A stretch of DNA of 54,509 nt, taken from assembly GCA_964366925.1 (NCBI GenBank), contig CAYIVX010000001.1, positions 1 through 54,509 of the forward strand. Reading direction: 5' to 3'. The position numbers were made by a program, and so were the translations under genes. This document shows positions 1 to 54,509 of this stretch, piece after piece (positions within the stretch are counted from its first letter, which is position 1; each line of letters begins with the position of its first letter). A model generated the notes under the pieces. That model searched no databases. It had not been told where the DNA came from and was given only the letters and a program-made list of their open reading frames with translations. This stretch comes from Candidatus Woesearchaeota archaeon (GTDB taxonomy: Archaea > Nanobdellota > Nanobdellia > Pacearchaeales > GW2011-AR1).

Positions 1-508
1 TTTCTTTACTTCCAGTATCTTCAACCATTCTTATTTTAATATAATCTACTTCATCAAGTTCTGATGCTGCTTGGGCTGCAAACATATTATCTAATCCAGG
101 GGCAACTCCTGCTTCTATTAATCCTAGAATATTGTTTTTTTCAAATTCTTTATGATAGTCTAATTGTTCCATTTTATAAGGAACTTTAGCTTTCGGGTCT
201 TTATCTAAATCCCAGAATGAAGCCGCATCCATATAATTTACTCCTGCCCCTGAACAAGATTTCATTATATTAAGATTAAATTTAGGTATAGCTGCGTTAA
301 TTACTACTGTGGGTTTTATTTTATTAAGATAGCCAACGAATTTTTCTTGGTCTAGTGCATTAAATATTTCAAATTGAACTTTTTTATTGTTTAATTTTTC
401 AAAGAATTTTAAATCAAGACAATATATTTTTTCAACTTTTTCTTCTTTCATAAGAAGCTTTACTAAAACTGAGCCTACTGCACCATAACCTATTACTAGA
501 ATTTTCAT
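1..508 (-). CDS. Saccharopine dehydrogenase-family NAD(P)-binding oxidoreductase (3' end runs off window)
   Basis: Own translation from ATG at 506-508: MKILVIGYGAVGSVLVKLL (GxGxxG Rossmann start) ... INAAIPKFNLNIMKSCSGAGVNYMDAA ... GVAPGLDNMF. The frame is open to position 1. Not in the ORF track because it is truncated. Confidence 0.6.
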   Translation of the reverse strand, partial: MKILVIGYGAVGSVLVKLLMKEEKVEKIYCLDLKFFEKLNNKKVQFEIFNALDQEKFVGYLNKIKPTVVINAAIPKFNLNIMKSCSGAGVNYMDAASFWDLDKDPKAKVPYKMEQLDYHKEFEKNNILGLIEAGVAPGLDNMFAAQAASELDEVDYIKIRMVEDTGSKE

Positions 509-559
509 GTTACTATTTTTCTTGCCTCTTTTTTGAATATAAATTTTAAATTTTAAAGA

Positions 560-1336
560 TTATAATTTGGCTAATTTTTTAACTGTTGTTCTATACTCTT
601 TTTCTAGGGCTGTAATTGTTCTAGTGATATTTGCAGATGGTGTGGCTGCGTTAAGAACTTGCAGTTTTTGTTCTATGAATGCAAGTCTTTGAGTTAAAAT
701 ATTTCTTTCAGCATCTCGACCTGCTCTTAGTCCTACATATTCTTGAAGTCTTCTATCAAAGGCTATTGCCGCTATTGCTAGAAGAATACCTATGGAATAA
801 GCTAGAACTCCGCCCTCACTTAATTCTGGAAGACGATCAAAAAACATGCCTATTAATATTGCGAGAAAAATTATCCAACCGAACTTTCTTCCAGCTGCAC
901 CTGGTACTGCTGAATGAATAAAATATCCAAATATTAGAAGATTCAAACCCATTGTTATTGCGATGGCTAATACGCTGTAGGGGAGAAGAACATATTGAAC
1001 AAATTGAAGCTCGGTTACATATCTGGCACCCATTATTGCTATTGCTACCGCAAGTATTACTCTAACTCCTGTCTTATCTTCAAACATAGAAACTTTTTCT
1101 AAAACAGTAAGAACTACAACAAAAGTTAATATTAGGAATAGGGATTTGGCAAAAAAATATTGGTCATAGGTTGAGGTATTTAACATTACTTCAAAAAATG
1201 GTCCTGAAAAATCTTGAATCCATTGTATAACTTGATTGGATCCTTGACGAAAATCTAAATAGCCGTAAGCACTAATTAGTGGAATAATCCACGATAGAAT
1301 TAGTAATGTTAATACTATGATTCCTGCTTTTTTCAT
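560..1336 (-). CDS. Polytopic membrane protein, unknown family
   Basis: 258-aa ORF with N-terminal anchor MKKAGIIVLTLLILSWIIPLISA, several hydrophobic spans and a C-terminal coiled-coil-like tail. Confidence 0.6.
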   Translation of the reverse strand: MKKAGIIVLTLLILSWIIPLISAYGYLDFRQGSNQVIQWIQDFSGPFFEVMLNTSTYDQYFFAKSLFLILTFVVVLTVLEKVSMFEDKTGVRVILAVAIAIMGARYVTELQFVQYVLLPYSVLAIAITMGLNLLIFGYFIHSAVPGAAGRKFGWIIFLAILIGMFFDRLPELSEGGVLAYSIGILLAIAAIAFDRRLQEYVGLRAGRDAERNILTQRLAFIEQKLQVLNAATPSANITRTITALEKEYRTTVKKLAKL

Positions 1337-1426
1337 ATTTTTCTAAGGTCTAGCTGGCTTTTAAATATTTCTAAATATTTTTTGTTTTAGCATAATCTTT
1401 ATAAATAACGATTCTTTCAATAAAAG

Positions 1427-2212
1427 ATGAATAAAAAAGGGTCGTTTGCAGAAGTTATTGGTGCGATTGCTTTAATTGGCGTGGTTCTTTTAGTTTTAGT
1501 TGCACTTGGTGGCAGTAGTGATAATAATGTTTTCACTAGATTATTTTCAAATATTGGATGGGATTCTTTAGGTAATGCTTTTGCATCTATGAATAATTTT
1601 TTAATTTCTGCTAAAGATGTGGTTATGAGCATTGCAGTTCCTGAATCGGCTGGTTTGGATGCAAATCAGGAAGTAATTGCACTTGCCGTATTTTTATTAA
1701 TGTTAATAATTGGTACTCATTCTTTGAACTTAGCTTTTCAAAAGCCAATTATGAGTTTTTTTATTGCGGCTTTGATTTCTTTAATTGCCTCAAGGGCATT
1801 AAGTGCAACAATTATTAATGATTACATTGTGGGTTCTCCTGTTGCAGCTGCTGCATTTATCGTAGGAATTATTCCCCTTTTCTTTATTTATGGGATTATG
1901 AATAAATGGGCAAGTGGGAAGATTTTTGTTAAATCTATTGTTTGGTGCATTTTGGCTGTAATTTATTTTATGGTTTTTGTTTATAGTTTTGGAAGTAAAA
2001 CTCTTGGAACAGTTTATGCTATCGCAATTTTAATTGCAGGAATTGTTGAACTTATAGTTCCTTATCTGGTTTATTCTCAAAAGTCAACTACTGCTAAAAG
2101 CATAGGGAAGTTTATTCGATTATCTCATGATGATTTATCTACCTGGGAAACTGCCTATAACACTGCAGCTACGGCAGGTACAAGAAAACCCAAGGCCCCT
2201 TGGGAATATTAA
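1427..2212 (+). CDS. Polytopic membrane protein, unknown family
   Basis: 261-aa ORF with an N-terminal TM, ~5 further hydrophobic spans and a polar C-terminal tail. Divergent from the 560-1336 gene. Confidence 0.6.
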   Translation: MNKKGSFAEVIGAIALIGVVLLVLVALGGSSDNNVFTRLFSNIGWDSLGNAFASMNNFLISAKDVVMSIAVPESAGLDANQEVIALAVFLLMLIIGTHSLNLAFQKPIMSFFIAALISLIASRALSATIINDYIVGSPVAAAAFIVGIIPLFFIYGIMNKWASGKIFVKSIVWCILAVIYFMVFVYSFGSKTLGTVYAIAILIAGIVELIVPYLVYSQKSTTAKSIGKFIRLSHDDLSTWETAYNTAATAGTRKPKAPWEY

Positions 2213-2246
2213 TTAACTTTTTAAACTTCTTAATTCTATTCACATT

Positions 2247-2972
2247 ATGAAAAAAGAGCAAGTAGTTATTTTGAGTTTAGTTTTATTTGCGTTAGCTCTT
2301 TTTTTAATTAATGTTCATACTGTTTTTGCAATAAGCATTAATCCAAATAATCCTGAAGATCCTCTTGGAATTGGGATTAATGCAGGAGATATTCCACAAA
2401 GTCCCGAAGACCTAGCGAATGCTTCTGCGAGTTATCTTGCTACAAGATGGAATAAATTTTTTACAGAGAGTGCAGTTTTGGGTCCCATTCATAGGGCATT
2501 TCTTGCTAATCCTCTTCCATTTAAAATTTTATTTAATGAACCCTATAGTTTTACACTTACTTTTTTCTGTATTTTAGTTTTATGGATATTTTTATTGGCT
2601 TCATTTGGAAATATTGTTGAAGCTTATTCTGGTTCTGGAATGATTGGAATTGTTGGTGGAATATTATTTTCAATAGTTTTTGCTCAAATTGGAGTTATTA
2701 ATAGTGTAGTTAAATTTTTTATCAATTATATTCTTATTCAAAATTCAGTCTGGGTAAAGGTACTTCTTTGGGTTGTGGCTTTTGTTATTCTAGCTTTAAT
2801 ATTTACTTTTGATTCTATGTGGAAAAAATCGATTCAGGCTTCTAAAAAACAAAATGAAAAACAAAGATTAAAGGAAAAAGTAGGGGAACATGAAGAAGTT
2901 ATTCAAGGAGTTAAACAAGTTATGAAAGGTGCTCGAGAAATGAAAGAAGGCTATGATTCCAATAAATATTAA
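2247..2972 (+). CDS. Membrane protein with signal peptide and K/E-rich cytoplasmic tail
   Basis: 241-aa ORF. Signal-like MKKEQVVILSLVLFALALFLINVHTVFA, 4-5 TM spans, tail KKQNEKQRLKEKVGEHEE. Confidence 0.6.
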   Translation: MKKEQVVILSLVLFALALFLINVHTVFAISINPNNPEDPLGIGINAGDIPQSPEDLANASASYLATRWNKFFTESAVLGPIHRAFLANPLPFKILFNEPYSFTLTFFCILVLWIFLLASFGNIVEAYSGSGMIGIVGGILFSIVFAQIGVINSVVKFFINYILIQNSVWVKVLLWVVAFVILALIFTFDSMWKKSIQASKKQNEKQRLKEKVGEHEEVIQGVKQVMKGAREMKEGYDSNKY

Positions 2973-2975
2973 TTT

Positions 2976-3122
2976 TTATTCCTTAACTTTTTTATAGCCT
3001 ATAATTCTTTTACTCTTGCTTTCTACTCGCACTTGCATTTTTGACAGAATAATTGAATTAGGTAAAAATGCAAATGCTCGCCTTCGTATATTGGAATTTC
3101 TTCGGCAGCATGTTTGTATTAG
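2976..3122 (-). pseudogene. Decayed partial duplicate of the 3' end of the 94-aa membrane protein gene at 4347-4631
   Basis: Nucleotide blocks 2971-3012 and 3077-3116 match 4342-4388 and 4392-4432. The shared C-terminal peptide is (K/R)RI(I/V)GYKKVKE. The copy is interrupted by a ~57-bp insertion and a frame change. Confidence 0.55.
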
Positions 3123-3124
3123 TT

Positions 3125-3232
3125 GGTATAAAATATACCTTTCGTAGGTATAAAATAATCCCAAAGAAAGATTTATAAGGTATAAAATATACCTTTTATT
3201 GGTATAAATTAGTCCAATAAGAAAGAATAAAA
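3125..3232. promoter_or_regulatory. Tandem 54-bp repeat (x2), each starting with palindrome GGTATAAAATATACC, directly upstream of the HEPN-like/MNT pair
   Basis: Unit 1 is 3125-3178 and unit 2 is 3179-3232. The 15-nt palindrome is identical at 3125-3139 and 3179-3193, and a GGTATAAA half-site recurs ~22 nt into each unit. The repeat ends 18 nt before the ATG at 3251. Confidence 0.6.
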
Positions 3233-3250
3233 ATAAATACTGTTAATAAA

Positions 3251-3679
3251 ATGACCTCTATAGAAGAACATAAGGAGAAGATAAGGGAGCATCTTGAAGC
3301 TATAGAAGAAGCAATCGAGAGAGGGGCTGAGAAGCGACCTGTAACAATCGGCTTTAATTGCTCTTCTTGTGCGATTCAGTTTCTTGAGCTTTACTTGCAC
3401 ATTGTGAATAAGATTCCTGTAGGGAAAATTATAAAACACGATTGGTTTAAAAGACCTCAAAAAGGCCAAAAAATAGAGCCTTTAGTAGAAAGAAAGTTAA
3501 ATGTAGATTTTTCGGATAAACAAGAAGTTTATAATGGGATTTATGATTTAGAAGAATTAAGAAATTGGCTTGTATACGGCAAGCCAGTAGAAGAACAAAT
3601 TAAGAGGACTATTTTAACTTTTAGGAAATTAAAAGATATTTTTGGAAAACTTTTTGAAAATGAAGGATTTAAAATTTAA
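3251..3679 (+). CDS. HEPN-like all-alpha protein (putative partner of the adjacent nucleotidyltransferase)
   Basis: 142-aa ORF overlapping the MNT gene. The helical sequence contains ELRNWLVYG, which resembles the HEPN RNxxxH region but lacks the His. The assignment rests mainly on gene context. Confidence 0.35.
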   Translation: MTSIEEHKEKIREHLEAIEEAIERGAEKRPVTIGFNCSSCAIQFLELYLHIVNKIPVGKIIKHDWFKRPQKGQKIEPLVERKLNVDFSDKQEVYNGIYDLEELRNWLVYGKPVEEQIKRTILTFRKLKDIFGKLFENEGFKI

Positions 3680-4292
3680 TAAAGAACTTTTAGGATATGC
3701 GGTATCTTTCGTAGGTTTTGCTCTACCAAAGCTCATGAACATCAAGGAAGTTTTTTTATTTGGAAGTGTCGCAAGAGCAGAAGCCGATGGCAAAAGTGAT
3801 GTGGATCTTTTCTTTAATATTTTATCGAAAACCACTGAAAAAAATATCGAAAAGGAAATTAAAGATATTTTAGAAGATTTCTATAAATCTAAAATTGCAG
3901 AGATTTGGAGATTAAAGGGCATAACTAATGAATTAAAAATTAACGTTGGTATATTAGAGGAATGGAAGCTTAAAAGAAGTATTATAAGTGAGGGCATTGT
4001 TTTATACGGAAAATATAAATCGGTTCCTGAAAAAATGCAAGGTTACACTATTTTTAATCTAGTTCCCATTAAAAATATTACTAAAAGAAATAATATAATC
4101 CGAAAGTTGTTTGGAAGAAAAGAAAAAAAATATATTTCCAATGGCTTTTTAGATGAAATTCGTGGGAAAAAACAATCGCCTTCTTCATTTATTGTTCCAA
4201 TAGAAGTTGTCAGCAAAACTATTAAATTTTTGAACGAGAATAAAGTAAACTATAAGCTTCTTGAATTTTGGACAGACCAAGTAGTCAGTTAA
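3642..4292 (+). CDS. Minimal nucleotidyltransferase (MNT/Pol-beta superfamily) domain protein with C-terminal extension
   Basis: Carries LFGSVARAEADGKSDVDLFF, matching the GSxxRGxxxxxSDxDL signature of MNT-type nucleotidyltransferases. 216 aa. Overlaps the upstream ORF by 38 nt (or 20 nt if it starts at 3660). Confidence 0.75.
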   Translation: MENFLKMKDLKFNKELLGYAVSFVGFALPKLMNIKEVFLFGSVARAEADGKSDVDLFFNILSKTTEKNIEKEIKDILEDFYKSKIAEIWRLKGITNELKINVGILEEWKLKRSIISEGIVLYGKYKSVPEKMQGYTIFNLVPIKNITKRNNIIRKLFGRKEKKYISNGFLDEIRGKKQSPSSFIVPIEVVSKTIKFLNENKVNYKLLEFWTDQVVS

Positions 4293-4346
4293 GTCGGTTT
4301 TAGCCGTAGCAATAATTTAGTTTCAATCGTAACTATTTTCTAATTT

Positions 4347-4631
4347 TTATTCCTTAACTTTCTTGTAACCCACGATTCGTCTTTTCTTACCCTCGCCTTC
4401 GTATATTGGAACTTCTTCTGCAATGTGTTTAACATTTCCAGATTTAGAGAATCCGCTATCGCTTAGAACAAAAGCAATTCCGCCTACAACAAGAACAATT
4501 CCAGCCATTACAGTATAAAGCATAGATTTTGCCCCTAGAAAAGTTAGCATAGGCACAATTTTACTGCTAAGAGCAATTACTGCTAAACCTACACCTGCTG
4601 CAGAATAACCAATAATATTTCCTGTTCCCAT
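4347..4631 (-). CDS. Small 3-TM membrane protein
   Basis: 94-aa ORF rich in G/A/V hydrophobic spans, with tail EGEGKKRRIVGYKKVKE. Its 3' end is duplicated at 2971-3122. Confidence 0.6.
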   Translation of the reverse strand: MGTGNIIGYSAAGVGLAVIALSSKIVPMLTFLGAKSMLYTVMAGIVLVVGGIAFVLSDSGFSKSGNVKHIAEEVPIYEGEGKKRRIVGYKKVKE

Positions 4632-4683
4632 CTTTTTATAATTTAGATTAGTTTGTTATATTTATAAAGGTTATCTTATCTAC

Positions 4684-4825
4684 CTCGCTTCGCTCGCTTT
4701 TTTATGTAAGGCTTCGCTTATTACTAATTCTTAATAATGCAATAAAACTGTATGGGAGCTGTTTTAACCTTTTTATGCTTGTTCTGCTCAAAATTTCTGC
4801 TTCCTAATTGTGATATTATTATAAT
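4684..4825 (-). repeat. Family-1 intergenic repeat, inverted copy
   Basis: The reverse complement contains GGAAGCAGAAATTTTGAGCAGAAC (compare 20436 GGAAGCAGAAGTTTTGTGAAGAGG). It also contains AAGCGAAGCCTTACATAAAAAAGCGAGCGAAGCGAG (compare 23883 GCGAAGCACTTATTTGAAAAAAGCGAGCCGAAGG). Confidence 0.5.
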
Positions 4826-4893
4826 TTTTTATTAATTGGCGCAAGCTAAAAATTAAAAGTTAGTTTTAAAAACTAAACTTGTTAATAAGGGGT

Positions 4894-5718
4894 ATGAGTA
4901 ACTATGATATTATTGGAAGTATTGCAATCGTTAAGTTTGCTGATGATGCCACGACTGATTTTAAAAATAAATTTGCTAATGATTTTTTAAAAGAACATGG
5001 TAATATTAAAACTGTTCTTGAAAAAACTGAAAAGGTTCATGGAAGATTAAGGACGATTAAAACTAATTTTTTGGCAGGGATTCCAACTTTAGAAGCTGAT
5101 TATAAGGAAAGTGGATGCAGATTTAAATTAAATCTTGAAACATGTTATTTTTCTCCTAGGCTTGCAAATGAAAGACTTCAGATTGCTAAGATGATTGGTA
5201 AACTTGTGAAAAAAAAGAAAAATGCAAGTGTCTTAGTTTTATTTTCTGGAGTTGCACCTTTTCCGATAGTTATTGCTAAATATGCTAAACCTAAACATAT
5301 TACTTCAATTGAATTGGGCAAGGATTGTAAAAAATATGCTATAGAGAATATTTATCTAAATAAGGTGGGGGATATTGTTGAGCATATTCAGGGCGATGTA
5401 AATAAAGTTTTGCCAAAACTAGCTAAAGGAAGGTTGAGTGTTAAGGGAAACTTGGTTCCCTTACATTTTGATGTTATTGTGATGCCTCGCCCTAATCTTA
5501 AGGATACTTTTTTGAAAGCTGCCCTTGGTGTTGCTAAGAAAGGAACGGAAATAATTTATTATGGATTTTTTCCTGAAGCTAAAAAGGATAAAATGGTTGA
5601 AGATTTAGTGAAAGAAGCTAAAAAATATAAAAGAAAATTAAAAATTGTTAGAGTCTTAGAAGCAGGTAATATTGCACCTTATGAGCATAGATATAGGGTT
5701 GAGATGAAGGTAGAATGA
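4894..5718 (+). CDS. trm5: tRNA methyltransferase of the Trm5/Taw2 (Met-10+) family
   Basis: Has CYFSPRLANERLQI (the FSPRLxxER motif), SAM-binding-like VLVLFSGVAPFPI, and FDVIVMPRPN. ATG at 4894 is preferred over the TTG at 4879 given in the track. Confidence 0.7.
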   Translation: MSNYDIIGSIAIVKFADDATTDFKNKFANDFLKEHGNIKTVLEKTEKVHGRLRTIKTNFLAGIPTLEADYKESGCRFKLNLETCYFSPRLANERLQIAKMIGKLVKKKKNASVLVLFSGVAPFPIVIAKYAKPKHITSIELGKDCKKYAIENIYLNKVGDIVEHIQGDVNKVLPKLAKGRLSVKGNLVPLHFDVIVMPRPNLKDTFLKAALGVAKKGTEIIYYGFFPEAKKDKMVEDLVKEAKKYKRKLKIVRVLEAGNIAPYEHRYRVEMKVE

Positions 5719-6198
5719 TTACATTCTTTTTGAAGTTTCTAATATTAGGCCGTGCAGATAATTAAGTCTTTTTTCATATTCTTTTGAGTGTCTTTCTTCA
5801 TTATAATGCGTTTGAACTATGCTCAAGCTTTCTTTTACCATTGGATCTTTAAGAAGAAAACCATATTTTTCTGATGCAAGTAATCCCATAATTCTTGTGG
5901 CATGAGAATCAAATTGACCATTTGTAGATAAACCATGATTTTCTACGACTTTTTTTAGATAGGTTATTCCTTCATTGAAGATACTGCCGCGGTTATTTAG
6001 CAGTAAAACATGAGGAATTAATTGGCAATAAAATTCAACGTTTTCTATGGCCATGAGTCCTGGATGTGAAGTTATTGTTTCAAGAGCTTTTCTAATATCC
6101 TCTTCGTTTTGAGAATGTAATTGTACAACTAGTTCTGATTCTTTTTTTCTTCTTTCAATTTTGGCATGGGTTTCTTCAGTCATGTTGTTATTAAACAC
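5719..6198 (-). CDS. Hypothetical protein
   Basis: 159-aa ORF with no recognisable motif. Its stop codon abuts the stop of trm5 (convergent, zero gap). Confidence 0.45.
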   Translation of the reverse strand: MFNNNMTEETHAKIERRKKESELVVQLHSQNEEDIRKALETITSHPGLMAIENVEFYCQLIPHVLLLNNRGSIFNEGITYLKKVVENHGLSTNGQFDSHATRIMGLLASEKYGFLLKDPMVKESLSIVQTHYNEERHSKEYEKRLNYLHGLILETSKRM

Positions 6199-6326
6199 CT
6201 TAGAATGCTAATGAATTATGTGAAATAATAGACGATTAGCTACAAAATAAGACCTAAAAAATGCTTTATAAACCTATCGTTAGTAAGATTTAAAAACCTA
6301 GTTTTGGAATAAGATTTTGGACTAAA

Positions 6327-6686
6327 ATGGAAACTTTAAGTAAACAGTATTTACATAATCAAAAGCAAATTCCTAGCTCTGTTTCTCTTGAACCCCATAG
6401 TTATGAAAGAGAAGTTGAGATTGTAAATACTTATGGGATACATTTTAGATCTGCTGCTTTATTTGTTAAAACTATTGAAAAACATGATCCAGATAATTTA
6501 GATGTGGCTGTTTTTCAAGGTAGAGCTAAGGTTGATGGAAAGAGTGTAATGGGTTTAGTTACTCTTGGAGTTACTCAGGGTCAATATTTAAAAATTCAGG
6601 TTAAGGGTAATGGAACAGCGGAAGCTTGTATGAATGATTTAGTTGCACTTGTAGAATCTGGCTTTAAGGAAGATGATGAAGCTTAA
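6327..6686 (+). CDS. ptsH: HPr-family phosphocarrier protein with ~28-aa N-terminal extension
   Basis: GIHFRSAALF aligns to the His15 region GIHARPA. DGKSVMGLVTLGV aligns to the Ser46 region (K)SIMGVMSLG. The C-terminal LVALVESGF is typical of the fold. Confidence 0.75.
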   Translation: METLSKQYLHNQKQIPSSVSLEPHSYEREVEIVNTYGIHFRSAALFVKTIEKHDPDNLDVAVFQGRAKVDGKSVMGLVTLGVTQGQYLKIQVKGNGTAEACMNDLVALVESGFKEDDEA

Positions 6687-6701
6687 TTTTTTAAAATATT
6701 T

Positions 6702-8021
6702 TTAGATTTCTTTTTTAACACTTATTGCTGTTGGGGCTTCACCGCCATGCCAGGTAAATCTAGGACGAACACGGATAGGATAAATTCTTTCAGAATTATC
6801 ATCTAGAATTATAGCTGAACCTTTCATAGATGGGAGTTCTGCCATATTTTTTCTGATGGATTCAAGAAGATAGGTCTGCATGATACTATTAAGTGCTTCT
6901 ATGTCTGGTTGAGCCGTTAGTCTATGGGCGATAACTACATCTGATTGAGTCATAGCATCTCTGTGAATAACTCCTGGCTGTTGTGTTGCCATGACCAGAG
7001 AAATCCCTGGCTGTCTTCCTTCTCTTAGAATTTGGATAAGTGCGTCTGTTGCCGCTGTTTTTTCATTTTCTTCTTTTCTTAGAAATTCGTGGGCTTCATC
7101 AACAAAAAGCCAAACCAGTGGAACTTCTTTTTTTTCTTTTACATTAAGATAATCAATTCCGTGTTGAAGAGAAATCATTTCTTCTTTTTTTCTGGCAAGC
7201 ATTCTTTCATTGAATATTTTTTTACATACTAATCCGATTACTAATGCACGAACATTAAAAGTTCCTATGGAAGAATAACAGCTTACGTCAAGTACTGTTG
7301 TTTCTCCCGGGGATATTAATTCTGAAATTGCTGTTCCTGTTTGTCCTTTTTTGGCAAATATTCCCCAGGTTTCTGCTGCTTCAAAAAGCGAGGCTGCAGC
7401 ATTTCTGTCTTTTTGCTCAGATTGCTTATCTTTCATAATACCTTCAATTATTGTGGTTGTATCAAAATCTTCATTCTCTTCTCTTAGATTAGCAATTACT
7501 TTTTGAATAATTATTGAAATTGGATTTGTAATTTCTAGATTAAAAGTTATAATCCAATCTTCTGCGGCTAACTCTGATGCTTTGATTGCAAATCTATTAT
7601 CCACGGGAATCTGTCGTTTTTCATATTCTTCAAAAAATCCATATGGTGCCCAAACTTTAACAGGCAGATTTTTTGGTTTTAAATTCCATTCTTGTAAAAG
7701 TTCAGAATCTTTTTCATTTTTGTATTTCATTGTCCAAAATATACCCATTGTATCAAAAATTATTGGTGCAATATTTTGTGAAATTTCTTTAGGTAAATCA
7801 CATATTTCTTCAGCTATTGCTCCAAGAGTGTAGGACTTTCCCGAACCGCGCTTTCCTGCAATCATTATAACATGGGAACGTGCAACGTCGAGCCAAATTA
7901 AATTAGAAAGGGAAGTATAATTTCCCATTTTAACATAACCTTTTCCAAGATAGATTAAACCCTCATTACCAAATTTTTTAATATCGGATTTATCTCGTCC
8001 GATAATTATATCATAGCTCAT
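6702..8021 (-). CDS. HerA/FtsK-like P-loop ATPase (DUF87-type)
   Basis: Walker A is AGKRGSGKSYTLG and Walker B is LVWLFVDEAHEFL. Also has REGRQPGISLVMATQQP. 439 aa. Confidence 0.7.
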   Translation of the reverse strand: MSYDIIIGRDKSDIKKFGNEGLIYLGKGYVKMGNYTSLSNLIWLDVARSHVIMIAGKRGSGKSYTLGAIAEEICDLPKEISQNIAPIIFDTMGIFWTMKYKNEKDSELLQEWNLKPKNLPVKVWAPYGFFEEYEKRQIPVDNRFAIKASELAAEDWIITFNLEITNPISIIIQKVIANLREENEDFDTTTIIEGIMKDKQSEQKDRNAAASLFEAAETWGIFAKKGQTGTAISELISPGETTVLDVSCYSSIGTFNVRALVIGLVCKKIFNERMLARKKEEMISLQHGIDYLNVKEKKEVPLVWLFVDEAHEFLRKEENEKTAATDALIQILREGRQPGISLVMATQQPGVIHRDAMTQSDVVIAHRLTAQPDIEALNSIMQTYLLESIRKNMAELPSMKGSAIILDDNSERIYPIRVRPRFTWHGGEAPTAISVKKEI

Positions 8022-8147
8022 TTTATTTTTACCTTCTTTTAGATATTATACTCAATATTTTGTTGTTTTTAATTGTTGTTGTGTTCATTTGAATATAGTA
8101 GATTTTAATTCCATAAGGTTTTTAAACAGACTAAATATATATTCTTC

Positions 8148-9116
8148 ATGGTGGATATTATTAAAGAGGCTGAGAAAGAAGAAAGAAAGGTTGAAAAGTT
8201 CTTTAAAGATAAATCAAATATATGGATGATTGTATCTGTAGTACTTGCGGTTGTTCTTGTTGTTACTTTAGTTATGCCCAGGGGATTAAATGGAGATGCT
8301 GCTGGAAAAACTTTACTTAATTTTTTGAATACAGAGGTTGTTCCAACTGGTGGAGTAACATTAAATAATGTTACAGATAAAGGCAGTTTATATGAAGTTA
8401 GTGTTTTATATAAGGGACAGGATATACCTGTTTTTATTACTAAAGATGGAAAATATTTTATTCAGGGTGCTACTGAAATAAATGCTGCTAAATCTGCTAC
8501 TCCGACTACTCCTACTCAAACTCCTACAGAAGTTCCTAAATCTGATAAACCTGTCGTTGAATTATTTGTTATGAGCTATTGTCCTTATGGAACTCAAGCC
8601 GAAAAAGGGTTTATCCCTATGGTTGAAGCACTTGGAAATAAAGTTGATGCTAAAGTTAGATTTGTTCATTATACTCTTCATGGAGATAAGGAAGTTCAGG
8701 AAAACTATAGACAAATCTGTATAAGGGAAGAACAAGGTGATAAATATTGGAAATACCTAAAATGTATCTTGAATTCAACAGATAGTTCTGCTCCTGCTGA
8801 TGTAACAAAATGTATGACTAGTAATGGAATTAGCACTACTAAAGTTGATGACTGTGTTAAGAATCGAGCTGCAACTTTATATAAAGTAGATTCTGATTTA
8901 AGCCAACAATATGGTGTGCAAGGTTCGCCTACACTTATTATTAATGGTGTAGAATCTAATGCTGGAAGAAATGCGGCATCTTATCTTGCTGGTGCTTGTG
9001 CTGCTTTTAATACTCCTGCTTCTGAATGTTCAAAGACATTGCCTACTGCAAATCCAAGTCCTGGATTTGGATATGGTTCAGATAGTTCTAGTGTTGCTGC
9101 AAGTTGCGGTGCTTAA
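8148..9116 (+). CDS. Membrane-anchored thioredoxin-fold (DsbA-like) thiol-disulfide oxidoreductase
   Basis: N-terminal TM, a T/P-rich linker, then ELFVMSYCPYGTQAE (a CxxG/CPYG active-site-like motif) and GSPTLIINGV near the C-terminus. Confidence 0.6.
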   Translation: MVDIIKEAEKEERKVEKFFKDKSNIWMIVSVVLAVVLVVTLVMPRGLNGDAAGKTLLNFLNTEVVPTGGVTLNNVTDKGSLYEVSVLYKGQDIPVFITKDGKYFIQGATEINAAKSATPTTPTQTPTEVPKSDKPVVELFVMSYCPYGTQAEKGFIPMVEALGNKVDAKVRFVHYTLHGDKEVQENYRQICIREEQGDKYWKYLKCILNSTDSSAPADVTKCMTSNGISTTKVDDCVKNRAATLYKVDSDLSQQYGVQGSPTLIINGVESNAGRNAASYLAGACAAFNTPASECSKTLPTANPSPGFGYGSDSSSVAASCGA

Positions 9117-9220
9117 TTAGTTCTTAGAATAAGAAGGAGAGGGTTGGGAGTTATTAGGTGAGTTTTAGATTAAGGATTTTATATTTTATTGAACTTCGAG
9201 AAATTAATTTTATTCTTAAC

Positions 9221-10462
9221 TTAAACTGTTAATTTCCCAAGAGAAAGAACAATCTCCTGGCGTTTTTCGGTTAAGTAGTCTGATTCTTCTTCACTAAGAT
9301 TCATTTGTTTTTTTGCAACATCGTCAGTTATTAATGCAAGTATGTTAAAATCATGAAGAGCACGTTTTTTACTTGTATGAATAAGTTCTGCAAGTTTTCC
9401 AGATATACTTTTCTTTTTTAAATTCTTTTGATTTATCATCCAAATTTTTAAAATTCTTTTTGGTGGATTATATTTTGTAAATCTGTCTGGCAGACTTTTA
9501 TTTCCTTTTGCTGCAGAGATTCCTGCTGTAAGAAAGAAGTTCTGATAAGTCATAAAACGCCAGTGTTGCTGTCGGTATATTCTTCCTTTGAAAATATCTG
9601 CTTTGCTCATTGCTTCAAATGCTTTTGCAAGTTCTTCTCCACGATACTCTCCAGGTATATTTTCTTCTAGCCAAAGAGCTATTTGGTCTATTTCCATTTC
9701 AACACTATCATAGGCCTCGATTGTTTTCTTGTGCGTTTTTGTTTTGAATATTTCTCTAAGTGCATTAAATATATCCTGAGATTTTTCTCTTAAATCTATT
9801 TCTTGTTGCATTATTTCAGTTTCTTCTGAATAGATTATTGATTGTAAATCATTTAATGCTGCACGTAAATCTCCTCTTGATTTTGCAGCTATTTCTTTTA
9901 GAGCATTTTCATTAACAATCTTATTTTCTTTTTTTGATATTTCTTTTAGGAAATCTAGTATAGAAAGATAAGGAATTTCTTTAATTGGAACCATTTCACA
10001 TTTGTTTCTAAGTAAAGAGAATTTGTTTTGCCAGATATCGTTGCAGGTTATTATTATCGGAAATTTTGTTCTTTCTATAAGAACTATTAATTCTGGAAGT
10101 CCGCCATAATCTGTTGTAGTAACTCCATCAACTTCATCAACTAGAATTATTTTTCCTTTTGAAAAAAGTGAATGTTGCTGAGTTGATGGTTTTAGAACTT
10201 CATCAAGTTTTGCCCTATTTCTTAAATCGCTTGAGTTTAATTCGAATATTTCATGATTTAATTCTTGTGCGATAACGTGTGCAAGGGTTGTTTTTCCTGT
10301 TCCTGCAGGCCCGTAGAGAAGCATTGCCTTTTTTTGAGATATTCCTTTATTGAAAGAGTTGACGAAAGCTTTTATCTTATCAATGGCTACATCTTGATTT
10401 TTTATTTCAGAAAAATTCTTTGGGCGATATTTTTCAAATAGGGGAGTTGTAGGATTTAACAT
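9221..10462 (-). CDS. rfcL: Replication factor C large subunit
   Basis: Has KYRPKNFSEI, LLYGPAGTGKTTLAHVIAQEL and ILVDEVDG. 413 aa. Co-oriented with rfcS. Confidence 0.85.
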   Translation of the reverse strand: MLNPTTPLFEKYRPKNFSEIKNQDVAIDKIKAFVNSFNKGISQKKAMLLYGPAGTGKTTLAHVIAQELNHEIFELNSSDLRNRAKLDEVLKPSTQQHSLFSKGKIILVDEVDGVTTTDYGGLPELIVLIERTKFPIIITCNDIWQNKFSLLRNKCEMVPIKEIPYLSILDFLKEISKKENKIVNENALKEIAAKSRGDLRAALNDLQSIIYSEETEIMQQEIDLREKSQDIFNALREIFKTKTHKKTIEAYDSVEMEIDQIALWLEENIPGEYRGEELAKAFEAMSKADIFKGRIYRQQHWRFMTYQNFFLTAGISAAKGNKSLPDRFTKYNPPKRILKIWMINQKNLKKKSISGKLAELIHTSKKRALHDFNILALITDDVAKKQMNLSEEESDYLTEKRQEIVLSLGKLTV

Positions 10463-10794
10463 TGTTTTTTTCTCATTTCTTCTTCAATAGACCTAACAAA
10501 AGGTCTTCTTTTTACAAGTTTAATTCTAAAAAACTCTTGAAATCGGTCTCTTAAATAATCTGCTGTTCCCCCATATTCATTATAGTTGAAAGATATATTT
10601 CCACAACAGTCTGCGTGAATTTCTGATTTTTCTTTATTCATTGTAAATAATATTCCCTCTTCTTTGTCTGCCGTAATATCTTCAATTCGTAAATATTTTC
10701 TCATTAATTCTCTTCTAGCAGAATTATCCTGAAGCATTTCTCGTTTTATTCTCGGATATTGTTCTGTACTTGCTTTAGCAAAATAATATGTCAT
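10456..10794 (-). CDS. Hypothetical 112-aa protein wedged between rfcS and rfcL
   Basis: The ORF starts 1 nt after the rfcS stop and overlaps the rfcL start by 7 nt. Contains HADCCGNISFNYNEYGG. No family recognised. Confidence 0.5.
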   Translation of the reverse strand: MTYYFAKASTEQYPRIKREMLQDNSARRELMRKYLRIEDITADKEEGILFTMNKEKSEIHADCCGNISFNYNEYGGTADYLRDRFQEFFRIKLVKRRPFVRSIEEEMRKKQC

Positions 10795-10795
10795 T

Positions 10796-11770
10796 TTACG
10801 GCTTATTTATACCGAGACCTGCTAGAACAAAACTTGCAAGCAGGGATTCTAATTGAACAAATTCATCGCTTCCTTCAACAAGTCTAAATTCTATTTCGCC
10901 TGTTTTTTCGGTAAGTTTTACTTTTAATTCTGGATCAATATCTAAATTCCAAACTTCTTTTTGAATTGATTTGATAATATCTGTTCCTGCGATTGATTCT
11001 TTAAGCATTATATCTAATAATTTTTCTCTTGATTTCAGGAAATCTCCTGCTAGAGCATAATCTAACACTACACGAATATCTTTTGGTTTTGCATTAGATA
11101 AAAGAATATTTATTATTTCTTCCGTAATTACTGGTGAAATTGATGAAGAAGCCTGTAGTAAATTTATTGCACGTCTGCAATCGCCTTCACTTCCTTCATA
11201 GAGTATTTGATGTGCTTTTTCATCAATAGTTAATTTTTCTTTTTCAGCTATCTTTTTAACTATTTTATCCATTTCTTTTTTTTCGAGTAAACGGAAACGA
11301 AAAACAACGCAACGTGATTGAATTGGGTCTATGATTTTACTTGAATAGTTGCAGGATAATATAAAACGACAGGTTCCAGTATAATTTTCCATAGTTCTTC
11401 TTAATGCTTGTTGAGCTTCTCTTGTTAATGCATCTGCTTCATCCAAAAATATTATTTTAAAGGGTACACTTCCAAGAGATTTTGTTCTTGCGAAATTTTT
11501 GACTTCTTGTCTTATAACATCTATACCTCTTGCATCAGAAGCATTTAATTCGAGATAATTTTCTTTCCAATATTCTTTGAATAATTCTCTTGCAACAATT
11601 ATTGCTAGTGTAGATTTTCCAGTTCCAGCGGGTCCTGCAAATAACATATGGGGGAGATTAAGAGAATTAGTTAAATTTTTTACACGTTTTATTATTTCTT
11701 CTTGCCCGCATATTTCTTCAAATTTACTTGGTCTATACCTCTCTGTCCAAATTGATAATTCTCCTACCAT
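10796..11770 (-). CDS. rfcS: Replication factor C small subunit
   Basis: Has WTERYRP, LFAGPAGTGKST, IIFLDEADALT, SRC (IQSRCVVFRF) and GDCRRAIN. Confidence 0.9.
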   Translation of the reverse strand: MVGELSIWTERYRPSKFEEICGQEEIIKRVKNLTNSLNLPHMLFAGPAGTGKSTLAIIVARELFKEYWKENYLELNASDARGIDVIRQEVKNFARTKSLGSVPFKIIFLDEADALTREAQQALRRTMENYTGTCRFILSCNYSSKIIDPIQSRCVVFRFRLLEKKEMDKIVKKIAEKEKLTIDEKAHQILYEGSEGDCRRAINLLQASSSISPVITEEIINILLSNAKPKDIRVVLDYALAGDFLKSREKLLDIMLKESIAGTDIIKSIQKEVWNLDIDPELKVKLTEKTGEIEFRLVEGSDEFVQLESLLASFVLAGLGINKP

Positions 11771-12093
11771 CTTATATTTTTACTATCTCCTTTTTTTATT
11801 TCCATATTATTAGACTTGGGGGTCTTCTTATAAAGATTACTATGTTTTAAGATATATTTGGTGAGAAGCTGCATCTTAGTTAAGCTTAATAATTAAATCT
11901 ACTACTTCCTCTAGTTTAAAATATTTTAGGAATTATCAAAACAAATTTTTTAAAGAAATTAAATCTTTTTAGATTGTTTGAAAAATTTAAGGTAATAATT
12001 TAAATAGTAATTATTGGGAAGTTTTAGTTGTGGGGTTAGATAGTCTGATGTAGGTTGCTCGAAATCTAAACTAAAATCTATTAAGAATTAATC

Positions 12094-12210
12094 TTATTTG
12101 CTTCTTTGTTTATGCAACTTTCGCTTTCTTTTTTCATCTCTGAGGCGTTTTCTTTGCCATTTCCATCTCATTTGATTCTTTTTCTTCCATCGTCTTGAGC
12201 TTCTTTTCAT
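12094..12210 (-). CDS. rpl41e: Ribosomal protein L41e (38 aa, below ORF-track cutoff)
   Basis: Own translation: MKRSSRRWKKKNQMRWKWQRKRLRDEKRKRKLHKQRSK. The core RSSRRWKKKxxMRWKWxxKRLR matches archaeal L41e as I recall it. Confidence 0.7.
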   Translation of the reverse strand: MKRSSRRWKKKNQMRWKWQRKRLRDEKRKRKLHKQRSK

Positions 12211-12231
12211 TGTATTAAATTTAGAGATTTT

Positions 12232-12510
12232 TTATTGTTTATAAACCTTATCAATTTCCCTGGCCAGGATAAAATCTTGCTCTGTAAGCCCTTTTTGACT
12301 TCTTGTTGCGAGTGATATTCTAATTAATAGATTATCCCATGTTATTGTTGGAAAATGAGATTGTTTCTCTGCTAATTCTGAAATTTTGGAAATAAATAAT
12401 TTTGATTCATTGAAGTTGGTAAACTTAAAATCTTTAGTTATTGAGCCAAATTCTAGATTCCAGTTATTTAACTTTTCTGTCTCTTTTTGAATTTCAGATA
12501 AATTTAGCAT
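12232..12510 (-). CDS. Pterin-4-alpha-carbinolamine dehydratase (PCD/DCoH family)
   Basis: 92 aa. Contains NNWNLE...ITKDFKFTNFNESKLFISKISELAEKQSHFPTITWDNLLIRISLATRSQKGLTEQDFILAREID, the typical PCD layout. Confidence 0.7.
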   Translation of the reverse strand: MLNLSEIQKETEKLNNWNLEFGSITKDFKFTNFNESKLFISKISELAEKQSHFPTITWDNLLIRISLATRSQKGLTEQDFILAREIDKVYKQ

Positions 12511-12576
12511 GAGTTATTATTGTTTTATTGATTATAAAGATTTTTATATGGACTTAATCCTTATTTTAATATCTTT

Positions 12577-12649
12577 AGTCCCGTAAGACAGTGGTCAAGT
12601 CTTCGAGATTCTGAATCTCGCAACCCCGGTTCGAATCCGGGCGGGACTA
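12577..12649 (+). tRNA. tRNA-Gln (anticodon CTG)
   Basis: Manual fold: acceptor AGTCCCG/CGGGACT (A1:U72), D stem AGAC/GTCT, anticodon stem CGAGA/TCTCG with loop TTCTGAA, T arm CCCGG-TTCGAAT-CCGGG, discriminator A. 73 nt. Confidence 0.85.
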
Positions 12650-12766
12650 TTTTTATTCTAAAAATAGTTAGTATTTTAATCGGATTCGAACGCACAGAAA
12701 ATCATCTATTTTCTGAGATTTAAAAACAAGTATATTTTTAAATAATCCGGGCGGGACTATTTTTAT
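12634..12766 (+). repeat. Perfect 23-bp direct repeat of the tRNA-Gln 3' end flanking an 87-bp insert
   Basis: AATCCGGGCGGGACTATTTTTAT occurs at 12634-12656 and 12744-12766. The insert carries hairpin CAGAAAAT-catct-ATTTTCTG (12695-12715) and an inverted 11-nt T-arm fragment, CGGATTCGAAC. Confidence 0.8.
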
Positions 12767-12783
12767 AAAATAAATTTTTAGAA

Positions 12784-12945
12784 TTATACTCTTATATTAA
12801 AATCTTTGGCATCTCTAATCTTTTTATCGTGTTGATCCATTTTTCCACTTTGAAGACAAGCATAACAAATATGAATTGTGCCATCTTTTTCTGTTATTTG
12901 AAATGTATTTTTACATTTTGGACATAATGCGTTTTCTGTTGTCAT
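12784..12945 (-). CDS. Small Zn-ribbon protein (53 aa, not in ORF track)
   Basis: Own translation: MTTENALCPKCKNTFQITEKDGTIHICYACLQSGKMDQHDKKIRDAKDFNIRV. It has a CxxC...CxxC pair. Confidence 0.45.
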   Translation of the reverse strand: MTTENALCPKCKNTFQITEKDGTIHICYACLQSGKMDQHDKKIRDAKDFNIRV

Positions 12946-13094
12946 ATTAGTTTTACAAGAGGTGACTATTTAAGTATTTTGTAAGTGTAGGAGATAGGAT
13001 GATTTAAAAAATCAGGGATTTTTTAACACTTCTTCTTAAAACTAATCAACTTCAATAAGAAGTTTTAAAAACATTCTAAAATTTATTCTATCAA

Positions 13095-13167
13095 GCCCCC
13101 ATAGTCTAGAGGCCAAGGACGATTCCTTCTCAAGGAATAAACCCGGGTTCGAATCCCGGTGGGAGCA
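13095..13167 (+). tRNA. tRNA-Glu (anticodon CTC) with a C3:A70 acceptor mismatch
   Basis: Manual fold: GCCCCCA/TGGGAGC acceptor, D GTCT/GGAC, anticodon stem ATTCC/GGAAT with loop TTCTCAA, T arm CCGGG-TTCGAAT-CCCGG, discriminator A. Confidence 0.85.
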
Positions 13168-13345
13168 TTAACCCCTTATGTGATTTTAGTGGGCATCCTT
13201 CTTTAGGATGTGTATGGACTTTATTAAGATCATTGGGATCTTACGAGTTTTTAAACTTTGTCGAGAGAAAATGTCACAAAAAAGTGACTGAACAAAAAAA
13301 GAAAAAAGAAAAATTGGGAATAGAATCATAAACATTACTTTATGG

Positions 13346-13495
13346 CTATTCTTCGTATTCAGCTAAGAGTTCTTGACCCTTCTCAGAATCAAAATCTACA
13401 AAGTCTATGCTGGGCTTATCCATATCAACTTTTCTAAATTGTTTAAGCTTTTCATCTACAGTATATCCTTTGAATGTAGGCAATTCTTTAACCAT
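13346..13495 (-). CDS. Small acidic ORF (49 aa) within the integrated element
   Basis: Own translation: MVKELPTFKGYTVDEKLKQFRKVDMDKPSIDFVDFDSEKGQELLAEYEE. Its start overlaps the stop of the upstream small ORF (ATGGTTAA). Confidence 0.35.
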   Translation of the reverse strand: MVKELPTFKGYTVDEKLKQFRKVDMDKPSIDFVDFDSEKGQELLAEYEE

Positions 13496-13634
13496 TTTTA
13501 GACCTTGAATTTTCTCTCTTTAATTTCCAAGATGTAACATTGAATAATTTTCCTTTTTCTTTTGCTTCTTCAAATGCTTCTTTCAATGCTTTTTCTTCAT
13601 CGAGTTCAAATTCAGAGTTATTTTCTTTTACCAT
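13488..13634 (-). CDS. Small ORF (48 aa) within the integrated element
   Basis: Own translation: MVKENNSEFELDEEKALKEAFEEAKEKGKLFNVTSWKLKRENSRSKNG. It is preceded by AGGAGG 7 nt upstream. Confidence 0.35.
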   Translation of the reverse strand: MVKENNSEFELDEEKALKEAFEEAKEKGKLFNVTSWKLKRENSRSKNG

Positions 13635-13754
13635 TTTAACCTCCTATTCGGTATTTATTTGAATATTTAAATTTTTTTGTAAAAGAATATTTAATTTCCA
13701 TAATACTTATTAACTTTTGATTAATAAATACCTCTTGGATAAAATAAGAACAAG

Positions 13755-14036
13755 TCATTTCTCCTTAACAAACCAAAGCAATATTGGCAAAGCTTCGCCC
13801 TCTCTTTTTAATTTATTAAAAGCTTTTTCAAGATCTTTAGGCTCGTAATAAAAAGTCATTTTATATCCAAATGTAGAACTTCTTTCTTTAAGCTGGGGAA
13901 ATTCTTCTATTACTGGTTTTCTTAAACTCATCAAACTCCAAGAATGAGTGCTTTCTATATAAGATAGTTTTCCTTTTATCTCTAGTTTATTTCTTTGTGG
14001 TCTTAATACTTTTTCTTCCATTTTGCGATGTATCAT
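13755..14036 (-). CDS. Hypothetical protein (93 aa) within the integrated element
   Basis: ORF track entry. No recognisable motif. Confidence 0.45.
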   Translation of the reverse strand: MIHRKMEEKVLRPQRNKLEIKGKLSYIESTHSWSLMSLRKPVIEEFPQLKERSSTFGYKMTFYYEPKDLEKAFNKLKREGEALPILLWFVKEK

Positions 14037-14112
14037 CTCTTTTACATCGCTTTTTTTACTAGACTAATTAAGATAAACTTCTCGAGTTTATAAATTTGGT
14101 TTCGAATTTTCT

Positions 14113-14261
14113 CCTGAACTGTTCAGGGTTTTTCCCTGAACACCAAACTTATCGAGAGAGAGCAATTTTCAAAAAAGTCGAAAAATCCCTGAACACTTTT
14201 TTCAGCAGAAAAGTATTTAAATAGAAGAACCGAATTAAAATTGAGGTGGTGAGGTGTTCAG
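14113..14261. promoter_or_regulatory. Array of CCTGAACA sites (iteron/operator-like) upstream of the 502-aa gene
   Basis: 15-nt palindrome CCTGAACTGTTCAGG at 14113-14127. CCTGAACA at 14135-14142 and 14188-14195. The inverted form TGTTCAG at 14255-14261. The array ends 29 nt before the ATG at 14290. Confidence 0.5.
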
Positions 14262-14289
14262 CCACCCAGACTGATTCTGAGCGAATATA

Positions 14290-15798
14290 ATGAAGTCAAT
14301 GAAACACGACATAATATCTTTATTTGAAGAGAAAGAAACTGAAATCCCAACATCAGAGATAGTCCTAGCTGTTTCTAAAGAATATGCCCAACTAAAGTCT
14401 CAGAAAAACTTCAATCAAGCCAGACAGATTCACAGGAGAGTTCTTTATCACTTAAACATGCTTGTTCGAGAAAACATACTTAGAGTTGATGGCTATGGAA
14501 AGAACGGACAAAAATCCTATGCCTTAAATGTTTCAGAAGGAGAGCAATTAATAGAGATATCTCCTACAAAATATAAAAAAGAACTTATCGGAAACAGAAT
14601 CCTAATGCCAATAATGCCTATTGAAGGATATGAACAGAAAGGTATTGTTATAAAATCTGGATCTTTAACTGAAAAATTAAACTCTATTGTTGTTTTATGT
14701 GATAAATATTCAGGAGAATTAATCCCCTTAGTTAAGAAACTCCTATCTATTATTGACGATTGTATTTGCCTAGAAAATTTTGAAAGAGAGATAAACAAGA
14801 AAAATGTCATTACTCTTGTTAAAGAATTAGATAAAGAATGTTCATTATATGGCAGAAAAATAAGCTTTTCTGTTAATATCTCTGATGTTGAAAAGAGCAG
14901 AATATTAGAATTAATCCGAGAAACAATTAATCTTAAAAGCATAAACTTTGTTTTTGGGATTAATAAAACAGCATTGTTTGAAAAAGCTGATTTAATCTCT
15001 TCTCTTTTTGATATCTATGCTAAAGAAAAGAAAACTATCTTTCTCAAAAATAGAGATAAGTTTGACTTGCCTTATTTTGTGGGTAATATGGGCGTATATA
15101 GTTTTGATGAAGAAGAATGGAATAATATGCAAGAGAAACCAGCATGCATTGCCTGTTCTCAAAGCACTATTGTCCTAGATGTAAAAAAGTTTTATGATAA
15201 CTATGGATTTAACTTAATTCGATTCAAGGAATTGCTTATGAATATCTCTAAATCTTTTCTGGCTATAAATTCTATACAAAGAGGAAAAGTAAGAGACTAC
15301 TTTAAAGAAAATATCCCTGATTATAATATAGATTTTTTGGAATTATCCCGAAATTATATTAGATTATGGAACTTTGGCTTATTAGAGCCAGAATTAGAAA
15401 CAGAAAAAGTTTTAGATATAATTGATAAAGCTAAACATAAAATCGATGAGTTTGCCCGAACACAGGATAGAATATACAACAGCTGTGGAATGTCAATAAG
15501 ATTCAAGCTTGCTTTAAATCAGGCATCTAAGCAATCTGCAGAGAGTTTAAGCTCAGCAAAATATAAACAGATGCAGATAGACGGATTAAATTCAATAATT
15601 GCAGATTTAAAAGACAGAATAGAAGAAACTTCAAAAGTTTCCTCTTATTTTGATGGAGGCATACATGTTAAGTTTCATCGAATTGGAAAAATAGAAAATT
15701 CTAAAGAATTGCTTAATGAAGTTTCTCTTCTTCTGAATAGGCATAACCTCGCTTTCTTTTCTTATGATATGGAGGGATTAGAATATGGTAGAAATTAG
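14290..15798 (+). CDS. 502-aa protein of unknown function with probable N-terminal winged-helix domain
   Basis: The N-terminal ~85 aa (IPTSEIVLAVSKEY...RRVLYHLNMLVRENILRVDGYGKNGQKSYAL) look wHTH-like. The rest has no P-loop or other motif I recognise. Confidence 0.55.
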   Translation: MKSMKHDIISLFEEKETEIPTSEIVLAVSKEYAQLKSQKNFNQARQIHRRVLYHLNMLVRENILRVDGYGKNGQKSYALNVSEGEQLIEISPTKYKKELIGNRILMPIMPIEGYEQKGIVIKSGSLTEKLNSIVVLCDKYSGELIPLVKKLLSIIDDCICLENFEREINKKNVITLVKELDKECSLYGRKISFSVNISDVEKSRILELIRETINLKSINFVFGINKTALFEKADLISSLFDIYAKEKKTIFLKNRDKFDLPYFVGNMGVYSFDEEEWNNMQEKPACIACSQSTIVLDVKKFYDNYGFNLIRFKELLMNISKSFLAINSIQRGKVRDYFKENIPDYNIDFLELSRNYIRLWNFGLLEPELETEKVLDIIDKAKHKIDEFARTQDRIYNSCGMSIRFKLALNQASKQSAESLSSAKYKQMQIDGLNSIIADLKDRIEETSKVSSYFDGGIHVKFHRIGKIENSKELLNEVSLLLNRHNLAFFSYDMEGLEYGRN

Positions 15799-16435
15799 CG
15801 GAAAAACATCAACAGAAGTCTGGAAGAAAATATTAAAGACTATTATGACTGAAGGAGACTCGTTTAAAGATAGAAGAAAAAGAATCTGCAAAGAAATTTT
15901 AAATGTCTGTGCTACAATTCAGACTACAGATGGAATAATGAAACCTATTGAAACACTTACTAAATTCAATAAATGGATTTATCCTACTCCTGAAAAAATT
16001 AAGAATTCAATTCTCAATAAAGAAGATTCTTCAGAATATTATTATAATTACGGAAAACGGGCTTTTGATCTAGACGGAATAAATCAGATTGATGATTATT
16101 TAATCCCTCTTCTTAAAAAAACTCCGACATCTAAGAGAGGAATCGTTGTTTTTTATTCGCCTGAAAAAGATACTCTTCCCTTAAGAAAAGAAACCCCCGG
16201 TATTGTAATGATTAATTTTATTATTAGAGATAATAAACTTCATTCTACGATGGTCATAAGAAGTAATGATATGTTTCATGGATGGCCTGGAAATGTTGCT
16301 CAAGCATATTTCTTAACAGAGTATGTAGCTGAAGAACTAAATTATCCTATTGGTTCAATAACTACTTTTTCCATTTCAGCCCACATATTTGAAGAGCAAT
16401 TTGAAGATATAAAGAAAGTTATAGGGCGTATATAG
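15785..16435 (+). CDS. Thymidylate synthase (ThyA/dCMP-HMase superfamily) homolog lacking the catalytic Cys
   Basis: [21 protein letters not shown] aligns to E. coli [45 protein letters not shown] aligns to IDQITTVLNQLKNDPDSRRIIV. The P-C-H nucleophile position reads P-G-I. Overlaps the upstream gene by 14 nt. Confidence 0.7.
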   Translation: [216 protein letters not shown]

Positions 16436-16460
16436 TTTTGATTAAGAAGCTGGAGGATTT

Positions 16461-16574
16461 TTATTTATTCCAAATTAGGAATAAATTAATCCACTTTTGA
16501 AGCCTTGACTTCTTCTTAAGTTTCTCAATTTCTTCTTTTTGTTCTTTTAATTCCTTTTCAATTTGTTCTTCCAT
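16461..16574 (-). CDS. Possible 37-aa ORF immediately downstream of the integrase
   Basis: Own translation: MEEQIEKELKEQKEEIEKLKKKSRLQKWINLFLIWNK. The ATG lies 1 nt after the integrase stop. Weak support. Confidence 0.25.
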   Translation of the reverse strand: MEEQIEKELKEQKEEIEKLKKKSRLQKWINLFLIWNK

Positions 16575-16575
16575 C

Positions 16576-17733
16576 TTAGATATCCTCCTTTATCTCTAAA
16601 TGTAAGCTATCCGCTACCATATCGAACTTTTTAATATATTTTTCAAGATTTGCCAGCCGTTCTTGCATTATAACCTTCTCTTTCTCAGATTTTTCGAGTC
16701 TTTGCTCAATTTCGGTTTTTGTTAGATCTAGAAGCATATCTTCCTGACTTATCGTATCCTTCATTCCCAATAATTCAGAATAATAATGGATTTTATCGCT
16801 TTTTTTCCAGCCAAATCTATACTTTAAGGCAGATTCAGACTTATATCTTGGAAGCCAGTAACAGCAAGCATTATGTCTAAAATCGTATAAAGTTAATTCA
16901 GAATATTTCTGCCCAGCAGGGCTTTTTCCTTCACCCAGTACTCTCGTAGCTAATCTTTGGAGATACTGATTTGTTCTGCTCGGGCTTATTTTAAATAGAT
17001 AATCTTCAGAGTTTAATTGGAAAACCTTGATATATTCTTTGATTAATTCTGAACTTAACATTAGCTTAATTCTTCTTCCGAAAGTTTTGCTGATTTCATC
17101 TCGTATATTAAGCTCTTTGAAATCATTAAAGAAGTCTGATACTTTTATATTCATTAATTCTGTAGGCGCCCTAATTCCCGTATCAAAAAGAAACATCATT
17201 AAGACTTTATAATTAAATTTAGCATTATCACATAATTGCTTGACCTGCTCTTCAGTTAAATATACCCAATCAGGTTTATCTCTAGAAGTATCAAGATCGA
17301 TAGTTATATCGGGTATATCTTTCCCTTTTTTCCTATTAACTTTTTGATACCAGTGCCAGAAAGCCTTGAATGCTTTAACATAATCCGCAGTTGCTATAAA
17401 CACCTCGCCATTAAGCCTTCTTATCTCTCCATAACGCATTCCTGAGAAAAAGCCCATTAGTTGTTCTTCACTAATATCTATCACACAATCAAGATCGTGC
17501 AATTCCTTAAATTTCTTTGAAAAGAAAATAAGTCTATTCTTTAAAGAATTCAGTCTTGAATGGCTTCTAGACCCTTTAACACTTTCTTGAGCAATATTTA
17601 ACCCCTTTTCCATATCGTTTAGATATTGAAGTATAATTGCAGAATTTTTTTGACTTACACTTGCAATATTCTGCTGATTTTTATCTTTCCATGCAAGATA
17701 CATTTCTTTATGTTTGTACGGGTCTATTTTCAT
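16576..17733 (-). CDS. Tyrosine recombinase / integrase
   Basis: Has FDTGIRAPTEL (box I Arg), LYDFRHNACCYW (H/R box) and SDKIHYYSELLG (candidate catalytic Tyr). 385 aa with a coiled-coil C-terminus. Adjacent to the right att-like repeat. Confidence 0.85.
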   Translation of the reverse strand: MKIDPYKHKEMYLAWKDKNQQNIASVSQKNSAIILQYLNDMEKGLNIAQESVKGSRSHSRLNSLKNRLIFFSKKFKELHDLDCVIDISEEQLMGFFSGMRYGEIRRLNGEVFIATADYVKAFKAFWHWYQKVNRKKGKDIPDITIDLDTSRDKPDWVYLTEEQVKQLCDNAKFNYKVLMMFLFDTGIRAPTELMNIKVSDFFNDFKELNIRDEISKTFGRRIKLMLSSELIKEYIKVFQLNSEDYLFKISPSRTNQYLQRLATRVLGEGKSPAGQKYSELTLYDFRHNACCYWLPRYKSESALKYRFGWKKSDKIHYYSELLGMKDTISQEDMLLDLTKTEIEQRLEKSEKEKVIMQERLANLEKYIKKFDMVADSLHLEIKEDI

Positions 17734-17840
17734 GTTTTATTGAAAGCAAGAGTTTTAAAAACTCTCTTGTATTTTTACCTGTACATACTCATCTTAGAGT
17801 AAAGGATGCCCGCCGAAAGTCACACAAACGTATAGGTATC

Positions 17841-17978
17841 GGTGGGGGCATTTTGCTGCTAAAGAATGAAGCAGTAGGCCACCAAGGTTCAGAAACTGAA
17901 GATTTCTGACTCTCCAACTCTCGCGAGTTGAAGACAATAAAAATTCAGAAATAATTTTTTAGCTGGTGGGGGCATTAA
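17841..17978. repeat. Duplicated tRNA-Glu 3'-end fragment GGTGGGGGCATT flanking a 112-bp insert
   Basis: The 12-nt repeat occurs at 17841-17852 and 17965-17976. The insert carries hairpin TCAGAAA-ctgaaga-TTTCTGA (17889-17909) and hairpin CAACTC-tcgc-GAGTTG (17915-17930). Confidence 0.6.
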
Positions 17979-18725
17979 TTAAACTTCTATTTTAGAAAAC
18001 AAATAACTTCCAATAATTGTAACTATGAAAGAAATAATTATTAATACAAAAAAGTCAGTTGCTAATCCTAAATGGCTTATTCCTGTTAGGGCTCCTCTTA
18101 TTCCATCAACACCATAGGAAAGAGGATTTAGTTTGATTATGAATCCTATTGCTGCTGGCAGGCTGTCTAAGGGAAATAATGCTCCTGATAAAAAGAAAAC
18201 GGGCATTATAATAAAATTCATAATTAGTTGAAATCCTTGCATATCTTCTAATTTTGAGGCTATTGCAGTTCCTAGTGCAGTGAATAATATTGCAATTAAA
18301 AATATAAAAATCATTGCTATTGGGATCATTGTCCAATTTGTAGGTCTGAATCCTATTAACAAAGATATTAAGAAAACTACAAGTCCTTGAATTGAAGCAA
18401 CAGTCGCTCCGCCCATTGTTCTTCCCAACATTATTCTATATCTTGAAACAGGGGCAACAAGAGTTTCTTTTAGAAATCCGAATTGTCTATCCCAAATGAT
18501 TTCTATACCATTAAACATTGCGGTGAATAATACCGACATGGCGATTATTCCCGGAGCTAGAAAATCAATGTAATTTCCTCCACCTGCTTTTTGAAATATT
18601 GGACCAAATCCAAATCCCAAAGCTACCAAAAATAATAAGGGTTGTGCTAAAGAGCCAACTATTCTAGTTTTAGATCTGAGATATCTTTTTACTTGTCTCA
18701 ACCACATAATATAAATTGCACCCAT
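17979..18725 (-). CDS. ABC-2 type transporter permease
   Basis: 248 aa with six hydrophobic spans. Immediately downstream of the ABC ATPase, with the typical ABC-2 layout. Confidence 0.8.
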   Translation of the reverse strand: MGAIYIMWLRQVKRYLRSKTRIVGSLAQPLLFLVALGFGFGPIFQKAGGGNYIDFLAPGIIAMSVLFTAMFNGIEIIWDRQFGFLKETLVAPVSRYRIMLGRTMGGATVASIQGLVVFLISLLIGFRPTNWTMIPIAMIFIFLIAILFTALGTAIASKLEDMQGFQLIMNFIIMPVFFLSGALFPLDSLPAAIGFIIKLNPLSYGVDGIRGALTGISHLGLATDFFVLIIISFIVTIIGSYLFSKIEV

Positions 18726-19523
18726 TTATCTTCTCCACATCCTCCTATGTGCTCTTAATCCATCTTTAGCTGAAGCTTGTTCTTCTCTAATGGCATGTCC
18801 GGTTAATTTAAGAAAAGCTTCTTCAAGAGATTTTGAATTGGTTTCTTTTTTTAATTCGTTAGGAGTTCCTTTTAACATTATTTTTCCATGATCTATAATT
18901 GCAATACTATCTGCCATTTTTTCTGCCTCTTCCATATAGTGTGTTGTTAGAAATATTGTCATGTTTTCTTTTTTATTAAGTTTCATGATATATTCCCAAA
19001 GAAAATTTCTTGTTTGAGGGTCTAGGCCTATTGTAGGTTCGTCAAGAAATAATATTTTTGGATGGTGAATAAGCCCTCTTGCAATTTCGAGTCTTCTTTT
19101 CATGCCTCCTGAAAATGTTTTAACTAAATTATCTTTTCTAGCCCATAGCTCTACTAATTTCATTAATTCGGGAATTCTTTTTTCGCTTAATTTTTTTGGA
19201 ACATTGTATAAGACCGCATGAAATTCCATATTTTCATAGGCTGTAAGTTCATCATCTAAACTTGGATCTTGAAATACTATTCCGAATGATTTTCTTACTT
19301 CATCGGTATTTGATATGGGTGAAAAATCATTTACTTTTATTTCTCCAGAGGTTGGATGCAGAAGAGTAGTAAGCATTTTTATTGTTGTAGTTTTTCCTGC
19401 TCCATTTGGACCAAGAAATGCAAAAATTTCTCCTGTTTTTACGTTAAAAGAAATATTATTTACTGCCGTAAATTTTCCGAATTTTTTAACTAGATTTTTT
19501 ACTTCTATAATCTCTCTTTTCAT
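18726..19523 (-). CDS. ABC transporter ATP-binding protein (DrrA/CcmA-like)
   Basis: Walker A is GPNGAGKTT, Q-loop is VFQDP, signature is FSGGMKRRL, Walker B is ILFLDEPTIGLD, and the H-loop is TTHYMEEA. Confidence 0.9.
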   Translation of the reverse strand: MKREIIEVKNLVKKFGKFTAVNNISFNVKTGEIFAFLGPNGAGKTTTIKMLTTLLHPTSGEIKVNDFSPISNTDEVRKSFGIVFQDPSLDDELTAYENMEFHAVLYNVPKKLSEKRIPELMKLVELWARKDNLVKTFSGGMKRRLEIARGLIHHPKILFLDEPTIGLDPQTRNFLWEYIMKLNKKENMTIFLTTHYMEEAEKMADSIAIIDHGKIMLKGTPNELKKETNSKSLEEAFLKLTGHAIREEQASAKDGLRAHRRMWRR

Positions 19524-19692
19524 TTTATTAAAAAGTTTTCAGGGTTTATAAATTTGAGTTATCCAAAGCTTCTTAAATGGATTTTATTTAATTTGAGGAG
19601 ATTATATTCATCACAATTCATAGTCATCCCCACTAAGGTTGGGATGATAGCACTGCGGCTCGCGGCGCCGCAGTGCACTCATATTCCTTAAT

Positions 19693-20262
19693 ATGCCAAT
19701 ATACATAATAGAACATTTGGAACCTCAACTTTGGGACTGGTGTTTAATTGAATATGAAAATATTTCAAATATAGTTGGAAAAGAGAATCTTTGGTTTACA
19801 AATATAAAATCCTCTTTGGAGAGTAAAAAACTTGAGAAATTTGGCAAAGTTTTTTCAGATAGTGTTCGTAAGATGAAACTGAGGGGTGTATGTGTTTTAG
19901 ATCCTGATGCTGAAAAAACACTGGCTCCTTCTGATAAATTTGAATATTATATTTTTGGAGGTATTCTTGGTGATTTTCCTCCAAGAAAAAGAACAAAAGA
20001 AGAATTAACTAAGTTTATTAAAAATTCACAGGTAAGAAATATCGGGAAAGAACAGATGTCTACAGATAATGCAGTTTATACTGTTAAACAAATTGCAGAT
20101 GGAAAGAAATTTGAAGAATTAAAGTTTATTGATGATGCGGTTATTCAATTGAGTGAGTTTGAAAGTGTTGAATTGCCTTATAGATATAATCTTGTTAATG
20201 GAGAACCTTTTATGAGCAAGAAGATTGTGGAATATATTAAGAAGAAGGGTGCGTTTAGATAG
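19693..20262 (+). CDS. SPOUT-fold methyltransferase of the DUF431/Sfm1 family
   Basis: IYIIEHLEPQLWDWCLIEYENIS, VCVLDPDAEKTL, YYIFGGILGDFPPRKRTKEL and MSTDNAVYTV closely parallel yeast Sfm1 (YOR021C) as I recall it. Confidence 0.65.
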   Translation: MPIYIIEHLEPQLWDWCLIEYENISNIVGKENLWFTNIKSSLESKKLEKFGKVFSDSVRKMKLRGVCVLDPDAEKTLAPSDKFEYYIFGGILGDFPPRKRTKEELTKFIKNSQVRNIGKEQMSTDNAVYTVKQIADGKKFEELKFIDDAVIQLSEFESVELPYRYNLVNGEPFMSKKIVEYIKKKGAFR

Positions 20263-20300
20263 ATTTTTTAGAGTTAGTAATTAAAACTTTAATTTTGAAA

Positions 20301-20540
20301 ATTTCGTAAACATTATTCTTTAAAAATTTATTAATGTACTATTTCGGAAGCAAAAGTTTAATCTGAATAGGTCTTACAAATTTTTAGCTGTAAGTTTTTG
20401 GTTTAGAGTAATTTATTATTAATGCAATAAATTTTGGAAGCAGAAGTTTTGTGAAGAGGTAAGTTTTGGATTTGTGGAATTATCAATAATCATTAAATTT
20501 ATGCGAAGCAGTCTCTTAAAAAATTGAGCTTATCAATTTT
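20301..20540 (+). repeat. Family-1 intergenic repeat, two tandem diverged cores plus 3' module
   Basis: ATTTCGTAAACATTATTCT at 20301-20319 is identical to 32572-32590. The cores begin ATTAATGTACTATTTCGGAAGCAAAAG and ATTAATGCAATAAATTTTGGAAGCAGAAG. The module TATGCGAAGCA is at 20500. Confidence 0.6.
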
Positions 20541-20580
20541 TCTTCGTTAAACTTATAAATAGCTGAAACAATATTTAATA

Positions 20581-21117
20581 ATGAAAGAGGGAGAAGTAAT
20601 AAAAGAGCTTAGGCAGGCAAATATTAGCCTCATACTTGATTCTTATGAAGATATTTTTTCAAGTTTTGATCCACGGGAATATTCTGAACGAGCATTATCT
20701 GATGATTTTTTAATAGAGTGTAATCATGCTGCCATGGATAAGGGTGAGGGTATTGAACTTATTTTATCTATGCCCAAAAATAAACGAAATTTTAATGATG
20801 AATTTAAAATTAAAAAAAGATTAAAAGAACATTTTAAAAAACATTTTCTTGAAAAGCAAAAGGAACAAAAAGCTATTAAAAAACAAGGAATAATTTGGAT
20901 TTTAATTGGAACAATTCTTCTTTTTACAGAAACTTTTATTAAAACATATAGCTCTGGTTTTATTTTAAATATGTTAAGCTTGATTATGGAGCCCGCAAGC
21001 TGGTTTAGTTTTTGGGAAGGGTTGGCTAAAGTATTTATTTATGCTAAACAGGAAGTTGTTGATTATGATTTTTATAAAAAAATGGCTAATGTTTCCGTAA
21101 CATTTATTTCTTATTAA
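20581..21117 (+). CDS. Hypothetical protein with C-terminal TM segments
   Basis: 178-aa ORF with a K/E-rich middle and two or three C-terminal hydrophobic spans. Its stop abuts the start of the pilin-like gene. Confidence 0.5.
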   Translation: MKEGEVIKELRQANISLILDSYEDIFSSFDPREYSERALSDDFLIECNHAAMDKGEGIELILSMPKNKRNFNDEFKIKKRLKEHFKKHFLEKQKEQKAIKKQGIIWILIGTILLFTETFIKTYSSGFILNMLSLIMEPASWFSFWEGLAKVFIYAKQEVVDYDFYKKMANVSVTFISY

Positions 21118-21609
21118 ATGGGACTTTCAAAAATCGGTTTGATAAAAAATAAGCAGGGATGGCTACGAATAGTTGAAGCTTTTATTTCCGTAATGTTAAT
21201 TATGGGTGTTGTTTTAGTTGTTGTCTCAAAAGCTCAGCCAAAAACTTCTACTGCTGATGAGATTAGAAGGATTCAGAAATATGCTCTTGATTATGTTACT
21301 AATGATGAAACTTTAAGAAATCAGATTCTTAGTGGTAATTTGATGGGGGTTAATGATAAATTGAAATCAATTATTCCTGGAAATTTGAATTATCTTATTC
21401 GGGTGTGTAATTTTAATGATGTTTGCTCATTTACTAATGGTTCAAAGGGCATTATTGTTTCTACCGAAGTTTATTCTGACGAGGCCCCAATTTTTGCAAA
21501 TCTTACTTATTATGATCCTGCTAATCCTAAAAAATTAAAACTGTTTTTTTGGGAAGGTAATTATCCTGCAGATGTTACACCCCCAAATTATTCAGTTAGA
21601 CAAGTTTAG
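21118..21609 (+). CDS. Type IV pilin-like protein (class III signal peptide candidate)
   Basis: The N-terminus is MGLSKIGLIKNKQGWLRIVEAFISVMLIMGVVLVVV: a basic leader, a Gly, then a hydrophobic helix containing a Glu. The remainder looks like a secreted domain. Confidence 0.45.
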   Translation: MGLSKIGLIKNKQGWLRIVEAFISVMLIMGVVLVVVSKAQPKTSTADEIRRIQKYALDYVTNDETLRNQILSGNLMGVNDKLKSIIPGNLNYLIRVCNFNDVCSFTNGSKGIIVSTEVYSDEAPIFANLTYYDPANPKKLKLFFWEGNYPADVTPPNYSVRQV

Positions 21610-21619
21610 AAATCAAGAT

Positions 21620-22240
21620 TTATTCTTCAAGAACTATTCTTGCATCAATAACTTTAGCTTTATTTTTTGAAATGGTTAAGGGATTAATATCTAATTCAAT
21701 TATGTTTGGATGTTTTTTTACTAAACTTTGTATTTTATCTATATTTTTTTCTATTTCTTCAAGAGTTACATCTTTTTCTTCTAGAATTTTATAAAACTTA
21801 GTCTCTTTAATCATTTCTTTTAATTCTTTTTTAGTTGTTGGAAGAACTCTAAAAGAAACGTCTTTTTCTTTTTCTACATTAATTCCACCGTGTCCGAATA
21901 AGATTATATGCCCAAATTCTGGAGTTTTTTTAATTCCAATTATAGCTTCTTCTCCAGAGAACATTTCTTGAACTATTGCTTCTTCAAAGCCTTCTATTTT
22001 TGAAAGTTTATCAAATGCTTCTTGTGCAGACATTGAATTATTTATATCCAATATAACTCCGCCAACCTTAGCCTTGTGTGCTATCTTTGTAGAACTTAGT
22101 TTCATTGCCCAGGGAAATTTTATTGTTTTTGCTGCTGTTTTTACTTCTTCGCTACTTTTTATTGAAGCTCTTTTGATTACCTTAAATCCTTCTTTTTCTA
22201 GAAAGTTTTCAGCTTCTTTTTCAGTTAATGTTTTTTGCAT
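21620..22240 (-). CDS. acdB: ADP-forming acetyl-CoA synthetase beta (ATP-grasp) subunit-like protein
   Basis: 206 aa. EAENFLEKEGFKV...KFPWAMKLSS...HKAKVGGVILDI...GFEEAIVQEM is typical of an ATP-grasp_5 domain. Divergent from the alpha subunit gene. Confidence 0.65.
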   Translation of the reverse strand: MQKTLTEKEAENFLEKEGFKVIKRASIKSSEEVKTAAKTIKFPWAMKLSSTKIAHKAKVGGVILDINNSMSAQEAFDKLSKIEGFEEAIVQEMFSGEEAIIGIKKTPEFGHIILFGHGGINVEKEKDVSFRVLPTTKKELKEMIKETKFYKILEEKDVTLEEIEKNIDKIQSLVKKHPNIIELDINPLTISKNKAKVIDARIVLEE

Positions 22241-22252
22241 AAATCTAAATGG

Positions 22253-22437
22253 AACAAAACCTATTTATACCTTGCTCTTTTCGATATTAAATGTAGGAGG
22301 GATAAGTAAAAAACTTAAATCAGCCCTTCGGGTTCGTGTAGAAAAGTTTTTTATATCTCAGAAAATCCTTGATTTTCTGATCTGTTATTTTTGTAACTAA
22401 ATTTAACAACAAAAATAACAAAACCTATTTATACCTT
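22253..22437 (+). promoter_or_regulatory. Perfect 21-bp direct repeat AACAAAACCTATTTATACCTT (TATA-containing) flanking a 143-bp insert
   Basis: Copies are at 22253-22273 and 22417-22437. The second lies ~25 nt upstream of the acdA ATG (22461). The first lies ~30 nt upstream of the family-2 element. Confidence 0.6.
22303..22392 (+). ncRNA. Family-2 structured element, copy 1 (candidate small RNA or terminator module)
   Basis: Helix TAAAAAACTT/AAGTTTTTTA encloses CAGCCCTTCGGGTTCGTG. Then comes hairpin CAGAAAAT-ccttg-ATTTTCTG and the tail CTGTTATTTTT. About 78% identical to 33264-33349 (minus strand), with compensatory changes. Confidence 0.45.
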
Positions 22438-22460
22438 ATCCTTCTTTTAAATTTACAAAG

Positions 22461-23732
22461 ATGGAAAGTTTAAAAGAGTTTTTTAATCCTAAGACGATAG
22501 CAGTAATTGGGGCTTCAGATCATGAAGAAAAAGTTGGTGGGATATTATCAAAAAAAATAATGGAATCCAAGGCAAAATTAATTCCTATAAATCCCAAACA
22601 CGAAGAGATTTTTGGAATAAAATGCTATAAAAATATTCTTGACTATTCTGGTAAGATTGATTTGGCAATTATTGTTATTCCCTCTTTGTTTGTTGTTGGG
22701 GCAATGAATGAATGTGCTAAAAAAAATATAAAAAATGTAATTATCGTCAGTGCTGGTTTTTCTGAAATTGGAAATACAAAAGGAGAACAAGAATTAATCG
22801 AGATAGCAAATAAAAATAATATTCGATTTATTGGACCTAATTGTTTCGGTATATGTAATCCCTATAGAGAGTTAGATACTACTTTTTCAGCAACAGGTCC
22901 GAAGAAAGGAAATATTGCATTTATCAGTCAAAGTGGTGCATTATGGAGTTATTTATCTGATTTTTGTGGTGATAAGAAAATTGGTTTTTCCGGATTTGTT
23001 AGTCTTGGGAATATGGGTGATTTGGGTTTTAATGATTTTATAGAATATTTTTCAGAAGATAAAAATACAAAAAACATTCTTCTTTATGTTGAAAAATTAA
23101 AGGATGGTAAAAAATTTATAAAGGCCTGTAAAAAATGCAAAAAACCGATTTATGCTATAAAAGCTGGAAGTTCTGAAGTTGGAAGTAAGGCTGCATTTAG
23201 TCATACTGCTAGTTTAGCTTCTGATTATGAAATTTATCGTGGTGCATTTAAACAGGCAGGAGTTATTCTTTGTGATTCTTTACTAGAAGCTTTAGAAAAA
23301 ATGACTGGTAAAAAGATAATTGATGTAAAACCCAATTCTGTTGTAATCGGAAAAAAAGTATTTATTATAACTAATGCTGGTGGTGCTGGTGCTTTGCTTT
23401 CAGATTATCTTTCTAAGAAAGGTTTCGAAGTAGTTAAGCAACCTTGGGACATTATCGGAACAGCAACTGGCAGTGATTATTTTAATGCTCTTGAAAAGAT
23501 TAAAGCTGAAACTTTTTATGATTCTATTCTAGTTCTTCTTACTCCTCAAAGTATGACTGAGATTAAAAAAACGGCTGAAGCAATTACTACTTTTAGGGAT
23601 TTTACTAAAAAAAGTGTAGTTGCTTTATTTTTGGGAAAAGAAGCTGTTGGAGAAGCTACGCCTATTTTTGAAGAAGCAGGAATTCCTTATTTTAATACTC
23701 TTGAAGAAGCTAGGGAAGTTTTGAGTTTTTAG
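22461..23732 (+). CDS. acdA: ADP-forming acetyl-CoA synthetase alpha subunit (CoA-binding / succinyl-CoA-synthetase-like)
   Basis: FFNPKTIAVIGAS (CoA-binding start), GPNCFGI, ISQSGAL, and SHTASLAS (phospho-His loop-like). Confidence 0.8.
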   Translation: MESLKEFFNPKTIAVIGASDHEEKVGGILSKKIMESKAKLIPINPKHEEIFGIKCYKNILDYSGKIDLAIIVIPSLFVVGAMNECAKKNIKNVIIVSAGFSEIGNTKGEQELIEIANKNNIRFIGPNCFGICNPYRELDTTFSATGPKKGNIAFISQSGALWSYLSDFCGDKKIGFSGFVSLGNMGDLGFNDFIEYFSEDKNTKNILLYVEKLKDGKKFIKACKKCKKPIYAIKAGSSEVGSKAAFSHTASLASDYEIYRGAFKQAGVILCDSLLEALEKMTGKKIIDVKPNSVVIGKKVFIITNAGGAGALLSDYLSKKGFEVVKQPWDIIGTATGSDYFNALEKIKAETFYDSILVLLTPQSMTEIKKTAEAITTFRDFTKKSVVALFLGKEAVGEATPIFEEAGIPYFNTLEEAREVLSF

Positions 23733-23744
23733 TTCTTTAATTTG

Positions 23745-23923
23745 CACTTCGTTATTATTTAACTAATATTATTAATGCACTATCTCGGAAGTAGAAGTTT
23801 GGGCTTTAATTAGCTGGGAAAGTCTGAACAATTTGGATTGGTTTTATTGGATTATTATTATTATTATTATTATTAAAATTTATGCGAAGCACTTATTTGA
23901 AAAAAGCGAGCCGAAGGCTAGCC
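23745..23923 (+). repeat. Family-1 intergenic repeat (best-preserved copy, with (ATT)8 microsatellite)
   Basis: The 93-bp core at 23768-23860 differs at 4 positions from 32595-32687 by my count. (ATT)8 is at 23851-23874. The 3' module TATGCGAAGC...AAAAAAGCGAGCCGAAGG is at 23881-23918. Confidence 0.75.
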
Positions 23924-23927
23924 AGGA

Positions 23928-24806
23928 TTAACTATTTATCTTATTCTCTTTTAAAATATTTAATAATTCTTCTTCAGTTTTTGAGAGTGCAATTTGATTT
24001 CTAACTTGCGGGGCTCCTTCAAATTCTCTTGTGAAATTTAGTGCTTGGAATTTTATTTGAGAAAAATAAAGTTTATTTTTTTGTATTTTTTTTGCTAATT
24101 TTAGCCAATCATGGAAATTTATTCTTTTTTGGATTTTCTTTTTGAGTAAATCTGAAAAAATACTTGGATTCCCTATGGCAGAACGTCCAATCATAATGAA
24201 ATCGAATTCTTTTAGCATTTGTTCTGCCTGTTCTTTATTGTTAATATTTCCAGAATAAATTATTGGAAGATTTGTTTGTTTTTTTATTTCTTTTGCAAAT
24301 TCTAAATCTGGAATACCTGAATAACCTTGGGGTTGAGTTCTAGGATGAATAGATAGGGCATCACAATATTTTTCTGCTAATTTTAATATTGGTTGAAGTA
24401 TCTCTTGTGGCATTTTTCTAATTTTTAGAGTTAGTGGTTTTTTTGTATTTTGTTTTATTGTTTTTAATATTTCTTCTATCTCAGAGATATTGCTTATCAT
24501 AAAATAGCCTAGTTTGCTTTGTTTTGCATGTGGTGAGGGGCAACCTAGATTAAAATCGTAAAGAGATATTTTTTTATCGTATTTTTTAATGAATTCTTTT
24601 ATTCCTTTATTAGAATTACAGGCAAATTGAAGTGCAGGTTTGTCTTGAAAATAAATCTTTTCTTTTGTTTGGGGATTAATTAAGCCTGTATAAGTTAAAC
24701 TTGCTCCTGCTTTTTTGCAGAGCATACGAAAAGCAATATCATTAATTTGATGCATCGGTGCAAGAAATATACGATTCTTTAACTTTAGATTACCTAATTT
24801 AATCAT
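23928..24806 (-). CDS. tRNA-dihydrouridine synthase (Dus family)
   Basis: FLAPMHQINDIAFRML, DFNLGCPSPHA (catalytic Cys region), KIRK, and MIGRSAIGNPSIF. Confidence 0.8.
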   Translation of the reverse strand: MIKLGNLKLKNRIFLAPMHQINDIAFRMLCKKAGASLTYTGLINPQTKEKIYFQDKPALQFACNSNKGIKEFIKKYDKKISLYDFNLGCPSPHAKQSKLGYFMISNISEIEEILKTIKQNTKKPLTLKIRKMPQEILQPILKLAEKYCDALSIHPRTQPQGYSGIPDLEFAKEIKKQTNLPIIYSGNINNKEQAEQMLKEFDFIMIGRSAIGNPSIFSDLLKKKIQKRINFHDWLKLAKKIQKNKLYFSQIKFQALNFTREFEGAPQVRNQIALSKTEEELLNILKENKINS

Positions 24807-25020
24807 TGTTTAGAATGCACGAGTGATTATCAAAAAAACAATTTGCTATCATACCTTAAACGGTGTGGTTTGTAAGGGCATTTGTTTTTTGGATGAAGGA
24901 AATTTCAATGAAATTTTCTACCCTGAAAATTATTTTAATTTTCAGTGATCCAAAACTTAAAACAGTAAAGCTACTACCTCCTTCTAAAGAATTGGGTTTT
25001 AAGTTTATGGACATAAAAAA

Positions 25021-25467
25021 CTATTGGGTTGCGTTTGTGAAGTTTAGGAGTTCGGGAGGTATTTCTGTTTGAGTTAAGTTCACTACACCAAAATTTGAAC
25101 AAAGAAGTTTTATCTGTGAAAGTCCTTGTGTTGCTTGAGAATCTAGGGTTGAGATATCTTTGCATTTTATTGCTATCTGTTGCATTCTGTCTACAGCCAT
25201 ACGAATAAGTGGATTCATACAAGAACTTTGTGCTTTGGCTTTTAATTTGGCAATACTTGCTTCTATTTTTGGAAGATTGTCACAATCCGTTTTATTTAAC
25301 ATTGAACCTTTAGCACTTATAATTCCAATATTTGTGCTTATTATCAATCCCTCTGTTGTAGCAGTTTTTACTAAGGTATATACTTGCCAAATTGTAAATC
25401 CTATGAAGGCTATAACTAAAAGAATAATTATTAAAATTATTTTACCTATTAACCCTTTTTTATTCAT
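25021..25467 (-). CDS. Membrane-anchored secreted protein, unknown function
   Basis: 148-aa ORF with N-terminal anchor KKGLIGKIILIIILLVIAFIGFTIW and four Cys in the ectodomain. Confidence 0.5.
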   Translation of the reverse strand: MNKKGLIGKIILIIILLVIAFIGFTIWQVYTLVKTATTEGLIISTNIGIISAKGSMLNKTDCDNLPKIEASIAKLKAKAQSSCMNPLIRMAVDRMQQIAIKCKDISTLDSQATQGLSQIKLLCSNFGVVNLTQTEIPPELLNFTNATQ

Positions 25468-25737
25468 ACCTAAGATTGGAACTGGATATTTATAAATTGT
25501 TTGTTAATGTTAAATAAACTATCTAACTTAACACAATGCTTGCTTTGACCCCCAATAACCTGCACAAGTTCTACTCGCAACAGCACTTTAAAAAGAATAT
25601 CTAAATTAGCTAAAGTGCCATTGCTCGGTTATTACTATTAATTATTAATAATGTCTATAGAAAATAGGCGAGCAGGAGGAGCCTATTTAGGTTTGTGTAG
25701 TTATCAGTAATGTAAGGATTTAAGGTTTACTTAACAG

Positions 25738-25920
25738 TTAATCTACCCAATGAGTTCTAGCAGCTTCTTCAGAACGGGCTCTTGCTTGTCTATATTTTAT
25801 TAATTGAGGCTCTATATCTTTTTGAAATCTTAATCTAAATCTTTCATATTCTTCTTGAGATTTAAAGGCAGGCTTAGATAATTGATTCATTCCTGGAAAA
25901 AGTTCGTATTCTCTGCTCAT
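25738..25920 (-). CDS. Small hypothetical protein (60 aa)
   Basis: ORF track entry. Charged, helical-looking sequence. No motif recognised. Confidence 0.35.
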   Translation of the reverse strand: MSREYELFPGMNQLSKPAFKSQEEYERFRLRFQKDIEPQLIKYRQARARSEEAARTHWVD

Positions 25921-25999
25921 GGGGAAATTAGGGTTGTAATTATTATAAACTTTTCTATACTATAATAAACCTTAAAAACAAGTTTATGAGTTTAAGTTT

Positions 26000-28900
26000 A
26001 TGGGGTGGAGTTTATTTGACGAAAAAGGGGATATTTTGCCCGCAAAGGTTTTTAGTAATGGAAAAAATCAGGAAGATGTTGTTCTAGAAGTAGTTAATGA
26101 AATAAAAAAAGGTACAAAAATTATTTTTATTCATGGAGTTTGTGGTAGCGGGAAATGTCTTGAAAAGAATACCCGAATATTCTGTAAACCGAAGGGGATT
26201 GACTACTTGGGTTATTATCCAATTTCTCAACTTGTTGGAAAAGAGGGAATTATAGTTTCGCTGGATAAAACGGGTAATATGGTTGAAAGTAAATTTACAA
26301 ATGTCGTAAATAGTGGTAAAAAGAGGCTATATAAAATAAAAACAAGAACGGGTAGAGATTTGCAATGTTCGATTAATCATCCGTTCTTGACAATTACGCG
26401 TAATGGTTTAGAATGGTTACCTTTAGAAAAATTAGATAAAAATTCCTATATTTGTTTGCCAAATAAGACCTCTCTTAAAAATCAAGCCTCTTTGGACAAA
26501 AATAAGATTAAGATTTTAGCTCATTTAATTGCTGAAGGTAAATTAGGCGATAAAAATGGTTCACCTAAATATTATCAAAATCCATTGACTGATTTAGAAG
26601 TAAGGCAAGATTATGAAAATGCATTAAAGAAATTATTTCCCGAAGGACAATTAAAGAGTTCTTCTCCTTGTGAGGTCACTATGGCATTTAATAATAAAGA
26701 TACTAGATTTGGAACTACTAATAAACTTAGACTTTTAATTAGAGAGTTTGGTTTAGACGGCGGGAAGTCGGGGGATAAGTTTGTTCCGCCAATTATTTTT
26801 AATTTAAATGATGCTGATGTTGCCTTGTTTTTAAAAACCTTATTTTCAGGAGATGGAACTATTTATGAAAAAAAGAGTCATGCAAGAGAGAATTCTACGA
26901 TTATTGTAGAATATTGTTCTATTTCAAAAAAACTTATACAAGATGTTTCTATGCTTTTAATGAGATTCGGAATACAACACACGATAACTCCCAAAAAATT
27001 TAGAGAAGATAAAAATTATTCTTGGACTATTCATATCTCCAATCAAAAACAAGTTAGAAAATTTATCAAAAATATTGGTTTTATTGGTAGAAAACAGGTA
27101 TTTGCTGAAAAAGTATTAGGAAGTTTACAAGATCATAAATTTACCAACATAGATAAAGTTCCAAGAGTTATAAGAGAATATTTGAAAGATAGGGGTTATA
27201 CTTATAATGATCTTTATCGATTCTTGAATTATACTGAATTTGAAAAATTTAAGGATGTGGGATTTAAGAAAATTTTGAATAAGAAATTAGTAAGTTGTCC
27301 TTTTGTGTTTAGACAACAGAAAATAGACTTTTTGAGAGAACATATAACAAAAATAAAGGAACATATTAAAGACGCTACTCCTGATTTTATATGCAGTGAA
27401 GATATTTTTTGGGATAGATTAGATAAAATTGAATTTATTGGAGAGGATGAAACTTATGATTTGGAAGTTCCACATTATCATAATTTTATTGCTGATGGAA
27501 TTATTGTGCATAATTCGGCTATCGCTCTTAATATTGCTCGTGAACTTGGTAGGGCTAGTATTGTTGTTCCAATAAAGAATCTTCAGAGACAATATGCTGA
27601 GGATTATACTAATAAAAAATATGTTCTTAAAAAAGATGGCAAAAAATTAAAAATATCCCTGATTACGGGTAGAAGAAATCATATTTGCCCTTACTTGAAA
27701 GACAATCAAAAAGATATTTTATTAAGCAGAATTAGAGAGAAAAATGCAAATCTTACAGATATTTTTTCAGGAGTTAATTCTTCTAATTTTCATCGAAAGA
27801 ATGCAGAGGAGGATGATTCTTGTGATAATTATCTTATCCCCTGTAAAATTGAAATAAAAAGCAAAAATATTTCTACACTTAAGAAATATTATAATGAGAA
27901 TCCTGATAGGAAAGATAATTCGGAACTAGATTTGAAGGTTGCTAAGAGATTTGCGGTTGCTCCTGCTTGTCCTTATTGGAATCCTATTTTGCCTACTGAA
28001 ATGAATGTCAAGAACGATTGGTTAAAAAAAGAATATAAATCTGTTGCAGGGAGTCATACTATCTATGTTAGAAAAGATGGATGCCCCTATTATCGACAGT
28101 TTGAAGCTTATGCGGACTCTGATGTAATTATCTTTAATGGCGATCAATATATACTAGAAACTGCACTTGGAAGAAAGCCTTCTACTGATGTTGAAATAAT
28201 TGATGAGTGTGATGAATTTTTAGATAATTTTGCACTGGAGGGATCAATAAATATTACTAGGTTGAGAAATGAATTGTCCGGAATTATGTGTAGTGATGAT
28301 GCTCAAAGAAAACTTGTTGATGGGCTTAATGAGGGGCTTCTTGAAATTCTTGAAGAGTCTTCTAAGAATATTGATAAAAAAGATAATATTCTTGAAGTTA
28401 ATAAAACTAAAGTTTCTGAATTAATTGCCGCACTTGTTAAAAGTGATGTTTTTGAAATTATGAGTGATGAAAGTTATTTGGAGCATTGTGTTGAAGAAGC
28501 AAGAAAATTTTTTGATGTTATGGATGAAAGTTTTGTTAATTATTATAAAGATAAAAATCGAGGAGATATCTTTGTTAAACTTGTTACTATTAACTTAGAT
28601 AAGCTTCTTTCTTCTCTTATTGAAAAGAATAAGGCTTTTGTTTTTATGTCTGGAACTCTCCATAGCAAAAGAGTTTTAGAAGAAATTTTTGGATTGAAGG
28701 ATTTTAAGATTATTGATGCAGAAACTTTTAAGCTTGGAACTATTAAAAAACTTAGAACAGGTTTAGAGCAGGATTTAAAATTTGATAATTTTGAAAAGAA
28801 GGTAGTTAGTCGTGAAAAATATTTATTGGCCTTGGATAAGTGTGTTGAGATTGCTAAAATTCCTATTCTTGTTCATGTTAGTGCATTTAATGATTTGCCT

Positions 28901-29293
28901 TCGACTAATGAAATTGAGCAATTTAGACTAAAGAATCTTATCAGTTTTTCAGAATTAGTTGAACAGCAAAATTCAGATCGTGAAGGAAAGATGGTAAATG
29001 ATTTTAAGGCAGGAAAAATAAAAATTCTTTTTACTACAAGATGTAATAGGGGTATTGATTTTCCTTTTGAGACTTGCAATAGCGTTGTAATAACTAAATT
29101 TCCCTATCCTAATACCCAGTCTTTATTTTGGAAAATTTTAAAACAAAATAAGCCCGATATTTTCTGGGATTTTTATAAAGATAAAGCTTATAGGGAACTT
29201 TTGCAAAAAGTTTATCGAAGTGTTCGGGCGGTTAATGATTCTGTTTTCTTGCTTTCCCCAGATATACGTGTTATGAATAGTAGTGTTGTGTAG
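26000..29293 (+). CDS. XPD/Rad3/DinG-like superfamily-2 helicase interrupted by an intein
   Basis: The extein P-loop is HGVCGSGK|...|SAIAL. Cys-rich insert: HICPY, SCDNYLIPC, ACPYWNP, GCPYYRQ. DExD-like IIDECDEF. GIDFPFETCNSVVITKFPYP and QKVYRSVRAVNDSVFLLSPDIR resemble XPD motifs V/VI. Confidence 0.75.
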   Translation: MGWSLFDEKGDILPAKVFSNGKNQEDVVLEVVNEIKKGTKIIFIHGVCGSGKCLEKNTRIFCKPKGIDYLGYYPISQLVGKEGIIVSLDKTGNMVESKFTNVVNSGKKRLYKIKTRTGRDLQCSINHPFLTITRNGLEWLPLEKLDKNSYICLPNKTSLKNQASLDKNKIKILAHLIAEGKLGDKNGSPKYYQNPLTDLEVRQDYENALKKLFPEGQLKSSSPCEVTMAFNNKDTRFGTTNKLRLLIREFGLDGGKSGDKFVPPIIFNLNDADVALFLKTLFSGDGTIYEKKSHARENSTIIVEYCSISKKLIQDVSMLLMRFGIQHTITPKKFREDKNYSWTIHISNQKQVRKFIKNIGFIGRKQVFAEKVLGSLQDHKFTNIDKVPRVIREYLKDRGYTYNDLYRFLNYTEFEKFKDVGFKKILNKKLVSCPFVFRQQKIDFLREHITKIKEHIKDATPDFICSEDIFWDRLDKIEFIGEDETYDLEVPHYHNFIADGIIVHNSAIALNIARELGRASIVVPIKNLQRQYAEDYTNKKYVLKKDGKKLKISLITGRRNHICPYLKDNQKDILLSRIREKNANLTDIFSGVNSSNFHRKNAEEDDSCDNYLIPCKIEIKSKNISTLKKYYNENPDRKDNSELDLKVAKRFAVAPACPYWNPILPTEMNVKNDWLKKEYKSVAGSHTIYVRKDGCPYYRQFEAYADSDVIIFNGDQYILETALGRKPSTDVEIIDECDEFLDNFALEGSINITRLRNELSGIMCSDDAQRKLVDGLNEGLLEILEESSKNIDKKDNILEVNKTKVSELIAALVKSDVFEIMSDESYLEHCVEEARKFFDVMDESFVNYYKDKNRGDIFVKLVTINLDKLLSSLIEKNKAFVFMSGTLHSKRVLEEIFGLKDFKIIDAETFKLGTIKKLRTGLEQDLKFDNFEKKVVSREKYLLALDKCVEIAKIPILVHVSAFNDLPSTNEIEQFRLKNLISFSELVEQQNSDREGKMVNDFKAGKIKILFTTRCNRGIDFPFETCNSVVITKFPYPNTQSLFWKILKQNKPDIFWDFYKDKAYRELLQKVYRSVRAVNDSVFLLSPDIRVMNSSVV
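26156..27514 (+). mobile_element. Intein (453 aa) with LAGLIDADG homing-endonuclease domain inserted in the helicase Walker A motif
   Basis: Starts with Cys (CLEKNT). Block B is CSINHPFL. LAGLIDADG motifs are ILAHLIAEGKLGD and LFLKTLFSGDGTIY. The C-terminus reads YDLEVPHYHNFIADGIIVHN, followed by +1 Ser. Confidence 0.85.
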
Positions 29294-29325
29294 TTGTATT
29301 TAGTTTGTGCTTTGCATAATTTTAA

Positions 29326-29410
29326 CGATTTTATTAATAATTTTATAAACTTGAGGGCAGAATTGGCTTTTTTAGTTGTAATATTTGGTTTATTATTATT
29401 ATTATTATTA
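29326..29410 (+). repeat. Family-1 intergenic repeat, degenerate copy with (ATT)6
   Basis: TTATTAATAATTTTATAAACTTGAGGGCAGAATTGGCTTTTTTAGTTGTAATATTTGGTTT followed by (ATT)6 at 29392-29409. Weaker similarity to the cores at 23768 and 32595. Confidence 0.35.
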
Positions 29411-29528
29411 ACTAGTTTTATTGAAGGAGTTTAACTATAAAAGCGGGTTTTAGTTGAGTGATATATTTTATACTAAATTTATTCTCGATTGTAAAAACAT
29501 TTATATATAAGCTGTTTATGAATATATT

Positions 29529-32219
29529 ATGAAAAAAGGTGTTGGTGTAGTTTTAGTATTATTTTTAAGTGTAATTTTATTGACGGGATTTGTTTCTGCT
29601 AGTTGGTTTAGTGATTTTTGGGGAAAAATTAATGGACAAGGAAATGCAGTTACTGGAAATATAGTAGCAAATCCTGGATATGATTGTGAAGTTAATTGGG
29701 CTGGGACTATTTATAGGGGAACATATAACCTTGTTGGATTATCTAATGGCGATGGCAGATTTGTTTGTTATAAGGCTAAATTTTATGAATGTGGTTGGGA
29801 ATTAGACGATGTTAGATTAGCAGTTAAATCTACAGATGGACAAGTTGTTGGAAATTGGAAATGTAATCTTGGATCAAAAAGTTGGTCTTTAGCAACAAAA
29901 AATTGTGATGAGGTTTTATCTGGTACAAAATATACTGGAGTGCATAATGTGGTTGGATTATCTAATGGCGATAGTAGATTTATATGCTTAGACAACAAAT
30001 TTTATGAATGTGGCTGGGAATTAAATGACCCTGCTTTTGCAGTTAAATCTACTAATTCGCAGGTTGTTGGAGATTGGAAATGCGATTTGAATGCTGGGGG
30101 CTGGACTGCAGTTTCACAACAACAAACTTGTAATTCTTTTACTTATTCTAATTGGAGTAGTTGTAGTTCTTCTGGAACTCAAACAAGAACAGTCTTAAGT
30201 TCTTCTCCCTCTGGATGTACTGGGGGCTCTTCGGTTCTTTCACAGAATTGTACTTATGTTTCGCCAGTTGTTACGTGCACTGATTCTGACAGTGGAATAG
30301 ACTATTATGTTAAGGGACTTACAAAACTAGGGACAGGATCAGTATCCATGGATGCGTATGATCATTGTTGGAATGAATCAAACAACGGGCCTTCTTCAAC
30401 AGGTAATGATCTCATTGAGCTTTATTGTTCCAATTCCAGTTCAGGTCACACTATAGTTTCTACACAGCAGTATACTTGTCCAAATGGATGTTCTGACGGA
30501 GCTTGTATAATTACTGCTCCTGTGGTAAATAATACTTGTATAGACTCCGACGGAGGATTGAATTATAATTTGAAAGGAGATATTAATTATTTTTATAATG
30601 TTCATACTAGCAATCCAGATTTTTATGGAACTCATATTGCGGGGGATCAATGTTTGGGTGATGGTTCTCTTTTAGAATATTCTTGTGATTATTATAATTC
30701 TTCTGAATTGAATCCTTCTAAACAATATATCTGTCCAAATGGATGTAAAGATGGCGCTTGTATTGGTGAAGCTCCTTGTACCTCAAAATTTGTTTGTGAA
30801 ATTACACCTTCAATATGTCCTGTTGAGGGTAAACAAACAAAAACATGCAAGGATATTCAATGCAATGCTTCTAGTTATAGTGAAGAAATAATTTGTAATC
30901 CTGGACAATGTTCTGGTTGTGAACTTGATGCGAAATGTTTACCTTATGGATTTAGAACATTAGTAAACGAAAAACCAAATTATTGTGATGTTGATGGTAA
31001 ATTTCAATTACAGAAAACAACTGTTGGTGGAGAATGGAGTGCTTGTCAGAATAATTATGAATGTGAAAGTAATATTTGTTCTTCTGGTGAATGTATTGAA
31101 TTAAAGGACGTTATTGGTCAAGCAAATGCGGTAAAGGGATTTTTTATAAAGCTTATCTGTAAATTATCTAATCTCTTTAATGCAGATGGTTATGCTCAAT
31201 GTATAAATGATTATCTTGGTGGTAATATTACTGAGCCCGTAGTTAAACCTACAATCGTATGTGGCAATACTGGGACTTCTGCTACAGATAAAATTAGTTT
31301 GGATACTTCCGCAAGAAGACTTTATCTTAATGATCCTATAAATGCTGCTAGAACATCCATATCTAGTGCGGAAATGCCAAACGTACTTGTTGATGGAAAA
31401 ATTACTTCTTTAACAGGCGTGACTTATGCTTATACTCAGGGTTTGTTATTAGGAAATAGTAGTCATATACTTTTTGGAACAAGTGGTGGAGATTTAGTTG
31501 ATCCCGCAAATTATATTAACGTTGGAACTGATGCAACGAATCCATTATATAGTTATGTTTTGATGTTAAATAAAAATCTTGATGTTTCGGATGCAACAAA
31601 TATACAAGGACAAAAAATGACTATCCAGGGTAAGGAATATGTTATTGGGTCCGGTTCAAGTGTTACTAATGGAATTTATCTTTACGAAAGTCTTTGTGGA
31701 TCAACAGTTTTGAATAAAGGAGAAACAAGAACATTTAATGTTAAGGGGATTGTTTATACAATTGAAGCTGTTGCAATTACAGATGGAAATACTGCTAAGA
31801 TAACGGTTAATGGAATTTCAAAAACAGTTACTAGAAGTTCGAGTTATTCTTTTGGTAATATTGATATTTATGTGAAGGATATTACTTATGAAGCTTATGC
31901 TGGTGGGGTTCAAACAATTGAATTACTTGTTGGAACAAATACTCTATTTTTAAAATCGGGTTATACCGTTAAAAAAGATGCAGATTTAATATCCGTTCCT
32001 GGAACAATGGTAACTCTACAAACTAACGGTGGTCTTTTGAGTGGACTTAAAATTGCAGTTTCTGCACAAAAATCTCAGTTTGATAGTATTGCTGTTGGTG
32101 AATCTTTTATAGATCCGGTATTTGGTGGATTAAAGGTACAATTGGTAGCTGTTAGTCCTTCATCTCCAATATATTTTGATGTTTCTGTATCTACAAATCC
32201 TAATCCGATAGTCGTCTAG
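29529..32219 (+). CDS. Large secreted Cys-rich surface protein with internal domain duplications
   Basis: 896 aa with a signal peptide. A 73-aa tandem repeat occupies aa 53-124 and 126-195 (GLSNGD(G/S)RF(V/I)C...KFYECGWEL). A second duplicated module is C(T/I)DSD(S/G)G...CPNGC(S/K)DGACI. The C-terminal ~330 aa are Cys-poor and beta-rich. Confidence 0.7.
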   Translation: MKKGVGVVLVLFLSVILLTGFVSASWFSDFWGKINGQGNAVTGNIVANPGYDCEVNWAGTIYRGTYNLVGLSNGDGRFVCYKAKFYECGWELDDVRLAVKSTDGQVVGNWKCNLGSKSWSLATKNCDEVLSGTKYTGVHNVVGLSNGDSRFICLDNKFYECGWELNDPAFAVKSTNSQVVGDWKCDLNAGGWTAVSQQQTCNSFTYSNWSSCSSSGTQTRTVLSSSPSGCTGGSSVLSQNCTYVSPVVTCTDSDSGIDYYVKGLTKLGTGSVSMDAYDHCWNESNNGPSSTGNDLIELYCSNSSSGHTIVSTQQYTCPNGCSDGACIITAPVVNNTCIDSDGGLNYNLKGDINYFYNVHTSNPDFYGTHIAGDQCLGDGSLLEYSCDYYNSSELNPSKQYICPNGCKDGACIGEAPCTSKFVCEITPSICPVEGKQTKTCKDIQCNASSYSEEIICNPGQCSGCELDAKCLPYGFRTLVNEKPNYCDVDGKFQLQKTTVGGEWSACQNNYECESNICSSGECIELKDVIGQANAVKGFFIKLICKLSNLFNADGYAQCINDYLGGNITEPVVKPTIVCGNTGTSATDKISLDTSARRLYLNDPINAARTSISSAEMPNVLVDGKITSLTGVTYAYTQGLLLGNSSHILFGTSGGDLVDPANYINVGTDATNPLYSYVLMLNKNLDVSDATNIQGQKMTIQGKEYVIGSGSSVTNGIYLYESLCGSTVLNKGETRTFNVKGIVYTIEAVAITDGNTAKITVNGISKTVTRSSSYSFGNIDIYVKDITYEAYAGGVQTIELLVGTNTLFLKSGYTVKKDADLISVPGTMVTLQTNGGLLSGLKIAVSAQKSQFDSIAVGESFIDPVFGGLKVQLVAVSPSSPIYFDVSVSTNPNPIVV

Positions 32220-32258
32220 TGTAGAAATCTTTAAATATCTCTTGGAGTTGTTAATATT

Positions 32259-32555
32259 ATGATTGGCTGGATATTACTTATATTGTTTGTAGTCGTTTTA
32301 GTTGTGATTTTAAAGATTAATATTGGGGACTTCAAATATAAAACTTATTTTTTTCTTGTTTTATTTTTTCTTGTTTTATTTATTTTTACATTCGTGAAGG
32401 TTGTTAATGCTAACTCTGTTGATTTAACTTCGGCTTCTGGAGTATTTTCTGGTGTTAAGTTATATTTTATTTGGCTTGGACATGCTTTTGATAATGTTCA
32501 GGTTCTTACGGGTAATGCTGTAAGAATGAATTGGTTTGGAAATAGTACTGGATAA
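32259..32555 (+). CDS. Small membrane protein
   Basis: 98-aa ORF with two N-terminal TM spans, directly downstream of the surface protein gene. Confidence 0.5.
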   Translation: MIGWILLILFVVVLVVILKINIGDFKYKTYFFLVLFFLVLFIFTFVKVVNANSVDLTSASGVFSGVKLYFIWLGHAFDNVQVLTGNAVRMNWFGNSTG

Positions 32556-32571
32556 ATTTAGTTATTTAAAG

Positions 32572-32735
32572 ATTTCGTAAACATTATTCTAAAAATTATT
32601 AATGCACTATCTTGGAAGTAGAAGTTTGGGCTTTAATTAGCTGGAAAAGGCTGAACAATTCGGATTGGTTTTATTGGATTATTATTAAATTTTCTATAAG
32701 TGTAAGCCTCTCTTAATAATTCTAGCGAAGCTATA
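32572..32735 (+). repeat. Family-1 intergenic repeat
   Basis: The 19-nt arm at 32572-32590 is identical to 20301-20319. The 93-bp core at 32595-32687 is ~96% identical to 23768-23860. Starts 17 nt after the stop of the 32259-32555 gene. Confidence 0.75.
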
Positions 32736-32737
32736 TT

Positions 32738-33247
32738 TTATCCCAAATAGCTTTTATTTTCTTTTTTGCCTTGTTTATTATAGCCCTCTTTCATAAATTC
32801 ATAAATTTGAATTAAATCTTCAGAAGCATCTTTCCAATCAATAGAAAATTTTTTAATGAATTCCGCTTCTTTTTTCTCGTCATATTTCGCTTCTAATCCA
32901 AAAGCTTCTATTTCATATTTTGCAAGACGTTTGTAAAGTTCAGTTATATGTTCTTTTTCAGTAGAAGTCATTGATTTAATAATATTAAACATATACATAG
33001 GGGCATTTTGTGCATTTAGGAAAACTTCCAATGTTCTAAGAATATAAAATATCTTTTCAGTAATGTGTTTTCTCATTCTTTTAAGAAAAAGTTCAGTTTC
33101 TTCGGAATCAATATTTTCTATTTCAAAATTTTCATTCATAAATGAAAATTCAGGCAGACCATACTTTTTATGAAAAATTTCATAATTTATTTTAATTTTC
33201 TTTAAATCTCCATGTTCTTTACAATTTTTTTGTTTTTCTTCTTCCAT
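32738..33247 (-). CDS. Hypothetical protein (169 aa)
   Basis: ORF track entry. Charged, helical-looking sequence. No family recognised. Confidence 0.5.
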   Translation of the reverse strand: MEEEKQKNCKEHGDLKKIKINYEIFHKKYGLPEFSFMNENFEIENIDSEETELFLKRMRKHITEKIFYILRTLEVFLNAQNAPMYMFNIIKSMTSTEKEHITELYKRLAKYEIEAFGLEAKYDEKKEAEFIKKFSIDWKDASEDLIQIYEFMKEGYNKQGKKENKSYLG

Positions 33248-33263
33248 GTTGTTTTTATGAAAT

Positions 33264-33349
33264 AAAAATAACAGTCAGAAATTTTTAATTTCTGAATGTA
33301 AAAAACTCTTCATCACGAACCCGAAGGGCCAGTTTGAGTTTTTTACTTA
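33264..33349 (-). ncRNA. Family-2 structured element, copy 2
   Basis: The minus strand reads TAAGTAAAAAACTCAAACTGGCCCTTCGGGTTCGTGATGAAGAGTTTTTTACATTCAGAAATTAAAAATTTCTGACTGTTATTTTT. It lies directly 3' of the 44-aa Zn-finger ORF. Confidence 0.45.
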
Positions 33350-33363
33350 GTTATTTATTTTAT

Positions 33364-33498
33364 TTAACTTTTTACTTTTAATTTTAAATCAGTGCCGACT
33401 AATTGATAATTTTCATGTTTAGTGTGCATATGATGAAGTATGGCTTCGGTTTTATTTTCAAATATATCGCTGCAATCTAAACAAAGGTAATCTGCCAT
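33364..33498 (-). CDS. Small C2H2-type zinc-finger protein (44 aa, not in ORF track)
   Basis: Own translation: MADYLCLDCSDIFENKTEAILHHMHTKHENYQLVGTDLKLKVKS. It shows the pattern C-x2-C-x12-H-x(3-5)-H. Confidence 0.45.
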   Translation of the reverse strand: MADYLCLDCSDIFENKTEAILHHMHTKHENYQLVGTDLKLKVKS

Positions 33499-33549
33499 TT
33501 TCTATATAATAAAATTGTAATTAGAGTTTATAAATTGTTATTTAGTTTA

Positions 33550-33624
33550 AGCCACAGGAGAGAATTGAACTCTCAACCTCGGCATTACCAATGCCGTGCT
33601 CTAACCAGAGTGAGCTACTGTGGC
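33550..33624 (-). tRNA. tRNA-Thr (anticodon GGT)
   Basis: Manual fold of the minus strand: GCCACAG/CTGTGGC acceptor, D GCTC/GAGC, anticodon stem CGGCA/TGCCG with loop TTGGTAA, T arm GAGAG-TTCAATT-CTCTC, discriminator T. 75 nt. Confidence 0.9.
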
Positions 33625-33649
33625 GTTAAATTTATGAGAATAAACTCAT

Positions 33650-35311
33650 TTATAAAAGTAATCTTTCAAGATTAATCTCAAGAGCACAAAGGGGCATTTT
33701 TATGCTAAGATTACTTAGAATTGATGGTTTGATTTCACCCATATAGCCCAGAAGCTCTTTGCTCAGTATTATCTTAGCACATCTGCCCTGGATAAAATAT
33801 TCATTATCTTCTGCTGATTCAAGTATAAGTTCTTTATTTTTTCCGAGCATTCGCATAATATATTCTAATATTTGTTTTATTTCGGTGAATCCTGCATTTG
33901 GTGAGGCAATGGCTACACATAATCTTTCAGCTTCATGTATTCCGGTTTCAGAATTTCCTGTTTTGTCTTTTTCAAATATTCTTCCTAATTCAAAGATTCT
34001 TTGTGGATATTCTGCATCGAGATTATTTTTTAGAGCATTTAATGCTGTTCCTATTAGATTTGGACGAAGAATTTTCCATTCGCTTTTGCTATTTTCAACT
34101 TCTATCATATCTTTTTCTTTAAGATTAATATTTTCTGCTTCTTTTTTTGTTAATAAATGATAACTTGATATTTCTAACATATTTAATCCAGCAAGAATTT
34201 CAGATATTCTTTTCTTTAGGACTTCTATTTCAGAGATTTCTCCTGTTGTAGCTATGCTTGGTAATTCTGGTTTGAGATTCTCATAACCATAGGCTATTGC
34301 AATATCTTCGATTATATCTACTTCATGCATGATATCTGTTCTCCAAGCTGGAATTGAAACAATTCCTTTTTCATAGTTATATCCCATTTTTTCTAGGCAG
34401 GTTTTTATTTCATTATCTTTTAAATCTAGACCTAGTAATTTATTTGCACTGTCTATATTAAGTTTTATTTTTTCTGGAGTTAAATCTGGTGTTATTATTT
34501 TTTCTTTTGAGTTTCCGTAAACTAGGTCTATCTGATATATTTTTCCACCCATTTCAGCAAACATAGCTACTAGGATGTTTAGTGTTTTCTTTAAAATACT
34601 TAAATCAAAACCAGAACATTCAATAAATATTGAATTTGTTTGTTCTGTTACTTTTCCAGTTTTATGGGAATTAATTATGGGTGGCATGCTTAGAATTTCA
34701 TTTTTAGCGTCTACGAATACTGGAAATTTCTCCATTCCTTCTAAAAGTTTAGCATATTCTCTTCCTGTTGGATGTGATTGCAAGATTTGCAGGGCATTCA
34801 TTTCTCTATCCATTTCAAGAGGAATAAATTTAATGTCTTGTGGTTTTCTGGCTTCTAATCTTATTGGAAGAGTTATTTTTTCAAGAGGATAAATTCCTAT
34901 GGCTATTTTTTTTCTATTTCTTCCTAGAGTCATGTGAATTTTTTCCTGAATGTTTACTATTTCTTTTATTTTTTCGTTATCAAATTTCATATCTTTGATT
35001 ATTGCACATGCAGTAAATGGTCTTACATTTTTTGTGTTGGAATCAATTTTAACTTGAAAGTCTTTTTCTGGTTTGTTCAGTTTGTATTCTCTGAGTCCTT
35101 TATTTTTTCCTAAAAAAGCATTGAAGCTTTTTATGAATGTTTGAAGAGAGAATAAATCTGGACGGTTTGGAAGAATTTCTAGTTCAATATCATTTCCATC
35201 TTCACTTATGCCTTCAAAATGAGTTCCAAATAAACTTATTTTTTCTTTAAGTTCGTCTGTAAGTTTGAAATGCTTTTCGAATTCTTTTTTGCTGAATTTT
35301 ATGCCGGCCAT
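33650..35311 (-). CDS. pheT: Phenylalanine--tRNA ligase beta subunit (archaeal type)
   Basis: 553 aa. EILPNRPDLFS and IPAWRTDIMHEVDIIEDIAIAYGYENL match archaeal PheT. Located downstream of pheS. Confidence 0.9.
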   Translation of the reverse strand: MAGIKFSKKEFEKHFKLTDELKEKISLFGTHFEGISEDGNDIELEILPNRPDLFSLQTFIKSFNAFLGKNKGLREYKLNKPEKDFQVKIDSNTKNVRPFTACAIIKDMKFDNEKIKEIVNIQEKIHMTLGRNRKKIAIGIYPLEKITLPIRLEARKPQDIKFIPLEMDREMNALQILQSHPTGREYAKLLEGMEKFPVFVDAKNEILSMPPIINSHKTGKVTEQTNSIFIECSGFDLSILKKTLNILVAMFAEMGGKIYQIDLVYGNSKEKIITPDLTPEKIKLNIDSANKLLGLDLKDNEIKTCLEKMGYNYEKGIVSIPAWRTDIMHEVDIIEDIAIAYGYENLKPELPSIATTGEISEIEVLKKRISEILAGLNMLEISSYHLLTKKEAENINLKEKDMIEVENSKSEWKILRPNLIGTALNALKNNLDAEYPQRIFELGRIFEKDKTGNSETGIHEAERLCVAIASPNAGFTEIKQILEYIMRMLGKNKELILESAEDNEYFIQGRCAKIILSKELLGYMGEIKPSILSNLSIKMPLCALEINLERLLL

Positions 35312-35350
35312 CCTAAGACACCTCCGGTTTCTTGTGGTTCAATTTCCCTT

Positions 35351-36901
35351 TCATTTTGACCAGAATTTCATTTCTCGTAGTTTAGTTAGATTATTTGCAT
35401 ACATTTCTCGAAGATCTTTTATTTCATAGTATTCCATAATGGCTCTGTCAAATCCAGGTCCCCAGGCTAATACTGGAATATATTCTCCAAGTAGGGGAAT
35501 AACTACTTCGGGCCTCATTATGCCTGCTCCGCCTATTTCTATCCATATTTTCTTCATAGAATTATAGCCATAGATTTCTACGCTAGGTTCGGTATAGGGG
35601 AAAAATGATGGGACGAATTTAACTTTTTCGAATCCCATTTTTTCATAGAATTCTTGTAGATATCCTAATAAGTTTCTGAAGTTTGCATTTTTATCGATTA
35701 CTATACCTTCTGTTTGATTGAATTCAAATCCGTGGCTCCAGTCTATTGTTTCATTTCTGAAACATTTTCCTATTGCGAAGAATTTCCCTTTTTTATCTTT
35801 CATATCTTTTAATTTTCCTAGCATTCCCAGAGTATTTGCCGAGATTGAAGTAGTATGGGTTCTAAGAACTACTCTTTGAGCTTCTGGCTCTTTCCATTCT
35901 CCGCCCCAGCCTTTTGCTCCTCCGACGCCTTTTTCATGGGCTTCTTTAACAGAACTCACGAGTTTTTTATCTGGAAGTTTTCCTTTAATATCTTTGATAT
36001 AGAATGTATCTTGAATTTCTCTTACTGGATGGTCTTGGGCAGTGAAAAGTGCATCAAAATTCCAGAACCCTGTCTGAGTCATAGTACTTGACATTTCTTT
36101 AAATCCTAAATCTGTCCAAATTTTTCTCGCATTATCTGTTGCTTGATTAACAAAATGTCTTTTTCCCCCAGAGATTTTTGGAACAGGAGATTTTATGTCG
36201 TATCTTCGGAATTTTTTCCCTTTCCAGCTTGCATTTGTAATTATTTCCGGTGTTAGAGATTCAATGAGATTTTTTGTGTCTAATTTTTCTTTTGAAGCAT
36301 CCTTTAATATCTCTTTTCCAAATTCTGTAATTTCAAATTCTACTTCGTTTTTAATATTTATCTCAATAATATTTTTTCTGTTTTTTAGTGCTTCTAGACC
36401 ATATTTTTGTTCAGGGGTTAATTTATCATATTCACAAGGAAGAATTTCTAGAAATTGTTCTTCTAGACTTTTATTGGCTATTTCATCTTTTGTGCCCGAG
36501 AATATAATTTTGCCATTTTCTAAACTAACAAGTGCTTTTTTCTTTAGGGCACCTAATGCTGCTTGAAATTCATTATCAGATAATCCTGCATGTTTTTTCG
36601 CTTCTTCCAATGTTTGAGATTTTTTATCTGCCATAAGGCTAACTAGTCTTCTTTCAGGAAGTCCTTTTTGTTTGTATAAAACTCCATTAACTCCTAAATT
36701 CACTAATTTTTTTGAATTGGTTTTAAGAATTATTATTTTTTTATTGCTTAGATATTCTAGTGCTCTAAGAACTGCAACTTCTTCGAGTCCGCTATTTTGT
36801 ATTATTGTTTCTATTGATTTTTCTTTTATGAATGGTAAAATTAGCCTTTCATTTATGCTTAATGATTCTATAATTTCATTTTTGGAGTCTTTTTTATCCA
36901 T
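35351..36901 (-). CDS. pheS: Phenylalanine--tRNA ligase alpha subunit (archaeal type)
   Basis: 516 aa. HPVREIQDTFY, LRTHTTS, FAIGKCFRNE, FNQTEG and GAGIMRPEV are class II motifs. Confidence 0.9.
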   Translation of the reverse strand: MDKKDSKNEIIESLSINERLILPFIKEKSIETIIQNSGLEEVAVLRALEYLSNKKIIILKTNSKKLVNLGVNGVLYKQKGLPERRLVSLMADKKSQTLEEAKKHAGLSDNEFQAALGALKKKALVSLENGKIIFSGTKDEIANKSLEEQFLEILPCEYDKLTPEQKYGLEALKNRKNIIEINIKNEVEFEITEFGKEILKDASKEKLDTKNLIESLTPEIITNASWKGKKFRRYDIKSPVPKISGGKRHFVNQATDNARKIWTDLGFKEMSSTMTQTGFWNFDALFTAQDHPVREIQDTFYIKDIKGKLPDKKLVSSVKEAHEKGVGGAKGWGGEWKEPEAQRVVLRTHTTSISANTLGMLGKLKDMKDKKGKFFAIGKCFRNETIDWSHGFEFNQTEGIVIDKNANFRNLLGYLQEFYEKMGFEKVKFVPSFFPYTEPSVEIYGYNSMKKIWIEIGGAGIMRPEVVIPLLGEYIPVLAWGPGFDRAIMEYYEIKDLREMYANNLTKLREMKFWSK

Positions 36902-37116
36902 GATTTTTACAGGTAGGAGAGATTTAAAAATGTGTTTATTCAGTTTCTGCTAACGCATAAATTATGTTCAAACAAAACTAATAATTAATAACAAGTCGGA
37001 TTTAAGTTAGGGCATTATTAAGAAGTTTTTAGGTGAGCAATCGAGCCGAGTAAGTTCACAAGTGTAATTTTATTATTGGCGAGTGGGCTTACGAGCAAGA
37101 GGAGATTGCGAGTGTT

Positions 37117-37575
37117 TTACTTTATAGCATTAAATGCTTGTTTCGTAGAAGCTCCAAGACTTATTAAAAGGGATTGTAGTGCTTGTTTATCTTTGATACT
37201 TCCTAGAAACATTAATTTTGCACCTGCTTTTTTGCAGAGCATTATATTTTGCATTAAACGAGAGAGAGCTTTTGCTTTATTTACATCATTCTTTTTTATT
37301 ATTTCTTCAATTTGTATGCCTATTTCTATGTTTTTTTCTGCACAGATATTGGTTAGAACCTCATTGAGTCCAGAATTACGCTGTTTCATGTAGTCCTTTA
37401 TTTCAAGCGATTCATTTAAGATTAACATATTTAGTCCTTTTATTTCAAGAGCTTTTCTATTAAATTCGTCGTCTTGACTAAGAATAGCAATTTTTTGCTC
37501 TGATTTTTCTTTTTGAAGCTTTTGAATTTGTTTTCTAGCTTCGTTGAGATTGAGAGTATTTATTATCTGCATCAT
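37117..37575 (-). CDS. Possible RNase P protein component 3 (Rpp30-like), short form
   Basis: The C-terminal half, NIEIGIQIEEII...LSRLMQNIMLCKKAGAKLMFLGSIKDKQALQSLLISLGAS, resembles the Rpp30 pattern. The N-terminal part of the fold is missing. Weak call. Confidence 0.3.
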   Translation of the reverse strand: MMQIINTLNLNEARKQIQKLQKEKSEQKIAILSQDDEFNRKALEIKGLNMLILNESLEIKDYMKQRNSGLNEVLTNICAEKNIEIGIQIEEIIKKNDVNKAKALSRLMQNIMLCKKAGAKLMFLGSIKDKQALQSLLISLGASTKQAFNAIK

Positions 37576-37735
37576 AATTATTTGCGAATTCCATTATTCT
37601 TTTACGAAACTCAGCAACAAATCCTGGATCGGAAAGATTATGAAATAATGTTAAATGACCTTCAATTGTCGTAGGTCTGTCTCTTTCTGATTCGTGAGCT
37701 TGTTTTAATATTTCAATATTCATAGAATTAATCAA
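37535..37735 (-). CDS. Hypothetical 66-aa ORF overlapping both neighbours
   Basis: ORF track entry. Overlaps the pyrH stop by 8 nt and the next ORF by 41 nt. No motif recognised. Confidence 0.3.
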   Translation of the reverse strand: MINSMNIEILKQAHESERDRPTTIEGHLTLFHNLSDPGFVAEFRKRIMEFANNYDADNKYSQSQRS

Positions 37736-38414
37736 TCGTAGTGCCTATAAAATGTTTTCCTTTTAGCAAGTTATCTAGTTGTTTGGCATCTTTTCCAACA
37801 ATGTAAGTTTTTATTTTATGCTCAAGAATTATTTTCATTGCAGTATGGTCTACTGGTGCATGCATGCCTGGTTTTTGCGGAATAGCCATAACTATTTTGT
37901 TAAAACCTTCTCGAGAAATATTTTGGATGAATTTCGCATTTTTAAATTTCATTGGATTTTTATCGTATAATCCTTTTACATTTGTTAGATTGATGAAATC
38001 TGCTTTTAGAACTGCAGCTAATCTGCAAGCTGTTGCATCGCTGGTTTGATTTGGAGCATATCTTAGTGCTCCGCAGAAAATAATATCTTCTTTTATAAGT
38101 AAATTAGCAAGATGTTTCATATCGTGTGGAATTCCTGATTCTGGGTCTTTATCAAAGAAATAACTCATAAATCTAGCATTTAATCTTGTTACTGCAATTC
38201 CTGCCATACTCTGAAGATATTCTGATTTATGTTCTTCTCTTAGGGCTTCGATGTAGGTTCTTGCTACACTTCCGCCACCACAAACTATTACAAATTTGAA
38301 ATGTTTTGTATTTTTCTTTATAACTTCTTTAAACGCTTTTAGAAATTTTACATCTATTTTATCTGGGACAATAAGACTTCCGCCTAAACTTAAAACTACT
38401 ACCTCTTTTTGCAT
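37728..38414 (-). CDS. pyrH: Uridylate (UMP) kinase, archaeal type
   Basis: VVLSLGGSLI, VIVCGGGSVARTYI and GAPNQTSDATA-like APNQTSDATACRLA. 228 aa. Confidence 0.85.
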   Translation of the reverse strand: MQKEVVVLSLGGSLIVPDKIDVKFLKAFKEVIKKNTKHFKFVIVCGGGSVARTYIEALREEHKSEYLQSMAGIAVTRLNARFMSYFFDKDPESGIPHDMKHLANLLIKEDIIFCGALRYAPNQTSDATACRLAAVLKADFINLTNVKGLYDKNPMKFKNAKFIQNISREGFNKIVMAIPQKPGMHAPVDHTAMKIILEHKIKTYIVGKDAKQLDNLLKGKHFIGTTID

Positions 38415-38438
38415 AATAACTAAATGGAGAAGCTATAT

Positions 38439-38744
38439 TTAAGCTTTTTTCCCTTTCATTTGTCTAAAATAATCTACTTGATTTAAAACTTTTTTCAGAG
38501 GGCGATCAATAATAATTCCTGAATTTGCAATTTCTGCTAAAGGAAGCCCGGTATTTCGGTCATATTTTAATAAAATAGGGCTACATGATTTTGTACCTAT
38601 TCTTGGATTTCCTGGACCTGCACAATAAATATCTCCTGTTTTTATGTTATACCAAATAGTAATCGTTTGTTTTTCAAGTGTCCCAGTATTTGGCATAGAG
38701 CCCTGACTTGTTTCAAAAATCATTGATAATCTTTTTAGATTCAT
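38439..38744 (-). CDS. Hypothetical protein (101 aa)
   Basis: ORF track entry. No family recognised. Confidence 0.45.
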   Translation of the reverse strand: MNLKRLSMIFETSQGSMPNTGTLEKQTITIWYNIKTGDIYCAGPGNPRIGTKSCSPILLKYDRNTGLPLAEIANSGIIIDRPLKKVLNQVDYFRQMKGKKA

Positions 38745-38778
38745 AGGAATCAGTTAAAATCTTAATTTATAAGGATTA

Positions 38779-39060
38779 TTATACTGTAAATAAATTAGAA
38801 TCTGAAACATTAAAGATTTTTAATCTTGCACCACAATCAAGCCAGCCATGGGCATAGTAAATGGCTCCGAAAGCATTGATTAAATCACTGTTTTTTTCAA
38901 AATGATTGCTATCAGAGAGATATGCTTCAGCCATTGTCAATATCTCTTTTGCTTCTTTTTGTTTTCCATTTGAGATACTTTTTTTGGTTATGTCGAGGGC
39001 TTTTTGAGTTATCTTTCTATACTTACCTATAATTTCTTTTGTTATTTTATCTTGTTTCAT
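38779..39060 (-). CDS. DUF357-family protein
   Basis: AEAYLSDSNHFEKNSDLINAFGAIYYAHGWLDCGARL matches the pattern I associate with archaeal DUF357. Confidence 0.55.
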   Translation of the reverse strand: MKQDKITKEIIGKYRKITQKALDITKKSISNGKQKEAKEILTMAEAYLSDSNHFEKNSDLINAFGAIYYAHGWLDCGARLKIFNVSDSNLFTV

Positions 39061-39476
39061 ATCTTGTCGTATATTTTACCATATTTAAGTTTTGGTATAT
39101 AGGTTTTAACATCTAATTAGTAAAGTAGAATTTAGAAAATAAGGTTTCTAACACGTGAGTTTGAGATATAGTCATTAAAATGCCGAAATCATTTAAAAAG
39201 CCACTTTATTGAGTGTATAAAAGAGGCGCGGGGAGAGTTCGGTGATGCTCTCTCCGTCCTTTTTTTAAATCTAGCATCACTGAACATTAAATCCAAACCC
39301 ATACTTCTTTAAAATAAATTTTTCTTAATAGAACAATTAATTACTAAACTAAATTTTTCAAACAATCTTATAATTTATAATAACTTTGAAAAATTTTATT
39401 TGATAATGGTTAGGCAATATGGTGGTTCTTTGTTTATAGGGGCTTTGTTGTAGTAAATTTAACTTAAAACAAACTT

Positions 39477-40343
39477 TTATTTCCCTATTGTTATCTTTTT
39501 ATTCCAGAAGCTTTCTTTGTTTTCTTCTTGTTGACGATTTTGTGAATTTTGCTGGGGCATTGAGGCGGGTGTGAATGGTCTATTGACTGGTGGCATTGGT
39601 TGAGTTTGAAATTGTTGTGGTTGAGAACCAGGCTTGGGGAATTGCATCATTGGTCTTTCTAATCTTGTGGGCATGTTTGATTGAATTATTACTGGATTTT
39701 TTCTTATTATAAAACTTGAGCCTGCTGTTTCTGAAACAACCGCAGAAATTTCTAAATTAGCTATTCTTGCATCTAACATTCCCTCTATTAATGGAATTCT
39801 TGCTTTTTCTGAAAAGGATTTTATTATTACTAATTCTTCATCATTTTTTAGAGTTATGGGGATAGTTACTGTTGCTCCTGCTTTTCTTATAATAATATTT
39901 TTATTTTCTCCGGGGCATTCAATATAAGTAACTAGATGGTCATTAATTAATTCTTGAATTTTTCCAAAGAAATTAATATCTTCTGGTCTTGCCTGAAGTT
40001 TTACTTCTTGAACTGAGGGAGTTCTGGGTAATTGTGGAAGTTGGGTTGGCTTTTGTATTTGAGATATTAATGGTGTTGGTGTTTGTAATATCTGTGGCTG
40101 AGATGTTTGAGTTGGGGGTCTTTGTTGTATTGTAGGTCTCTGTTGAATTATTGGACGAGTTGGTGTTATTTCTCCATATTTAGAAAATTTTTGATGCATT
40201 TTTTCTAGTTCTACTGCACGTTCTGCTCTTCTCATTTCTTTTTCAAATTTTGTTTCTTCTTTAATTTCTGAAACAAATTTCATAATTATTTCTTCTGTAA
40301 ACTTATCAATAAATTCTTGTTCTAGAACTAATGTTTGAAGCAT
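39477..40343 (-). CDS. Protein carrying only the N-terminal domain of type II/IV secretion (FlaI/PilB/VirB11-like) ATPases, flanked by Q/P-rich regions
   Basis: IQELINDHLVTYIECPGENKNIIIRKAG...NDEELVIIKSFSEKARIPLIEGMLDARIANLEISAVVSETAGSSFIIRKN follows the T2SSE N-terminal pattern. No Walker A/B follows it. Confidence 0.5.
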   Translation of the reverse strand: MLQTLVLEQEFIDKFTEEIIMKFVSEIKEETKFEKEMRRAERAVELEKMHQKFSKYGEITPTRPIIQQRPTIQQRPPTQTSQPQILQTPTPLISQIQKPTQLPQLPRTPSVQEVKLQARPEDINFFGKIQELINDHLVTYIECPGENKNIIIRKAGATVTIPITLKNDEELVIIKSFSEKARIPLIEGMLDARIANLEISAVVSETAGSSFIIRKNPVIIQSNMPTRLERPMMQFPKPGSQPQQFQTQPMPPVNRPFTPASMPQQNSQNRQQEENKESFWNKKITIGK

Positions 40344-40351
40344 TTTGAAGA

Positions 40352-40747
40352 TTAGGGCATTGGCCTTGATTGAGGTCTTGGTCTTCCACCGAGCTCTAAA
40401 CGAGGTAATCCCTCTGATGGAATGTCGCCGTAAACTTTATGCTTAATTTTTTCTTCTATTAAAGTTAATCCTTTTGCAACAGTTTTATTTTGTTCAAGAA
40501 GAGTATCTAGTTTTCTTAAAACATCAATTTCTCCAGTATTCCCTTCTTCTTGTCTTCTTATGAAACTTTTTGCAGATATTTCAAAAAGTTCGAGAAGTTT
40601 TGTTATGTTATCTGAAAGACCATCAAATTTTATTGTAAGATTTGTAAGAACTTTTTGGAGATTAACAAAATTTTCTATTAATGCAAATTGAAGTTCTCTA
40701 TTTGAAAGGGCCTTAGGTTTGCTACTAGTTTCACTCTTTTTTGCCAT
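40352..40747 (-). CDS. Coiled-coil protein, unknown function
   Basis: 131-aa ORF, 8 nt upstream of the T2SSE-N-like gene on the same strand. Confidence 0.5.
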   Translation of the reverse strand: MAKKSETSSKPKALSNRELQFALIENFVNLQKVLTNLTIKFDGLSDNITKLLELFEISAKSFIRRQEEGNTGEIDVLRKLDTLLEQNKTVAKGLTLIEEKIKHKVYGDIPSEGLPRLELGGRPRPQSRPMP

Positions 40748-40801
40748 ACCTTATTTAGTAAATAGAGATTTATAAAGCTTTTTAGAAATATTTTCTTAAA
40801 G

Positions 40802-41134
40802 TTAGTTTGGCTTATTTTGAGGTATATCTTTTAGGAAACAATGTTTAAAATAATCTAATTCGTGATTTAGTCCGGCTATATCCTCATAACATTCGGCTTC
40901 TTGGACTGTGTCCCTTAAATGTCTTATGGATTTAAAATATTCTAATTTTTCAAATCTGGATTTGCTTTTTATTTGTTCTGAAATGTTTATATTTTCTTCT
41001 AATGCTTGCCAAAAGTTATCATCATCAAATTTAAAGTGATAATCCATTTGCATAGAAAGTTCTCTCATTCGATTCATTAGAAAGCCTATATCTTTGCTTT
41101 TTAATTCCCCATGTGATTCTCGATGAATTTCCAT
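40802..41134 (-). CDS. Hypothetical protein (110 aa)
   Basis: ORF track entry. Same strand as the two downstream genes. Confidence 0.45.
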   Translation of the reverse strand: MEIHRESHGELKSKDIGFLMNRMRELSMQMDYHFKFDDDNFWQALEENINISEQIKSKSRFEKLEYFKSIRHLRDTVQEAECYEDIAGLNHELDYFKHCFLKDIPQNKPN

Positions 41135-41199
41135 TGATAGGGTGATTTTAATTCGATTATAAACTTTATTATTTTGTAATATACTATAGAATTACTAAA

Positions 41200-41270
41200 T
41201 GGGTCCTTCGGGAATCGAACCCGAAACAACGGTTCTGGAGACCGCTACGATACCTTTTCGCCAAGGACCC
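41200..41270 (-). tRNA. tRNA-Trp (anticodon CCA)
   Basis: Manual fold of the minus strand: GGGTCCT/AGGACCC acceptor, D GCGA/TCGT, anticodon stem GCGGT/ACCGT with loop CTCCAGA, T arm TCGGG-TTCGATT-CCCGA, discriminator A. 71 nt. Confidence 0.85.
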
Positions 41271-41409
41271 TAAATTAATTCCGGAATTTTATTAAGTTCC
41301 AAATCATTGATTATTATTAGTTTGTTTTTACCTATTAAAAAACTATCCTTTTGAGGTTTTTTGTTTAAAGAGGAATGTTTAAAAGTTTGAAGTTTGTTAT
41401 TTTAATAAG

Positions 41410-41643
41410 ATGGATATGAATTTAATTTTAGGTATTACGGGTATGCTTTTGGTACTCGCAGGTTTTCTTTTGAATATTAGTCATAAAATTAATGTAAAAT
41501 CTGCTATTTATTTGTGGCTCAATATTATTGGATGTGTATTTTTATTTTATTATGCTTTAGTTATTTCAAGTATACCTTTTGCGATTCTTCAGGCAGTTTG
41601 GGGACTTGCAGCATTAATTAAATTTATTCATTTGAAACTGTGA
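41410..41643 (+). CDS. Small 3-TM membrane protein
   Basis: 77-aa ORF. Its stop overlaps the GTG start of the PIN gene. Confidence 0.5.
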   Translation: MDMNLILGITGMLLVLAGFLLNISHKINVKSAIYLWLNIIGCVFLFYYALVISSIPFAILQAVWGLAALIKFIHLKL

Positions 41644-42017
41644 TTAAGATTATTTTAGATACGAATTTTATTATTTATTGTACTGAGAATAAATTAGATT
41701 ATGCTAGTGAAATAGACGCAATGATTAACGAGGGATATGAACTTGTTGTTCCTCAGCAGGTTGTTGAAGAGATTGAAGAACTTGGAAAAACAGCCAAGAA
41801 GTTTAGTGATAGGACTGCTGCATTTTTAGCTATGAAAGTTTTGCGAGCAAATAATGTTAAAATTGTTCAAACAAATGCAAGATATGCTGATGAAGCTATT
41901 ATTTCTATGATGCGAATTGGAGATATTGTTGCTACACTAGATCAAGAGTTGAAACAGAAACTTAGAAAGTCCAGGGTAATCGTTATTCAGGGTGTAAAAA
42001 AACTGGCTTTTGAATAA
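41640..42017 (+). CDS. PIN-domain protein (Fcf1/VapC-like)
   Basis: IILDTNFIIY (first acidic residue), VVPQQVVEEIEEL, and ADEAIISM...VATLDQEL. 125 aa. Sits upstream of rpo7, as in many archaea. Confidence 0.7.
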   Translation: MIKIILDTNFIIYCTENKLDYASEIDAMINEGYELVVPQQVVEEIEELGKTAKKFSDRTAAFLAMKVLRANNVKIVQTNARYADEAIISMMRIGDIVATLDQELKQKLRKSRVIVIQGVKKLAFE

Positions 42018-42090
42018 AAAGAAACCTTAGGTTTCTCCTTTACCATTTCCTCTTAGTAAGCTTTATAAATCATGTTTTGGTGTTAATTTT

Positions 42091-42699
42091 ATGTTCTATG
42101 TTGTTGATGTAGGAGATTATGTAAGAGTTGAGCCGAAGCTTTTCGGACTAGATACTAAGACTGCTGTAGAGGAACAACTAGCAATTACTTATAATAATTA
42201 TCATGATGAAGAAATTGGTGAAGTTATTGCTGTTATTGATGTAAGTACGGTTGGAGATGGTATAATTATACCTGGTGACGGTGCTGCATATTATAATTCT
42301 GAATTTAAATTACTTGTTTGGAAGCCTGAAATAAATGAACTTGTTTTTGGAACCATTACTGAAATAACTACTTTTGGAGCATTCTTGAATATGGGTGCAA
42401 TGCAAGGAATGATTCATATTAGTCAGACAATGGAAGATTTTGTAAGTTTTTCAACATCAAATGTTTTAAGTGGAAGAGCTACTAAGAGAGTATTGAAGAA
42501 AGGTGATAATTGTCTTGCTAGAATTGTTGCAATTTCTTATAAGGGCGATCAACCTAAAATTGGATTAACAATGAGACAACCTGGATTAGGTAAACTTGAA
42601 TGGATTGAAGAAGAAAAGAAGAAAGAAAAATCTGCTGCAAAGAAAGCAGAGAAAGAAGTTAAGGCTGATAAGAAAGAAAAGAAAGGAGCTAAGAAATAA
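42091..42699 (+). CDS. rpoE: DNA-directed RNA polymerase subunit E' (Rpo7) with S1 domain
   Basis: MFYVVDVGDYVRVEPKLFG, GDGAAYYNSEFKLLVWKPEINELVFGTITEITTFGAFLNMG (S1 fold). K/E-rich tail. Confidence 0.85.
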   Translation: MFYVVDVGDYVRVEPKLFGLDTKTAVEEQLAITYNNYHDEEIGEVIAVIDVSTVGDGIIIPGDGAAYYNSEFKLLVWKPEINELVFGTITEITTFGAFLNMGAMQGMIHISQTMEDFVSFSTSNVLSGRATKRVLKKGDNCLARIVAISYKGDQPKIGLTMRQPGLGKLEWIEEEKKKEKSAAKKAEKEVKADKKEKKGAKK

Positions 42700-42701
42700 A
42701 A

Positions 42702-42896
42702 ATGGTTAAAAAAGCAAAAGCTTGTAAAAAATGTAGATTTATATTTGAAGAAGGTGAAAGATGCCCAAAATGTGGAAGTAATGCTTTTACTGAAAATTGG
42801 AAGGGAAAAGTTGAAATAATTAATCCTGAACAATCTGAAATTGCTAAACAATTAAAACTTGCTGAAAAAGGTATTTATACAATTAAGAGCGATTAA
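42702..42896 (+). CDS. spt4: Transcription elongation factor Spt4 (RpoE'')
   Basis: Zn ribbon ACKKCRFIFEEGERCPKCGS, followed by WKGKVEIINPEQSEIA. 64 aa. Immediately after rpo7. Confidence 0.8.
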   Translation: MVKKAKACKKCRFIFEEGERCPKCGSNAFTENWKGKVEIINPEQSEIAKQLKLAEKGIYTIKSD

Positions 42897-42897
42897 A

Positions 42898-43173
42898 ATG
42901 GAAATTAAAAAAAATATTAAAAATGATTTATTTGGAAGAAAAGAAATAGAAGTAATTTTGACTGCGGATAAAACTCCTAGTTTTGCTGAAATGTCTAAAC
43001 TTTTTGGAGAGCATTTTAAGGCTGAAGAAGATTCTATAATGATTGAGAATGTAAAAGGAAAGTTTGGAAGAAATACTTTTTTAATAAGAGCTTGTATCTA
43101 TGATACTAAGGCATTAAAGGATGAAGCTTTTAAGAGATTAATTAAGGCTAAAAAAGTAGCGGTGGTGGCATAG
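42898..43173 (+). CDS. rps24e: Ribosomal protein S24e
   Basis: NDLFGRKEIEVILTADKTPSFAEMSKLF...VKGKFGRNTFLIRACIYDT. ATG at 42898 (1 nt after the spt4 stop) is preferred over the overlapping 42859 start in the track. Confidence 0.85.
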   Translation: MEIKKNIKNDLFGRKEIEVILTADKTPSFAEMSKLFGEHFKAEEDSIMIENVKGKFGRNTFLIRACIYDTKALKDEAFKRLIKAKKVAVVA

Positions 43174-43241
43174 TTAAAAGATAAAACAGATTCAAAAATC
43201 AGATAAAAGCTTCGCTTTGTCCATACAAGATTTTTGAAATT

Positions 43242-43274
43242 CTGGAAATTAAGAATTTCCAGACTGTTCTTTTT
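43242..43274 (+). terminator. Hairpin plus T-tract (terminator-like) between rps24e and rps27ae
   Basis: CTGGAAATT-aag-AATTTCCAG is followed by ACTGTTCTTTTT. The same hairpin-CTGTTnTTTTT arrangement occurs at 22372-22392 and on the minus strand at 33264-33295. Confidence 0.4.
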
Positions 43275-43289
43275 GTGCTCAAAAACAAC

Positions 43290-43490
43290 ATGGTTAAAAA
43301 CAAATCAAAAAGAAAAAAAGAAAATCGTCCTACTAGCAAGAAATATAAGTTTTATACTATCTCTGGCGATGAAGTTAAGAGAGCAAAATATTGTCCCAGA
43401 TGCGGACCTGGTGTTTTCTTGATGATTGCTAATAATCGTTCTTATTGTGGCAAGTGCCATTTTACTGAGTTTACTGGAAAAGCCAAATAA
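43290..43490 (+). CDS. rps27ae: Ribosomal protein S27ae
   Basis: Zn ribbon: KRAKYCPRCGPGVFLMIANNRSYCGKCHFTE. The ATG at 43290 is preferred. Confidence 0.85.
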   Translation: MVKNKSKRKKENRPTSKKYKFYTISGDEVKRAKYCPRCGPGVFLMIANNRSYCGKCHFTEFTGKAK

Positions 43491-43543
43491 TTAACTTTTT
43501 AACTTTATCTAGAATCTAGTTAATATTATAACATTAAGAAGGT

Positions 43544-43864
43544 TTATTCTGCCGCATTAAAAGCTTCTAATTCGGCTTGGGATGTTTCATCTTCTCTTTG
43601 AACAAGAATTTCATAGGGTGTTAATTGTCGGCTATCTTGATAAGCTTCTTGCATCATAGCAAAAAGAGTTTCAGCTTTTTCTGTATCAAAAGGATTAGGA
43701 ATTGTTAGTGATTTAGCTGAATGTTTTTGATGTTCTAATAGGTAATTTCTATCTGTGGCTAATACTGATTGAGCTTTTTTGGTTGTAAATGCTTTTGAGC
43801 CCAGATTTTCTCTTTCAATATTACCTAGAAATTCATCATCACTTGTTCTTTCTATTAAATTCAT
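43544..43864 (-). CDS. Hypothetical protein (106 aa)
   Basis: ORF track entry. No family recognised. Confidence 0.45.
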   Translation of the reverse strand: MNLIERTSDDEFLGNIERENLGSKAFTTKKAQSVLATDRNYLLEHQKHSAKSLTIPNPFDTEKAETLFAMMQEAYQDSRQLTPYEILVQREDETSQAELEAFNAAE

Positions 43865-44338
43865 TATATCTTCACATAAATTTGCTTTAAAAGGATTATG
43901 GTTAGGGAAAGATATATTTGAAATAAGCTTAAAAGATTTTGGTTCTCATTTAAGAAATGAGAATATACAGAAAATCACTATTTTCTGTCTATAGACAATT
44001 CTGAGAATCTAGTTGCAAATAGTTCAGAATTCTCTAAAAGGCAATTCTTTAAAATGTGCAGTATAATCTCTAGAATTGCCTATAATAAAAATCTAGACGC
44101 ACCTTAGAGAATTACTAATTCTCTAATTCATTCAAAATCATTGTTTTTGAAGACTTCGGCGTAAGCTTGAAAGATTTTTATTATGTCCATAAATTAAAAT
44201 TTTATTTTAATTTTGGATCATACAAAAAACAAACGATTTAAAATAAATAAAGAATTGTTTTTTGATAAACCCGAAAGAGAGTTTGACTAAACCCCGAGGT
44301 TTTTTCGATTATTTAAAATTTTCTTGTTAAAAAATAGT

Positions 44339-45040
44339 TTATGTAGGATATTTAAGGTAGGAAATACCGTAATAACACATATATTTTTGATTAGTATCAA
44401 TTACTTTTTCGCAAGTTGCATTGTTTGCATTAATAATAGCCATTCTGTAATAACATGAATCTGCATTGCCGAATAATTGCAGTTCTTCTTTGCATACACT
44501 TAGATTGTTTGTAGTCTCTGCAATCCGTTTGTAACAATTATCTCTATAACCTGAAGAGGGTATGGCTTTTGGCTCATCTGGAATTATTCTGCATACAGAA
44601 ATATTCAAAGAAGATCTTCCTACTTCTTCTAAGCAAGATGTTTTTGTAACTGCAGTGATATCACTACTTTTTATTTTATCACATATTGTTGAATCCTTTT
44701 TTGCGACTGCTATCTGAAAAATGCAGCCATCATTTTCACATTTATCGGAATTCTGTTCAACAATAGCAATACAGTCAGGATAATTACTTATCTTTTGACA
44801 TATTGCTGAATTTTCTGTTGTCTTTGCAAGGTTAAAATAGCATTCTTCTTTCAGAATTCCTGAAGGAAGATCATCACAAGTTTTAATTTCTGGAGGATAT
44901 ACGGCGGTGCTACTGGAATTATGGACAAAAATAAAATAGATTGCCCCAATAAGAAGTAATACAAATATTAAAATAATAATTTTTAGCCATTTAGGAAATC
45001 TTGATGTCTCTGCAGAAATTGCTTCATTTTCTTCTTCCAT
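44339..45040 (-). CDS. Membrane-anchored protein built from Cys-containing short repeats
   Basis: N-terminal TM, then ~6 repeats of C(Y/I)(F/Y)xxAxxxxNxxxCxxI type (CYFNLAKTTENSAICQKI, CIFQIAVAKKDSTICDKI, CYKRIAETTNNLSVCKE, CYYRMAIINANNATCEKV). Confidence 0.6.
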   Translation of the reverse strand: MEEENEAISAETSRFPKWLKIIILIFVLLLIGAIYFIFVHNSSSTAVYPPEIKTCDDLPSGILKEECYFNLAKTTENSAICQKISNYPDCIAIVEQNSDKCENDGCIFQIAVAKKDSTICDKIKSSDITAVTKTSCLEEVGRSSLNISVCRIIPDEPKAIPSSGYRDNCYKRIAETTNNLSVCKEELQLFGNADSCYYRMAIINANNATCEKVIDTNQKYMCYYGISYLKYPT

Positions 45041-45272
45041 GTCTTTCTTAAGAAAACATACTATTTAAATCCTATTTTTCAGGGTTGAAATAAACCCGAA
45101 AGAGAGGCTTGAGACGTAAAAAATAGTACATCTTTTGCCTCTCCTTGGGAAAAAGAGGTGATAATATATCTAAATAAAATGTATATTTAAACCTTTTGGT
45201 TGTGTTGTAATTTAGTAGTGACAATAAGCTCTTTAGAAGAGAATTTATATATTCCTTTCTTTTAATTTTTAT

Positions 45273-46391
45273 ATGGAAGAAAATGAGGCAAAAGATGCGA
45301 TTAGCAGTATTCCTGACGTTGAGATAAAAAGAAAACCCGAACATCCAGTTCACAATCAGGTGTATAATATCGTTCTTGGTAAAGACCCTTCTTGGCAGGG
45401 GATTATTTATGATTTAATTGCAAGTGAACAGCTTGACCCTTGGAATATTGATATTTCTGTTCTTTGCAGAAGTTATTTTGAAAAGATAAAGATTCTTGAG
45501 GAAAATAATTTTCATATTTCTAGTAAGATGCTTCTTGCTGCTGCACTTTTGCTTAGGATAAAGTCTGAAATTTTGCTTAATAAGTATATCCGGGATATTG
45601 ATAATATTTTGTTTCCTCATGAAGAAGAAGTTAAAAGAATTATTGAGAGAATTGAAATAGATGAAAATGAAATTCCTGTTCTTTCTCCTAAAACTCCCCT
45701 TCCACGATTTAAGAAAGTTACTCTTCAGGAGCTTATTGATGCATTAGATACTGCAATTAAAACTGAAGGTAGAAGAATTGATAAAGAAATTCAGAAAAAA
45801 CAGGCTGAAAGATTATCTCATGTTGATATTCCTAAATTTAGAAGAGTGAATATTAAAGAAAGAATAAGAAAATTTTATGCTAGATTATTATCTTCATTTA
45901 AAAAAGCTGAAATAGAAAAAACAATAAAATTGCCCTATAGTCATTTTACTGGCAATAATAAAGAAGAGCGGATTGCTTGTTTTCTTCCGATGTTATATTT
46001 AAGCAATCATGGAAAAATTTGGATAGAACAGGAAAAACACTACTCGGAAATTTATCTTTATCTTTATGAGCATTTTAAGAAAGCTTTTCCTGAACACGAT
46101 AAAGAATTAATTGATCCTACTGAAACTTTAGAAGATATTCCTGCTGAACTTATGGAGCAAATAGGTGAGAATGAAGAAGCAGAAGCAATCGAACTAGAAA
46201 AAGAAATTAATAAACTATCTGTTGAAGAATCGGAGAAAGAGAAAAAAGTTGAAGAGATAAACAAGGATTCAGTAAAATCTGATGATTTTTCTGACTCTCC
46301 AAAACCTCAGAAGTATAAGTCAGAAGATTTTGGAGATTTTGAAAATCCTCTTGGTGATTTGATTGACAAAGAAGAAGATTTGAATATATAG
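45273..46391 (+). CDS. scpA: Segregation and condensation protein A (ScpA kleisin) with acidic C-terminal extension
   Basis: LIASEQLDPWNIDISVLCRSYFEKIKILEENNFHISSKMLLAAALLLRIKSEIL is the ScpA N-terminal signature. The E/D/K-rich tail runs to 372 aa. Confidence 0.75.
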   Translation: MEENEAKDAISSIPDVEIKRKPEHPVHNQVYNIVLGKDPSWQGIIYDLIASEQLDPWNIDISVLCRSYFEKIKILEENNFHISSKMLLAAALLLRIKSEILLNKYIRDIDNILFPHEEEVKRIIERIEIDENEIPVLSPKTPLPRFKKVTLQELIDALDTAIKTEGRRIDKEIQKKQAERLSHVDIPKFRRVNIKERIRKFYARLLSSFKKAEIEKTIKLPYSHFTGNNKEERIACFLPMLYLSNHGKIWIEQEKHYSEIYLYLYEHFKKAFPEHDKELIDPTETLEDIPAELMEQIGENEEAEAIELEKEINKLSVEESEKEKKVEEINKDSVKSDDFSDSPKPQKYKSEDFGDFENPLGDLIDKEEDLNI

Positions 46392-46403
46392 TTTCTATTT
46401 AGA

Positions 46404-46518
46404 CTTCGTTTATTTAACGGATAATTATTAATAATGTAACCCACTTTAGAAGGTAAGTTTGAGCTTAATTGGGTTGGAAATGCCTAACAAGTCGAATTTG
46501 GTTTATTGAATTAATAAT
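46404..46518 (+). repeat. Family-1 intergenic repeat, diverged copy
   Basis: CTTCGTTTATTTAACGGATAATTATTAATAATGTAACCCACTTTAGAAGGTAAGTTTGAGCTTAATTGGGTTGGAAATGCCTAACAAGTCGAATTTGGTTTATTGAATTAATAAT is collinear with 23747-23860. Confidence 0.5.
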
Positions 46519-46555
46519 GTTTTTTAATGATTATGCTTGGCATAAATTACAAATT

Positions 46556-47185
46556 TTATCTTAGATTGTTGTTTTCCCATCTTCGCATAGCATCTTCTTG
46601 TATTACAATTTTATTACGAGGAATGCTAATATTCCTTTGAGGATATTTTAATCTTAAATAAATACCATAAAAAATGCCAAAGAAAATTCCAGAAACATGG
46701 GCGAGGTGTCCCACACTAGGATCGCCTAATCCGAAAACCCCAAGAATATCCGCACCAACCCAAACTATGGCTGCGATAAACATGGGCATGGGTAGATTAA
46801 ATGCCCAAACTGTCATTCCTGGACGCAGGACTGCAAGAGTTCCTATAACTGCCATAATGGCTCCTGAAGCCCCGAGGGCATTAGGATACCAATAAAAAGA
46901 GACGATATTCGCAAATATTCCTGAAATAATAAATAACCAAAGAAAATTTTTACTTCCAATAATGCCTTCAAGCATTAGTCCAAAAAGAAATAGGGCAAAA
47001 AGATTGTAAAATAAATGAGTTATACTTCCATGAAGAAATATTGCTGTTAAAAATTGCCAAGGTTGTGAAATTGCATTTGGAGTAAGCATGAATGTTCCTG
47101 TAACTCCCGGAACTATAACTTGAACTAAATAAATTAAAATACAAATTCCACAAAGCCATAATGTAATATATTTTTGATTTTTCAT
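46556..47185 (-). CDS. Rhomboid-family intramembrane serine protease
   Basis: HGSITHLFYNLFALFLFG, catalytic GASGAIMAVIG and HLAHVSGIFFG. Six TM spans. Confidence 0.85.
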   Translation of the reverse strand: MKNQKYITLWLCGICILIYLVQVIVPGVTGTFMLTPNAISQPWQFLTAIFLHGSITHLFYNLFALFLFGLMLEGIIGSKNFLWLFIISGIFANIVSFYWYPNALGASGAIMAVIGTLAVLRPGMTVWAFNLPMPMFIAAIVWVGADILGVFGLGDPSVGHLAHVSGIFFGIFYGIYLRLKYPQRNISIPRNKIVIQEDAMRRWENNNLR

Positions 47186-48342
47186 TTTGTTGCGAAAGTT
47201 TGGCTGACTAGAAGAGGAAATACTATTGTGGCATCTGCAAAAACTTTTACTGTTTTTGCTTGTGGAAGAATTTTACCCCAACTAATGGCTTCTTCTGGAA
47301 GAGCACCGGCATCACTGCCATCATATTCTTGTGCGGTGTTTATGTATACTGAATAGTCTAATCCATTTCTTAACATATTTGCATTTAGAATGGCGTGTTT
47401 AACTATTCCGGAGCCCAGAATTATTGTTCCTGATTTTTTAAGTCCGATTGTAGTATCATTAAACCATTTAACATCTTCTGCAACGTCAATTATAAAATCT
47501 GGATGCTTGAATTTGAAGAAATAAACATTATCGCCTATTGCTCCATCCGTAATACATGGACAATAAACGGGGATTTTATTTTTGAAGGCTTGATAGTAAA
47601 TGGATTTTGGATTATTTATTCTTTCACCCATTTTGTATATTATTTTAATAGGAGTTATGGGAATATTTGTTTTTTTCTGTTCTTGATAGAGTTCTTCTAA
47701 AATTGGTTGGAGAAATTTTTCAAAATCCACATATCTATCATTTGTAACAAAAATATTGCCTATTCTATTTATGCCTTTTTTACGTAATAATTCTCCGCTT
47801 GCTCTAAAATCTCCTTGATAAAAATCGCCTAGACATTTTATAAAATCTTCTTCTATTCCGCCCGTTGTTGTAACTAAAACATTTACTTTTTTATGTTCTA
47901 CTAAATAGCGAATAATATCTCTATTTCCTGAAGAAATCATGTTAGAAGTATATCCTAGAAATATGAATGTATTTTCTTTTATCATTTCATTAGTTATTTC
48001 TATTGCTTTTCCCAGATGGCTTGCTTGAAAACCTGAAGTTGATAATGATTTTATGATTTCATTGTAATTATTTGTTTTATTAAAGTCAAAACCTTGGATT
48101 ATTGTTGCATTTTTGATATTTGGTTTTTCAGCTTTCCTTAGAAGATTTTTCTTGGCCGTTTTTTCATTGCTGTTGTTTGATAGTTTTCTATCTGCTTCGA
48201 TTTCTTTCTGTGTTAGTTCTGGTTTTTGTAGGTCTACACCAAGATATTCCCGCTTTTTTTGTACCCTCTCACCATTTCTAATAGAAATTACTCTATAGTA
48301 ATATTTACGTCCATTTCTTTCTTTTATTTCAGTGTAAGCCAT
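47182..48342 (-). CDS. dys: Deoxyhypusine synthase with ~90-aa N-terminal extension
   Basis: GFQASHLGKA, FLGYTSNMISSGNRDIIRYLVEHKKVNVLVTTTGGIEEDFIK, GINRIGNIFV, and EAISWGK (Lys-containing C-terminal motif). Confidence 0.85.
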   Translation of the reverse strand: MAYTEIKERNGRKYYYRVISIRNGERVQKKREYLGVDLQKPELTQKEIEADRKLSNNSNEKTAKKNLLRKAEKPNIKNATIIQGFDFNKTNNYNEIIKSLSTSGFQASHLGKAIEITNEMIKENTFIFLGYTSNMISSGNRDIIRYLVEHKKVNVLVTTTGGIEEDFIKCLGDFYQGDFRASGELLRKKGINRIGNIFVTNDRYVDFEKFLQPILEELYQEQKKTNIPITPIKIIYKMGERINNPKSIYYQAFKNKIPVYCPCITDGAIGDNVYFFKFKHPDFIIDVAEDVKWFNDTTIGLKKSGTIILGSGIVKHAILNANMLRNGLDYSVYINTAQEYDGSDAGALPEEAISWGKILPQAKTVKVFADATIVFPLLVSQTFATK

Positions 48343-48429
48343 GATTTATGTTTTGTTTATCCGTAAAATGAACATTATTGTACGGCTACAATAGTTTAAA
48401 AGGTTTACTATGTGGACGTATAAACGTAA

Positions 48430-49587
48430 TTATTTATTCTTTTTAATATTTCTGTCAGCTTTTTTATACTCTTTTTTAACCTTATTCATGAATTCTTTGA
48501 ATTTGCCTTGTTTTATTGCTGTTCTTGATTGTTCCATTAATTTTTGCAGGTAATATAGATTGTGAAATGTTGCTAATCTCATTCCAACAGGTTCTAGTTG
48601 TTTTAGTTGATAACGAATATATGCTCTTGTGTAATTTTTGCAAACAAAACAATCACAATTTTCATCAATCGGTTTTTTGTCTTCTTTATATTCTACTCTA
48701 TCTATTCTTAGTTTACCTTTGCTAGTGAATAGAGTTGCTCGTCTTGCATTTTGTGTTGGGAATCTACTATCAAACATATCTACTCCTCTGCTGATTGCTT
48801 CTAGGAGTTCTACTGGATTTCCCGCACCCATTAGATAACAGGGCTTGTTTTCTGGAATTATGGATTTATGAACTTCTATCATTTTGTATTCATCTTTATG
48901 TTCTTCACCTAGTGCTAATCCTCCAATAGAGTAACCGTCAAAATCAAGTTTAGCTAGTTCTTGTGCTGATTGTTTTCTTAGTTCAGGATGTATTCCGCCT
49001 TGAGTTATTCCCCAAAGAAGTTGGCGTTTATTTTTTGGAATCTTTTTCTGTATCCAATCGTGATGTTTTTTGCATCTTGCAGCCCATTTAGTTGTTCTTT
49101 CCACTGCCAGTTTTATTTGTTCTTTTGAGTGTTCTATTAATGGCATTGTATCTAAACACATTGCAATATCGGAATCTAAATCAATTTGAATTTCCATATC
49201 TCTTTCAGGAGTTATAAAAACTACTTTATTTTCAAATGGATTTTTGAAATGAACTCCTGCTTCTTCTGATTTTACATATAAACTTGGGGAATACATTTGA
49301 AATCCTCCAGAGTCAGTAACATTGATTCCTTTGAAGTTCATGAATTTTTTTATTCCACCAAGCTTTTTTATCAAGGTTTCTCCAGGTCTAAGGTGGAGAA
49401 TAAAAGTATTACTAATTACTGCTTTGCAATCCATTTCTGCAAGGTCTGTTGATGAAATATGTTTTACAGAAGCTTTTGTTGCAACAGGCATAAAAAAAGG
49501 AGTTTCTATTTTTCCTGATTTCGTAGAGATAGTTCCTACTCTTGCATTAGTTTTTTTATCTTTCTTTAAAATTTTAAAACAATTCAT
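48430..49587 (-). CDS. tgtA: tRNA-guanine transglycosylase (archaeosine-type catalytic domain, no PUA extension)
   Basis: TPFFMPVAT, VTDSGGFQ, GGLALGE, LMGAGNP, and the Zn site CDCFVCKNYTRAYIRY. 385 aa. Confidence 0.85.
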   Translation of the reverse strand: MNCFKILKKDKKTNARVGTISTKSGKIETPFFMPVATKASVKHISSTDLAEMDCKAVISNTFILHLRPGETLIKKLGGIKKFMNFKGINVTDSGGFQMYSPSLYVKSEEAGVHFKNPFENKVVFITPERDMEIQIDLDSDIAMCLDTMPLIEHSKEQIKLAVERTTKWAARCKKHHDWIQKKIPKNKRQLLWGITQGGIHPELRKQSAQELAKLDFDGYSIGGLALGEEHKDEYKMIEVHKSIIPENKPCYLMGAGNPVELLEAISRGVDMFDSRFPTQNARRATLFTSKGKLRIDRVEYKEDKKPIDENCDCFVCKNYTRAYIRYQLKQLEPVGMRLATFHNLYYLQKLMEQSRTAIKQGKFKEFMNKVKKEYKKADRNIKKNK

Positions 49588-49618
49588 TGTGGTGATGAGA
49601 TGAAGAGAAAAATAAGGA

Positions 49619-49883
49619 TTATAAAACTTGCCTATTGCTTTTTGGCTTAATTCTTAATTCATATTCTATTTCTTCAAAAGGAGCATAGCCTGCTTCAAGT
49701 GCCATTTGACCTAGAATATATTCTGGGCAGTTTTCATTTAGGGTCTCTGAAACTTTTGTAAATCCGCTACCATGTCCAACTTTTCCCGTTTTTTTTTACT
49801 AGTAAAGTTTTATCTGACATTATTTCGAGTCCACTTAATTCTGGTCTTGCTATTGGTTCTTCGGGTTGATTGTATTTTGGCAT
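49619..49883 (-). pseudogene. ~88-aa ORF interrupted by a one-base frameshift in a T9/A9 homopolymer
   Basis: Frame A gives MPKYNQPEEPIARPELSGLEIMSDKTLLVKKNGKSWTW*. Removing one A from the A9 run (49788-49796) continues as ...VKKTGKVGHGSGFTKVSETLNENCPEYILGQMALEAGYAPFEEIEYELRIKPKSNRQVL*. Confidence 0.5.
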
Positions 49884-49967
49884 GTTAATTTATCTATTCA
49901 ATCTTATTTTAAAAGTAAGATTGTGATTAAAAGATATCTTTAAAATATAGTGATACATCATAACAAC

Positions 49968-50945
49968 ATGAAAAAGGGGAAGAGTAACAACGCCGAAATA
50001 GCTGCTATTTTTTATGAAATGGCTGAGATTCTTGATTTGAAAAATGTTAAATGGAAGCCTCAAGCATACATTATTGCTGCACAAACTCTCGAAAGTTTGA
50101 GAGAAGATGTTTCTGTAATTTATAAAAAAGGTGGAGAAAAAGCTATTGATGAAATTCCTGGGATTGGTGAAGGCTTGCGTAAAAAGATAATTCAGTACAT
50201 AAAAGAAAAAAGAATTGATGAATATGAGGAACTTAAAAAAACAGTTCCTGCTGGACTTTATGAAATGATGAAAGTTCCTGGTGTTGGTGCTAAGAAGGCT
50301 TCTCTTTTTTATAATAAGCTTGGAATAAAAAATATTGATGAACTTTATCGGGCTGCCGAAGAACAACGATTAAGAAAACTTCCTGGTTTTAAAGAAAGAT
50401 CTGAACAAAAAATTATGGAAGGAGTTAATCTTTTTCGTGGTCAGAAGGGAAGAATGCCTCTGAAAAAAGCTGAAAAAATTGCTAATTCTATCTTAAAAGA
50501 AGTTAGAAACTTTTCTGAAGTTGATGAAGCCGTTGCTGCTGGAAGCTTAAGAAGGAAAAAATCTACTATTGGAGATATTGATATTGTTGTAAGAACTAAA
50601 AAATCCGAGCTTGTTTTAAAGAAATTTGTTAAACTAAAATTTGTTAAACAGGTTTTAGGGATTGGGGAAGAAAAAGCCACAATTATTACGGGGGACGGAA
50701 TTCAGGTAGATTGCCGAGTCTTTACCGACGAAGAATTTGGTGCAGGATTATTGTATTTTACTGGAGATAAACAGCATAATATTTGGCTTAGAAAAATTGC
50801 AATAAAAAAGGGCTGGAAGCTTAATGAGTATGGTTTATTTGATAAAAAAAATAAGCGAATTGCTGGAAAGACTGAAGAAGAAATTTATGATGCACTTGGA
50901 ATTAGAATGTTGCCCCCTGAAAAGAGAATAGGGGAGATTAGATAA
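49968..50945 (+). CDS. polX: Family X DNA polymerase (Pol beta-like core, no PHP domain)
   Basis: HhH motifs IPGIGEGLRKKI and VPGVGAKKA. Nucleotidyltransferase motif GSLRRKKSTIGDIDIVV. LLYFTGDKQHN. ATG at 49968 is preferred over the GTG at 49950. Confidence 0.8.
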   Translation: MKKGKSNNAEIAAIFYEMAEILDLKNVKWKPQAYIIAAQTLESLREDVSVIYKKGGEKAIDEIPGIGEGLRKKIIQYIKEKRIDEYEELKKTVPAGLYEMMKVPGVGAKKASLFYNKLGIKNIDELYRAAEEQRLRKLPGFKERSEQKIMEGVNLFRGQKGRMPLKKAEKIANSILKEVRNFSEVDEAVAAGSLRRKKSTIGDIDIVVRTKKSELVLKKFVKLKFVKQVLGIGEEKATIITGDGIQVDCRVFTDEEFGAGLLYFTGDKQHNIWLRKIAIKKGWKLNEYGLFDKKNKRIAGKTEEEIYDALGIRMLPPEKRIGEIR

Positions 50946-51001
50946 GGTGTAGTTTAGTTACCAAGTAGAGGATTTATAAATAATAAACTCTTTTAATTAG
51001 T

Positions 51002-51943
51002 ATGAGAATAATTCTAGGGAAAGGATATCAAAAGAAGCTTATTTTAAATGCAAAAGAAAAGAATAATTTTACTTGGGAAGAATTGACTATGAAACTTGGG
51101 TTTACAAAACATTATTGGAGTAATGAATTATTTAATGAAAAAATAAGTATTAATGAAAAAACATATAGCTCTTTGTGTAAACTTGTCGGAGAAAATTTTG
51201 ATAAGTATATTGAAAAGAAACTGGATGATAATTGGGGTAGGTCAAAAGGTGGCAAGAATTCTGGTAGTTTTAGAGAACCAAAACTTTTGATAAAAAAACC
51301 TTCAAAAGAATTAGCCGAAATTGTAGGAATTATTCTTGGAGATGGAAATATTTACTCTAAGAAAGGATATTATTATGTTAGAATATGTGGCGATAGCATA
51401 AAAGATAGAGATTATTTATTAAATCATGTTAAACCGATGTTTGATCATTTATTTGATTGTAAAATGTATTCTATTGAACACAAAATAGCTAATGAACTAT
51501 TCATTTCGATTGGTAATAAGGATATTGTTTATACCTTGAAGCATTTTGGTTTGAAAGACGGAGATAAAATGAAAAATAATGTTAAAATTCCTAATTGGAT
51601 ATTTGAATCAGAAGATTATATTCGGGCATGTGTAAGGGGATTAATAGATACCGATGGTTGTGTTTGTCCTATTACTGGAAGGAATTATCCTTATATCTGG
51701 TTTTCATGTGCTATTGAAAATTTAAGAAAAAGTTTTGATAAGGCTATGAAAAAAATAGGTATTAAAACTTCTAAATGGAATATAAGACCCCCACGGACTC
51801 CTGATATTTATATTGGAAGTAAGGAGATGATTAACAAATATATTCAAACAATAAGTTTTAAAAACGAACGACATTTGACTAAATTAGATAAATTAAGCCC
51901 CCGTCGTCCAGAGGCCAAGGACACGGCCCTTTCAAGGCTGTAA
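51002..51943 (+). CDS. Free-standing LAGLIDADG homing endonuclease-like protein
   Basis: Two LAGLIDADG motifs: LAEIVGIILGDGNIY and ACVRGLIDTDGCV. The last 47 nt run into tRNA-Glu(UUC). Confidence 0.7.
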   Translation: MRIILGKGYQKKLILNAKEKNNFTWEELTMKLGFTKHYWSNELFNEKISINEKTYSSLCKLVGENFDKYIEKKLDDNWGRSKGGKNSGSFREPKLLIKKPSKELAEIVGIILGDGNIYSKKGYYYVRICGDSIKDRDYLLNHVKPMFDHLFDCKMYSIEHKIANELFISIGNKDIVYTLKHFGLKDGDKMKNNVKIPNWIFESEDYIRACVRGLIDTDGCVCPITGRNYPYIWFSCAIENLRKSFDKAMKKIGIKTSKWNIRPPRTPDIYIGSKEMINKYIQTISFKNERHLTKLDKLSPRRPEAKDTALSRL

Positions 51944-51969
51944 CCCGGGTTCGAATCCCGGCGGGGGCA
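51897..51969 (+). tRNA. tRNA-Glu (anticodon TTC)
   Basis: Manual fold: GCCCCCG/CGGGGGC acceptor, D GTCC/GGAC, anticodon stem CGGCC/GGCTG with loop CTTTCAA, T arm CCGGG-TTCGAAT-CCCGG, discriminator A. 73 nt. Confidence 0.9.
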
Positions 51970-52139
51970 TATCATCTTTAATGCATAATTGAGAGATATG
52001 TTTCTGGCTAACTTTTTGATATCATCGCCTGATGCTTGATTGAGAGCTTCGGCGGCAGGAGCATGATATATTTTTGTCACACTGAAGAATAATAACTGGG
52101 CGATGAAAAGACTTAAAAAGACTGCATCTTGTTTTAATT

Positions 52140-53117
52140 ATGGTTAAATCATCTAAACCAATTTCTAATAAGGGAAACTCTGAGATAAATGACCTTATTT
52201 TTAAGGAGCTTATTAAGAGAGGATATTCTCTTGAGGGAAATACTAGGGTTTTTAATATTGCAGATTCTAAATTGTGGTATTTAACACCTGCACAAGCACA
52301 GGCATTTTTAGATTTGGAACAATCTAAAGATTATCAAAAAGATGTTATTCAAAAAGAAATTGATTTAATTAAAAATAATATCGGCGAGGTAACAGAAAAT
52401 ATTACTAATAAACCAGTAAATCTTATTGATCTTGGTTGTGGCGATGGAAAAAAAGCAGTAATCTTTATTGGGCATTTGAAAGATACTACTAAATTAAGAT
52501 ATTGTCCTATTGATATTAGTTCTTATATGGTTGAAAAAGCAATAGAAAAAGTTTCAAAATTAAATATTAAAGAAGTTGTAAAATTTCAATGGAATATCTC
52601 TGATTTTGAAAATCTTGAAAATATAACTCCTTTACTTCGTTCTGGCGAGTATAAAGATAATTTTATTCTTTTGCTTGGAAATACTTTAGGAAATTTTGAA
52701 ATTCACGAACTTCTTTATGGGATAAGAAGCAGTATGAAGGATAACGATGTTCTTTTAATTGGAAATGGTTTGGATATAAGAGATTCTGGTGAAATCTTGA
52801 AGGCCTATAATAATCCTTATCTCGATTATATGCTTGTAAAAACTCTTACACAGGTGGGATTAAAAAAAGAAGATGTTAAATACGGAGCAAGATTTAGAAA
52901 TTCAAGAGTAGAAATGTATTATACTCTTCTTAGAGATATTGAAATTTCATTTTTAGGAAGAACCGTTAATTTTAGTAAGGGTGATCAAATTATTGTTGCT
53001 GTTTCTTATAAGTATAGAAAAGAAGATTTTATGTCTTTTATGAAAATGTATTTTTCTGATGTGGGCTTATTTGTTTCTAAAGATGGAAGTTATGCTCTTG
53101 CTCTTTGTAAAAAGTAG
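52140..53117 (+). CDS. SAM-dependent methyltransferase of the EgtD-like (Methyltransf_33) type
   Basis: LIDLGCGDGKKAV, YCPIDISSYMVEKA, LLLGNTLGNFE and LLIGNGLD follow the EgtD-family pattern ELGsGsxxK / Y.PiDiS / flGStiGNf / lLiG.D. Confidence 0.55.
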   Translation: MVKSSKPISNKGNSEINDLIFKELIKRGYSLEGNTRVFNIADSKLWYLTPAQAQAFLDLEQSKDYQKDVIQKEIDLIKNNIGEVTENITNKPVNLIDLGCGDGKKAVIFIGHLKDTTKLRYCPIDISSYMVEKAIEKVSKLNIKEVVKFQWNISDFENLENITPLLRSGEYKDNFILLLGNTLGNFEIHELLYGIRSSMKDNDVLLIGNGLDIRDSGEILKAYNNPYLDYMLVKTLTQVGLKKEDVKYGARFRNSRVEMYYTLLRDIEISFLGRTVNFSKGDQIIVAVSYKYRKEDFMSFMKMYFSDVGLFVSKDGSYALALCKK

Positions 53118-53165
53118 TTAGCCAAACCTTTTAAAATACTGATTTCTCCTAATAATTAAACATAT

Positions 53166-53292
53166 GAGCCCTTAGCTCAGCCCGGTTAGAGCACTGCTCT
53201 TATAAGATTAAATTTCGCTAGAAATTTATTTTTCCTTCCTTCGGGAAGACTAAGAAAGGCAGGGGTCCCACGTTCAAATCGTGGAGGGCTCA
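53166..53292 (+). tRNA. tRNA-Ile (anticodon TAT) with a ~52-nt canonical-position intron (53205-53256)
   Basis: Manual fold: GAGCCCT/AGGGCTC acceptor, D GCTC/GAGC, anticodon stem CTGCT/GGCAG (one G-U pair) with loop CTTATA|intron|A, T arm CCACG-TTCAAAT-CGTGG, discriminator A. Intron ends are +/-2 nt. Confidence 0.7.
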
Positions 53293-53415
53293 TACAAAGA
53301 CCTCCAGTAGTTCCCGCGAAAAATGAAATTTTTCGGGGCCCAGAAAATCAGTAGATTTTCTTGGCCTTAACACTCAACTCCCTATAATAAAATTTATAAA
53401 GAATGGTTTCTTTTT

Positions 53416-53832
53416 GTGATAATGAAAAAGGTGTTGATAATTTCAATTATTGTTGGAGTTATAGTTTTATTAATTCTGGGATTTTTTGTATTAAATAATA
53501 AGGCAGGTTCTGAAACAGAACAAATCGGAGACAAAAATTCTACACCCATATATAATTGTGGAAAGATGGAAAATCCTTCTTGTTTCACCAGTAGAATGAC
53601 TCAATGTTCACCTGTAACTGCTCAACTTACTTCCGTAGAAGGTACAATTTTGGATATAACTATTTTAGGAAAAGAAAATGATAAATGTCATTTTCAAAGA
53701 AAAGCAAATAATTCTATAAATTTTAACTGCTATTTTCTTATGAATAATTTAGATTCTGGATGGGATCTTATTGATCAAACTTTTGGAAATGAAAAAGGTT
53801 TGCAAAGTGTTGTAGACTCTGCTTGTCATTAA
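53416..53832 (+). CDS. Small membrane-anchored/secreted Cys-containing protein
   Basis: 138-aa ORF with N-terminal anchor KKVLIISIIVGVIVLLILGFFVL and six Cys in the ectodomain. Confidence 0.5.
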   Translation: MIMKKVLIISIIVGVIVLLILGFFVLNNKAGSETEQIGDKNSTPIYNCGKMENPSCFTSRMTQCSPVTAQLTSVEGTILDITILGKENDKCHFQRKANNSINFNCYFLMNNLDSGWDLIDQTFGNEKGLQSVVDSACH

Positions 53833-53843
53833 TGTTTTATTTT

Positions 53844-54176
53844 TTATTTTTCTGGAGAATTTGCTAAAACTAGTCTTCCATCATAGGGGAGAATATCTTT
53901 TGTTTTAACTAAAGAATCTATAGGGATGTTTCTCATTCCAGAAGGTTTGCCATCTTGACAATTATAAACACAGCCATAGGCAACTCCTGGTCGGATATTT
54001 TCTATTGCAAATCTGGTAGCAACAAACCCTGCTTTAGTTAGTCCTAAACATCTTGTATCTACGGTAATCCACTCTTTTTCTAAGCCTAGAACTATTATTC
54101 TTTCACTTGGTCCTAATCCCCTATCTACAATATTACATAGGGCATAATATTCTTCTGGTTTCTTTGCAGTTATCAT
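53844..54176 (-). CDS. Hypothetical protein (110 aa)
   Basis: ORF track entry. No family recognised. Confidence 0.45.
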   Translation of the reverse strand: MITAKKPEEYYALCNIVDRGLGPSERIIVLGLEKEWITVDTRCLGLTKAGFVATRFAIENIRPGVAYGCVYNCQDGKPSGMRNIPIDSLVKTKDILPYDGRLVLANSPEK

Positions 54177-54394
54177 AAATTATTTCTTATCTAAACCTAT
54201 TTAAAGTTTTATTTTGGTGAATATATGGATAAAAATAAATTCAAAAAGCAACTAAAACCTTCGGTTTGAGCTACAAGCTTTTAGGAAATAAAATTTCCTA
54301 ACTCTCCAACTTTCACAAGTTGAAGATTTTGATACTCAGAAATTCCCCGAATTTCTGATTTTTTTATTTTTAACTAAGGAGAAAAAAATAAAAA

Positions 54395-54484
54395 ATGATA
54401 ATTATAGGTGTTGCTGGAACTATTGCTGCTGGAAAGGAAACTCTTACAAGTTATTTTAGAGAAAGGGGATTTGTTTATTTTGAG
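54395..54484 (+). CDS. P-loop nucleotide kinase-like protein, 5' fragment (truncated by contig end/adapter)
   Basis: Translates as MIIIGVAGTIAAGKETLTSYFRERGFVYFE, with a CoaE/dNK-like GxxGxxxxGK P-loop. AAGGAG lies at 54376-54381. The reading frame continues into adapter sequence. Confidence 0.45.
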
Positions 54485-54509
54485 AGATCGGAAGAGCGTC
54501 GTGTAGGGA
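54485..54509. other. Illumina TruSeq adapter sequence (non-biological)
   Basis: AGATCGGAAGAGCGTCGTGTAGGGA is the start of the standard Illumina adapter AGATCGGAAGAGCGTCGTGTAGGGAAAGAGTGT. Confidence 0.9.

Follow-up and report, generated by a model that had tools for sequence, protein, structure and literature searches.

The closest described counterparts of the locus reported here are integrative elements that occupy the 3' ends of tRNA genes. Cis-mobilizable elements (CIMEs) and the tandem accretion of integrative elements at such ends have been reviewed (PMC5704250). The cassettes described below resemble CIMEs in several respects: they lack an integrase, their borders are attL/attR-type repeats taken from the 3' end of the target gene, that gene remains intact, and islands arriving later integrate there, too, and come to lie next to the older remnant. 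CIMEs, however, are kilobase-sized decayed bacterial islands, whereas the cassettes at tRNA ends considered here measure 60-150 nt, are highly structured, form recurrent families, affect about one fifth of the tRNA genes in the source genome and its relatives, and keep a distal repeat identical to the tRNA. The ssrA-targeted islands of Dehalococcoides are reportedly an example of tandem accretion. Cryptic integrated elements of Thaumarchaeota are said to have left tRNA gene fragments behind in archaea. The 21-kb island PYG1 lies in tRNA-Gln of Pyrococcus yayanosii, with 44-bp repeats (PMC9897764). As in such archaeal elements, a partial copy of the tRNA 3' end forms the far border here and archaeal tyrosine integrases come into question as agents, but the fragments of those elements flank 9-23 kb of gene-bearing DNA.

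Two further groups of mobile DNA invite comparison. The REP/BIME, ERIC and MITE families resemble the DNA between the tRNA copies, which likewise consists of short hairpin modules with covarying stems and more than 100 intergenic copies. In contrast to these families, the duplicated gene end is the defining feature here; a short target duplication of fixed length and convincing terminal inverted repeats are both missing, and no Y1 transposase (Y1_Tnp/RAYT) was found in the source genome, which is 71% complete. Mobilisation of the hairpins by an IS200/RAYT-type enzyme was rejected on the last of these grounds. Casposons leave a 14-15-bp duplication of the tRNA 3' end. They share with the present cassettes the insertion at the extreme tRNA 3' end and the duplication of its last ~14 bp, but the repeat length is variable here, and Cas1, which drives casposons (PMC5137440), was not found in the 71% complete source genome and occurs in four of 81 genomes of the family, so casposon-type insertion was ruled out. 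In the literature searched, no description was found of mini-cassettes of ~100 nt with hairpin modules and inverted T-arm pieces.

The source organism is a groundwater DPANN archaeon (Pacearchaeales), and its genome is a metagenome assembly of 1.0 Mb in 87 contigs with 31% GC, contig 1 of which is the window, the whole 54,509-nt stretch analysed here. All genomes compared are metagenome assemblies, with G000 denoting the source genome and G001-G005 the congeners; the closest genome, G002, was taken whole, and the relatives are labelled Pacearchaeota, Woesearchaeota or Nanoarchaeota. On the plus strand of the window, a tRNA-Gln(CUG) gene without an encoded CCA occupies 12576..12650 (ARAGORN; Rfam tRNA, 60.6 bits). 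Its 3' end, from T-loop base A58 to 6-7 nt beyond the gene, forms the first copy (D1, 12634..12656) of the 23-mer AATCCGGGCGGGACTATTTTTAT, which comprises the T-loop AAT, the 3' strands of T stem and acceptor stem, the discriminator and TTTTTAT. The second copy (D2, 12744..12766) is identical across all 23 nt and lies 110 bases downstream on the same strand, with 87 nt in between. The perfect duplication around an 87-bp insert that the sequence-only reading had reported is borne out, since exactly two copies occur in the window and none would be expected by chance (100 shuffles). D1 belongs to the intact tRNA-Gln and ends in a T5 terminator, so that a normal tRNA should be made without D2. D2 is followed by native downstream sequence, TAGAATTATACTC in G000, which aligns with GAGAATTATAATC in G003 and lies beside the stop codon of a convergent 53-aa zinc-ribbon gene (12784-12945, minus strand).

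The insert holds no ORF and hence no recombinase gene, and structured filler is all that lies between the two copies. A trailer hairpin, GACTATTTTTA / TAAAAATAGTT (12645..12669, plus strand), pairs the last bases of the tRNA with the first bases of the apparent insert through a stem of 10-11 bp (12645-55 with 12659-69), the descending strand of which falls within the 87 nt. Further along, at 12681..12691 on the plus strand, lies CGGATTCGAAC, an inverted piece of the T arm that matches the reverse complement of the 11 nt at 12629-12639 exactly. This piece can form 12 bp with the T loop and D1 or, alternatively, pair with the initial 6 nt of D2. Two hairpin modules complete the insert, namely hpA (CAGAAAAT-N5-ATTTTCTG, 12695..12715) and hpB (ATTTAAAAA/TTTTTAAAT with loop CAAGTATA, 12718..12743), both on the plus strand; the hairpin and the inverted 11-nt fragment claimed earlier for this insert are thus present at 12695-12715 and 12681-12691. 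Direct reading of the cassette ends gave no convincing terminal inverted repeats, the sole likeness being an AT-rich match of eight in nine positions that is explained by the two internal hairpins. A repeat search aligns the sequences after D1 and after D2 at 81% over 48 nt; a longer original duplication was considered, but 16 of 25 matching nucleotides after the two copies is too weak in AT-rich DNA to prove one.

The hairpin modules are not peculiar to this site. They occur in more than 100 copies dispersed through the intergenic DNA of the genome, with conserved structure and variable stems. The hpA type is a genome-wide module, carried among others by ~83 copies of a three-hairpin 'leader' element of ~100 nt that ends on start codons, and of the 26 places in the genome that match the hpB pattern, about 18 are convincing copies. 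Hairpins of the hpA and hpB types are also seen nested in the loop of the first hairpin of three-hairpin elements (G000 contigs C8, 18500-18660; C10, 14330-14420; C50, 1590-1760; and others), an arrangement suggesting that the loops of pre-existing hairpins receive modules in the same way as the T loop of partial tRNA copies does. Downstream of an intron-containing tRNA in the window (53165-53293), a pair of hairpins, CCCGCGAAAAATGAAATTTTTCGGGG and CCAGAAAATCAGTAGATTTTCTTGG, lies at 53293-53370, and the same pair is found on contigs C29 and C32.

Comparison with relatives shows that the tRNA-Gln site is recurrently occupied and that its content varies. All five congeners have a cassette behind tRNA-Gln and, beyond it, a duplicate of the tRNA's own 3' end; three cassette types occur among G000-G005. 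The alpha layout (G000, G001, G004 and G005) consists of the inverted T-arm piece, hpA, hpB and the copy; the beta layout (G002) of a direct T-arm piece, hpB, hpA and the copy; and the gamma cassette of G003 measures 61 nt. G005 carries two different stacked cassettes with three copies of the repeat. An alpha-like cassette is found at tRNA-Gln of the distant genome L043, and empty sites, which had been proposed as a check, exist: the site is empty in the genera represented by L036, L038, L042 and L045 and in L147, the one relative found in a single metagenome scan. The tRNA-Gln body of L147 equals that of G000 except in the acceptor stem and is followed, with no copy, by a hairpin GCTATTTTC/GAAAATAGC, the counterpart of the trailer hairpin behind D1. 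Across the alpha alignment of four species, D1 and D2 show matching substitutions at three variable positions, apart from one exception in G001, and in the closing stem, hpA and hpB 93% of the pairs are kept with six double-sided changes, a level reached by none of 500 shuffles. These parallel changes and the covarying, conserved stems indicate that the distal copy at tRNA-Gln is not a passively decaying scar.

Copies of tRNA ends downstream of tRNA genes are a general feature of the source genome. When the last 12 nt of a tRNA were sought on the same strand within 300 nt downstream with at most one mismatch, seven of 40 tRNA genes had a copy of their own 3' end, against none of 40 upstream, on the reverse strand or at +2 kb, and looser criteria raise the number to about 12 tRNAs. 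In G002 the set comprises the tRNAs for Met, Gln, Lys-UUU, Leu-UAG and Tyr and one more; the tRNA-Leu(UAG) site is polymorphic, occupied in G002 and empty in G000. Repeat lengths of 11, 12, 13, 15, 17, 18, 21, 22, 23, 39, 49 and 53 nt were seen, the three longest being identical repeats in G002, G048 and G000 contig C6, respectively. A gamma family of 62-70 nt, made up of a left hairpin with the loop TTGAGCAAAGCGAAA, then GACGGCAC and an AT hairpin, lies behind tRNA-Gln (G003), tRNA-Ala (G000 contig C2) and tRNA-Glu(CUC) (G003 and G005), each copy being flanked by 11-15 nt of the local tRNA end. As a separate observation, many tRNA genes of the lineage have, within 5-40 nt downstream, a piece complementary to their T loop and to the 3' strand of their T stem, even where a distal copy of the 3' end is absent; tRNA-Phe on G002 contig C6, tRNA-His and tRNA-Val(UAC) on G000 contig C3 and tRNA-Met of G003 are cases in point. 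The trailer would therefore be able to fold back on the T arm.

At least seven genes of the source genome encode tyrosine recombinases (PF00589), and some of them lie in islands at tRNA genes. The window itself contains tRNA-Glu(CUC) at 13095..13167 (plus strand), the 3' end of which, GGTGGGAGCATT (13158-69), is the proximal repeat of an island of ~4.7 kb with a tyrosine integrase of 385 aa (16576..17733, minus strand; Pfam PF00589, E 2e-9). Beyond the island lies locus 2 (17841..17976, plus strand), where the displaced original 3' end of tRNA-Glu is followed by a trailer hairpin (TGCTGC..GCAGTA), hairpin modules and a second copy. Its 12-bp repeats GGTGGGGGCATT, at 17841-52 and 17965-76, bear out the claim that this insert, too, is bracketed by direct repeats, and GGTGGGAGCATT at the end of tRNA-Glu(CUC) is a third copy with one mismatch. 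The trailer hairpin of locus 2 is native, standing directly behind the intact tRNA-Glu in G002. The succession of the 17841 copy, the native trailer hairpin, the modules and the 17965 copy indicates that the island, which sits between tRNA-Glu(CUC) and the 17841 copy, integrated into a tRNA-Glu gene already carrying the mini-cassette and pushed the locus-2 cassette outward. Rfam searches down to E = 5 gave no known RNA or hidden tRNA at locus 2.

Similar islands occur elsewhere in the genome. A 14.4-kb island on contig C24 (1-14500) has the repeat GGCAGGAGCAT, one copy of which completes a tRNA-Glu cut by the contig start, and two integrase genes, one near each end. Its repeat and that of the tRNA-Glu island, GGTGGGRGCATT, have the same boundaries as the repeats of gamma mini-cassettes at tRNA-Glu (G003 and G005), tRNA-Gln (G003) and tRNA-Ala (G000). 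On contig C14 (7300-13300), an island of ~5.4 kb with an integrase of 417 aa separates an intact tRNA-Lys(CUU) (12902-12978, minus strand) from a displaced 45-nt 3' half of it (~7484-7530). Behind this half lie a beta cassette and another copy, so that this island, too, integrated into a tRNA gene with a mini-cassette already in place. At tRNA-Lys(UUU) on contig C6, 'unit 1' is the orthologue of the single unit in G002, and 'unit 2' shows ~96% identity with the hairpin pair at the displaced C14 fragment; the repeat is common to the two tRNA-Lys genes. Upstream of tRNA-Lys(CUU) on C14, repeated 5' halves of the tRNA, each followed by CTGCATAGCGAACTCGGCATCC, surround a run of N. The islands at tRNA-Glu and tRNA-Lys have repeat boundaries like those of the gamma and locus-2 cassettes, and no integrase is tied to tRNA-Gln. 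No likeness of cassette ends to island ends was seen by eye when the two islands on C1 and C24 were compared with alpha, beta and gamma. One reverse transcriptase of 345 aa was found (G000 contig C11, 21947-22561; locus L178, 1288-2325, minus strand), which scored best against group II intron reverse transcriptases, far below the model cut-off, and may, as a guess, be an enzyme of the diversity-generating retroelement (DGR) type; a second, partial one lies at the start of contig C54. Retro-mobility of the cassettes was considered and set aside, as nothing links the reverse transcriptase to them.

The 23-bp copies at tRNA-Gln can be explained as att-like boundary repeats of a miniature cassette without genes and without an integrase, moved and homogenised by recombination, an account in which we place middling confidence. 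In this account the tRNA-Gln cassette stands at the lower extreme of a range of sizes that reaches up to the integrase-bearing tRNA islands of the same genome. Several lines of evidence argue for boundary repeats of this kind: the enrichment of copies over controls in which none occurred and their downstream, same-strand direction; the different content or emptiness of the same tRNA-Gln site among relatives; the distal copy, which tracks the local tRNA in the alpha alignment; the boundaries shared by island repeats and gamma mini-cassettes; and the geometry, in which D2 is followed by native downstream sequence. Accretion is suggested by the islands at tRNA-Glu in the window and at tRNA-Lys(CUU) on C14, because both separate a tRNA from a displaced fragment with a mini-cassette; exchange through a shared repeat is suggested by the near-identical hairpin pair at the two tRNA-Lys loci; and array dynamics by exact 91-nt tandem units at tRNA-Met of the distant genome L055 together with the identical repeats of 39, 49 and 53 nt.

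The events leading to the tRNA-Gln layout can be envisaged as follows. DNA carrying a copy of the tRNA 3' end, probably together with the trailer hairpin, would have recombined with the gene at that point in a Campbell-type reaction, either catalysed by one of the tyrosine integrases of the genome or dependent on short homology, by which the intact tRNA would have been regenerated and a second copy left distally. Cassettes are found stacked, shared between repeat-sharing loci, tandemly duplicated and absent, and stacking, exchange, duplication and loss by recombination would account for these states. As the tRNA evolves, slippage or recombination from repeat to repeat would then keep the distal copy the same as the gene end. 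Apart from the hairpin and T-run terminators that it places between two convergent genes, the cassette itself probably does little.

Several observations weigh against att-like boundary repeats. At 87-143 bp the cassettes have no coding capacity, and it is implausible that recombination would act on a double-stranded circle of ~100 bp. Cassettes of a family with conserved ends, such as gamma with its left hairpin of loop TTGAGCAAAGCGAAA, stand behind different tRNAs with different repeats, which conservative site-specific recombination could produce only through parallel decay of related islands. The repeat at tRNA-Gln starts in the T loop, at A58, whereas those of the two integrase islands examined start at ~63-64; no integrase can be assigned to tRNA-Gln; and similar duplication-flanked insertions exist at sites other than tRNA genes, namely at locus 3 and on contig C40.

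The tiny size of the cassettes, the families that cross tRNAs, the repeat start in the T loop and the non-tRNA cases make a MITE-like mechanism a serious rival, even if we regard it as rather unlikely. A non-autonomous element composed of hairpin modules would insert at gene boundaries with long target duplications of variable length (9-50 nt), and its staggered cut would span the gene end, so that the tRNA stays intact. Besides the modules in more than 100 copies and the same small cassette families behind different tRNAs, each with local flanks, clean presence and absence of duplications away from tRNAs speak for such an element. At locus 3 (22253..22437, plus strand), a TATA-containing promoter segment of 21 bp is perfectly duplicated (22253-73 and 22417-37) around a 143-nt insert (22274-22416), as the sequence-only reading had noted. 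Of this insert, the right 106 nt (22311-22416) represent a member of the ~100-nt three-hairpin leader family, and the left 37 nt (22274-22310, with GGAGG) are unique in the genome. A small transcript running across the inserted element could start from the first promoter copy. G001, G002, G003 and G005 have a single copy of the promoter segment and no insert, and with this site empty in four relatives G000 gained the 143 nt and the 21-bp duplication in a lineage-specific insertion. On G000 contig C40 (7620-7728), the perfect 14-bp repeat AATGGCAAAAATAA, which includes the start codon, encloses an insert of 95 nt that belongs to another repeat family (GGATGCAGG..CCGCAGGTGG..GGTCTGCCGGATG..CCGGCAAGGGG), and the orthologous site in G002 is empty. 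This insert creates an upstream ORF of 31 codons, the stop of which overlaps the real start (TAATG), and its repeat family also occurs on C2 at 28823-28875.

A range of repeat lengths from 11 to 53 nt, however, is incompatible with one staggered cut, and the MITE-like mechanism has further difficulties in the lack of convincing terminal inverted repeats and in that neither a Cas1/casposase nor a Y1/RAYT transposase was found. The trailer hairpin behind D1 looks native, and beta-type cassettes have their hairpin pair inside a longer tRNA 3' copy without a duplication of its own. Among 36 full-length leader elements, no copy-specific flanking repeat was detected, similarity within copies (8.2 of 13) equalling that between copies (8.3 of 13; p = 0.82), so that a rule by which hairpin elements carry copy-specific target duplications and an inverted target copy found no support. 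The near-identical hairpin pair at two tRNA-Lys loci sharing a repeat is predicted by recombination through the repeat and not by a transposase that makes duplications. A miniature element duplicating 12-23 bp of its target had been proposed for the three inserts of the window; a simple target duplication of fixed length does not agree with these findings or with the occurrence of one family behind different tRNAs. A single element at the three loci was likewise ruled out: one hairpin type is indeed common to them, but BLAST finds nothing beyond this palindromic hairpin of ~30 nt, the limit of similarity that had been named as counting against the proposal. The other suggestion, scars of integration and excision, holds in part, in that the insertions are recurrent and an integrase island lies between the tRNA-Glu and locus-2 copies.

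No mobile element at all is needed if template switching at the quasi-palindromic T arm and slippage create inverted and direct copies of tRNA ends and then expand, contract and homogenise them, an origin that seems improbable to us. The match of inverted and direct copies to the local tRNA in several species would follow naturally. The cassette at tRNA-Met is orthologous in G000 (GGCGGGATTT) and G002 (GCAGGATTT), each with inverted and direct local copies, and both the distal copy and the inverted piece match the T stem of their own genome (CCCGCC/GGCGGG in G000, CCTGCC/GGCAGG in G002); the tRNA-Gln of G004, with CAGGATT, is a comparable case. Inverted T-arm pieces without a distal copy (tRNA-Phe on G002 contig C6, tRNA-His on G000 contig C3) and the exact tandem units also accord with template switching, which leaves unexplained, however, the conserved cassette families across tRNAs and genomes, the near-identical hairpin pair at the two tRNA-Lys loci and the association with integrase islands.

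Still less probable, in our estimation, is a functional RNA device, in which the distal copy would replace the first 3' end in read-through transcripts while the inverted piece sequesters the first copy, serving as a switchable 3' end, a back-up terminator or a processing signal. The predicted fold of the read-through RNA (-60.9 kcal/mol, against -51.7 kcal/mol for tRNA and trailer separately; z-score -6.35), in which the acceptor and T stems are completed by D2 and the inverted piece pairs with the T loop and D1 through a 12-bp helix, is consistent with such a role, as are the pairs kept in four species and the way in which D2 and the inverted piece track the tRNA; the fold, however, derives from the same sequence. 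Against a device of this kind stand the T5 terminator of the first copy, the differing content between congeners, and the sporadic layout, since tRNA-Gln lacks it in L147 and several genera, and at tRNA-Met a full or partial distal copy is present at about five of 26 readable Pacearchaeales loci, most being empty. There is also no bulge-helix-bulge motif at the would-be junctions, the 5' junction lying inside the continuous 12-bp helix without 3-nt bulges, and a T-loop intron or a split tRNA was ruled out on this ground and because the first copy already gives a complete tRNA.

Folded single-strand hairpins mimic a double-stranded recombination site in the attP of CTX phage and in the attC of integrons. 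By analogy, a hairpin made of the inverted T-arm piece and the tRNA-end copy would stand in for the double-stranded target, and a host Xer-like or island integrase would insert ~100 nt of structured DNA at tRNA T loops, the cassette bringing a replacement 3' end and a terminator. That the cassettes are mobile as folded single strands, of DNA or derived from RNA, or else that the read-through RNA is a tRNA with a switchable 3' end, strikes us as very doubtful. An assembly artefact or collapsed strain variation, conceivable in a metagenome assembly as fragmented as this one, has a negligible chance of being the explanation and is not credible, because the same tRNA-Gln architecture is present in five independently assembled congeners and recurs at many other tRNAs.

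Rather than a curiosity of a single gene, the tRNA-Gln layout is best understood as a small-scale form of the mobile islands that target the ends of tRNA genes. Partial tRNA copies are usually taken for the borders of kilobase-sized islands, whereas here they border ~100 nt of structured non-coding DNA, and in annotation the tRNA-end copies of these genomes are neither pseudo-tRNAs nor island borders. Should the cassettes prove capable of independent movement, no smaller integrative elements would be known. Terminators and hairpins in intergenic DNA are exchangeable as cassettes between loci, and in DPANN genomes duplications of gene ends also flank toxin-antitoxin cassettes and islands, which makes tRNA-end copies a simple marker for the recombination activity that shapes these genomes.

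Follow-up and report, generated by a model that had tools for sequence, protein, structure and literature searches.

The 54.5-kb stretch of DNA analyzed here (hereinafter the window), from a tiny groundwater archaeon, raises the question of what has been inserted at the 3' end of its tRNA-Glu(CUC) gene, and what role is played there by a homolog of thymidylate synthase (ThyA) devoid of the catalytic cysteine. At a probability of roughly 0.65, we favor the reading that bases 13172-17854 constitute a cryptic integrated element in a Pacearchaeota-type (DPANN) chromosome, carrying a pair of pseudoenzymes that would act as a pyrimidine-nucleotide sensor or 'trigger' regulator. The initial annotation had recognized an integrase-bounded insertion in this tRNA gene, and ARAGORN, Rfam, the core repeat and the intact integrase all bear this out (Table 1). 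Its description of the cargo as entirely unknown no longer applies: structure and profile searches of the ORFs recovered a ribonucleotide reductase (RNR) fold with a winged helix for the 502-aa protein (Foldseek) and the ThyA family for its partner, and the site array ahead of them recurs as a putative operator throughout the family.

Table 1. Features of the integrated element and its borders, with positions in the window; L numbers denote loci used for comparison
Feature	Position	Strand	Evidence or remarks
tRNA-Glu(CUC), integration target	13095..13167	+	ARAGORN; Rfam 61 bits
attL core, C-GGTGGG-A-GCATTAA, probable hybrid site	13157..13171	+	12/13 nt identical to 17840-17852
Left copy of 10-nt inverted repeat, GGGCATCCTT, with local hairpin CATCCT/AGGATG	13191..13210	.	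Repeat search; statistically weak
Two overlapping mini-ORFs, 49 and 48 aa, orphans	13346..13634	-	ORF list; no family matches
93-aa protein (P93), divergent from operon	13755..14036	-	Homologs at same position: L003, L009, L010, L011, L066, L077
Putative operator array, five CTGAAC half-sites	14113..14262	.	Unique cluster in window
Conserved leader hairpin GGTGG...CCACC, just before start codon	14245..14266	+	Cross-locus comparison
Predicted RNR-fold protein, 502 aa: N-terminal winged helix (about residues 1-110), then 10-strand alpha/beta barrel	14290..15798	+	AF2, Foldseek
ThyA-fold protein, 216 aa, without nucleophilic Cys	15785..16435	+	PF00303, E 7e-19
26-nt direct repeat, second copy; right edge of cargo module	16424..16449	+	25/26 identical
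37-aa Glu/Lys-rich mini-ORF, directly after integrase gene, orphan	16461..16574	-	ORF list
Tyrosine integrase, intact, 385 aa	16576..17733	-	PF00589, 37.9 bits (cut-off 27.1)
Conserved integrase-upstream block (promoter and arm region)	17734..17840	-	Abuts core; includes right inverted-repeat copy 17802-17811
attR core of present element, C-GGTGGG-G-GCATTTT	17840..17854	+	Adjoins GATACC, as in other family members
110-nt structured remnant and outer core copy (17965-17978, GGTGGGGGCATTAA)	17855..17978	.	Core search

The 14-nt direct repeat reported earlier (GGTGGGAGCATTAA at 13158-13171 and GGTGGGGGCATTAA at 17965-17978) is present, and a third copy of the core, GGTGGGGGCATTTT at 17841-17854, had been missed. 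With up to two mismatches allowed, the core matches exactly three times in the window, every copy being at the ends of the island, as against a chance expectation of 0.33, and three matches were reached in 0 of 100 shuffles; the 14-mer is not a frequent sequence of this DNA. Because the inner right-hand copy directly abuts the conserved block upstream of the integrase gene, we take it to be the true attR. The outer repeat at 17965 is real, but the functional end that had been placed there is not, and the element accordingly spans about 4.68 kb, with a separate 124-bp remnant beyond it. The same block directly follows a core-like sequence in L097 and L098-L103 (GATACCTATACGG ... ATGTACGGGTAAAAATACAAGAGnGTTTTTAAAACnCTT), and includes a 43-nt stretch that is 93% identical across loci. 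The minus strand of the remnant folds with z = -4.4, and the remnant has no Rfam match and no copy in the other loci; it was probably left behind when an earlier element integrated at this site. The acceptor stem of the tRNA (5' GCCCCCA versus 3' TGGGAGC, as read off the sequence) displays a C3-A70 mismatch, and both right-hand core copies have at this position a G that would restore the pair; the A of attL against the G on the right is what a hybrid att site would be expected to show. This A, at 13164, is likely to derive from the element, and the crossover probably fell within CGGTGGG, the 7 identical nt that precede the A/G difference. We posit that the integrase joined an attP core, CGGTGGGAGCATTAA, to the 3' end of the tRNA gene by recombination; the tRNA would then end in a hybrid sequence on the left (attL), its original end having been displaced to the right (attR, 17841). 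A 10-nt inverted repeat just inside the ends had also been described; it is present (13191-13200 and 17802-17811) but not statistically compelling, as inverted repeats of at least 10 nt between the terminal 150-nt windows occur in 4.6% of shuffles and 6.9% of real-sequence controls. Taken alone, it is weak evidence, not clearly above chance.

The integrase is a member of a very large Pacearchaeota/Nanoarchaeia family with more than 2450 homologs, the best 120 of which are 63-86% identical to it and about 383 aa long, and its candidate catalytic residues (R188, K216, Y283-x-x-R286, H316/W309 and Y318) are conserved in the alignment. Identity with XerA was ruled out: the corresponding model, NF040815, gives 33 bits against a cut-off of 220, and the structure 5hxy is matched with an E-value of 0.004 at best. 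Near-identical integrases of this family are followed by differing cargo, including type III restriction-modification, AbiE/AbiEii and methyltransferase genes, and relatives of the island differ in their gene contexts rather than sharing one repeat-free gene order. L098 and L100 encode an identical integrase and their sequences part exactly at the core; in L010 a 63%-identical integrase adjoins a tRNA-Tyr gene and is accompanied by the same cargo as in the window. These observations, along with the XerA score, the mismatch of the hybrid tRNA end, and the absence of the window's integrase near the two cargo genes in all 80 genome loci that have them, are difficult to reconcile with an immobile region, in which the repeats would be due to chance or to the tRNA and the recombinase would be a chromosomal Xer-type or domesticated enzyme. 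Several features do count toward that reading: the GC content of the island equals that of its flanks, the integrase is unusually conserved and found on very long contigs, and viral relatives were absent from the collections searched. L013 supports integration, in that its tRNA-Glu gene has the same 3' end plus TTAACCC and a remnant of this integrase comes next. Two points count against the proposed integration: the core of L013 faces the other way with respect to the integrase gene, and the att core is short (12-14 nt). No empty site or circular junction was recovered, all source-sample contigs being of the integrated form, and the single metagenome pattern, built on the right end before its revision, could not match the revised attP or attB. 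Nevertheless, the three core copies at the ends and the overlap of the repeat with the tRNA 3' end argue for mobility, and we regard an immobile region as hardly credible.

As the initial annotation had observed, the island has no capsid, Rep or known defense gene; our profile searches extend this to replication, transfer and virion genes. Relatives were absent from the phage, plasmid and IMG/VR collections, and PHROGs matches were confined to the thymidylate synthase and integrase families. Archaeal cryptic integrated elements (CIE) likewise have a tyrosine integrase as their only hallmark gene and a short att site in the 3'-distal part of a tRNA gene; in Thaumarchaeota their att sites have a median of 17 bp, their sizes range from 2.6 to 98 kb, restriction-modification genes or genes of unknown function are frequent cargo, and some insertions are tandem or nested (PMC6563490). 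The present element differs from these in its DPANN host, in its distinct and very large integrase family, in an att core that is shorter still, and in a cargo that is a captured chromosomal operon, not defense or replication genes. It would be a passive island moved by its own integrase only, perhaps mobilized by larger relatives with VirB4/TraC-like genes. In the classification of She et al., the int gene of pNOB8-type elements is said to stay intact after integration. The same is true of the island, where the att core lies outside the gene, 107 nt upstream of its start codon; being unsplit, the integrase is not of the SSV type.

At the sequence level, the 502-aa protein matches nothing in Pfam or the PDB. 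With its AF2 model (pLDDT 86), however, every one of the top 16 Foldseek matches in the PDB is an RNR catalytic subunit (E 3e-8, probability 1.0, TM 0.43-0.48), a BFVD structural search again recovers RNR, and Fur-type winged-helix proteins match the N-terminus. Hence, the protein is predicted to adopt the RNR fold, an assignment of fold only given TM-scores below 0.5 and about 10% identity. The match with class III (NrdD) and class Id/II catalytic subunits (PDB 4coj, 4con and 6dqw; E 3e-8 to 2e-6, probability 1.0) covers the alpha/beta-barrel over about 500 aligned columns. Unlike these enzymes, with which it has no Pfam/HMM link, the protein has a much smaller barrel of about 400 aa, a winged helix in the position of the ATP cone, and no finger-loop motif, glycyl-radical motif or Zn ribbon; moreover, its loci include no linked activase or R2 partner. 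Across the family, 0 of 236 members have the glycyl-radical or N-x-C-x-E finger-loop motif, a double CxxC is found in only two of the 236, and the Zn ribbon, C-terminal Tyr pair and C-terminal Cys pair are absent. The 30 largest neighbor families (most identified by reading sequences, only three of them Pfam-confirmed) include no recurrent radical-SAM or R2-type gene. Behind its winged helix, the predicted RNR fold lacks every RNR radical motif. Cys399, in an S-C-G motif, is kept by 86 of 87 RNR-like proteins. The betaherpesvirus R1 homologs, which are catalytically inactive, provide a precedent for the RNR large-subunit fold in a non-catalytic role and are among the BFVD matches; they are unrelated to the island protein in host, size and partners, are not known to bind DNA and have no known ThyA homolog as partner.

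In 79 of the 80 species-level DPANN genome loci sampled, the RNR-like and ThyA-like genes are adjacent and translationally coupled, with a median spacing of 1 nt and an overlap in 32 of 85 pairs; in the island, the start of the ThyA-like ORF and the stop codon of the gene ahead of it overlap by 14 nt. The family (232 clusters at 50% identity) is present in 108 of 185,579 species genomes scanned, all DPANN-type except for a few labels that we judge to be mislabeled MAGs. This two-gene operon is previously undescribed and occurs in over 100 related species. It is mostly chromosomal in Woese-, Pace- and Nanoarchaeota, next to housekeeping genes (ArgRS, ThrRS, ABCE1 and Lon) and an Lrp/AsnC regulator. 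In most genomes this regulator takes the place that P93, a protein unrelated to it (hhalign probability 0.2%), has in the island. Only in the clade of the window, which is nested within the chromosomal family, are integrase or TraC-like genes found close to the pair; there, DNA methyltransferase and restriction enzyme genes are neighbors, and relatives reside in elements with VirB4/TraC-like and TrbC-like genes. The island cargo is a mobile copy, a single clade of the operon having been captured by mobile elements. Of the options first offered, that of a carrier of a new two-gene module was the right one, but the module is not specific to the island. Such co-occurrence of RNR and ThyA folds, widespread on the chromosomes of genome-reduced archaea, with a dCTP deaminase near the pair in one locus and UDG in ten, could be taken to mean that the pair is the host lineage's own divergent RNR and thymidylate synthase, a new minimal RNR class serving housekeeping dNTP synthesis. 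However, given the loss of the RNR motifs and of the ThyA nucleophile, the want of a linked radical generator, the patchy distribution of the family, and its being dispensable enough to ride on islands, we consider this highly improbable.

The CCTGAACA array recognized earlier is real: five sites cluster in 14113-14262, whereas every other exact copy in the window is a singleton. It includes a palindrome, CCTGAAC-T-GTTCAGG (14113-14127), and a site (14188-14195) that is closely followed by a TATA-like box (14214-14223). Equivalent arrays precede the RNR-like gene in all family members examined; in 85 loci, the 260 nt upstream contain a median of 5 CTGAA/TTCAG sites, compared with 0.9 in the background, and the 6-mers GTTTCA and CCTGAA are enriched 6-8-fold upstream of the operon. 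By these counts, the array is a family-wide putative operator. It is also kept in clades without the Lrp/AsnC neighbor, which leaves the fused winged helix as the feature that all have in common. A winged helix beside an array of repeated sites resembles a replication initiator with its iterons, and the occurrence of relatives in elements with transfer-type genes would suit a plasmid or provirus remnant, an option raised at the outset. Yet more than 100 genomes have the protein and its array, mostly amid housekeeping genes, the ThyA-like gene is always paired with the 502-aa gene, the fold is that of RNR and not of a Rep, primase or helicase, and the plasmid and viral collections returned no relatives; this reading is largely refuted, and we find it scarcely tenable. 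Instead, we propose that the RNR-fold and ThyA-fold proteins form a nucleotide-binding complex, whose winged helix would bind the conserved CTGAA(A/C) array in its own promoter. BirA, PutA, NadR and NrdR similarly combine a DNA-binding domain with an enzyme or enzyme-like domain and repress their own operon in response to a metabolite; the parallel with these trigger enzymes and NrdR would be one of analogy only, as they have no homology to the RNR-like and ThyA-like proteins.

The call of a Cys-less ThyA homolog was correct: the 'TPC' of B. subtilis ThyA is 'TPG' in the island protein, with Gly at the position of Cys146, a residue kept in every characterized ThyA-superfamily enzyme cited in PMC13326640. 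Of the sequence models, the methanogen-type ThyA (TIGR03283) comes closest, with a score of 124 bits that lies below the cut-off of 174.5. The AF2 model (pLDDT 91) finds its best global structural match in 9iqu (TM 0.80/0.80, rmsd 3.3, 217 residues), the phage flavin-dependent dCMP hydroxylase AfhB (PMC13326640), with which the protein shares a compact size of about 215 aa. The residues that bind the phosphate and uracil of dUMP are conserved. In contrast to the 5hodCMP synthases (PMC13326640), the protein retains the uracil-specific Asn177 as well as Asp169; it also has Glu/Asp at the L143 position, the change that marks ThyA homologs making non-methyl products (PMC13326640). One could therefore envisage an active two-subunit enzyme making a modified pyrimidine nucleotide, possibly a 5-substituted dUMP, with the nucleophile or other chemistry supplied by the invariant Cys399 of the RNR-fold subunit and the product destined for DNA modification. 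The tight coupling of the two genes, the capacity of the ThyA fold to switch cofactor, as seen in the match with 9iqu, and the methyltransferase and restriction neighbors in mobile contexts would all accord with this, and such a product, if real, would explain why elements rich in restriction-modification genes picked up the operon. However, across 98 clusters the nucleophile position is Gly in 84, Ser in 5, Ala in 5 and Cys in 4, a drift suggesting that a small residue, not chemistry, is required there; Cys35, the other conserved cysteine, gives way to F, Y, I or V in 4 clusters; the neighbor families include no linked gene for a glycosyltransferase, a kinase or any other hypermodification enzyme; and housekeeping genes surround most copies. 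Many polar residues are strongly conserved in both proteins, which would suit a sensor and an active enzyme equally. On balance, we favor a nucleotide-binding, self-regulating complex of two pseudoenzymes, and hold the active enzyme to be unlikely, though worthy of serious consideration.

Among the smaller features, all the ORFs first listed are present, but no homolog of the 48-, 49- or 37-aa mini-ORF occurs in any related locus, and these three are unsupported as genes. The first copy of the 26-nt direct repeat lies within the RNR-like gene (15090-15115), and the DNA homology of the island to L009, L010 and L011 stops at 16419-16425. The stem of the leader hairpin is kept, by eye, through paired changes in L010 (GGTGA/TCAC) and L011 (GGTAG/CTAC), whereas RNAalifold preferred a different fold. 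Tandem copies of the core are also present in L098.

The island at the 3' end of tRNA-Glu(CUC) is of an ordinary kind, that of tyrosine-integrase islands which target tRNA genes, and the more interesting part is its cargo, a variant not yet described in two well-known superfamilies of enzymes. This cargo is a pair of genes coding for a 502-aa RNR-like protein and a 216-aa ThyA-like protein (Table). It joins the RNR and ThyA folds, each without its hallmark catalytic residues, to a fused DNA-binding domain and a conserved operator, in an uncharacterised, strictly paired operon conserved across more than 100 species.

Table. Coordinates of the island at tRNA-Glu(CUC) and of its cargo in the window
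Feature	Position	Remark
tRNA-Glu(CUC)	13095-13167	integration target
att core copy 1 (attL), GGTGGGAGCATTAA	13158-13171	overlaps the 3' end of tRNA-Glu(CUC)
Gene for the 93-aa protein P93	13755-14036 (-)	
CCTGAACA site cluster	14113-14262	unique in the window
RNR-like gene	14290-15798 (+)	
26-nt direct repeat, copy 1	15090-15115	25/26 identical to copy 2
ThyA-like gene	15785-16435 (+)	
26-nt direct repeat, copy 2	16424-16449	25/26 identical to copy 1
Integrase gene	16576-17733 (-)	
att core copy 2, GGTGGGGGCATTTT	17841-17854	107 nt from the integrase start codon
att core copy 3 (outer), GGTGGGGGCATTAA	17965-17978	

In a scan of one genome per species, 108 genomes of Woese-, Pace- and Nanoarchaeota had the RNR-like gene. 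Of the 80 loci kept, 79 have the ThyA-like gene immediately behind it, the exception being a contig end. The median spacing of the two genes is 1 nt, and they overlap in 32 of 85 pairs. Their neighbours are mostly housekeeping genes, such as those for ArgRS, ThrRS, ABCE1, Lon, a DRG GTPase and UDG, and a divergently transcribed Lrp/AsnC regulator lies beside the pair in 59 of 87 loci. An integrase or TraC-like gene occurs within 10 kb of the pair only in the clade formed by the window and L009, L010 and L011, three of the comparison loci fetched from other genomes or contigs; these four make up a monophyletic group inside the chromosomal family of the pair, and in it P93, which is unrelated to Lrp/AsnC, holds the position of the regulator. 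The pair is thus a conserved DPANN operon and not an invention of the island, and we found no description of it in the full-text literature searched. The DNA homology among the elements of this clade covers exactly 14010-16425. The first copy of the 26-nt direct repeat falls within the RNR-like gene, at its conserved G-x-x-G-x-Y hairpin, while the second supplies the last codons and the stop of the ThyA-like gene and begins where the homology to L009, L010 and L011 ends; judged from the sequence, this repeat resembles a scar of recombination at the cargo boundary. Two identities considered for P93, a degenerate Lrp/AsnC RAM domain and an HTH_45 regulator, were rejected (hhalign probabilities of 0.2% and 0.1%, respectively). 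At 8001-9973 of L003 lies the only RNR-like gene (P0005, 63% identical) without a following ThyA-like gene, the contig ending shortly after; there, three or four extra genes separate it from a P93-like gene. Many of the carrier MAGs (L014-L093) are titled 'uncultured Methanosarcinales archaeon', and one 'Alphaproteobacteria'; as their loci are syntenic with those of Woese- and Nanoarchaeota, these titles are probably taxonomic mislabels.

An AlphaFold model of the 502-aa protein, built from 37 homologues (pLDDT 86), was compared with the PDB using Foldseek. The top 16 matches are all RNR catalytic subunits (E 3e-8 to 5e-4, probability at least 0.99), the best of them being the class III enzyme of T. 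maritima (E 3e-8, probability 1.0, TM 0.43-0.47 over about 500 columns), with further matches to class Id alpha and NrdE. In the viral structure library BFVD the top matches are likewise RNRs, including the betaherpesvirus R1 homologues, and residues ~1-110 resemble Fur-type winged-helix domains. The model accordingly suggests a ten-stranded alpha/beta barrel of the RNR catalytic subunit type, a resemblance at the level of the fold only: the protein has no Pfam match at E up to 1, its family shows no sequence link to real RNRs in Pfam, NCBIfam, PHROGs or a profile search of 1.84 billion proteins, which returned a closed family of 232 clusters, and the family profile finds no RNR in the PDB at E up to 10. 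The fetched loci contained no class I or II RNR, so that none was available for a comparison profile. Neither the N-x-C-x-E finger-loop motif, which bears the thiyl-radical Cys of classes I and II, nor the glycyl-radical motif occurs in any of the 236 family members, and only two members have two CxxC motifs. The most conserved hairpin of the family, P-Y-x-x-G-x-x-G-x-Y between the two half-barrels, is without Cys, and Cys399 (S-C-G), the only Cys that is near-invariant, is found at another place in the sequence. No radical-SAM or R2-type gene recurs among the 30 largest neighbour families of the pair.

The 216-aa protein is a member of the ThyA superfamily (PF00303, 68.4 bits against a cut-off of 24.3), and its model (pLDDT 91) matches ThyA structures with a Foldseek E of 3e-16; the closest family model is the methanogen-type TIGR03283, at 123.9 bits and hence below its cut-off of 174.55. 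The nucleophilic Cys (Cys146 of E. coli) aligns to Gly139, and of the 98 clusters of the family, 84 have G at this position, 5 have S, 5 have A and 4 have C. Cys35 was rejected as a relocated nucleophile, since 4 of these clusters have F, Y, I or V in its place. On the other hand, the dUMP-binding residues are kept (K117-R118, R159-S160-N161-D162, N170 and H200, each in at least 91 of 98 clusters), as judged by motif alignment with the reference set Arg166-Ser167, Asp169, Asn177, His207 and Arg126'-Arg127'. The best global structural match of the model is a compact flavin-dependent dCMP hydroxylase (9iqu, TM 0.80). The flavin-dependent 5-hydroxy-dCMP synthase branch is recognised by D169N, N177D and retention of Cys146 (PMC13326640), whereas the present family has Asp162 (91/98), Asn170 (96/98) and Gly139, and shares with that branch only the L143E/D feature (E136/D). 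That the pair constitutes a new RNR plus thymidylate synthase with a housekeeping role, a reading to which the two folds might lend themselves, is unlikely in view of these departures from both enzymes.

An array equivalent to the site cluster of the window lies upstream in every family member examined, and consists of a palindrome CTGAA-n-TTCAG and several CTGAAAC half-sites, the last of them lying shortly before a TATA-like box. In 85 loci, the median count of CTGAA/TTCAG upstream is 5 per 260 nt against a background of 0.9, and the top 6-mers upstream of the pair are enriched 6-8-fold. Loci without the Lrp/AsnC gene still have the array, so that its most likely binder would be the fused winged helix. 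In the mobile-element clade (14245-14266 of the window; L009, L010, L011), a conserved 40-nt leader with a stem GGTGG/CCACC precedes the RNR-like gene. Read by eye, this stem is kept through paired changes in L010 (GGTGA/TCAC) and L011 (GGTAG/CTAC); the stem encloses a GTTCAG half-site, and the fold preferred by RNAalifold was another one.

The translational coupling of the two genes suggests that their products form a complex, and the conserved ThyA pocket that this complex binds a uridylate-type nucleotide; it might then repress or activate its own promoter through the winged helix. Hence, we favour the view that the pair is a sensor or 'trigger' regulator derived from two pseudoenzymes, given that the nucleophile position drifts among small residues and that radical machinery is missing. 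A serious rival, though one we hold to be rather improbable, is an active enzyme making a modified pyrimidine, for which the L143E/D signature of the ThyA-like protein, the invariant Cys399 of the RNR-like protein and the restriction-modification-rich mobile contexts all argue. We put a probability of roughly 0.3 on the reading that the pair encodes a self-regulating DPANN complex of descendants of RNR and ThyA, one a winged-helix RNR barrel and the other a nucleophile-less ThyA fold, and that its operon was captured by mobile elements at least once. This self-regulating complex could take two forms: the two proteins might be pseudoenzymes that jointly bind DNA and sense the pool of pyrimidine deoxynucleotides, or they might make up a split-active-site enzyme, in which Cys399 of the RNR fold would supply the chemistry lost by the ThyA fold to yield a nucleotide not yet described. 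DPANN archaea rely on their hosts for nucleotides. With both proteins soluble-looking and a predicted DNA site defined, the pair is a concrete and cheap candidate for testing, and would represent either a new case of pseudoenzymes recruited as regulators or new chemistry in two well-studied enzyme superfamilies.

The window is a piece of archaeal chromosome that was obtained from Hainich groundwater well H43 (0.1-um fraction) and codes for PheRS alpha and beta, RFC, deoxyhypusine synthase, archaeosine TGT and an intein-bearing helicase, and the homologues of its proteins named by NCBI and GTDB come from Pacearchaeota and related DPANN archaea. The element is bounded by a direct repeat of the tRNA 3' end, with the integrase gene adjoining one end. 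The initial annotation had taken a 14-nt repeat, at the tRNA 3' end and at 17965-17978, as the two ends of an integrase island; its observations hold, in that both copies, the tRNA, the integrase and all the listed ORFs are in place, as does its reading of an integrase island at a tRNA. The right end needs revision, as a third copy at 17841 had been missed. Matches to the core with up to two mismatches number exactly three in 54.5 kb (chance expectation 0.33; three reached in 0 of 100 shuffles). The attL copy differs from both right-hand copies in having A instead of G at one position, and this A gives the present tRNA-Glu(CUC) a C3-A70 mismatch in its acceptor stem, a pair that G would restore. 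Such an outcome is expected when an attP core differing by one base recombines with a tRNA end; the original tRNA end would have been displaced by the integration and would now lie on the right side. From the hybrid attL end, the integrase family, the upstream block shared within it and the divergence of L098 and L100 at the core (both described below), we conclude that the 17841 copy is the probable attR of the present element, which would span 13172-17854 (~4.68 kb). We read 17855-17978, that is, 110 nt plus the outer core copy, as the likely scar of an earlier insertion. The minus strand of 17855-17964 adopts a closed three-hairpin fold (z = -4.4; as good in 0 of 200 shuffles), with no match to an Rfam family and no copy among the fetched loci; this stretch may be the decayed remains of an earlier element, or else a miniature element that is non-autonomous.

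Both junctions are reproduced in replicate assemblies from the same site at 99.4-100% identity. The predicted attP junction reads ...ACGTATAGGTATCGGTGGG[A/G]GCATTAACCCCTTATGTGATT..., and the predicted attB junction, an empty tRNA-Glu site, ...GGTTCGAATCCCGGTGGGGGCATTTTGCTGCTAAAG... Exact-protein look-ups with four flanking or internal genes returned only same-sample Hainich contigs, all of them integrated or broken inside the tRNA, with no empty site or excision junction among them. One metagenome pattern scan matched L013 only, its pattern predating the revision of the right end and being unable to match the revised attP or attB. The GC content of the element equals that of its flanks. A non-mobile region, with which this uniform composition and the uniformly occupied site might agree, is unlikely given the three core copies and the hybrid tRNA end. 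The 10-nt inverted repeat noted initially just inside both ends is present but carries little weight, its length being matched or beaten in 5-7% of controls.

As to the kind of element, no virion, replication or transfer genes were detected in 13172-17854 with Pfam, NCBIfam and PHROGs; the only PHROGs matches are to integrase and thymidylate synthase families, with no capsid or terminase, and there is no VirB4/TraC-type ATPase. The PADLOC models yielded no defence family for the four proteins tested, so that the earlier impression of no capsid, Rep or known defence gene is borne out by PHROGs, Pfam and PADLOC. Neither the 502-aa protein nor the integrase has relatives in phage records, plasmid records or IMG/VR, and, with virion and replication genes also lacking, we abandon the suggestion of a cryptic plasmid or provirus remnant: a provirus is rejected on the lack of virion genes and of relatives in phage records or IMG/VR, an integrative conjugative element on the lack of transfer genes inside 13172-17854, and a Rep-plus-iteron plasmid remnant is unlikely. 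The island fits the Thaumarchaeota 'cryptic integrated element' class, with an integrase only, a tRNA 3' target and short att sites. Larger elements with VirB4/TraC-like and TrbC-like genes hold relatives of the cargo in L009 and L011, so that mobilisation in trans is conceivable.

The 385-aa integrase passes PF00589 (37.9 bits against a cut-off of 27.1) and matches PHROG 1 'integrase' (E 1e-16). An alignment of 28 family members displays the catalytic set R...K...H-x-x-R...H/W...Y, with K216, Y283-D-F-R286-H287 and Y318 invariant and R188, W309 and H316 nearly so; Y283 is a Tyr replacing the first His, these assignments being by motif order alone. Identity with XerA, the archaeal chromosome-dimer resolvase, was rejected (NF040815, 33.3 bits against a cut-off of 220), as was the SSV type, since the gene is intact: the ORF is unsplit (385 aa versus ~383 in the family), with the core outside it. 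More than 2450 homologues were found, the top 120 being 63-86% identical and ~383 aa long, and the few with a source name come from Pacearchaeota and Nanoarchaeia. Close homologues bear different cargo, namely methyltransferases and a C5 DNA methylase in L097, and a type III restriction-modification system beside AbiEii islands in L098-L103. In the window, L097 and L098, a block upstream of the integrase gene, GATACCTATACGG ... ATGTACGGGTAAAAATACAAGAGnGTTTTTAAAACnCTT ... ATG, abuts core-like sequence, and L098 and L100, which encode an identical integrase, part exactly at the core. In L010, a 63%-identical integrase adjoins tRNA-Tyr with the same cargo; a search for att repeats in L010 and L011 gave nothing convincing, and the right end of L010 may lie beyond the contig. 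The integrase family, which we did not find described in the full-text literature searched, appears to be the dominant one of Pace- and Nanoarchaeia; with its defined core and conserved arm region, it can serve as a marker when the mobilome of these symbionts, so far little studied, is mapped.

L013 lends the integrated-element reading independent support, in that a tRNA-Glu with an intron has GGTGGGGGCATTAACCC as its end and a 90-aa remnant of the same integrase comes next. This tRNA-Glu-like gene (12455-12656, intron ~100 nt) was missed by ARAGORN, and the remnant is oriented relative to the core opposite to the integrases of the window, L097 and L098. Inversion of the segment between the 10-nt inverted repeats was considered for this orientation and rejected as the main reading, because the layout of core, then GATACC, then integrase gene is common to the window, L097 and L098, the inverted repeat is not above chance, and a flip still would not give the gene order of L010. 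In L098, two tandem copies of a ~56-nt att-like repeat (2639-2649 and 9882-9892, 7.2 kb apart) bracket an AbiEii/TPR island adjoining the island with the integrase and the type III restriction-modification system, which suggests that this integrase family has added islands one after another at a single site. Elsewhere in the window, at 26000-29293, a helicase gene (Helicase_C_2) is split by an intein with a LAGLIDADG homing-endonuclease domain. A second tRNA-Glu (UUC), at 51897-51969, ends in GGCGGGGGCAT and is unoccupied; with a single base of difference from the att core, it is a potential secondary target.

Follow-up and report, generated by a model that had tools for sequence, protein, structure and literature searches.

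The question raised by this locus is what a thymidylate synthase (ThyA)-like protein can be doing once its nucleophilic cysteine is gone, and why its gene overlaps that of a larger winged-helix protein. Ribonucleotide reductase (RNR) and thymidylate synthase (TS) carry out the two committed steps that separate DNA from RNA precursors, and both serve in textbooks as cases of catalysis that depends on cysteine. The window (the whole stretch of DNA that was analysed, 54,509 nucleotides from a Candidatus Woesearchaeota archaeon) contains the two genes in the following arrangement.

14290–15798, plus strand: gene 1, a 502-residue ORF with an N-terminal winged helix (residues ~1–100) and a predicted RNR/glycyl-radical-enzyme-type barrel (residues ~120–502).
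15785–16435, plus strand: gene 2, a 216-residue ORF for a short archaeal ThyA-fold protein without the nucleophile.
15785–15798, plus strand: 14-nt overlap, from the start codon of gene 2 (ATG) to the stop codon of gene 1 (TAG), ATGGTAGAAATTAG.

Two ORFs overlapping by 14 nt had been reported in the initial annotation, and both the coordinates and the overlap agreed with the sequence. The overlap, which has the same length in the loci L081 and L082, is predicted to couple translation of the two genes. When co-occurrence was surveyed, gene 1 and gene 2 were found to be adjacent in 78 of the 79 evaluable species-level DPANN genomes. Among the 78 adjacent loci, the genes overlap in 33, in 20 cases by 4 nt exactly, and in 37 they lie 0–10 nt apart. 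Pairing of the ThyA-like gene with the RNR-like gene is obligate. The pair was found in 80 species-level DPANN genomes, belonging to Woese-, Pace-, Nano- and Aenigmatarchaeota, and is most likely a vertically inherited DPANN operon. No published account of it was found in the literature.

The features of gene 2 that bear on its function are listed below.

16199–16201, plus strand: codon GGT for Gly139, which aligns with Cys146 of E. coli ThyA.
15887–15895, plus strand: motif Cys35-Lys-Glu37, whose cysteine is typical of the clade but not universal.
15974–15985, plus strand: DPANN-specific insert K-W64-x-Y66-P67.

The description of gene 2 as a ThyA fold lacking the nucleophilic Cys was borne out. 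The protein matched the Pfam family Thymidylat_synt (PF00303) with an E-value of 7.3e-19 (68.4 bits; cutoff 24.3), and covered profile positions 4–200 of 201 in NCBIfam TIGR03283 (thy_syn_methano) with 123.9 bits, which is under the equivalog cutoff of 174.55. The ThyA motifs quoted earlier, including KRGIVVF, are all present. The AF2 model (pLDDT 91.6, pTM 0.90) has the same fold as canonical ThyA, T4 dCMP hydroxymethylase, the CMP hydroxymethylase MilA and AfhB of phage HY126 (TMq 0.7–0.81). In Foldseek, TMq was 0.81 to MilA, 0.78 to AfhB and ~0.7 to ThyA, with a probability of 1.00 to ThyA and MilA; the flavin-dependent 5-hydroxy-dCMP synthase structures 9iqu (AfhB) and 9iqc were among the best matches. 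It may be noted that JGI and NCBI label the protein 'thymidylate synthase'.

HMMER and MAFFT alignments agreed in placing Gly139 on Cys146, and no Cys was placed at the nucleophile position by profile alignment. In the HMMER alignment with solved ThyA structures, TPGIVM of gene 2 stood opposite TPCVYE in the B. subtilis enzyme and PPCHTL in L. casei TS. Two cysteines and no more occur in the gene 2 protein, at positions 35 and 42, both within the N-terminal 45 residues as previously noted. Over 98 family clusters the nucleophile column held G in 84, S in 5, A in 5 and C in 4; among the paired genome loci it was G, S or A in 76 of 78, the other two having one C and one R. Since the Gly or small-residue state is conserved in at least 98 clusters and 80 genome loci, chance is excluded as the source of Gly139. 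Residue 139 switches among G, A and S, rarely C, even between relatives at ~80% identity. That any small residue will do at this position, at so close a distance, fits a constraint on size and does not fit catalysis.

Most of the dUMP pocket, in contrast to the nucleophile, has been kept. R159, S160, D162, N170, H200, K117/R118 and Y89 are retained in the gene 2 clade (D162, N170, H200 and Y89 being equivalent to D169, N177, H207 and Y94 of E. coli ThyA), and the Arg/Ser/Asp/Asn/His nucleotide pocket is thus common to gene 2, ThyA and its enzymatic offshoots. The arginines that bind phosphate are among the residues kept. The dUMP-binding residues of ThyA that were compared are R21, R126'/R127', R166, S167, D169, N177, H207 and Y94; of these, R21 has a variable counterpart, for which R33 may stand in. 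The folate-binding elements, i.e., the C-terminal ~50 residues and the W80/W83 region, are missing: of the 266 positions of the PF00303 profile, the match reaches only to 224, and the alignment shows a gap at W80/W83. Known offshoots of the TS superfamily, namely the hypermodification enzymes and the flavin-dependent 5-hydroxy-dCMP synthases, all keep Cys146 and have changed specificity by N177D, D169N and L143D/E (PMC13326640). The gene 2 clade is the opposite of the hypermodification homologs, with N177 and D169 kept and the Cys missing. Loss of the Cys together with retention of the pocket favours the earlier suggestion of a pseudoenzyme or nucleotide-binding module. Together with the DNA-binding domain and the conserved promoter element described below, this makes nucleotide sensing and control of its own expression the most likely role of the pair, in preference to thymidylate synthesis.

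The Cys-less clade derives from a Cys-bearing short ThyA of the methanogen type (TIGR03283; e.g., that of Ca. Methanolliviera P0148). The two are homologous over their full length, are both ~210 residues long without the folate-binding C-terminal extension, and have the motifs K-E-I-L-N, Y-G-x-R, R-S-x-D, P-x-N and A-H in common; the remaining folate-binding elements are likewise missing from the methanogen-type outgroup. This sister group, when its Cys column was checked, was found to hold the nucleophile (EEIPCMILVDF), where the DPANN clade has Gly, Ala or Ser. This outcome, like the lack of a Cys in the profile alignments and the co-occurrence of the two genes, leaves the earlier observation unrefuted. 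In score the two clades stand ~100 bits apart (no less than 235 bits, as against about 135). Retention of Cys in the sister group and the clear gap in scores imply that the Cys-less state is the derived one. Unlike the methanogen-type ThyA, the DPANN clade usually has Cys35, invariably has the RNR-like gene as its partner and carries the K-W-x-Y-P insert, which is also missing from E. coli ThyA. In a broad alignment Y66 and P67 of the insert were invariant and W64 was at least 90% conserved, and the insert is a candidate surface for contact with the partner. Glu37 is conserved in the gene 2 clade and is common to the methanogen-type outgroup.

Gene 1 had been annotated as an otherwise 'unknown' winged-helix protein. 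The winged helix was supported: residues ~1–119 matched the Fur-type regulators 2xig and 5nbc (Foldseek, probability 0.90–0.99), and Pfam HTH_20/HTH_24 matched weakly in family members. What had been missed is the RNR/glycyl-radical-enzyme barrel, recovered by Foldseek in two independent libraries, the PDB and BFVD. The best nine PDB matches of the gene 1 model (AF2; pLDDT 86.7, pTM 0.75) were all RNR alpha subunits (probability 1.00, E below 1e-3), including class III 4com_B (E 4.4e-8), class Id 6dqw/6dqx and class Ib 6cgm. PFL came next, with a probability of 0.89–0.99, and in BFVD every named top match was an RNR large subunit. The model thus presents gene 1 as a winged helix fused to a ten-stranded RNR/glycyl-radical-enzyme alpha/beta barrel. 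The ten-stranded barrel and the central hairpin are shared with RNR alpha (T. maritima NrdD 4com, 6dqw/6dqx, NrdE 6cgm) and with PFL (1cm5/2pfl), but the winged helix replaces the ATP-cone and there is no detectable similarity in sequence to RNR alpha. Searches of Pfam, NCBIfam and PDB sequences with gene 1 gave no RNR, NRDD or PFL match, and hhalign against seven NrdD sequences gave a probability of 0.4%.

The gene 1 family comprised 232 representatives at 50% identity, and conservation was calculated from 219 sequences. The relevant features are as follows.

14290–14590, plus strand: winged-helix DNA-binding domain, with the recognition helix at residues ~41–60 (H48, R49, L52, L58) and the wing at G73/K75.
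14434–14436 and 14512–14514, plus strand: winged-helix codons of R49 and K75, respectively.
15073–15099, plus strand: putative finger-loop hairpin, residues 262–270, in P261-x3-G265-x2-G268-x-Y270.
15484–15489, plus strand: Cys399-Gly400 in an S-C-G-M-P loop; Cys399 is the sole near-invariant cysteine of gene 1.

The winged-helix residues H48, R49, L52, L58, G73 and K75 are 90–98% conserved. DSSP on the model placed the hairpin strands (262–264 and 269–271) between the fifth and sixth strands of the barrel, and G265, G268 and Y270 are conserved to 100%, 99% and 98%, respectively, over the 219 sequences. All hairpin tips read G-[RKN]-[AS]-G, with no conserved Cys. This Gly-x-x-Gly hairpin is the putative topological counterpart of the place where RNR and PFL carry the radical cysteine; the equivalence is one of predicted topology and not of residue-level superposition, because profile-profile alignment with NrdD failed. 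The motif N-x-C-x-E occurred in 2 of the 219 sequences, at non-homologous positions that indicate chance matches, and the glycyl-radical motif (R-V-x-G-Y) in none. No gene for an activase, NrdB, NrdG or B12 was found among the conserved neighbours. Going by the model, the barrel is without the radical cysteine, N-x-C-x-E and the glycyl-radical motif. It has a near-invariant polar set consisting of D157, N254, Y270, D297, R358, N361 and C399.

The initial annotation had placed the pair inside a mobile element and had connected it with DNA hypermodification by phages. In such a reading the operon would be integrated mobile-element or virus cargo for hypermodification or for manipulation of the nucleotide pool. 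The surroundings in the window do suggest this at first sight: a tyrosine recombinase (16576–17733) lies 140 nt 3' of the pair, with tRNA genes upstream. In the two closest relatives the flanks are mobile-element-like (TraC/VirB4-like ATPase, DNA methyltransferase, MCM, DUF2779), and the integrase of L082 is 69% identical to that of the window. However, an integrase homolog was linked to the pair in just 2 of 83 loci, namely the window and a close relative (on the opposite side in the latter), and all 80 species-level loci are without one. The flanks in species-level loci and in the window are housekeeping in nature (RFC, tRNAs, ABC transporter, ArgRS, GyrB, RLI, ribosomal proteins). A search for an att repeat at the locus found none, no clade member was present in 2.9 million viral contigs, and neither protein had a PADLOC match. 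The residue pattern of gene 2, opposite to that of hypermodification homologs, also stands against this reading, which is largely refuted and was rejected as highly improbable.

A further gene lies upstream of the operon and diverges from it.

13755–14036, minus strand: 93-residue ORF, found beside the operon only in the window's subclade.

ORFs with 38–41% identity to this one occupy the corresponding place in L081 and L082, and it had no significant Pfam, PADLOC or PHROG match. It is probably an accessory neighbour and not a core part. In other lineages the upstream position is occupied by unrelated genes, Lrp/AsnC or a ~210-residue protein of unknown family.

The region between this ORF and gene 1 contains a conserved operator, which had been overlooked earlier. 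Its elements in the window are given below.

14113–14127, unstranded: distal operator, a perfect inverted repeat CCTGAAC-t-GTTCAGG, kept in L081.
14135–14141, plus strand: operator half-site CCTGAAC(A), kept in L081 and L082.
14188–14194, plus strand: proximal half-site CCTGAAC(A), ~21 bp 5' of the TATA-like box, kept in L081 and L082.
14216–14223, plus strand: TATA-like box TTTAAATA, assigned by consensus only.
14255–14261, minus strand: downstream half-site (CTGAACA), ~32 bp past the TATA-like box and near the expected transcription start, kept in L081 and L082.

Throughout the clade the operator takes the form of a GTTTCAG-N7-CTGAAAC palindrome and copies of CTGAAACA beside the TATA box; one or two of these copies lie 8–12 bp 5' of it. 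A TTTATATA/TTTAAATA box is found 3' of the proximal sites in most loci. The density of sites was 2.21 per 260 nt upstream compared with a background of 0.27, an 8-fold enrichment. At least three sites were present upstream in 29 of 75 loci, as against 0.4% of random windows, and 40 of the 62 site clusters in 1.15 Mb were at the operon's promoter. Judged by its distribution, the element is almost private to this promoter, and no regulon beyond it was seen in about 20 kb per genome. The operator persists beside any of three unrelated upstream genes. Since it is unaffected by which gene stands there, the winged helix of the operon is the sole constant DNA-binding domain, and we infer that this winged helix binds the predicted operator.

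Could another cysteine have taken the place of the missing nucleophile? A genuine thymidylate synthase with a moved nucleophile might use Cys35 in cis, or Cys399 of the partner in trans, filling the space left at Gly139. Cys35 is present in 94 of the 98 close clusters and Cys399 is 95% conserved (G400, 99%; Cys289, 53%). Residue 139 is held to small side chains, as though room had to be left for something, and both the strict pairing of the genes and the database label are in keeping with this reading. However, deeper branches have S, A, F, T or I in place of Cys35, the methanogen-type outgroup has Thr at this position, and 10 of the 219 gene 1 sequences carry S, A or V instead of Cys399. No pattern of compensation between positions 35, 139 and 399 was seen among paired loci: Cys399 was lost in four of them and Cys139 regained in none, and one locus, L061, has no Cys at any of the three. 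The score of gene 2 under the TIGR03283 equivalog cutoff points the same way. As far as the alignments tell, a universal alternative Cys is absent both in cis and in trans, and we consider a moved nucleophile very unlikely.

Nor are the genes decaying relics. Both proteins have lost their catalytic residues and DPANN genomes are reductive, so pseudogenised remnants of RNR and ThyA without current function might be imagined. Against this, the ORFs are intact and of full length in more than 200 representatives, down to 28–42% identity and with many invariant residues, conservation extends to the overlap of the genes and to the promoter element, and both AF2 models are confident. The intact ORFs, the conserved overlap and promoter, and the confident models imply strong purifying selection, and the relic explanation has practically no chance of being correct.

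The explanation that we tentatively prefer, while rating it at slightly under an even chance, starts from the observed folds, missing catalytic and retained binding residues, coupling, clade-wide conservation, and existence and specificity of the operator. According to it, two exapted enzymes of dNTP synthesis have become a DNA-binding complex that senses nucleotides and regulates its own expression. The gene 1 and gene 2 proteins would associate and, as a single complex, bind (deoxy)nucleotides but not convert them. The ThyA-like subunit would take a dUMP/dTMP-type ligand, and the barrel of gene 1 would hold a nucleotide where its catalytic or allosteric site used to be. Whether the winged helix binds the GTTTCAG-N7-CTGAAAC palindrome and the CTGAAACA sites flanking the operon's own TATA box would then depend on ligand occupancy, and the winged helix would probably also target other promoters. 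The sensor explanation is weakened by the fact that a regulator with its own promoter as the sole visible target would be pointless. Moreover, several of the conserved residues of gene 2 serve catalysis, and more than binding, in real ThyA, Tyr89 being equivalent to Y94 and Glu37 a possible analogue of E58. These residues and the polar set of the barrel would suit an active site equally well.

BirA and PutA are enzymes with feedback control of their own operons, and ThyX methylates dUMP without an enzyme nucleophile. The pair might likewise be a self-regulating 'trigger' enzyme, an RNR-fold/TS-fold complex with a cysteine-independent chemistry on pyrimidine nucleotides, either non-covalent or new, in which the winged helix serves for feedback only. 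An operator detected solely at its own promoter is typical of autoregulated enzymes. The TS fold retains the catalytic-type residues Y89, E37, D162 and N170, the barrel has its compact polar set and the C399-G400 loop, and the pair is widespread in DPANN in housekeeping neighbourhoods. A switch from folate to flavin as cofactor is already known within the TS superfamily (PMC13326640). On the other side, Cys146 is kept by every characterised enzyme of the superfamily, flavin-dependent ones included, and each candidate cysteine is dispensable in some lineages. The conserved neighbours include no radical generator, flavin reductase or folate/pterin enzyme, the folate-binding C-terminus and W80/W83 region are absent, and no cofactor-binding motif was detected. 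On balance such an enzyme is the main rival to the sensor, possible but doubtful. That the pair is a Cys-free pyrimidine-modifying enzyme providing a DPANN route to thymidylate or deoxynucleotides, with feedback on its own promoter through the winged helix, is unlikely.

A precedent for the fate proposed for gene 1 is found in betaherpesviruses, whose R1 homologs (HHV-6 R1-like, B45, PR45) were among its structural matches. R1 proteins of the UL45/M45 type are RNR large subunits that have no catalytic activity left and have been put to use in interaction with the host. Like gene 1 they have the RNR alpha fold, lost catalytic residues and a non-reductase role, but they are viral and unrelated in sequence, have neither a DNA-binding domain nor a TS-like partner, and act in host cell-death signalling. 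These inactive homologs imply that RNR alpha subunits can be repurposed. As for the sensor explanation, NrdR, BirA, PutA, NadR and PyrR combine a metabolite-binding module with a nucleic-acid-binding domain, control their own pathways and are autoregulated, and the proposed pair resembles them by functional analogy only. NrdR is a bacterial protein made of a zinc ribbon and an ATP-cone, whereas the putative sensor here would consist of RNR-barrel and TS folds on two polypeptides.

A whole archaeal radiation thus keeps coupled homologs of RNR and TS from which both catalytic cysteines are gone and to which a DNA-binding domain has been added. Because public annotation carries the label 'thymidylate synthase', metabolic reconstructions of DPANN may wrongly credit these organisms with dTMP synthesis. 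Should the pair be an enzyme, it would bring new chemistry to a reaction on which the origin of DNA and its upkeep centrally depend; a Cys-free enzyme would be a third mechanistic solution for dUMP C5 chemistry after ThyA and ThyX, or else would carry out a nucleotide transformation of a new kind. A sensor would amount to NrdR's archaeal counterpart, made from the enzymes themselves, and would open a way to learn how DPANN cells, which depend on hosts, keep track of the nucleotides that they scavenge.

The pair is made up of two overlapping reading frames:

14290-15798, + strand, gene 1 ORF, 502 aa
15785-16435, + strand, gene 2 ORF, 216 aa

The overlap spans 14 nt (ATGGTAGAAATTAG). The 216-aa protein was matched by Pfam Thymidylat_synt (E 7.3e-19), and its best NCBIfam match was TIGR03283 (short methanogen-type ThyA), which covered the full length and scored 123.9 bits, below the equivalog cutoff of 174.55. 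When the protein was aligned to solved structures with HMMER, its TPGIVM paired with TPCVYE of B. subtilis ThyA and PPCHTL of L. casei TS. MAFFT placed Gly139 in the column of E. coli Cys146. The two cysteines of the protein are residues 35 and 42. The initial annotation had read by eye a ThyA-fold protein that lacks the nucleophilic Cys and overlaps the 502-aa gene by 14 nt; both points are confirmed, and no Cys was found at the nucleophile position in the profile alignment. The AF2 model was confident (pLDDT 91.6, pTM 0.90) and superposed on MilA (TMq 0.81), on AfhB, a flavin-dependent dCMP hydroxylase (0.78), and on ThyA (~0.7).

A database search returned 98 clusters of relatives (42-100% identity); those with a named source came from Pacearchaeota and were annotated there as 'thymidylate synthase'. 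The nucleophile column of these clusters held G in 84, S in 5, A in 5 and C in 4. The exceptions turn up sporadically in close relatives (e.g., S or A in sequences at 81-82% identity), a pattern that fits a constraint for a small residue and not a catalytic position. A genome scan, with one genome per species, yielded 80 loci from Woese-, Pace-, Nano- and Aenigmatarchaeota, and here too the column was G, S or A, plus one C and one R. A search with a broad alignment reached an outgroup of two sequences, one of them from the methanogen Ca. Methanolliviera, which scored ~135 bits; members of the DPANN clade scored at least 235 bits. This methanogen-type outgroup retains the nucleophile Cys (EEIPCMILVDF) and is without the DPANN-specific K-W64-x-Y66-P67 insert. 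The lack of the Cys is a derived state shared by the clade.

The DPANN clade has kept the dUMP-pocket residues R159-S160-x-D162 (equivalent to R166, S167 and D169), N170 (N177), H200 (H207), K117-R118 (R126'/R127') and Y89 (Y94). Flavin-dependent TS homologs also retain Cys146, and differ at D169N and N177D (2026 paper on 5-hydroxycytosine, PMC13326640). The DPANN clade has the opposite combination, which places it outside every characterised branch of the TS superfamily.

An RNR-like gene lay directly upstream of the ThyA-like gene, on the same strand, in 78 of the 80 loci. One of the other two is cut by a contig end, and L028 truly lacks the gene. The genes overlap in 33 of the 78 pairs (by 4 nt in 20 of these), and in another 37 the spacing is 0-10 nt. 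The initial annotation had called for a survey of co-occurrence across DPANN; by this survey, the pairing is obligate, and the genes are not cargo of a mobile element. L028 (9211-10651) is the sole complete locus with an intact ThyA-like gene and no RNR-like partner; an MscS-like channel gene and a non-coding gap of ~730 bp lie upstream. One Woesearchaeota genome carries a second, longer and very divergent TS-like ORF of 325 aa (L043, 11801-12778, + strand), 1.8 kb downstream of the pair. It was rejected as a canonical ThyA, because PF00303 reached just E 1.9e-4 and no PDB sequence match was found.

The 502-aa partner had no significant match in Pfam, NCBIfam, PDB (phmmer and profile search), PADLOC or PHROGs. 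Its family is restricted to DPANN; a word search gave 37 clusters, and an exhaustive HMMER search gave 232 representatives at 50% identity. The best 150 of the 232 matches were all family members, of ~480-548 aa or shorter partial sequences; among these 150, none bridged to RNRs or to another family, and none was naturally fused to the ThyA-like protein. An AF2 model built from a 36-sequence alignment was confident (pLDDT 86.7, pTM 0.75). When it was searched against PDB with Foldseek, the nine best matches, all at probability 1.00, were RNR alpha subunits: class III (T. maritima NrdD, 4com/4con/4u3e, E 4e-8), class Id (6dqw/6dqx) and class Ib NrdE (6cgm). Pyruvate formate-lyase came next, and Fur-type winged-helix regulators matched residues ~1-119. 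In an independent viral structure library, every named top match was an RNR large subunit of class I or II, including betaherpesvirus R1-like proteins, which are catalytically dead RNR homologs. By its model, the partner is an RNR-fold protein.

The defining RNR chemistry is missing from this family. The glycyl-radical motif was found in 0 of 219 members, and N-x-C-x-E in 2 of 219, as chance matches. By predicted topology, the place of the RNR/PFL radical cysteine is taken by an invariant G265-x-x-G268 at the tip of a hairpin between the two half-barrels, a hairpin that would be equivalent to the RNR finger loop. Cys289 is just 53% conserved, and the near-invariant barrel residues are D157, N254, P261, G265, G268, Y270, D297, R358, N361 and C399-G400. 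When the 219-sequence family was compared by hhalign with seven NrdD sequences, one from E. coli and six divergent ones from phages, the profile-profile alignment had a probability of 0.4% and was not usable.

The recurrent neighbours of the pair were an Lrp/AsnC regulator (divergent, 47 loci), ArgRS, RLI, GyrB, UDG and ribosomal proteins. In the window, the pair is flanked on one side by the RFC small and large subunits, a pterin dehydratase and two tRNAs, and on the other by an integrase and an ABC transporter; the remainder is ordinary archaeal chromosome. The pair is followed, after 140 nt, by the integrase:

16576-17733, - strand, tyrosine recombinase (Phage_integrase PF00589, PHROG integrase)

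No homolog of it occurred in the 80 species-level loci; the sole one (69% identical) was in the close relative L082, on the opposite side of the pair. Around tRNA-Glu and the integrase, the search for an att repeat gave just weak AT-rich repeats, and the recombinase is a lone integrase with no recognisable att sites. Viral contigs contained distant TS homologs alone (24-31% identity), and PADLOC had no match for the pair. The initial annotation had placed the pair inside a mobile element and in a context of phage DNA hypermodification; with housekeeping flanks and these negative results, neither is supported.

Several other features of these neighbourhoods were noted. In the closest relatives of the window (L081, 5010-8605; L083, 5181-8100), mobile-element-like or defence-like genes flank the pair, namely a TraC/VirB4-like ATPase, an N6/N4 DNA methyltransferase, a Csa3/CARF-like protein and MCM. 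A uracil-DNA glycosylase gene (UDG superfamily) lies directly downstream, on the opposite strand, in 8 loci (L068, 4817-5404, and seven others), and could tie in by theme with uracil and dUMP. In several Pacearchaeota/Woesearchaeota genomes, a family of ~200-236 aa is divergently transcribed upstream of the operon, in the place that Lrp/AsnC has in other lineages; one member (that of L012) was scanned and had no Pfam match:

L001 3023-3631, - strand
L003 7444-8115, - strand
L005 7187-7807, - strand
L006 2763-3404, - strand
L008 215-925, - strand
L012 2764-3411, - strand

In the window, part of the 3' end of tRNA-Gln (12576-12650) recurs 110 nt further downstream (12634-12681 and 12744-12791). 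The copies are 81% identical over 48 nt, share the stretch AATCCGGGCGGGACTATTTTTAT, and look like an att-type scar that past integration or excision left at this tRNA. A 1097-aa XPD/Rad3-type helicase (Helicase_C_2; 26000-29293, + strand) contains an intein with a LAGLIDADG homing endonuclease, and an 896-aa ORF (29529-32219, + strand) had no Pfam match at E below 1e-5. A 127-nt tRNA (53166-53292, + strand), called by Rfam (50 bits) and not reported by ARAGORN, is probably an intron-containing archaeal tRNA.

Upstream of gene 1, CCTGAAC occurs four times in 82 bp, including a perfect palindrome, CCTGAAC-t-GTTCAGG (14113-14127), and an extra CTGAACA on the minus strand follows the TTTAAATA box. 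The whole window has 12 copies of CCTGAAC against 2.9 expected, and the array is kept in both close relatives despite different flanking genes. Over 75 loci, CTGAA[AC][AC] was present upstream of gene 1 at 2.21 per 260 nt, compared to a background of 0.27, and at least three sites were found in 29 loci, compared to 0.4% of random windows. The recurrent layout of the operator combines a distal palindrome, GTTTCAG-N7-CTGAAAC (14 loci), with one or two copies of CTGAAACA, which lie 8-12 bp before the TATA box. Loci with no adjacent Lrp/AsnC gene have an equally strong element, and the gene found divergently upstream comes from three unrelated families, depending on the lineage. This leaves the winged helix encoded by the operon itself, with 90-98% conservation of its recognition-helix and wing residues, as the sole constant candidate binder. 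In 1.15 Mb, 40 of 62 motif clusters were at the operon promoter; most of the others were inside coding sequence or preceded unrelated genes (ribosomal proteins, one HIT-domain gene), and they did not add up to a coherent regulon. The three CTGAAAC-type sites upstream of the HIT-domain (nucleotide hydrolase family) gene (L061, 18071-18195) are the only non-operon cluster beside a nucleotide-related gene. A leader segment that lies after the TATA-like box and before the start codon is strongly conserved (GAGGTG-TTCAG-CCACCCAGACTGATTCTGAG):

window 14248-14281, conserved leader segment
L081 ~2711-2745, conserved leader segment
L082 ~6461-6497, conserved leader segment

RNAalifold predicted two short hairpins in it, with no covarying pair.

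The best-supported model, which we put forward tentatively and at a little short of an even chance, is that the pair forms an autoregulated, nucleotide-sensing DNA-binding complex derived from two exapted dNTP-synthesis enzymes. In function, such a complex would be comparable to NrdR or to regulators that evolved from enzymes. The leading alternative, an enzyme that regulates itself and whose chemistry needs no cysteine, is unlikely but has to be reckoned with, because catalytic-type residues persist and the sole visible target of the operator is the operon's own promoter.

A ThyA with a relocated nucleophile is improbable. Cys35 is present in 94 of the 98 close clusters; deeper branches have S, A, F, T or I at this position, and the outgroup has Thr. 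Cys399, the sole near-invariant cysteine of the partner (95%), is missing from four of the 78 paired loci (L019, L033, L050, L061), all of which still have Gly139, and L061 has no cysteine at 35, 139 or 399. The covariation test between these three positions was negative over the 78 paired loci. The data do not support an obligatory cysteine, either in cis or in trans. Mobile-element cargo is more doubtful still, given the restricted integrase and the distant viral homologs, and decaying relics are scarcely credible in view of the strong conservation of both genes.

In our literature search, neither a Cys-less archaeal ThyA clade nor a wHTH-RNR-fold protein nor the pairing of the two was described, and nothing relevant on DPANN thymidylate metabolism came up. 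The parts of the pair belong to known superfamilies, and enzyme-derived regulators are already known. The combination of a Cys-less ThyA-like protein with a wHTH-RNR-fold protein is unprecedented, and there is a minority chance that it carries new chemistry.

Follow-up and report, generated by a model that had tools for sequence, protein, structure and literature searches.

A dispersed three-hairpin element placed before start codons in a Candidatus Woesearchaeota archaeon and its relatives

The 54,509-nt stretch of DNA from a Candidatus Woesearchaeota archaeon analysed here (the window) carries at least four copies of a structured element of about 118 nt, detected with a covariance model, and further copies are present in relatives. 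Copies have been gained and lost between close relatives, and compensatory changes on the sense strand preserve the helices. On balance we lean towards reading the element as a lineage-restricted, non-autonomous, structured dispersed repeat that is transcribed as a 5′ leader or as intercistronic RNA. The original prediction had described a two-hairpin element of about 90 nt, present twice. Its core observation was real, both in the occurrences of the two repeated words on which it was built and in the folds; the family proved to be larger, and its members longer, than had been proposed.

The window has a GC content of 30%. Its archaeal traits include an intron-containing tRNA, TATA-type promoters, and genes for S24e, S27ae, Spt4, RpoE′ and the p30 subunit of RNase P. 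Identical proteins were found only in Hainich groundwater assemblies (well H43, 0.1-µm fraction), and the nearest named AcdB homologue, at 83% identity, comes from a MAG labelled "Nanoarchaeota archaeon", which places the host among the DPANN archaea. Contigs of relatives, given L numbers below, were reached through homologues of S24e and AcdB. At 53166–53292 a 127-nt tRNA with a long intron was recognised by Rfam (50 bits) and was not reported by ARAGORN.

Copy 1, the element of the original prediction, was extended to 22300–22419 on the plus strand (99.5 bits with model R2). Its 16-mer GCCCTTCGGGTTCGTG occurs exactly in the window only at 22323–22338 (plus) and 33314–33329 (minus), against a chance expectation of 0.07, and copies 1 and 2 are 80% identical across about 90 nt, close to the 78% first given. 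A covariance model made from copy 1 alone (model R1) was run against the window with filters off. Copy 2 (33248–33363, minus strand) scored 77.9 bits (E 1e-12). Copy 3 (43180–43289, plus strand), a site first picked up by an nhmmer profile made from copies 1 and 2, was matched at 43187–43275 with 45 bits (E 2.3e-6). Copy 4, a composite form at 54227–54394 on the plus strand, was matched at 54285–54371 with 31.6 bits (E 8e-4). The same model also matched L087, L095, L174, L222 and L224, and gave no false matches in 477 kb of unrelated contigs. Lesser matches at 46257–46338, 43930–43991, 24894–24958 and 12682–12745 lay within coding sequence or resembled the element in a hairpin only, and were not counted as copies. 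The whole sample is small, at about 10 copies.

Copy 2 occupies the entire spacer between the stop codon (33364–33366) of a 44-aa zinc-finger ORF, which it had been said to follow directly, and the ATG (33247) of a 169-aa ORF. The 44-aa CxxC...HxxxH ORF (33364–33498, minus strand) is a real conserved gene, and in L220, L222 and L223 it likewise adjoins the 168/169-aa gene. A co-occurring strain variant (L083, 3150–3289) equals the window through copy 2 save for one SNP (GTGTTGAA) and departs from it exactly at the 3′ end of the element, where AAAAACAACAT is followed by CGATAC; the element may be a recombination breakpoint in this strain. Copy 3 lies between rps24e (stop codon 43171–43173) and rps27ae (ATG 43290), and copy 4 between a promoter and a P-loop kinase gene (ATG 54395). 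The window ends in Illumina adapter sequence (AGATCGGAAGAGCGTCGTGTAGGGA, 54485–54509), and three independent Hainich assemblies also break at ~54484, about 90 nt past copy 4. A search for contigs reaching beyond the window ends gave the same break points and no further sequence.

From 5′ to 3′ the element consists of a GAUAAA-type edge, hairpins H1 and H2, ACUGUU with a U-run, and an A-rich tract. H1 is a branched hairpin: its outer helix is A/U-rich, its internal loop asymmetric, and its inner helix 5 bp long with a C-UUC-G closure. H2 is a simple hairpin. H3 is formed by ACUGUU and the U-run paired with the 3′ A-rich tract, and the A of the downstream AUG usually lies in its last pair. The tail CTGTTATTTTT, which had been taken as the end of the element, opens this third hairpin, and the length is therefore about 118 nt (~120) rather than about 90 nt; composite forms reach about 200 nt. 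The two-hairpin folds of copies 1 and 2 (−21.9 and −24.7 kcal/mol) lie below dinucleotide-shuffled controls, with z scores of −3.2 and −4.6. Copy 1 begins with GGAUAAG; its H1 outer helix pairs 22306–22316 with 22344–22354, its inner hairpin pairs 22322–22326 with 22330–22334 around the UUC loop, its H2 pairs 22358–22367 with 22371–22380, and its H3 pairs 22384–22394 with 22409–22419 (arms GUUAUUUUUGU and ACAAAAAUAAC). H3 of copy 2 spans 33273–33247 on the minus strand, with the A of the ATG paired. Copy 3 has the inner hairpin AAAGC-UUC-GCUUU, an H2 of UCUGGAAAUU/AAUUUCCAGA and an H3 of UGUU.UUUUUG/CAAAAA.AACA. In copy 4, H1 (~54241–54283, with outer helix AAAAGC/GCUUUU and inner hairpin AAACC-UUC-GGUUU) is followed by one H2-like hairpin and one small hairpin; H2 is at 54336–54358, and H3 pairs 54359–54371 with 54382–54394 (U7AU5 with A7UA6). 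Extra hairpin modules are also carried by L174, whose H3 is GUUUAUUUUUC/GAAAAAUAAAC, and by L224b.

Comparison of the copies shows helices that change on both sides. As originally described, the outer helix is AACTT/AAGTT in copy 1 and AACTC/GAGTT in copy 2. The second stem, said to be CAGAAAT/ATTTCTG in both, has that sequence in copy 2 and is CAGAAAAT/ATTTTCTG in copy 1, one extra A-U pair apart. The inner hairpin is AGCCC/GGGUU in copy 1, GGCCC/GGGUU in copy 2, AAAGC/GCUUU in copy 3, AAACC/GGUUU in copy 4 and L095, AAGAC/GUCUU in L087 and ACCC/GGGU in L174. The C-UUC-G closure is thus constant while the helix sequence varies by copy, so that the 16-mer, exact in copies 1 and 2 and originally called invariant, marks one subfamily only; across the family the inner hairpin covaries and nothing but its UUC loop is constant. 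H2 variants are shared between different loci, and the unpaired loop sequences differ between copies. In an alignment of six distinct full-length copies fitted to the model (A8), 148 of 148 base-pair cells pair, with double-sided changes in 14 of the 26 pairs. The covariation score was 0.58, against 0.03–0.11 when the partners were slid by 1–3 columns, and none of 500 shuffles reached 0.58. Six cells are G-U and none is A-C, a pattern that favours the sense strand as the one that folds.

H3 is weak and A-U rich (−3 to −10 kcal/mol), and is present in the minimum-energy fold of the full spacer of every copy. Duplexes between cognate U-tracts and A-tracts averaged −6.55 kcal/mol, against −3.40 kcal/mol for non-cognate pairs, and none of 20000 permutations was as good. 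The U-run, which follows H2 and ACUG, could be read as a terminator, as in intrinsic-terminator-like repeats of the SPRITE type, in which a U-run comes directly after a hairpin; it forms the 5′ arm of H3, whose 3′ arm ends at the start codon, and it is broken up in L087, L095 and L222 (UUCGUUUUG). An alternative closing helix (P1), in which the A-rich 5′ edge would pair with that U-tract, was not significant (p ~0.06), and a switch mechanism is therefore conjecture. One decayed copy without H3 was found at the rps24e–rps27ae junction of L095 (6690–6810), which suggests neutral drift of some copies.

Relatives with 81–88% protein identity have empty sites where the window has copies 1, 2 and 3. 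The rps24e–rps27ae spacer measures 116 nt in the window, where it holds copy 3, against 6 nt in L087, 10 nt in L092 and 4 nt in L098. Between the 44-aa and 169-aa genes, the 116 nt that hold copy 2 compare with 9 nt in L220 and 5 nt in L222/L223. The acdB–acdA spacer is 220 nt long with two copies of a 21-mer around copy 1, against 56 nt and a single 21-mer in L220 and L222/L223. The reverse situation occurs at the rpoE′–spt4 junction (42699–42702, plus strand), which is empty in the window and filled by a 118-nt copy-3-like element in L087/L088 and L095–L097. The empty site reads TAA-AA-ATGG, and the filled site TAA, 118 nt and ATGG. The 2-nt empty site shows that the A-rich ends are the element's own and that any target duplication is no longer than 2 nt; target duplication was thereby ruled out as the origin of the A-rich flanks. 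The junction between a 178-aa and a 163-aa gene (21115–21120, plus strand, TAAATG) is also empty in the window and holds one copy in L222. The start of the 163-aa gene in the window (ATGGGACTTTCAAAAATCGG, 21118–21140) includes a 10-mer, TTCAAAAATC, equal to the H1 5′ strand of copy-3-type elements; this match, at a junction whose orthologue holds a copy, could be due to chance.

In L224, where AcdB is 69% identical, one 21-mer and a leader are followed by a copy-1-like element that abuts the acdA ATG as a 5′ UTR, and a second, composite copy lies 5′ of a 280-aa gene. At least nine independent sites are filled in the window and relatives together, and in all nine of those scored the element shares the orientation of the gene that follows (p = 0.002). 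Every copy except copy 1 reaches the ATG with its 3′ end. Insertions are found at stop codon–start codon junctions or in the interval between a promoter and a start codon. At most sites a stop codon lies 0–6 nt 5′ of the element, which therefore has no room for a promoter of its own. The downstream genes, among them those for acdA, the 169-aa protein, S27ae, the P-loop kinase and spt4, are unrelated.

Copy 1 differs in its surroundings. It lies between acdB (ATP-grasp_5 domain; 21620–22240, minus strand) and the divergent acdA (CoA-binding and Succ_CoA_lig domains; 22461–23732, plus strand), and is flanked by the perfectly duplicated, TATA-containing 21-bp segment that had been reported. This 21-mer, AACAAAACCTATTTATACCTT, is exact at 22253–22273 and 22417–22437 (chance expectation 0.01), with TATA boxes at 22262–22269 and 22426–22433; the box lies 23 nt from the acdB ATG one way and 27 nt from the acdA ATG the other way. 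The downstream 21-mer, whose first 3 nt are shared with the 3′ arm of H3, is predicted to yield a near-leaderless acdA mRNA from the ATG at 22461. Read forward, the upstream 21-mer has a predicted transcription start at about 22292–22295, 5–8 nt before copy 1. Identical 21-mers were found in the window, L220 and L224, with a single copy in each of the latter two, and on this comparison the segment is the core promoter of the divergent pair and is strongly conserved. Since it is identical in three lineages, the two identical copies in the window are no proof of a recent duplication.

The original prediction had offered, as one explanation of this arrangement, an insertion with a 21-bp target duplication. 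The insertion is borne out by the 56-nt spacers with one 21-mer in L220 and L222/L223. A classical target-site duplication is not, as the other insertions duplicate at most 2 nt and the repeated segment is the conserved promoter. The sequence after the upstream 21-mer (GCTCTTTTCGATATTAAATG) resembles the leader of L220, and that after the downstream 21-mer (ATCCTTCTTTTAAATTTACAAAGATG) resembles the leaders of L222 and L224. The duplicated unit therefore probably comprised promoter and leader, about 45 nt, of which the leader has diverged and only the promoter has stayed identical. Copy 1 is an insertion into the divergent promoter region, along with which the conserved promoter unit was duplicated; acdA would keep its near-leaderless promoter, and the upstream promoter copy would now read into the element. 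At copy 4 a promoter-like sequence, AAACCTATTTAAAG (54194–54207), has a predicted transcription start at the GGAUAAA edge, and a TATA-like box in L174 possibly predicts a start right at the same edge.

Both original copies were searched against Rfam 15, and neither matched a family. At the gathering score only tRNAs were reported, and at E ≤ 10 the best matches on the element reached 9–21 bits, against thresholds of 40–80. Archaeal box C/D and H/ACA sRNAs are of similar size, and copy 2 contains GUGAUGA, CUGA and an ACA after the first hairpin. These boxes are missing from other copies (GUGUAGA and GUCCAUACAA; AUA and GAA), there is no K-turn, and both assignments were rejected because the boxes are not conserved. 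The C box is found in copy 2 only, and the CUGA belongs to H2, a covarying stem. The ACA, also confined to copy 2, is partly in a helix; the upper stem has 5 bp and a UUC loop, and the spacing is about 18 nt rather than the required 14–15 nt. Core motifs of hammerhead and other small ribozymes, of K-turns, of BHB introns and of tRNA-like punctuation were, by eye, absent or not conserved. As for riboswitches, the copies have no conserved unpaired core and no recurring class of downstream genes. Word searches in wider collections gave mainly chance hits: 45 matches of the 16-mer in viral contigs, in GC-rich DNA; 37 of GCCCTTCGGGTTCGTGNNGAA in GTDB species genomes, all bacterial; and 99 of TTTCTGACTGTTNNTTTT in viral contigs, none with the H2 partner arm. 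The pattern ACAAGATTTTTGAAATTC was too loose for metagenome contigs, and among the matches listed only L156/L190 (the L087/L088 contigs) and L174 were real.

The family has the traits by which ERIC and BOX repeats are recognised, being a multi-copy intergenic family with a conserved predicted RNA structure and modular variants, and its behaviour appears to resemble that of bacterial ERIC, BOX and MIRU-type repeats. ERIC/IRU sequences of enterobacteria are non-coding dispersed repeats of about 120 nt, located in transcribed intergenic regions including operons, with an RNA fold, with presence or absence at orthologous sites, and with effects on transcripts that depend on orientation (PMC3049150). 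The element described here is similar in size, non-coding character, RNA folding, intergenic location including operons, and polymorphic sites. ERIC, however, is bacterial and forms one long imperfect palindrome found in both orientations, whereas the archaeal element folds into three independent hairpins, occurs in one orientation only and joins the start codon directly at its 3′ end. BOX elements of Streptococcus pneumoniae are modular, with boxA, a variable number of boxB and boxC, and have much RNA secondary structure; they are co-transcribed with their neighbours, can alter downstream expression, and have terminal inverted repeats and target duplications (PMC3049150). Composite copies with added hairpin modules (copy 4, L174, L224b) recall this modularity, but the element has neither terminal inverted repeats nor target duplications and shows no sequence similarity to BOX. 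It also shares an intercistronic, co-oriented position abutting stop and start codons with the MIRUs of Mycobacterium tuberculosis. These are reportedly intercistronic in operons, co-oriented with the flanking genes and in contact with stop and start codons, and are said to contain small ORFs for translational coupling and to form tandem arrays. The element, in contrast, is non-tandem and has no coupling ORF (copy 3, read by eye). A search of the literature for a described archaeal or DPANN equivalent found none. What stand out are the single orientation, the fusion to the start codon through a covarying hairpin, and the presence of such an element in a genome with almost no intergenic space.

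Several other explanations were weighed. Independent genes for trans-acting sRNAs of about 95 nt, in which H1 and H2 end at the U-run as an archaeal oligo-T terminator and the RNA is perhaps bound by Sm-like proteins, would account for the TATA-like boxes 23–31 nt 5′ of the edge in copies 1, 4 and L174, for the run of 4–7 U after H2 in every copy, for the stability of both hairpins, and for H1 internal loops that vary among copies as guide sequences would. We think this unlikely. Copies 2, 3, L087/L095 and L222 begin 0–6 nt past a stop codon and have no room for a promoter, and the U-run is interrupted in L087, L095 and L222. The U-run moreover covaries with the A-tract abutting the ATG, and the functional unit therefore runs past the supposed terminator. 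Strict placement before start codons would be unexplained for a trans-acting RNA, and the two-copy sRNA first envisaged gives way to a dispersed family at nine or more sites, mostly lacking space for a promoter. A vertically inherited, non-mobile cis-regulatory leader (a riboswitch or protein-binding operator before particular genes) would fit the structure, the sense orientation upstream of genes and the hairpin over the start codon; it is largely refuted by the filled and empty sites, and we regard it as very improbable. Orthologous sites are empty in close relatives, the downstream genes have nothing in common, unpaired loops are not conserved between copies, and Rfam contains no match.

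A transposon derivative acting at the DNA level, either a MITE or an IS200/IS605-derived palindrome-associated element, would have hairpins that a trans-acting transposase recognises as single-stranded DNA, with the RNA structure as a by-product. The element is small, AT-rich, non-coding and hairpin-rich, and is present or absent at orthologous sites, as are such elements of archaea; clean empty sites without target duplication fit the "peel-and-paste" route of IS200/IS605, the hairpins are strand-specific, and a Y1 transposase gene occurs in the relative L095. Its ends do not bear this out. The 5′ end GAUAAAACAG does not match the reverse complement of the 3′ end (GUUUGUUUUGG), so that terminal inverted repeats are lacking; no flanking duplication is present at rpoE′–spt4, and the only flanking repeat, at copy 1, is the conserved promoter. 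The left flanks (AAAA, UAA, GAAG, UAUG, GAGG) share no fixed target tetra- or pentanucleotide. Neither the 54.5-kb window nor ~200 kb of relatives yielded a partner IS with matching ends, and tblastn detected no Y1 transposase in the window. The orientation of the copies follows the local gene and not the genomic strand (copy 2 minus; 1, 3 and 4 plus), and the exact abutment to the ATG would be left unexplained. The IS200-like element of L095 (Y1 transposase gene at 4617–5072, between the prefoldin and rpoE′ genes) has GC-rich hairpins on both sides; these are unrelated to the element, and the IS was rejected as parent of the family. We judge such a derivative quite unlikely.

On the preferred reading, a dispersed repeat carried within transcripts, the position of the copies in operons and behind promoters suggests transcription of the element with the mRNA, in which it would form a 5′ leader or a spacer between cistrons. 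The folded RNA, H3 above all, would set the accessibility of the start codon, and might also give partial termination or stabilise the transcript. Spread would have followed a copy-and-paste route needing neither terminal inverted repeats nor target duplication. A bolder version, which we consider doubtful, is that of a mobile "portable leader": a structured RNA element that targets the site immediately 5′ of start codons in a single orientation, without inverted repeats or target duplication, perhaps spreading by an RNA intermediate or an enzyme, so that the third hairpin of the new leader gates the AUG. If true, genome-reduced DPANN archaea would possess a mobile regulator of translation.

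As to a mobilising enzyme, the window yielded neither a transposase nor a reverse transcriptase, but only a tyrosine recombinase, a LAGLIDADG ORF and an intein. The recombinase (Phage_integrase family, 385 aa, 16576–17733) lies a few kb from a tRNA-Gln/tRNA-Glu cluster. The 3′ end of tRNA-Gln (12576–12650, plus strand) is repeated about 90 nt downstream (AATCCGGGCGGGACTAT, ~12741–12757), and this region (12576–12760) contains, between the tRNA and the repeat, a T-arm-like piece GGATTCGAA and a hairpin CAGAAAAU/AUUUUCUG like H2 of copy 1; the repeat may be a tRNA fragment or have been left by an integration event. The free-standing LAGLIDADG ORF (51002–51943) overlaps into tRNA-Glu (51897–51969), the two together spanning 51002–51969. 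The intein, with a LAGLIDADG domain, is in an XPD-like helicase of 1097 aa (26000–29293). The helicase orthologues in L220, L222 and L224 have only 641–647 aa and thus lack it, a second insertion polymorphism of the region.

DPANN genomes are tiny and tightly packed, with gaps of 0–10 nt between stop and start codons. A structured repeat of 120 nt wedged exactly into such junctions, and turning over among relatives with 80–88% protein identity, was unexpected. It is a natural experiment in how archaea tolerate or use such inserts when translating downstream cistrons, and shows that an insertion event of this sort can duplicate the core promoter of two divergent genes. The covariance model can be used for a census of these elements, which help to account for broken contigs and for rearrangements between strains in groundwater metagenomes. 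If H3 does control access to the start codon, the element would be a mobile translational control module of a kind not described in archaea.

Follow-up and report, generated by a model that had tools for sequence, protein, structure and literature searches.

The stretch of DNA analysed here, referred to as the window, is 54,509 nucleotides long, has a G+C content of ~30% and carries housekeeping genes of archaeal type, among them those for RFC, PheRS, deoxyhypusine synthase, archaeosine TGT, Rpb7, S24e and RNase P p30. Its CoA-ligase protein is also encoded on a contig of the 0.1-um metagenome of Hainich groundwater well H43, and among named genomes the closest is the MAG 'Nanoarchaeota archaeon H43-bin036_1'; the host is a DPANN archaeon, with a Hainich groundwater Nanoarchaeota/DPANN genome. 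The CoA-ligase gene and a convergent Dus gene end on either side of a spacer that is filled, from stop codon to stop codon, by a non-coding repeat, and relatives of this repeat (family 1) lie in other spacers of the window. The copies are as follows, the E values being those of a hidden Markov model (HMM) built independently of the window.

23733-23927, plus strand: full element filling the spacer from the CoA-ligase stop (23732) to the convergent Dus stop (23928); HMM match 23741-23911, E 2.2e-16. Sub-blocks: A, mini-hairpin region GCACTTCG, 23744-23751; B, ATTATTAATGCA, 23768-23779; C, GGAAGTAGAAGTTT, 23787-23800; centre, 23801-23839; E, GGTTTTATTGGATTATTATT, 23840-23859; (ATT)8, 23851-23875; F, GCGAAGC, 23884-23890; G, AAAAAAGCGAGCCGAAGGCT, 23900-23919.
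32556-32737, plus strand: full element flanked by the stops of a 98-aa gene (32555) and a convergent 169-aa gene (32738); HMM match 32571-32724, E 7.5e-18; F hairpin TAGCGAAGCTA, 32723-32733.
20288-20408, plus strand: tandem unit 1, with blocks A, B and C and a short centre, 26 nt past the stop of an SFM1-like methyltransferase gene; HMM match 20300-20371, E 1.3e-8.
20401-20537, plus strand: tandem unit 2, with B, C, a centre of type D2, E, F (GCGAAGC, 20503-20509) and G, just upstream of the promoter of a 178-aa gene (ATG 20581); HMM match 20411-20528, E 2e-14.
46392-46555, plus strand: full element exactly filling the 164 nt from the ScpA stop to the convergent rhomboid stop; F hairpin of variant form, ATGC-TTG-GCAT; HMM match 46391-46520, E 2.4e-8.
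4680-4861, minus strand: inverted copy in the divergent-promoter spacer between TRM5/TYW2 (plus) and a 94-aa gene (minus), with two GCGAAGC hairpins (4687-4693, 4711-4717) and block C at 4804-4791; HMM match 4850-4691, E 8.8e-9.
29299-29446, plus strand: degenerate or doubtful copy after the stop of an intein-containing helicase gene, with (TTA)7 at 29390-29410.
43209-43215, minus strand: solitary GCTTCGC mini-hairpin, an arm motif occurring on its own and not a family copy, 37 nt past the S24e gene stop.

Summed over the listed parts, family 1 makes up roughly 2% of the window. Alignment of 20 copies reveals the anatomy of a unit, which is ~150-190 nt long and non-coding, and which may be repeated in tandem arrays of two or three. 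Block A comprises a short ATTTAG-like lead-in, a TTCG mini-hairpin (GCTTCGC, GTTTCGTAAAC or GACTTCGTT) and then AAACATTATT or ATAAT..TTAA. Block B, TTATTAATGCA, includes the TATA-like TTATTAAT, holds five of the nine invariant alignment columns (A.TAAT) and, in roughly half of all copies, comes after an AAAAA(T)T run. Block C, TTYGGAAGCAGAAGTTT, with the conserved GGAAGCAGAAGTTT, is the best-conserved block and is found on the left side only; counting by hand on the alignment, 13 of the 20 copies keep it at 13 or more of 14 positions. Beyond the variable centre, block D, which is of at least two types, come block E, TTTGGKTTTATTGNATTATTAATAAT, the inverted counterpart of B that contains TTATTAAT in inverted form; block F, (T)ATGCGAAGC(A), the exact complement of GCTTCGC and in most copies a GCGAAGC mini-hairpin; and, in several copies, block G, TCTCTTAAAAAAGCGAGC. 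Each unit thus has two inverted arms, composed of a GC mini-hairpin (GCTTCGC left, GCGAAGC right) and ATTATTAAT, around a variable centre, and together with the one-sided position of C this makes the element a degenerate palindrome with an asymmetric insert. Run on the opposite strand, the family HMM still matches its own copies, if weakly. The description of the copies as non-coding was borne out, for their longest ATG-initiated open reading frames span 2-40 aa, differ in frame and strand and include none that is conserved; a coding reading was rejected, the MHYLGSRSLGFN peptide not being retained in other copies.

The earlier note, made from the letters of the window alone, had described this as a dispersed family of intergenic repeats, and the observation is confirmed. 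To avoid circularity, the independent HMM was trained on 13 copies that all came from outside the window genome and was then run against the window, with reversed sequence as a decoy; it recovered six copies at E values from 7.5e-18 to 2.4e-8, the best decoy scoring 1.9. Among the six are the diverged copies that had been placed at 20301-20540 (as two tandem cores), at 46404-46518 and, inverted, at 4684-4825, all with E at or below 2.4e-8. The near-identity of the core pair also stands, at 95% over 96 nt (23765-23860 against 32592-32687), with four mismatches within the 93-nt span first given, as does that of a 19-nt arm, ATTTCGTAAACATTATTCT, which is the same at 20301-20319 and 32572-32590. 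A GC-richer module had been noted too: GCGAAGC occurs seven times against 1.48 expected from shuffles, five of the seven lying in element spacers and on the element strand, while GGAAGYARAAGTTT matches the window 14 times at up to two mismatches against 4.07 expected. The (ATT)n tracts are present where they had been seen, at 23851-23875 and 29390-29410. One claimed copy, at 29326-29410, is marginal: the independent HMM gives it E 0.64, and its support consists of a seed-inclusive HMM, which is circular (E 4.4e-8), and of a position in common with relative L154 (19196-19389) only. Fragments proposed near 25660-25690 (E 0.47) and 37040-37110 (E 8.5) found no support from the independent HMM, on whose scores 25635-25690 and 36987-37110 were rejected as family copies.

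Searches of related MAGs and contigs brought further copies to light, at least 17 beyond the six significant ones of the window. It is scarcely conceivable that the family is an artefact of low-complexity, AT-rich similarity or of assembly chimerism, since, although the arms are AT-rich (ATTATTAAT) and the inverted repeats of individual copies are not significant, the 95% identical pair, the gap between HMM and decoy scores and the enrichment of GC-containing motifs all argue otherwise, the same loci are found in contigs of other studies, and chimerism is excluded by independent replicate assemblies (L001, L060, L132 and L143) that match the window over 18.4-33.2 kb at 99.9% identity or more. 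Two of these replicate Hainich contigs break within the tandem family-1 element, L132 ending at window position 20455 and L143 starting at 20287, as is expected because repeats fragment short-read assemblies.

The two best copies share their 95% identity from B to E only, their outer arms being different, and the family is therefore mosaic; this indicates recombination or recent copying. Most other pairs of copies within the genome are only ~55-65% identical, so that the copies must be old. Spacers in this genome are generally rich in repeats, and several other intergenic repeat families, unlike family 1, are found at 11932-12000/39339-39407, 22303-22356/33296-33349, 2970-3017/4341-4388, 17888-17934/54280-54326, 3021-3066/25569-25614 and 12695-12726/22348-22379; some of these contain CCCTTCGGG or CAGAAAATC...GATTTTCTG hairpins. 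An 896-aa protein of unknown function has internal repeats (29683-29863/29902-30082 and 30468-30521/30723-30776) in the form of Cys-rich 'CPNGC..G.C' units.

Copies are found mostly in the 3' flanks of genes. Thirteen of 20 independent arrays start between -6 and +34 nt from a co-oriented stop codon (of an ORF of at least 80 aa) and a fourteenth follows a 53-aa ORF; in the window, five copies begin 5-26 nt past the stop of a plus-strand gene, in agreement with the earlier description. Spacers between convergent genes are filled entirely by the element at 23733-23927, 32556-32737 and 46392-46555 and in L074, so that, 8-15 nt past its stop, each of the two genes meets a hairpin of GCUUCGC type. 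Between genes of the same direction, seven arrays are co-oriented and one is anti-oriented, by hand count. Past the Dus stop, the reverse strand of block G presents a GC hairpin, GCTAGCCTTCGGCTCGC, followed by T6. Three arrays lie in divergent-promoter spacers, including 4680-4861 and L033 3966-4269. Of the 57 genes in the window only five have a copy right after the stop, a sixth (Dus) abutting the far end of one of these copies, and TTCG occurs within 60 nt of the stop in nine, six of them beside family copies.

True copies in relatives were identified by pattern scans and HMM filtering of the fetched loci. Besides the window genome, the family is present in H43-bin036_1 (L017, L032, L033), in other Hainich contigs (L089, L120), in ORJL01 (L074), in Ga0082335 (L141) and in the ERZ27253369/Ga0209514 lineage (L154, L164; the E lineage), that is, in at least three related lineages, and it is restricted to one sub-clade; the 3-21-kb loci fetched from L157-L159 and L161-L163, at 66-77% protein identity, yielded no copies, and the relatives whose fetched regions lack the family range overall from 52 to 77% protein identity. 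Two viral scans (IMG/VR) produced no family copy, their lone match being a false one in a coding region (L160, identical with L091). Pattern matches in L002, L010 and L021 proved to be radA coding sequence, and most of the remaining matches in genomes and metagenomes are chance matches in AT-rich bacteria. In one 75%-identity relative, L162, the neighbour of the PheRS locus is a giant gene, over 9,300 codons long (12364-21650 and beyond), and the window has no counterpart to it at that position.

Comparison of orthologous sites shows that the family turns over by gain, loss and tandem expansion. Trees of six proteins out of six unite the window with the Hainich relative, to the exclusion of the E lineage. 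Between ScpA and rhomboid, where both flanking C-termini are orthologous, the window has the 164-nt element and the Hainich relative (L166/L167) has 0 nt, with abutting stops, while three tandem units stand directly past the ScpA stop in the E lineage. The 3' flank of the CoA-ligase gene is 195 nt long in the window, is occupied in the E lineage and is only a 31-nt spacer in L032; the spacer between SFM1 and the 178-aa gene measures 318 nt, with two units, in the window against 29 nt in L159. In L154 a ~100-nt direct repeat in two copies (7998-8190) follows the SFM1-like stop and precedes the family-1 copy. Both the window and the more distant E lineage have elements at the 3' ends of four genes (SFM1, CoA ligase, helicase and ScpA), yet copies at shared positions resemble each other no more than randomly paired ones do (0.47-0.58, with a median of 0.54 for random pairs), and for this reason vertical descent and independent insertion are inseparable by sequence. 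The helicase gene itself (26000-29293, Helicase_C_2, 1097 aa) contains an intein with a LAGLIDADG domain; its L154 orthologue (17272-19197) is 641 aa long with no intein match, and the two lineages thus differ in having the intein.

The window and L032 both carry a tandem element ahead of the 178-aa gene, and here sequence conservation is uneven. Blocks A to C of the orthologous elements are 87% identical and E to F 72%, and the centre is scrambled; four-fold degenerate sites are 51% identical between the two genomes, against 37% expected by chance. This shows that the conserved blocks are either under selection or homogenised. In the second unit, B and C are intact in the window and decayed in L032, from which it follows that single copies are not all constrained.

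In explaining these observations we favour, with moderate confidence, the view that the family is a non-autonomous, palindromic, non-coding selfish repeat resembling MITEs, REPINs and Correia elements and residing in the 3' flanks of genes. Its repetition, architecture, placement, turnover and mosaicism are observed directly. As for its mode of spread, which we infer, it would move as non-autonomous DNA, either with the help of a transposase whose gene lies elsewhere and whose substrates are the arms or their hairpins, or through gene conversion between copies, or both. Its persistence would stem from the tolerance of insertions just past stop codons; at the RNA level, the element would there be co-transcribed as a 3' UTR and may serve as a 3'-end or insulator module. 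We count in favour of this reading the independent HMM, the distribution among relatives, presence and absence at orthologous sites, tandem arrays, B-to-E mosaicism, the reverse-strand matches of the family HMM, the inverted termini of one copy (L154d), placement at stop codons, orientation bias, the TTCG motifs near stops, the decay of B and C in the second unit of L032 and the assembly breaks within the tandem copy.

Several observations count against it. An examination of inverted termini and target sites, as the earlier note had advised, gave a mixed result: the 54-nt terminal inverted repeat of one copy (L154d, 19199-19384 in L154) reaches z=6.1, while in the other 14 of the 15 copies tested such repeats are no better than in dinucleotide shuffles, and no consistent target-site duplication emerged from filled and empty sites at ScpA|rhomboid and SFM1|178-aa, whose junctions are AT-rich and overlap stop codons. 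There is no transposase among the ~55 genes of the window, nor a longer element bearing the family arms in any fetched locus. Relative L164 (ERZ27253369 k141_682735) does encode an IS200-like Y1 (HUH) transposase at 16598-17053 (Y1_Tnp, E 3.2e-26), between the Rpb7 and prefoldin genes, and the equivalent region of the window lacks it. The gene is flanked by GC-rich hairpins, TCCGCCCCTTTTAAGGGGCGGA and TCCGCCAAAGGCGGA (TCCGCCCC..GGGGCGGA), that are unrelated to the family; with no adjoining copy and no family HMM match in its flanks, it was rejected as the transposase partner of the family. The retention of block C in old copies, the conservation of A to C between the window and L032 and the four shared 3' ends are explained by a host function, or by vertical persistence over the long term, no less well than by recent transposition.

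The element has analogues in several known systems. Prokaryotic MITEs, such as the SM elements of Sulfolobus (PMC11602168, PMC10969869), are likewise short, non-coding, multi-copy and intergenic, with inverted arms, a presence/absence distribution and no transposase of their own; in contrast to these, the terminal inverted repeats of family 1 are degenerate and mostly not significant, no target-site duplication was found at its sites, it has no known parent IS, its most strongly conserved block is internal and one-sided, and several positions are shared across species (at ~70-85% protein identity). With REP/BIME sequences and the REPINs mobilised by RAYT (PMC3116915, PMC3733652, 10.1101/2021.07.10.451892) the family shares two inverted hairpin arms around a spacer, a location behind genes and between convergent ones, a bias in orientation, long-term vertical persistence with conserved sequence, tandem or clustered arrangement and an HUH Y1 transposase gene, here in relative L164. 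However, its hairpin cores are 7-11 nt long (GCGAAGC), unlike the 20-40-nt REPs, its alignment shows no GTAG/CGTC tag, and the Y1 gene of the relative is flanked by hairpins unrelated to the family, unlike a REPIN-RAYT pair. Correia/NEMIS elements of Neisseria, ERIC and RUP/BOX are similar as palindromic intergenic repeats of ~100-160 bp, accounting for a few per cent of a genome and often near gene ends, that are co-transcribed with their neighbours, carry promoter-like boxes and, in the case of BOX, are modular. They have no sequence relation to the family, which is archaeal, has a TATA-like box rather than -35/-10 elements and displays no demonstrable TA duplication and no known IHF-type site. 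To our knowledge, REPIN-RAYT systems have been described in bacteria only.

We have therefore filed family 1 as working like a MITE and a REP/REPIN, and not as a proven member of either class, because several defining tests had a negative or mixed outcome (terminal inverted repeats, target-site duplication and parent IS for MITEs; REP length, GTAG tag and a flanked RAYT for REP/REPIN). MITE-like repeats are a known kind, while the family itself is new and uncatalogued, and it has two unusual traits, the one-sided conserved 14-mer and the occupation of the same genes at their 3' ends in different species. The earlier remark that such repeats are unexpected in a streamlined archaeon was overstated, since a MITE census records some of the highest archaeal densities in DPANN genomes, a Woesearchaeal one included (PMC11602168).

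An alternative, possible but unlikely in our judgement, is that the element is not mobile at all but a 3'-end or insulator cassette maintained by the host, its arms being hairpins that terminate transcription or stabilise mRNA (in both directions where two genes converge), with selection retaining the copies and gene conversion homogenising them. Much of the placement described above suits this idea: arrays that start 0-35 nt past co-oriented stops, the hairpin met by both convergent genes, the GC hairpin and T6 beyond Dus, the 7:1 orientation bias, the 87% identity of A to C against 51% at neutral sites and the same four 3' ends occupied in two lineages. Against it, a copy directly follows the stop of only five of 57 genes, close relatives whose stops abut dispense with the element, and copies also occur in divergent-promoter spacers; moreover, the forward strand has no T5+ run near block A, the mini-hairpins have only 2-4 bp, fold energies are no better than those of shuffles, and it is not obvious what part block C or the TATA-like box would play in termination. 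Of the readings offered originally, both the MITE-like one and that of a shared 3' UTR/terminator module are compatible with the palindromic build, post-stop placement, presence/absence, tandems and confinement to one sub-clade.

The third of those readings, an sRNA family, fared worse, at least as a structured RNA. RNAalifold predicts 0 consensus pairs, for the centre alone and for the whole element; z-scores of single-sequence folds, from -1.9 to +1.4, are significant on neither strand against shuffles; and Rfam returned no match at E<=1 over 19.6-33.3 kb and only tRNAs in the gathering scan. Reading of the copies revealed no convincing C/D or H/ACA boxes. A small central hairpin, TTAGC..GCTGA, has one compensatory change only, as read by eye, and although T-A, A-T, C-G and G-C are all seen as third pair of the F mini-hairpin, its eight variants other than T-A divide by hand count into four paired and four mismatched, which is not significant. 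Other RNA features were noticed in the window. At 53166-53292 Rfam reports a 127-nt tRNA (50 bits), presumably with a long intron, that ARAGORN missed, and a stand-alone ORF with a LAGLIDADG domain (51002-51943) overlaps the 5' part of tRNA-Glu(UUC) (51897-51969) by ~47 nt. In the spacer between Dus and a 148-aa gene, 109 nt (24882-24990) are 91.7% identical to L141 1947-2054 (Ga0082335, an unrelated metagenome); the pair has a conserved three-helix fold, with an outer stem and two hairpins, its differences lie in a loop, and it has no Rfam match at E<=1. This stretch is a candidate for an unannotated ncRNA.

A promoter-bearing variant of the RNA reading is decidedly unlikely. In it, copies would be small ncRNA genes in which B (TTATTAAT) is a TATA box following an A-rich, BRE-like run, transcription starts at GAAGTTT, and conserved flanks enclose a variable, guide-like centre; alternatively, and under the same low estimate, an antisense RNA would be transcribed from the inverted box in E and end at the T5 run to the left of B. 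The evidence comes from the promoters of the window, where the box TTATAAAT, at no more than one mismatch, starts exactly 28 nt before the start codon of nine genes (including those with starts at 1427, 20581, 25467, 42091 and 51002; 50 nt upstream were examined). This implies that these genes probably have leaderless mRNAs and a very rigid promoter geometry. TTATTAAT is one mismatch from TTATAAAT, position +28 from B falls on the G of GAAGTTT (predicted starts at about 23797, 32624, 20356 and 20446), and the spacing is 24-29 nt across copies as read from the alignments; the invariant columns in B and the A-rich run before it agree with this. Yet in so AT-rich a window chance alone would produce the 8-mer TTATTAAT ~25 times, and the folding and Rfam results speak against a structured product. 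An unstructured transcript may arise from the TATA-like box.

Very doubtful, lastly, is the proposal that the family is active rather than passive DNA: either an archaeal, vertically inherited replicator of REPIN type, on whose single-stranded GCGAAGC/GCTTCGC hairpins an HUH/Y1 enzyme would act, or a set of promoter-bearing sRNA genes defined by the TATA-like box with GGAAGCAGAAGTTT, an inverted arm and a fast-changing, guide-like centre. The DNA mini-hairpin d(GCGAAGC), associated with Hirao and co-workers, is reportedly extraordinarily stable. In most copies the right arm is exactly GCGAAGC and the left arm its complement, GCTTCGC, and by analogy we infer that the motif may act in the element as a hairpin of single-stranded DNA.

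DPANN genomes are tiny and are assumed to be stripped of non-essential DNA, yet ~2% of this window belongs to a single repeat family that has persisted across species. Family 1 marks synteny breakpoints and assembly breaks, and is a marker for tracking strains and lineages in groundwater metagenomes. If the repeats are purely selfish DNA, they show that symbiotic archaea of ultra-small size can host thriving miniature mobile elements, apparently with no transposase nearby. A REPIN-type replicator or a promoter-bearing sRNA family, if either were true, would be new for DPANN archaea. Should the stop-adjacent arms instead shape the 3' ends of mRNAs, they would offer a first handle on how transcripts end and are insulated in compact genomes with leaderless mRNAs.
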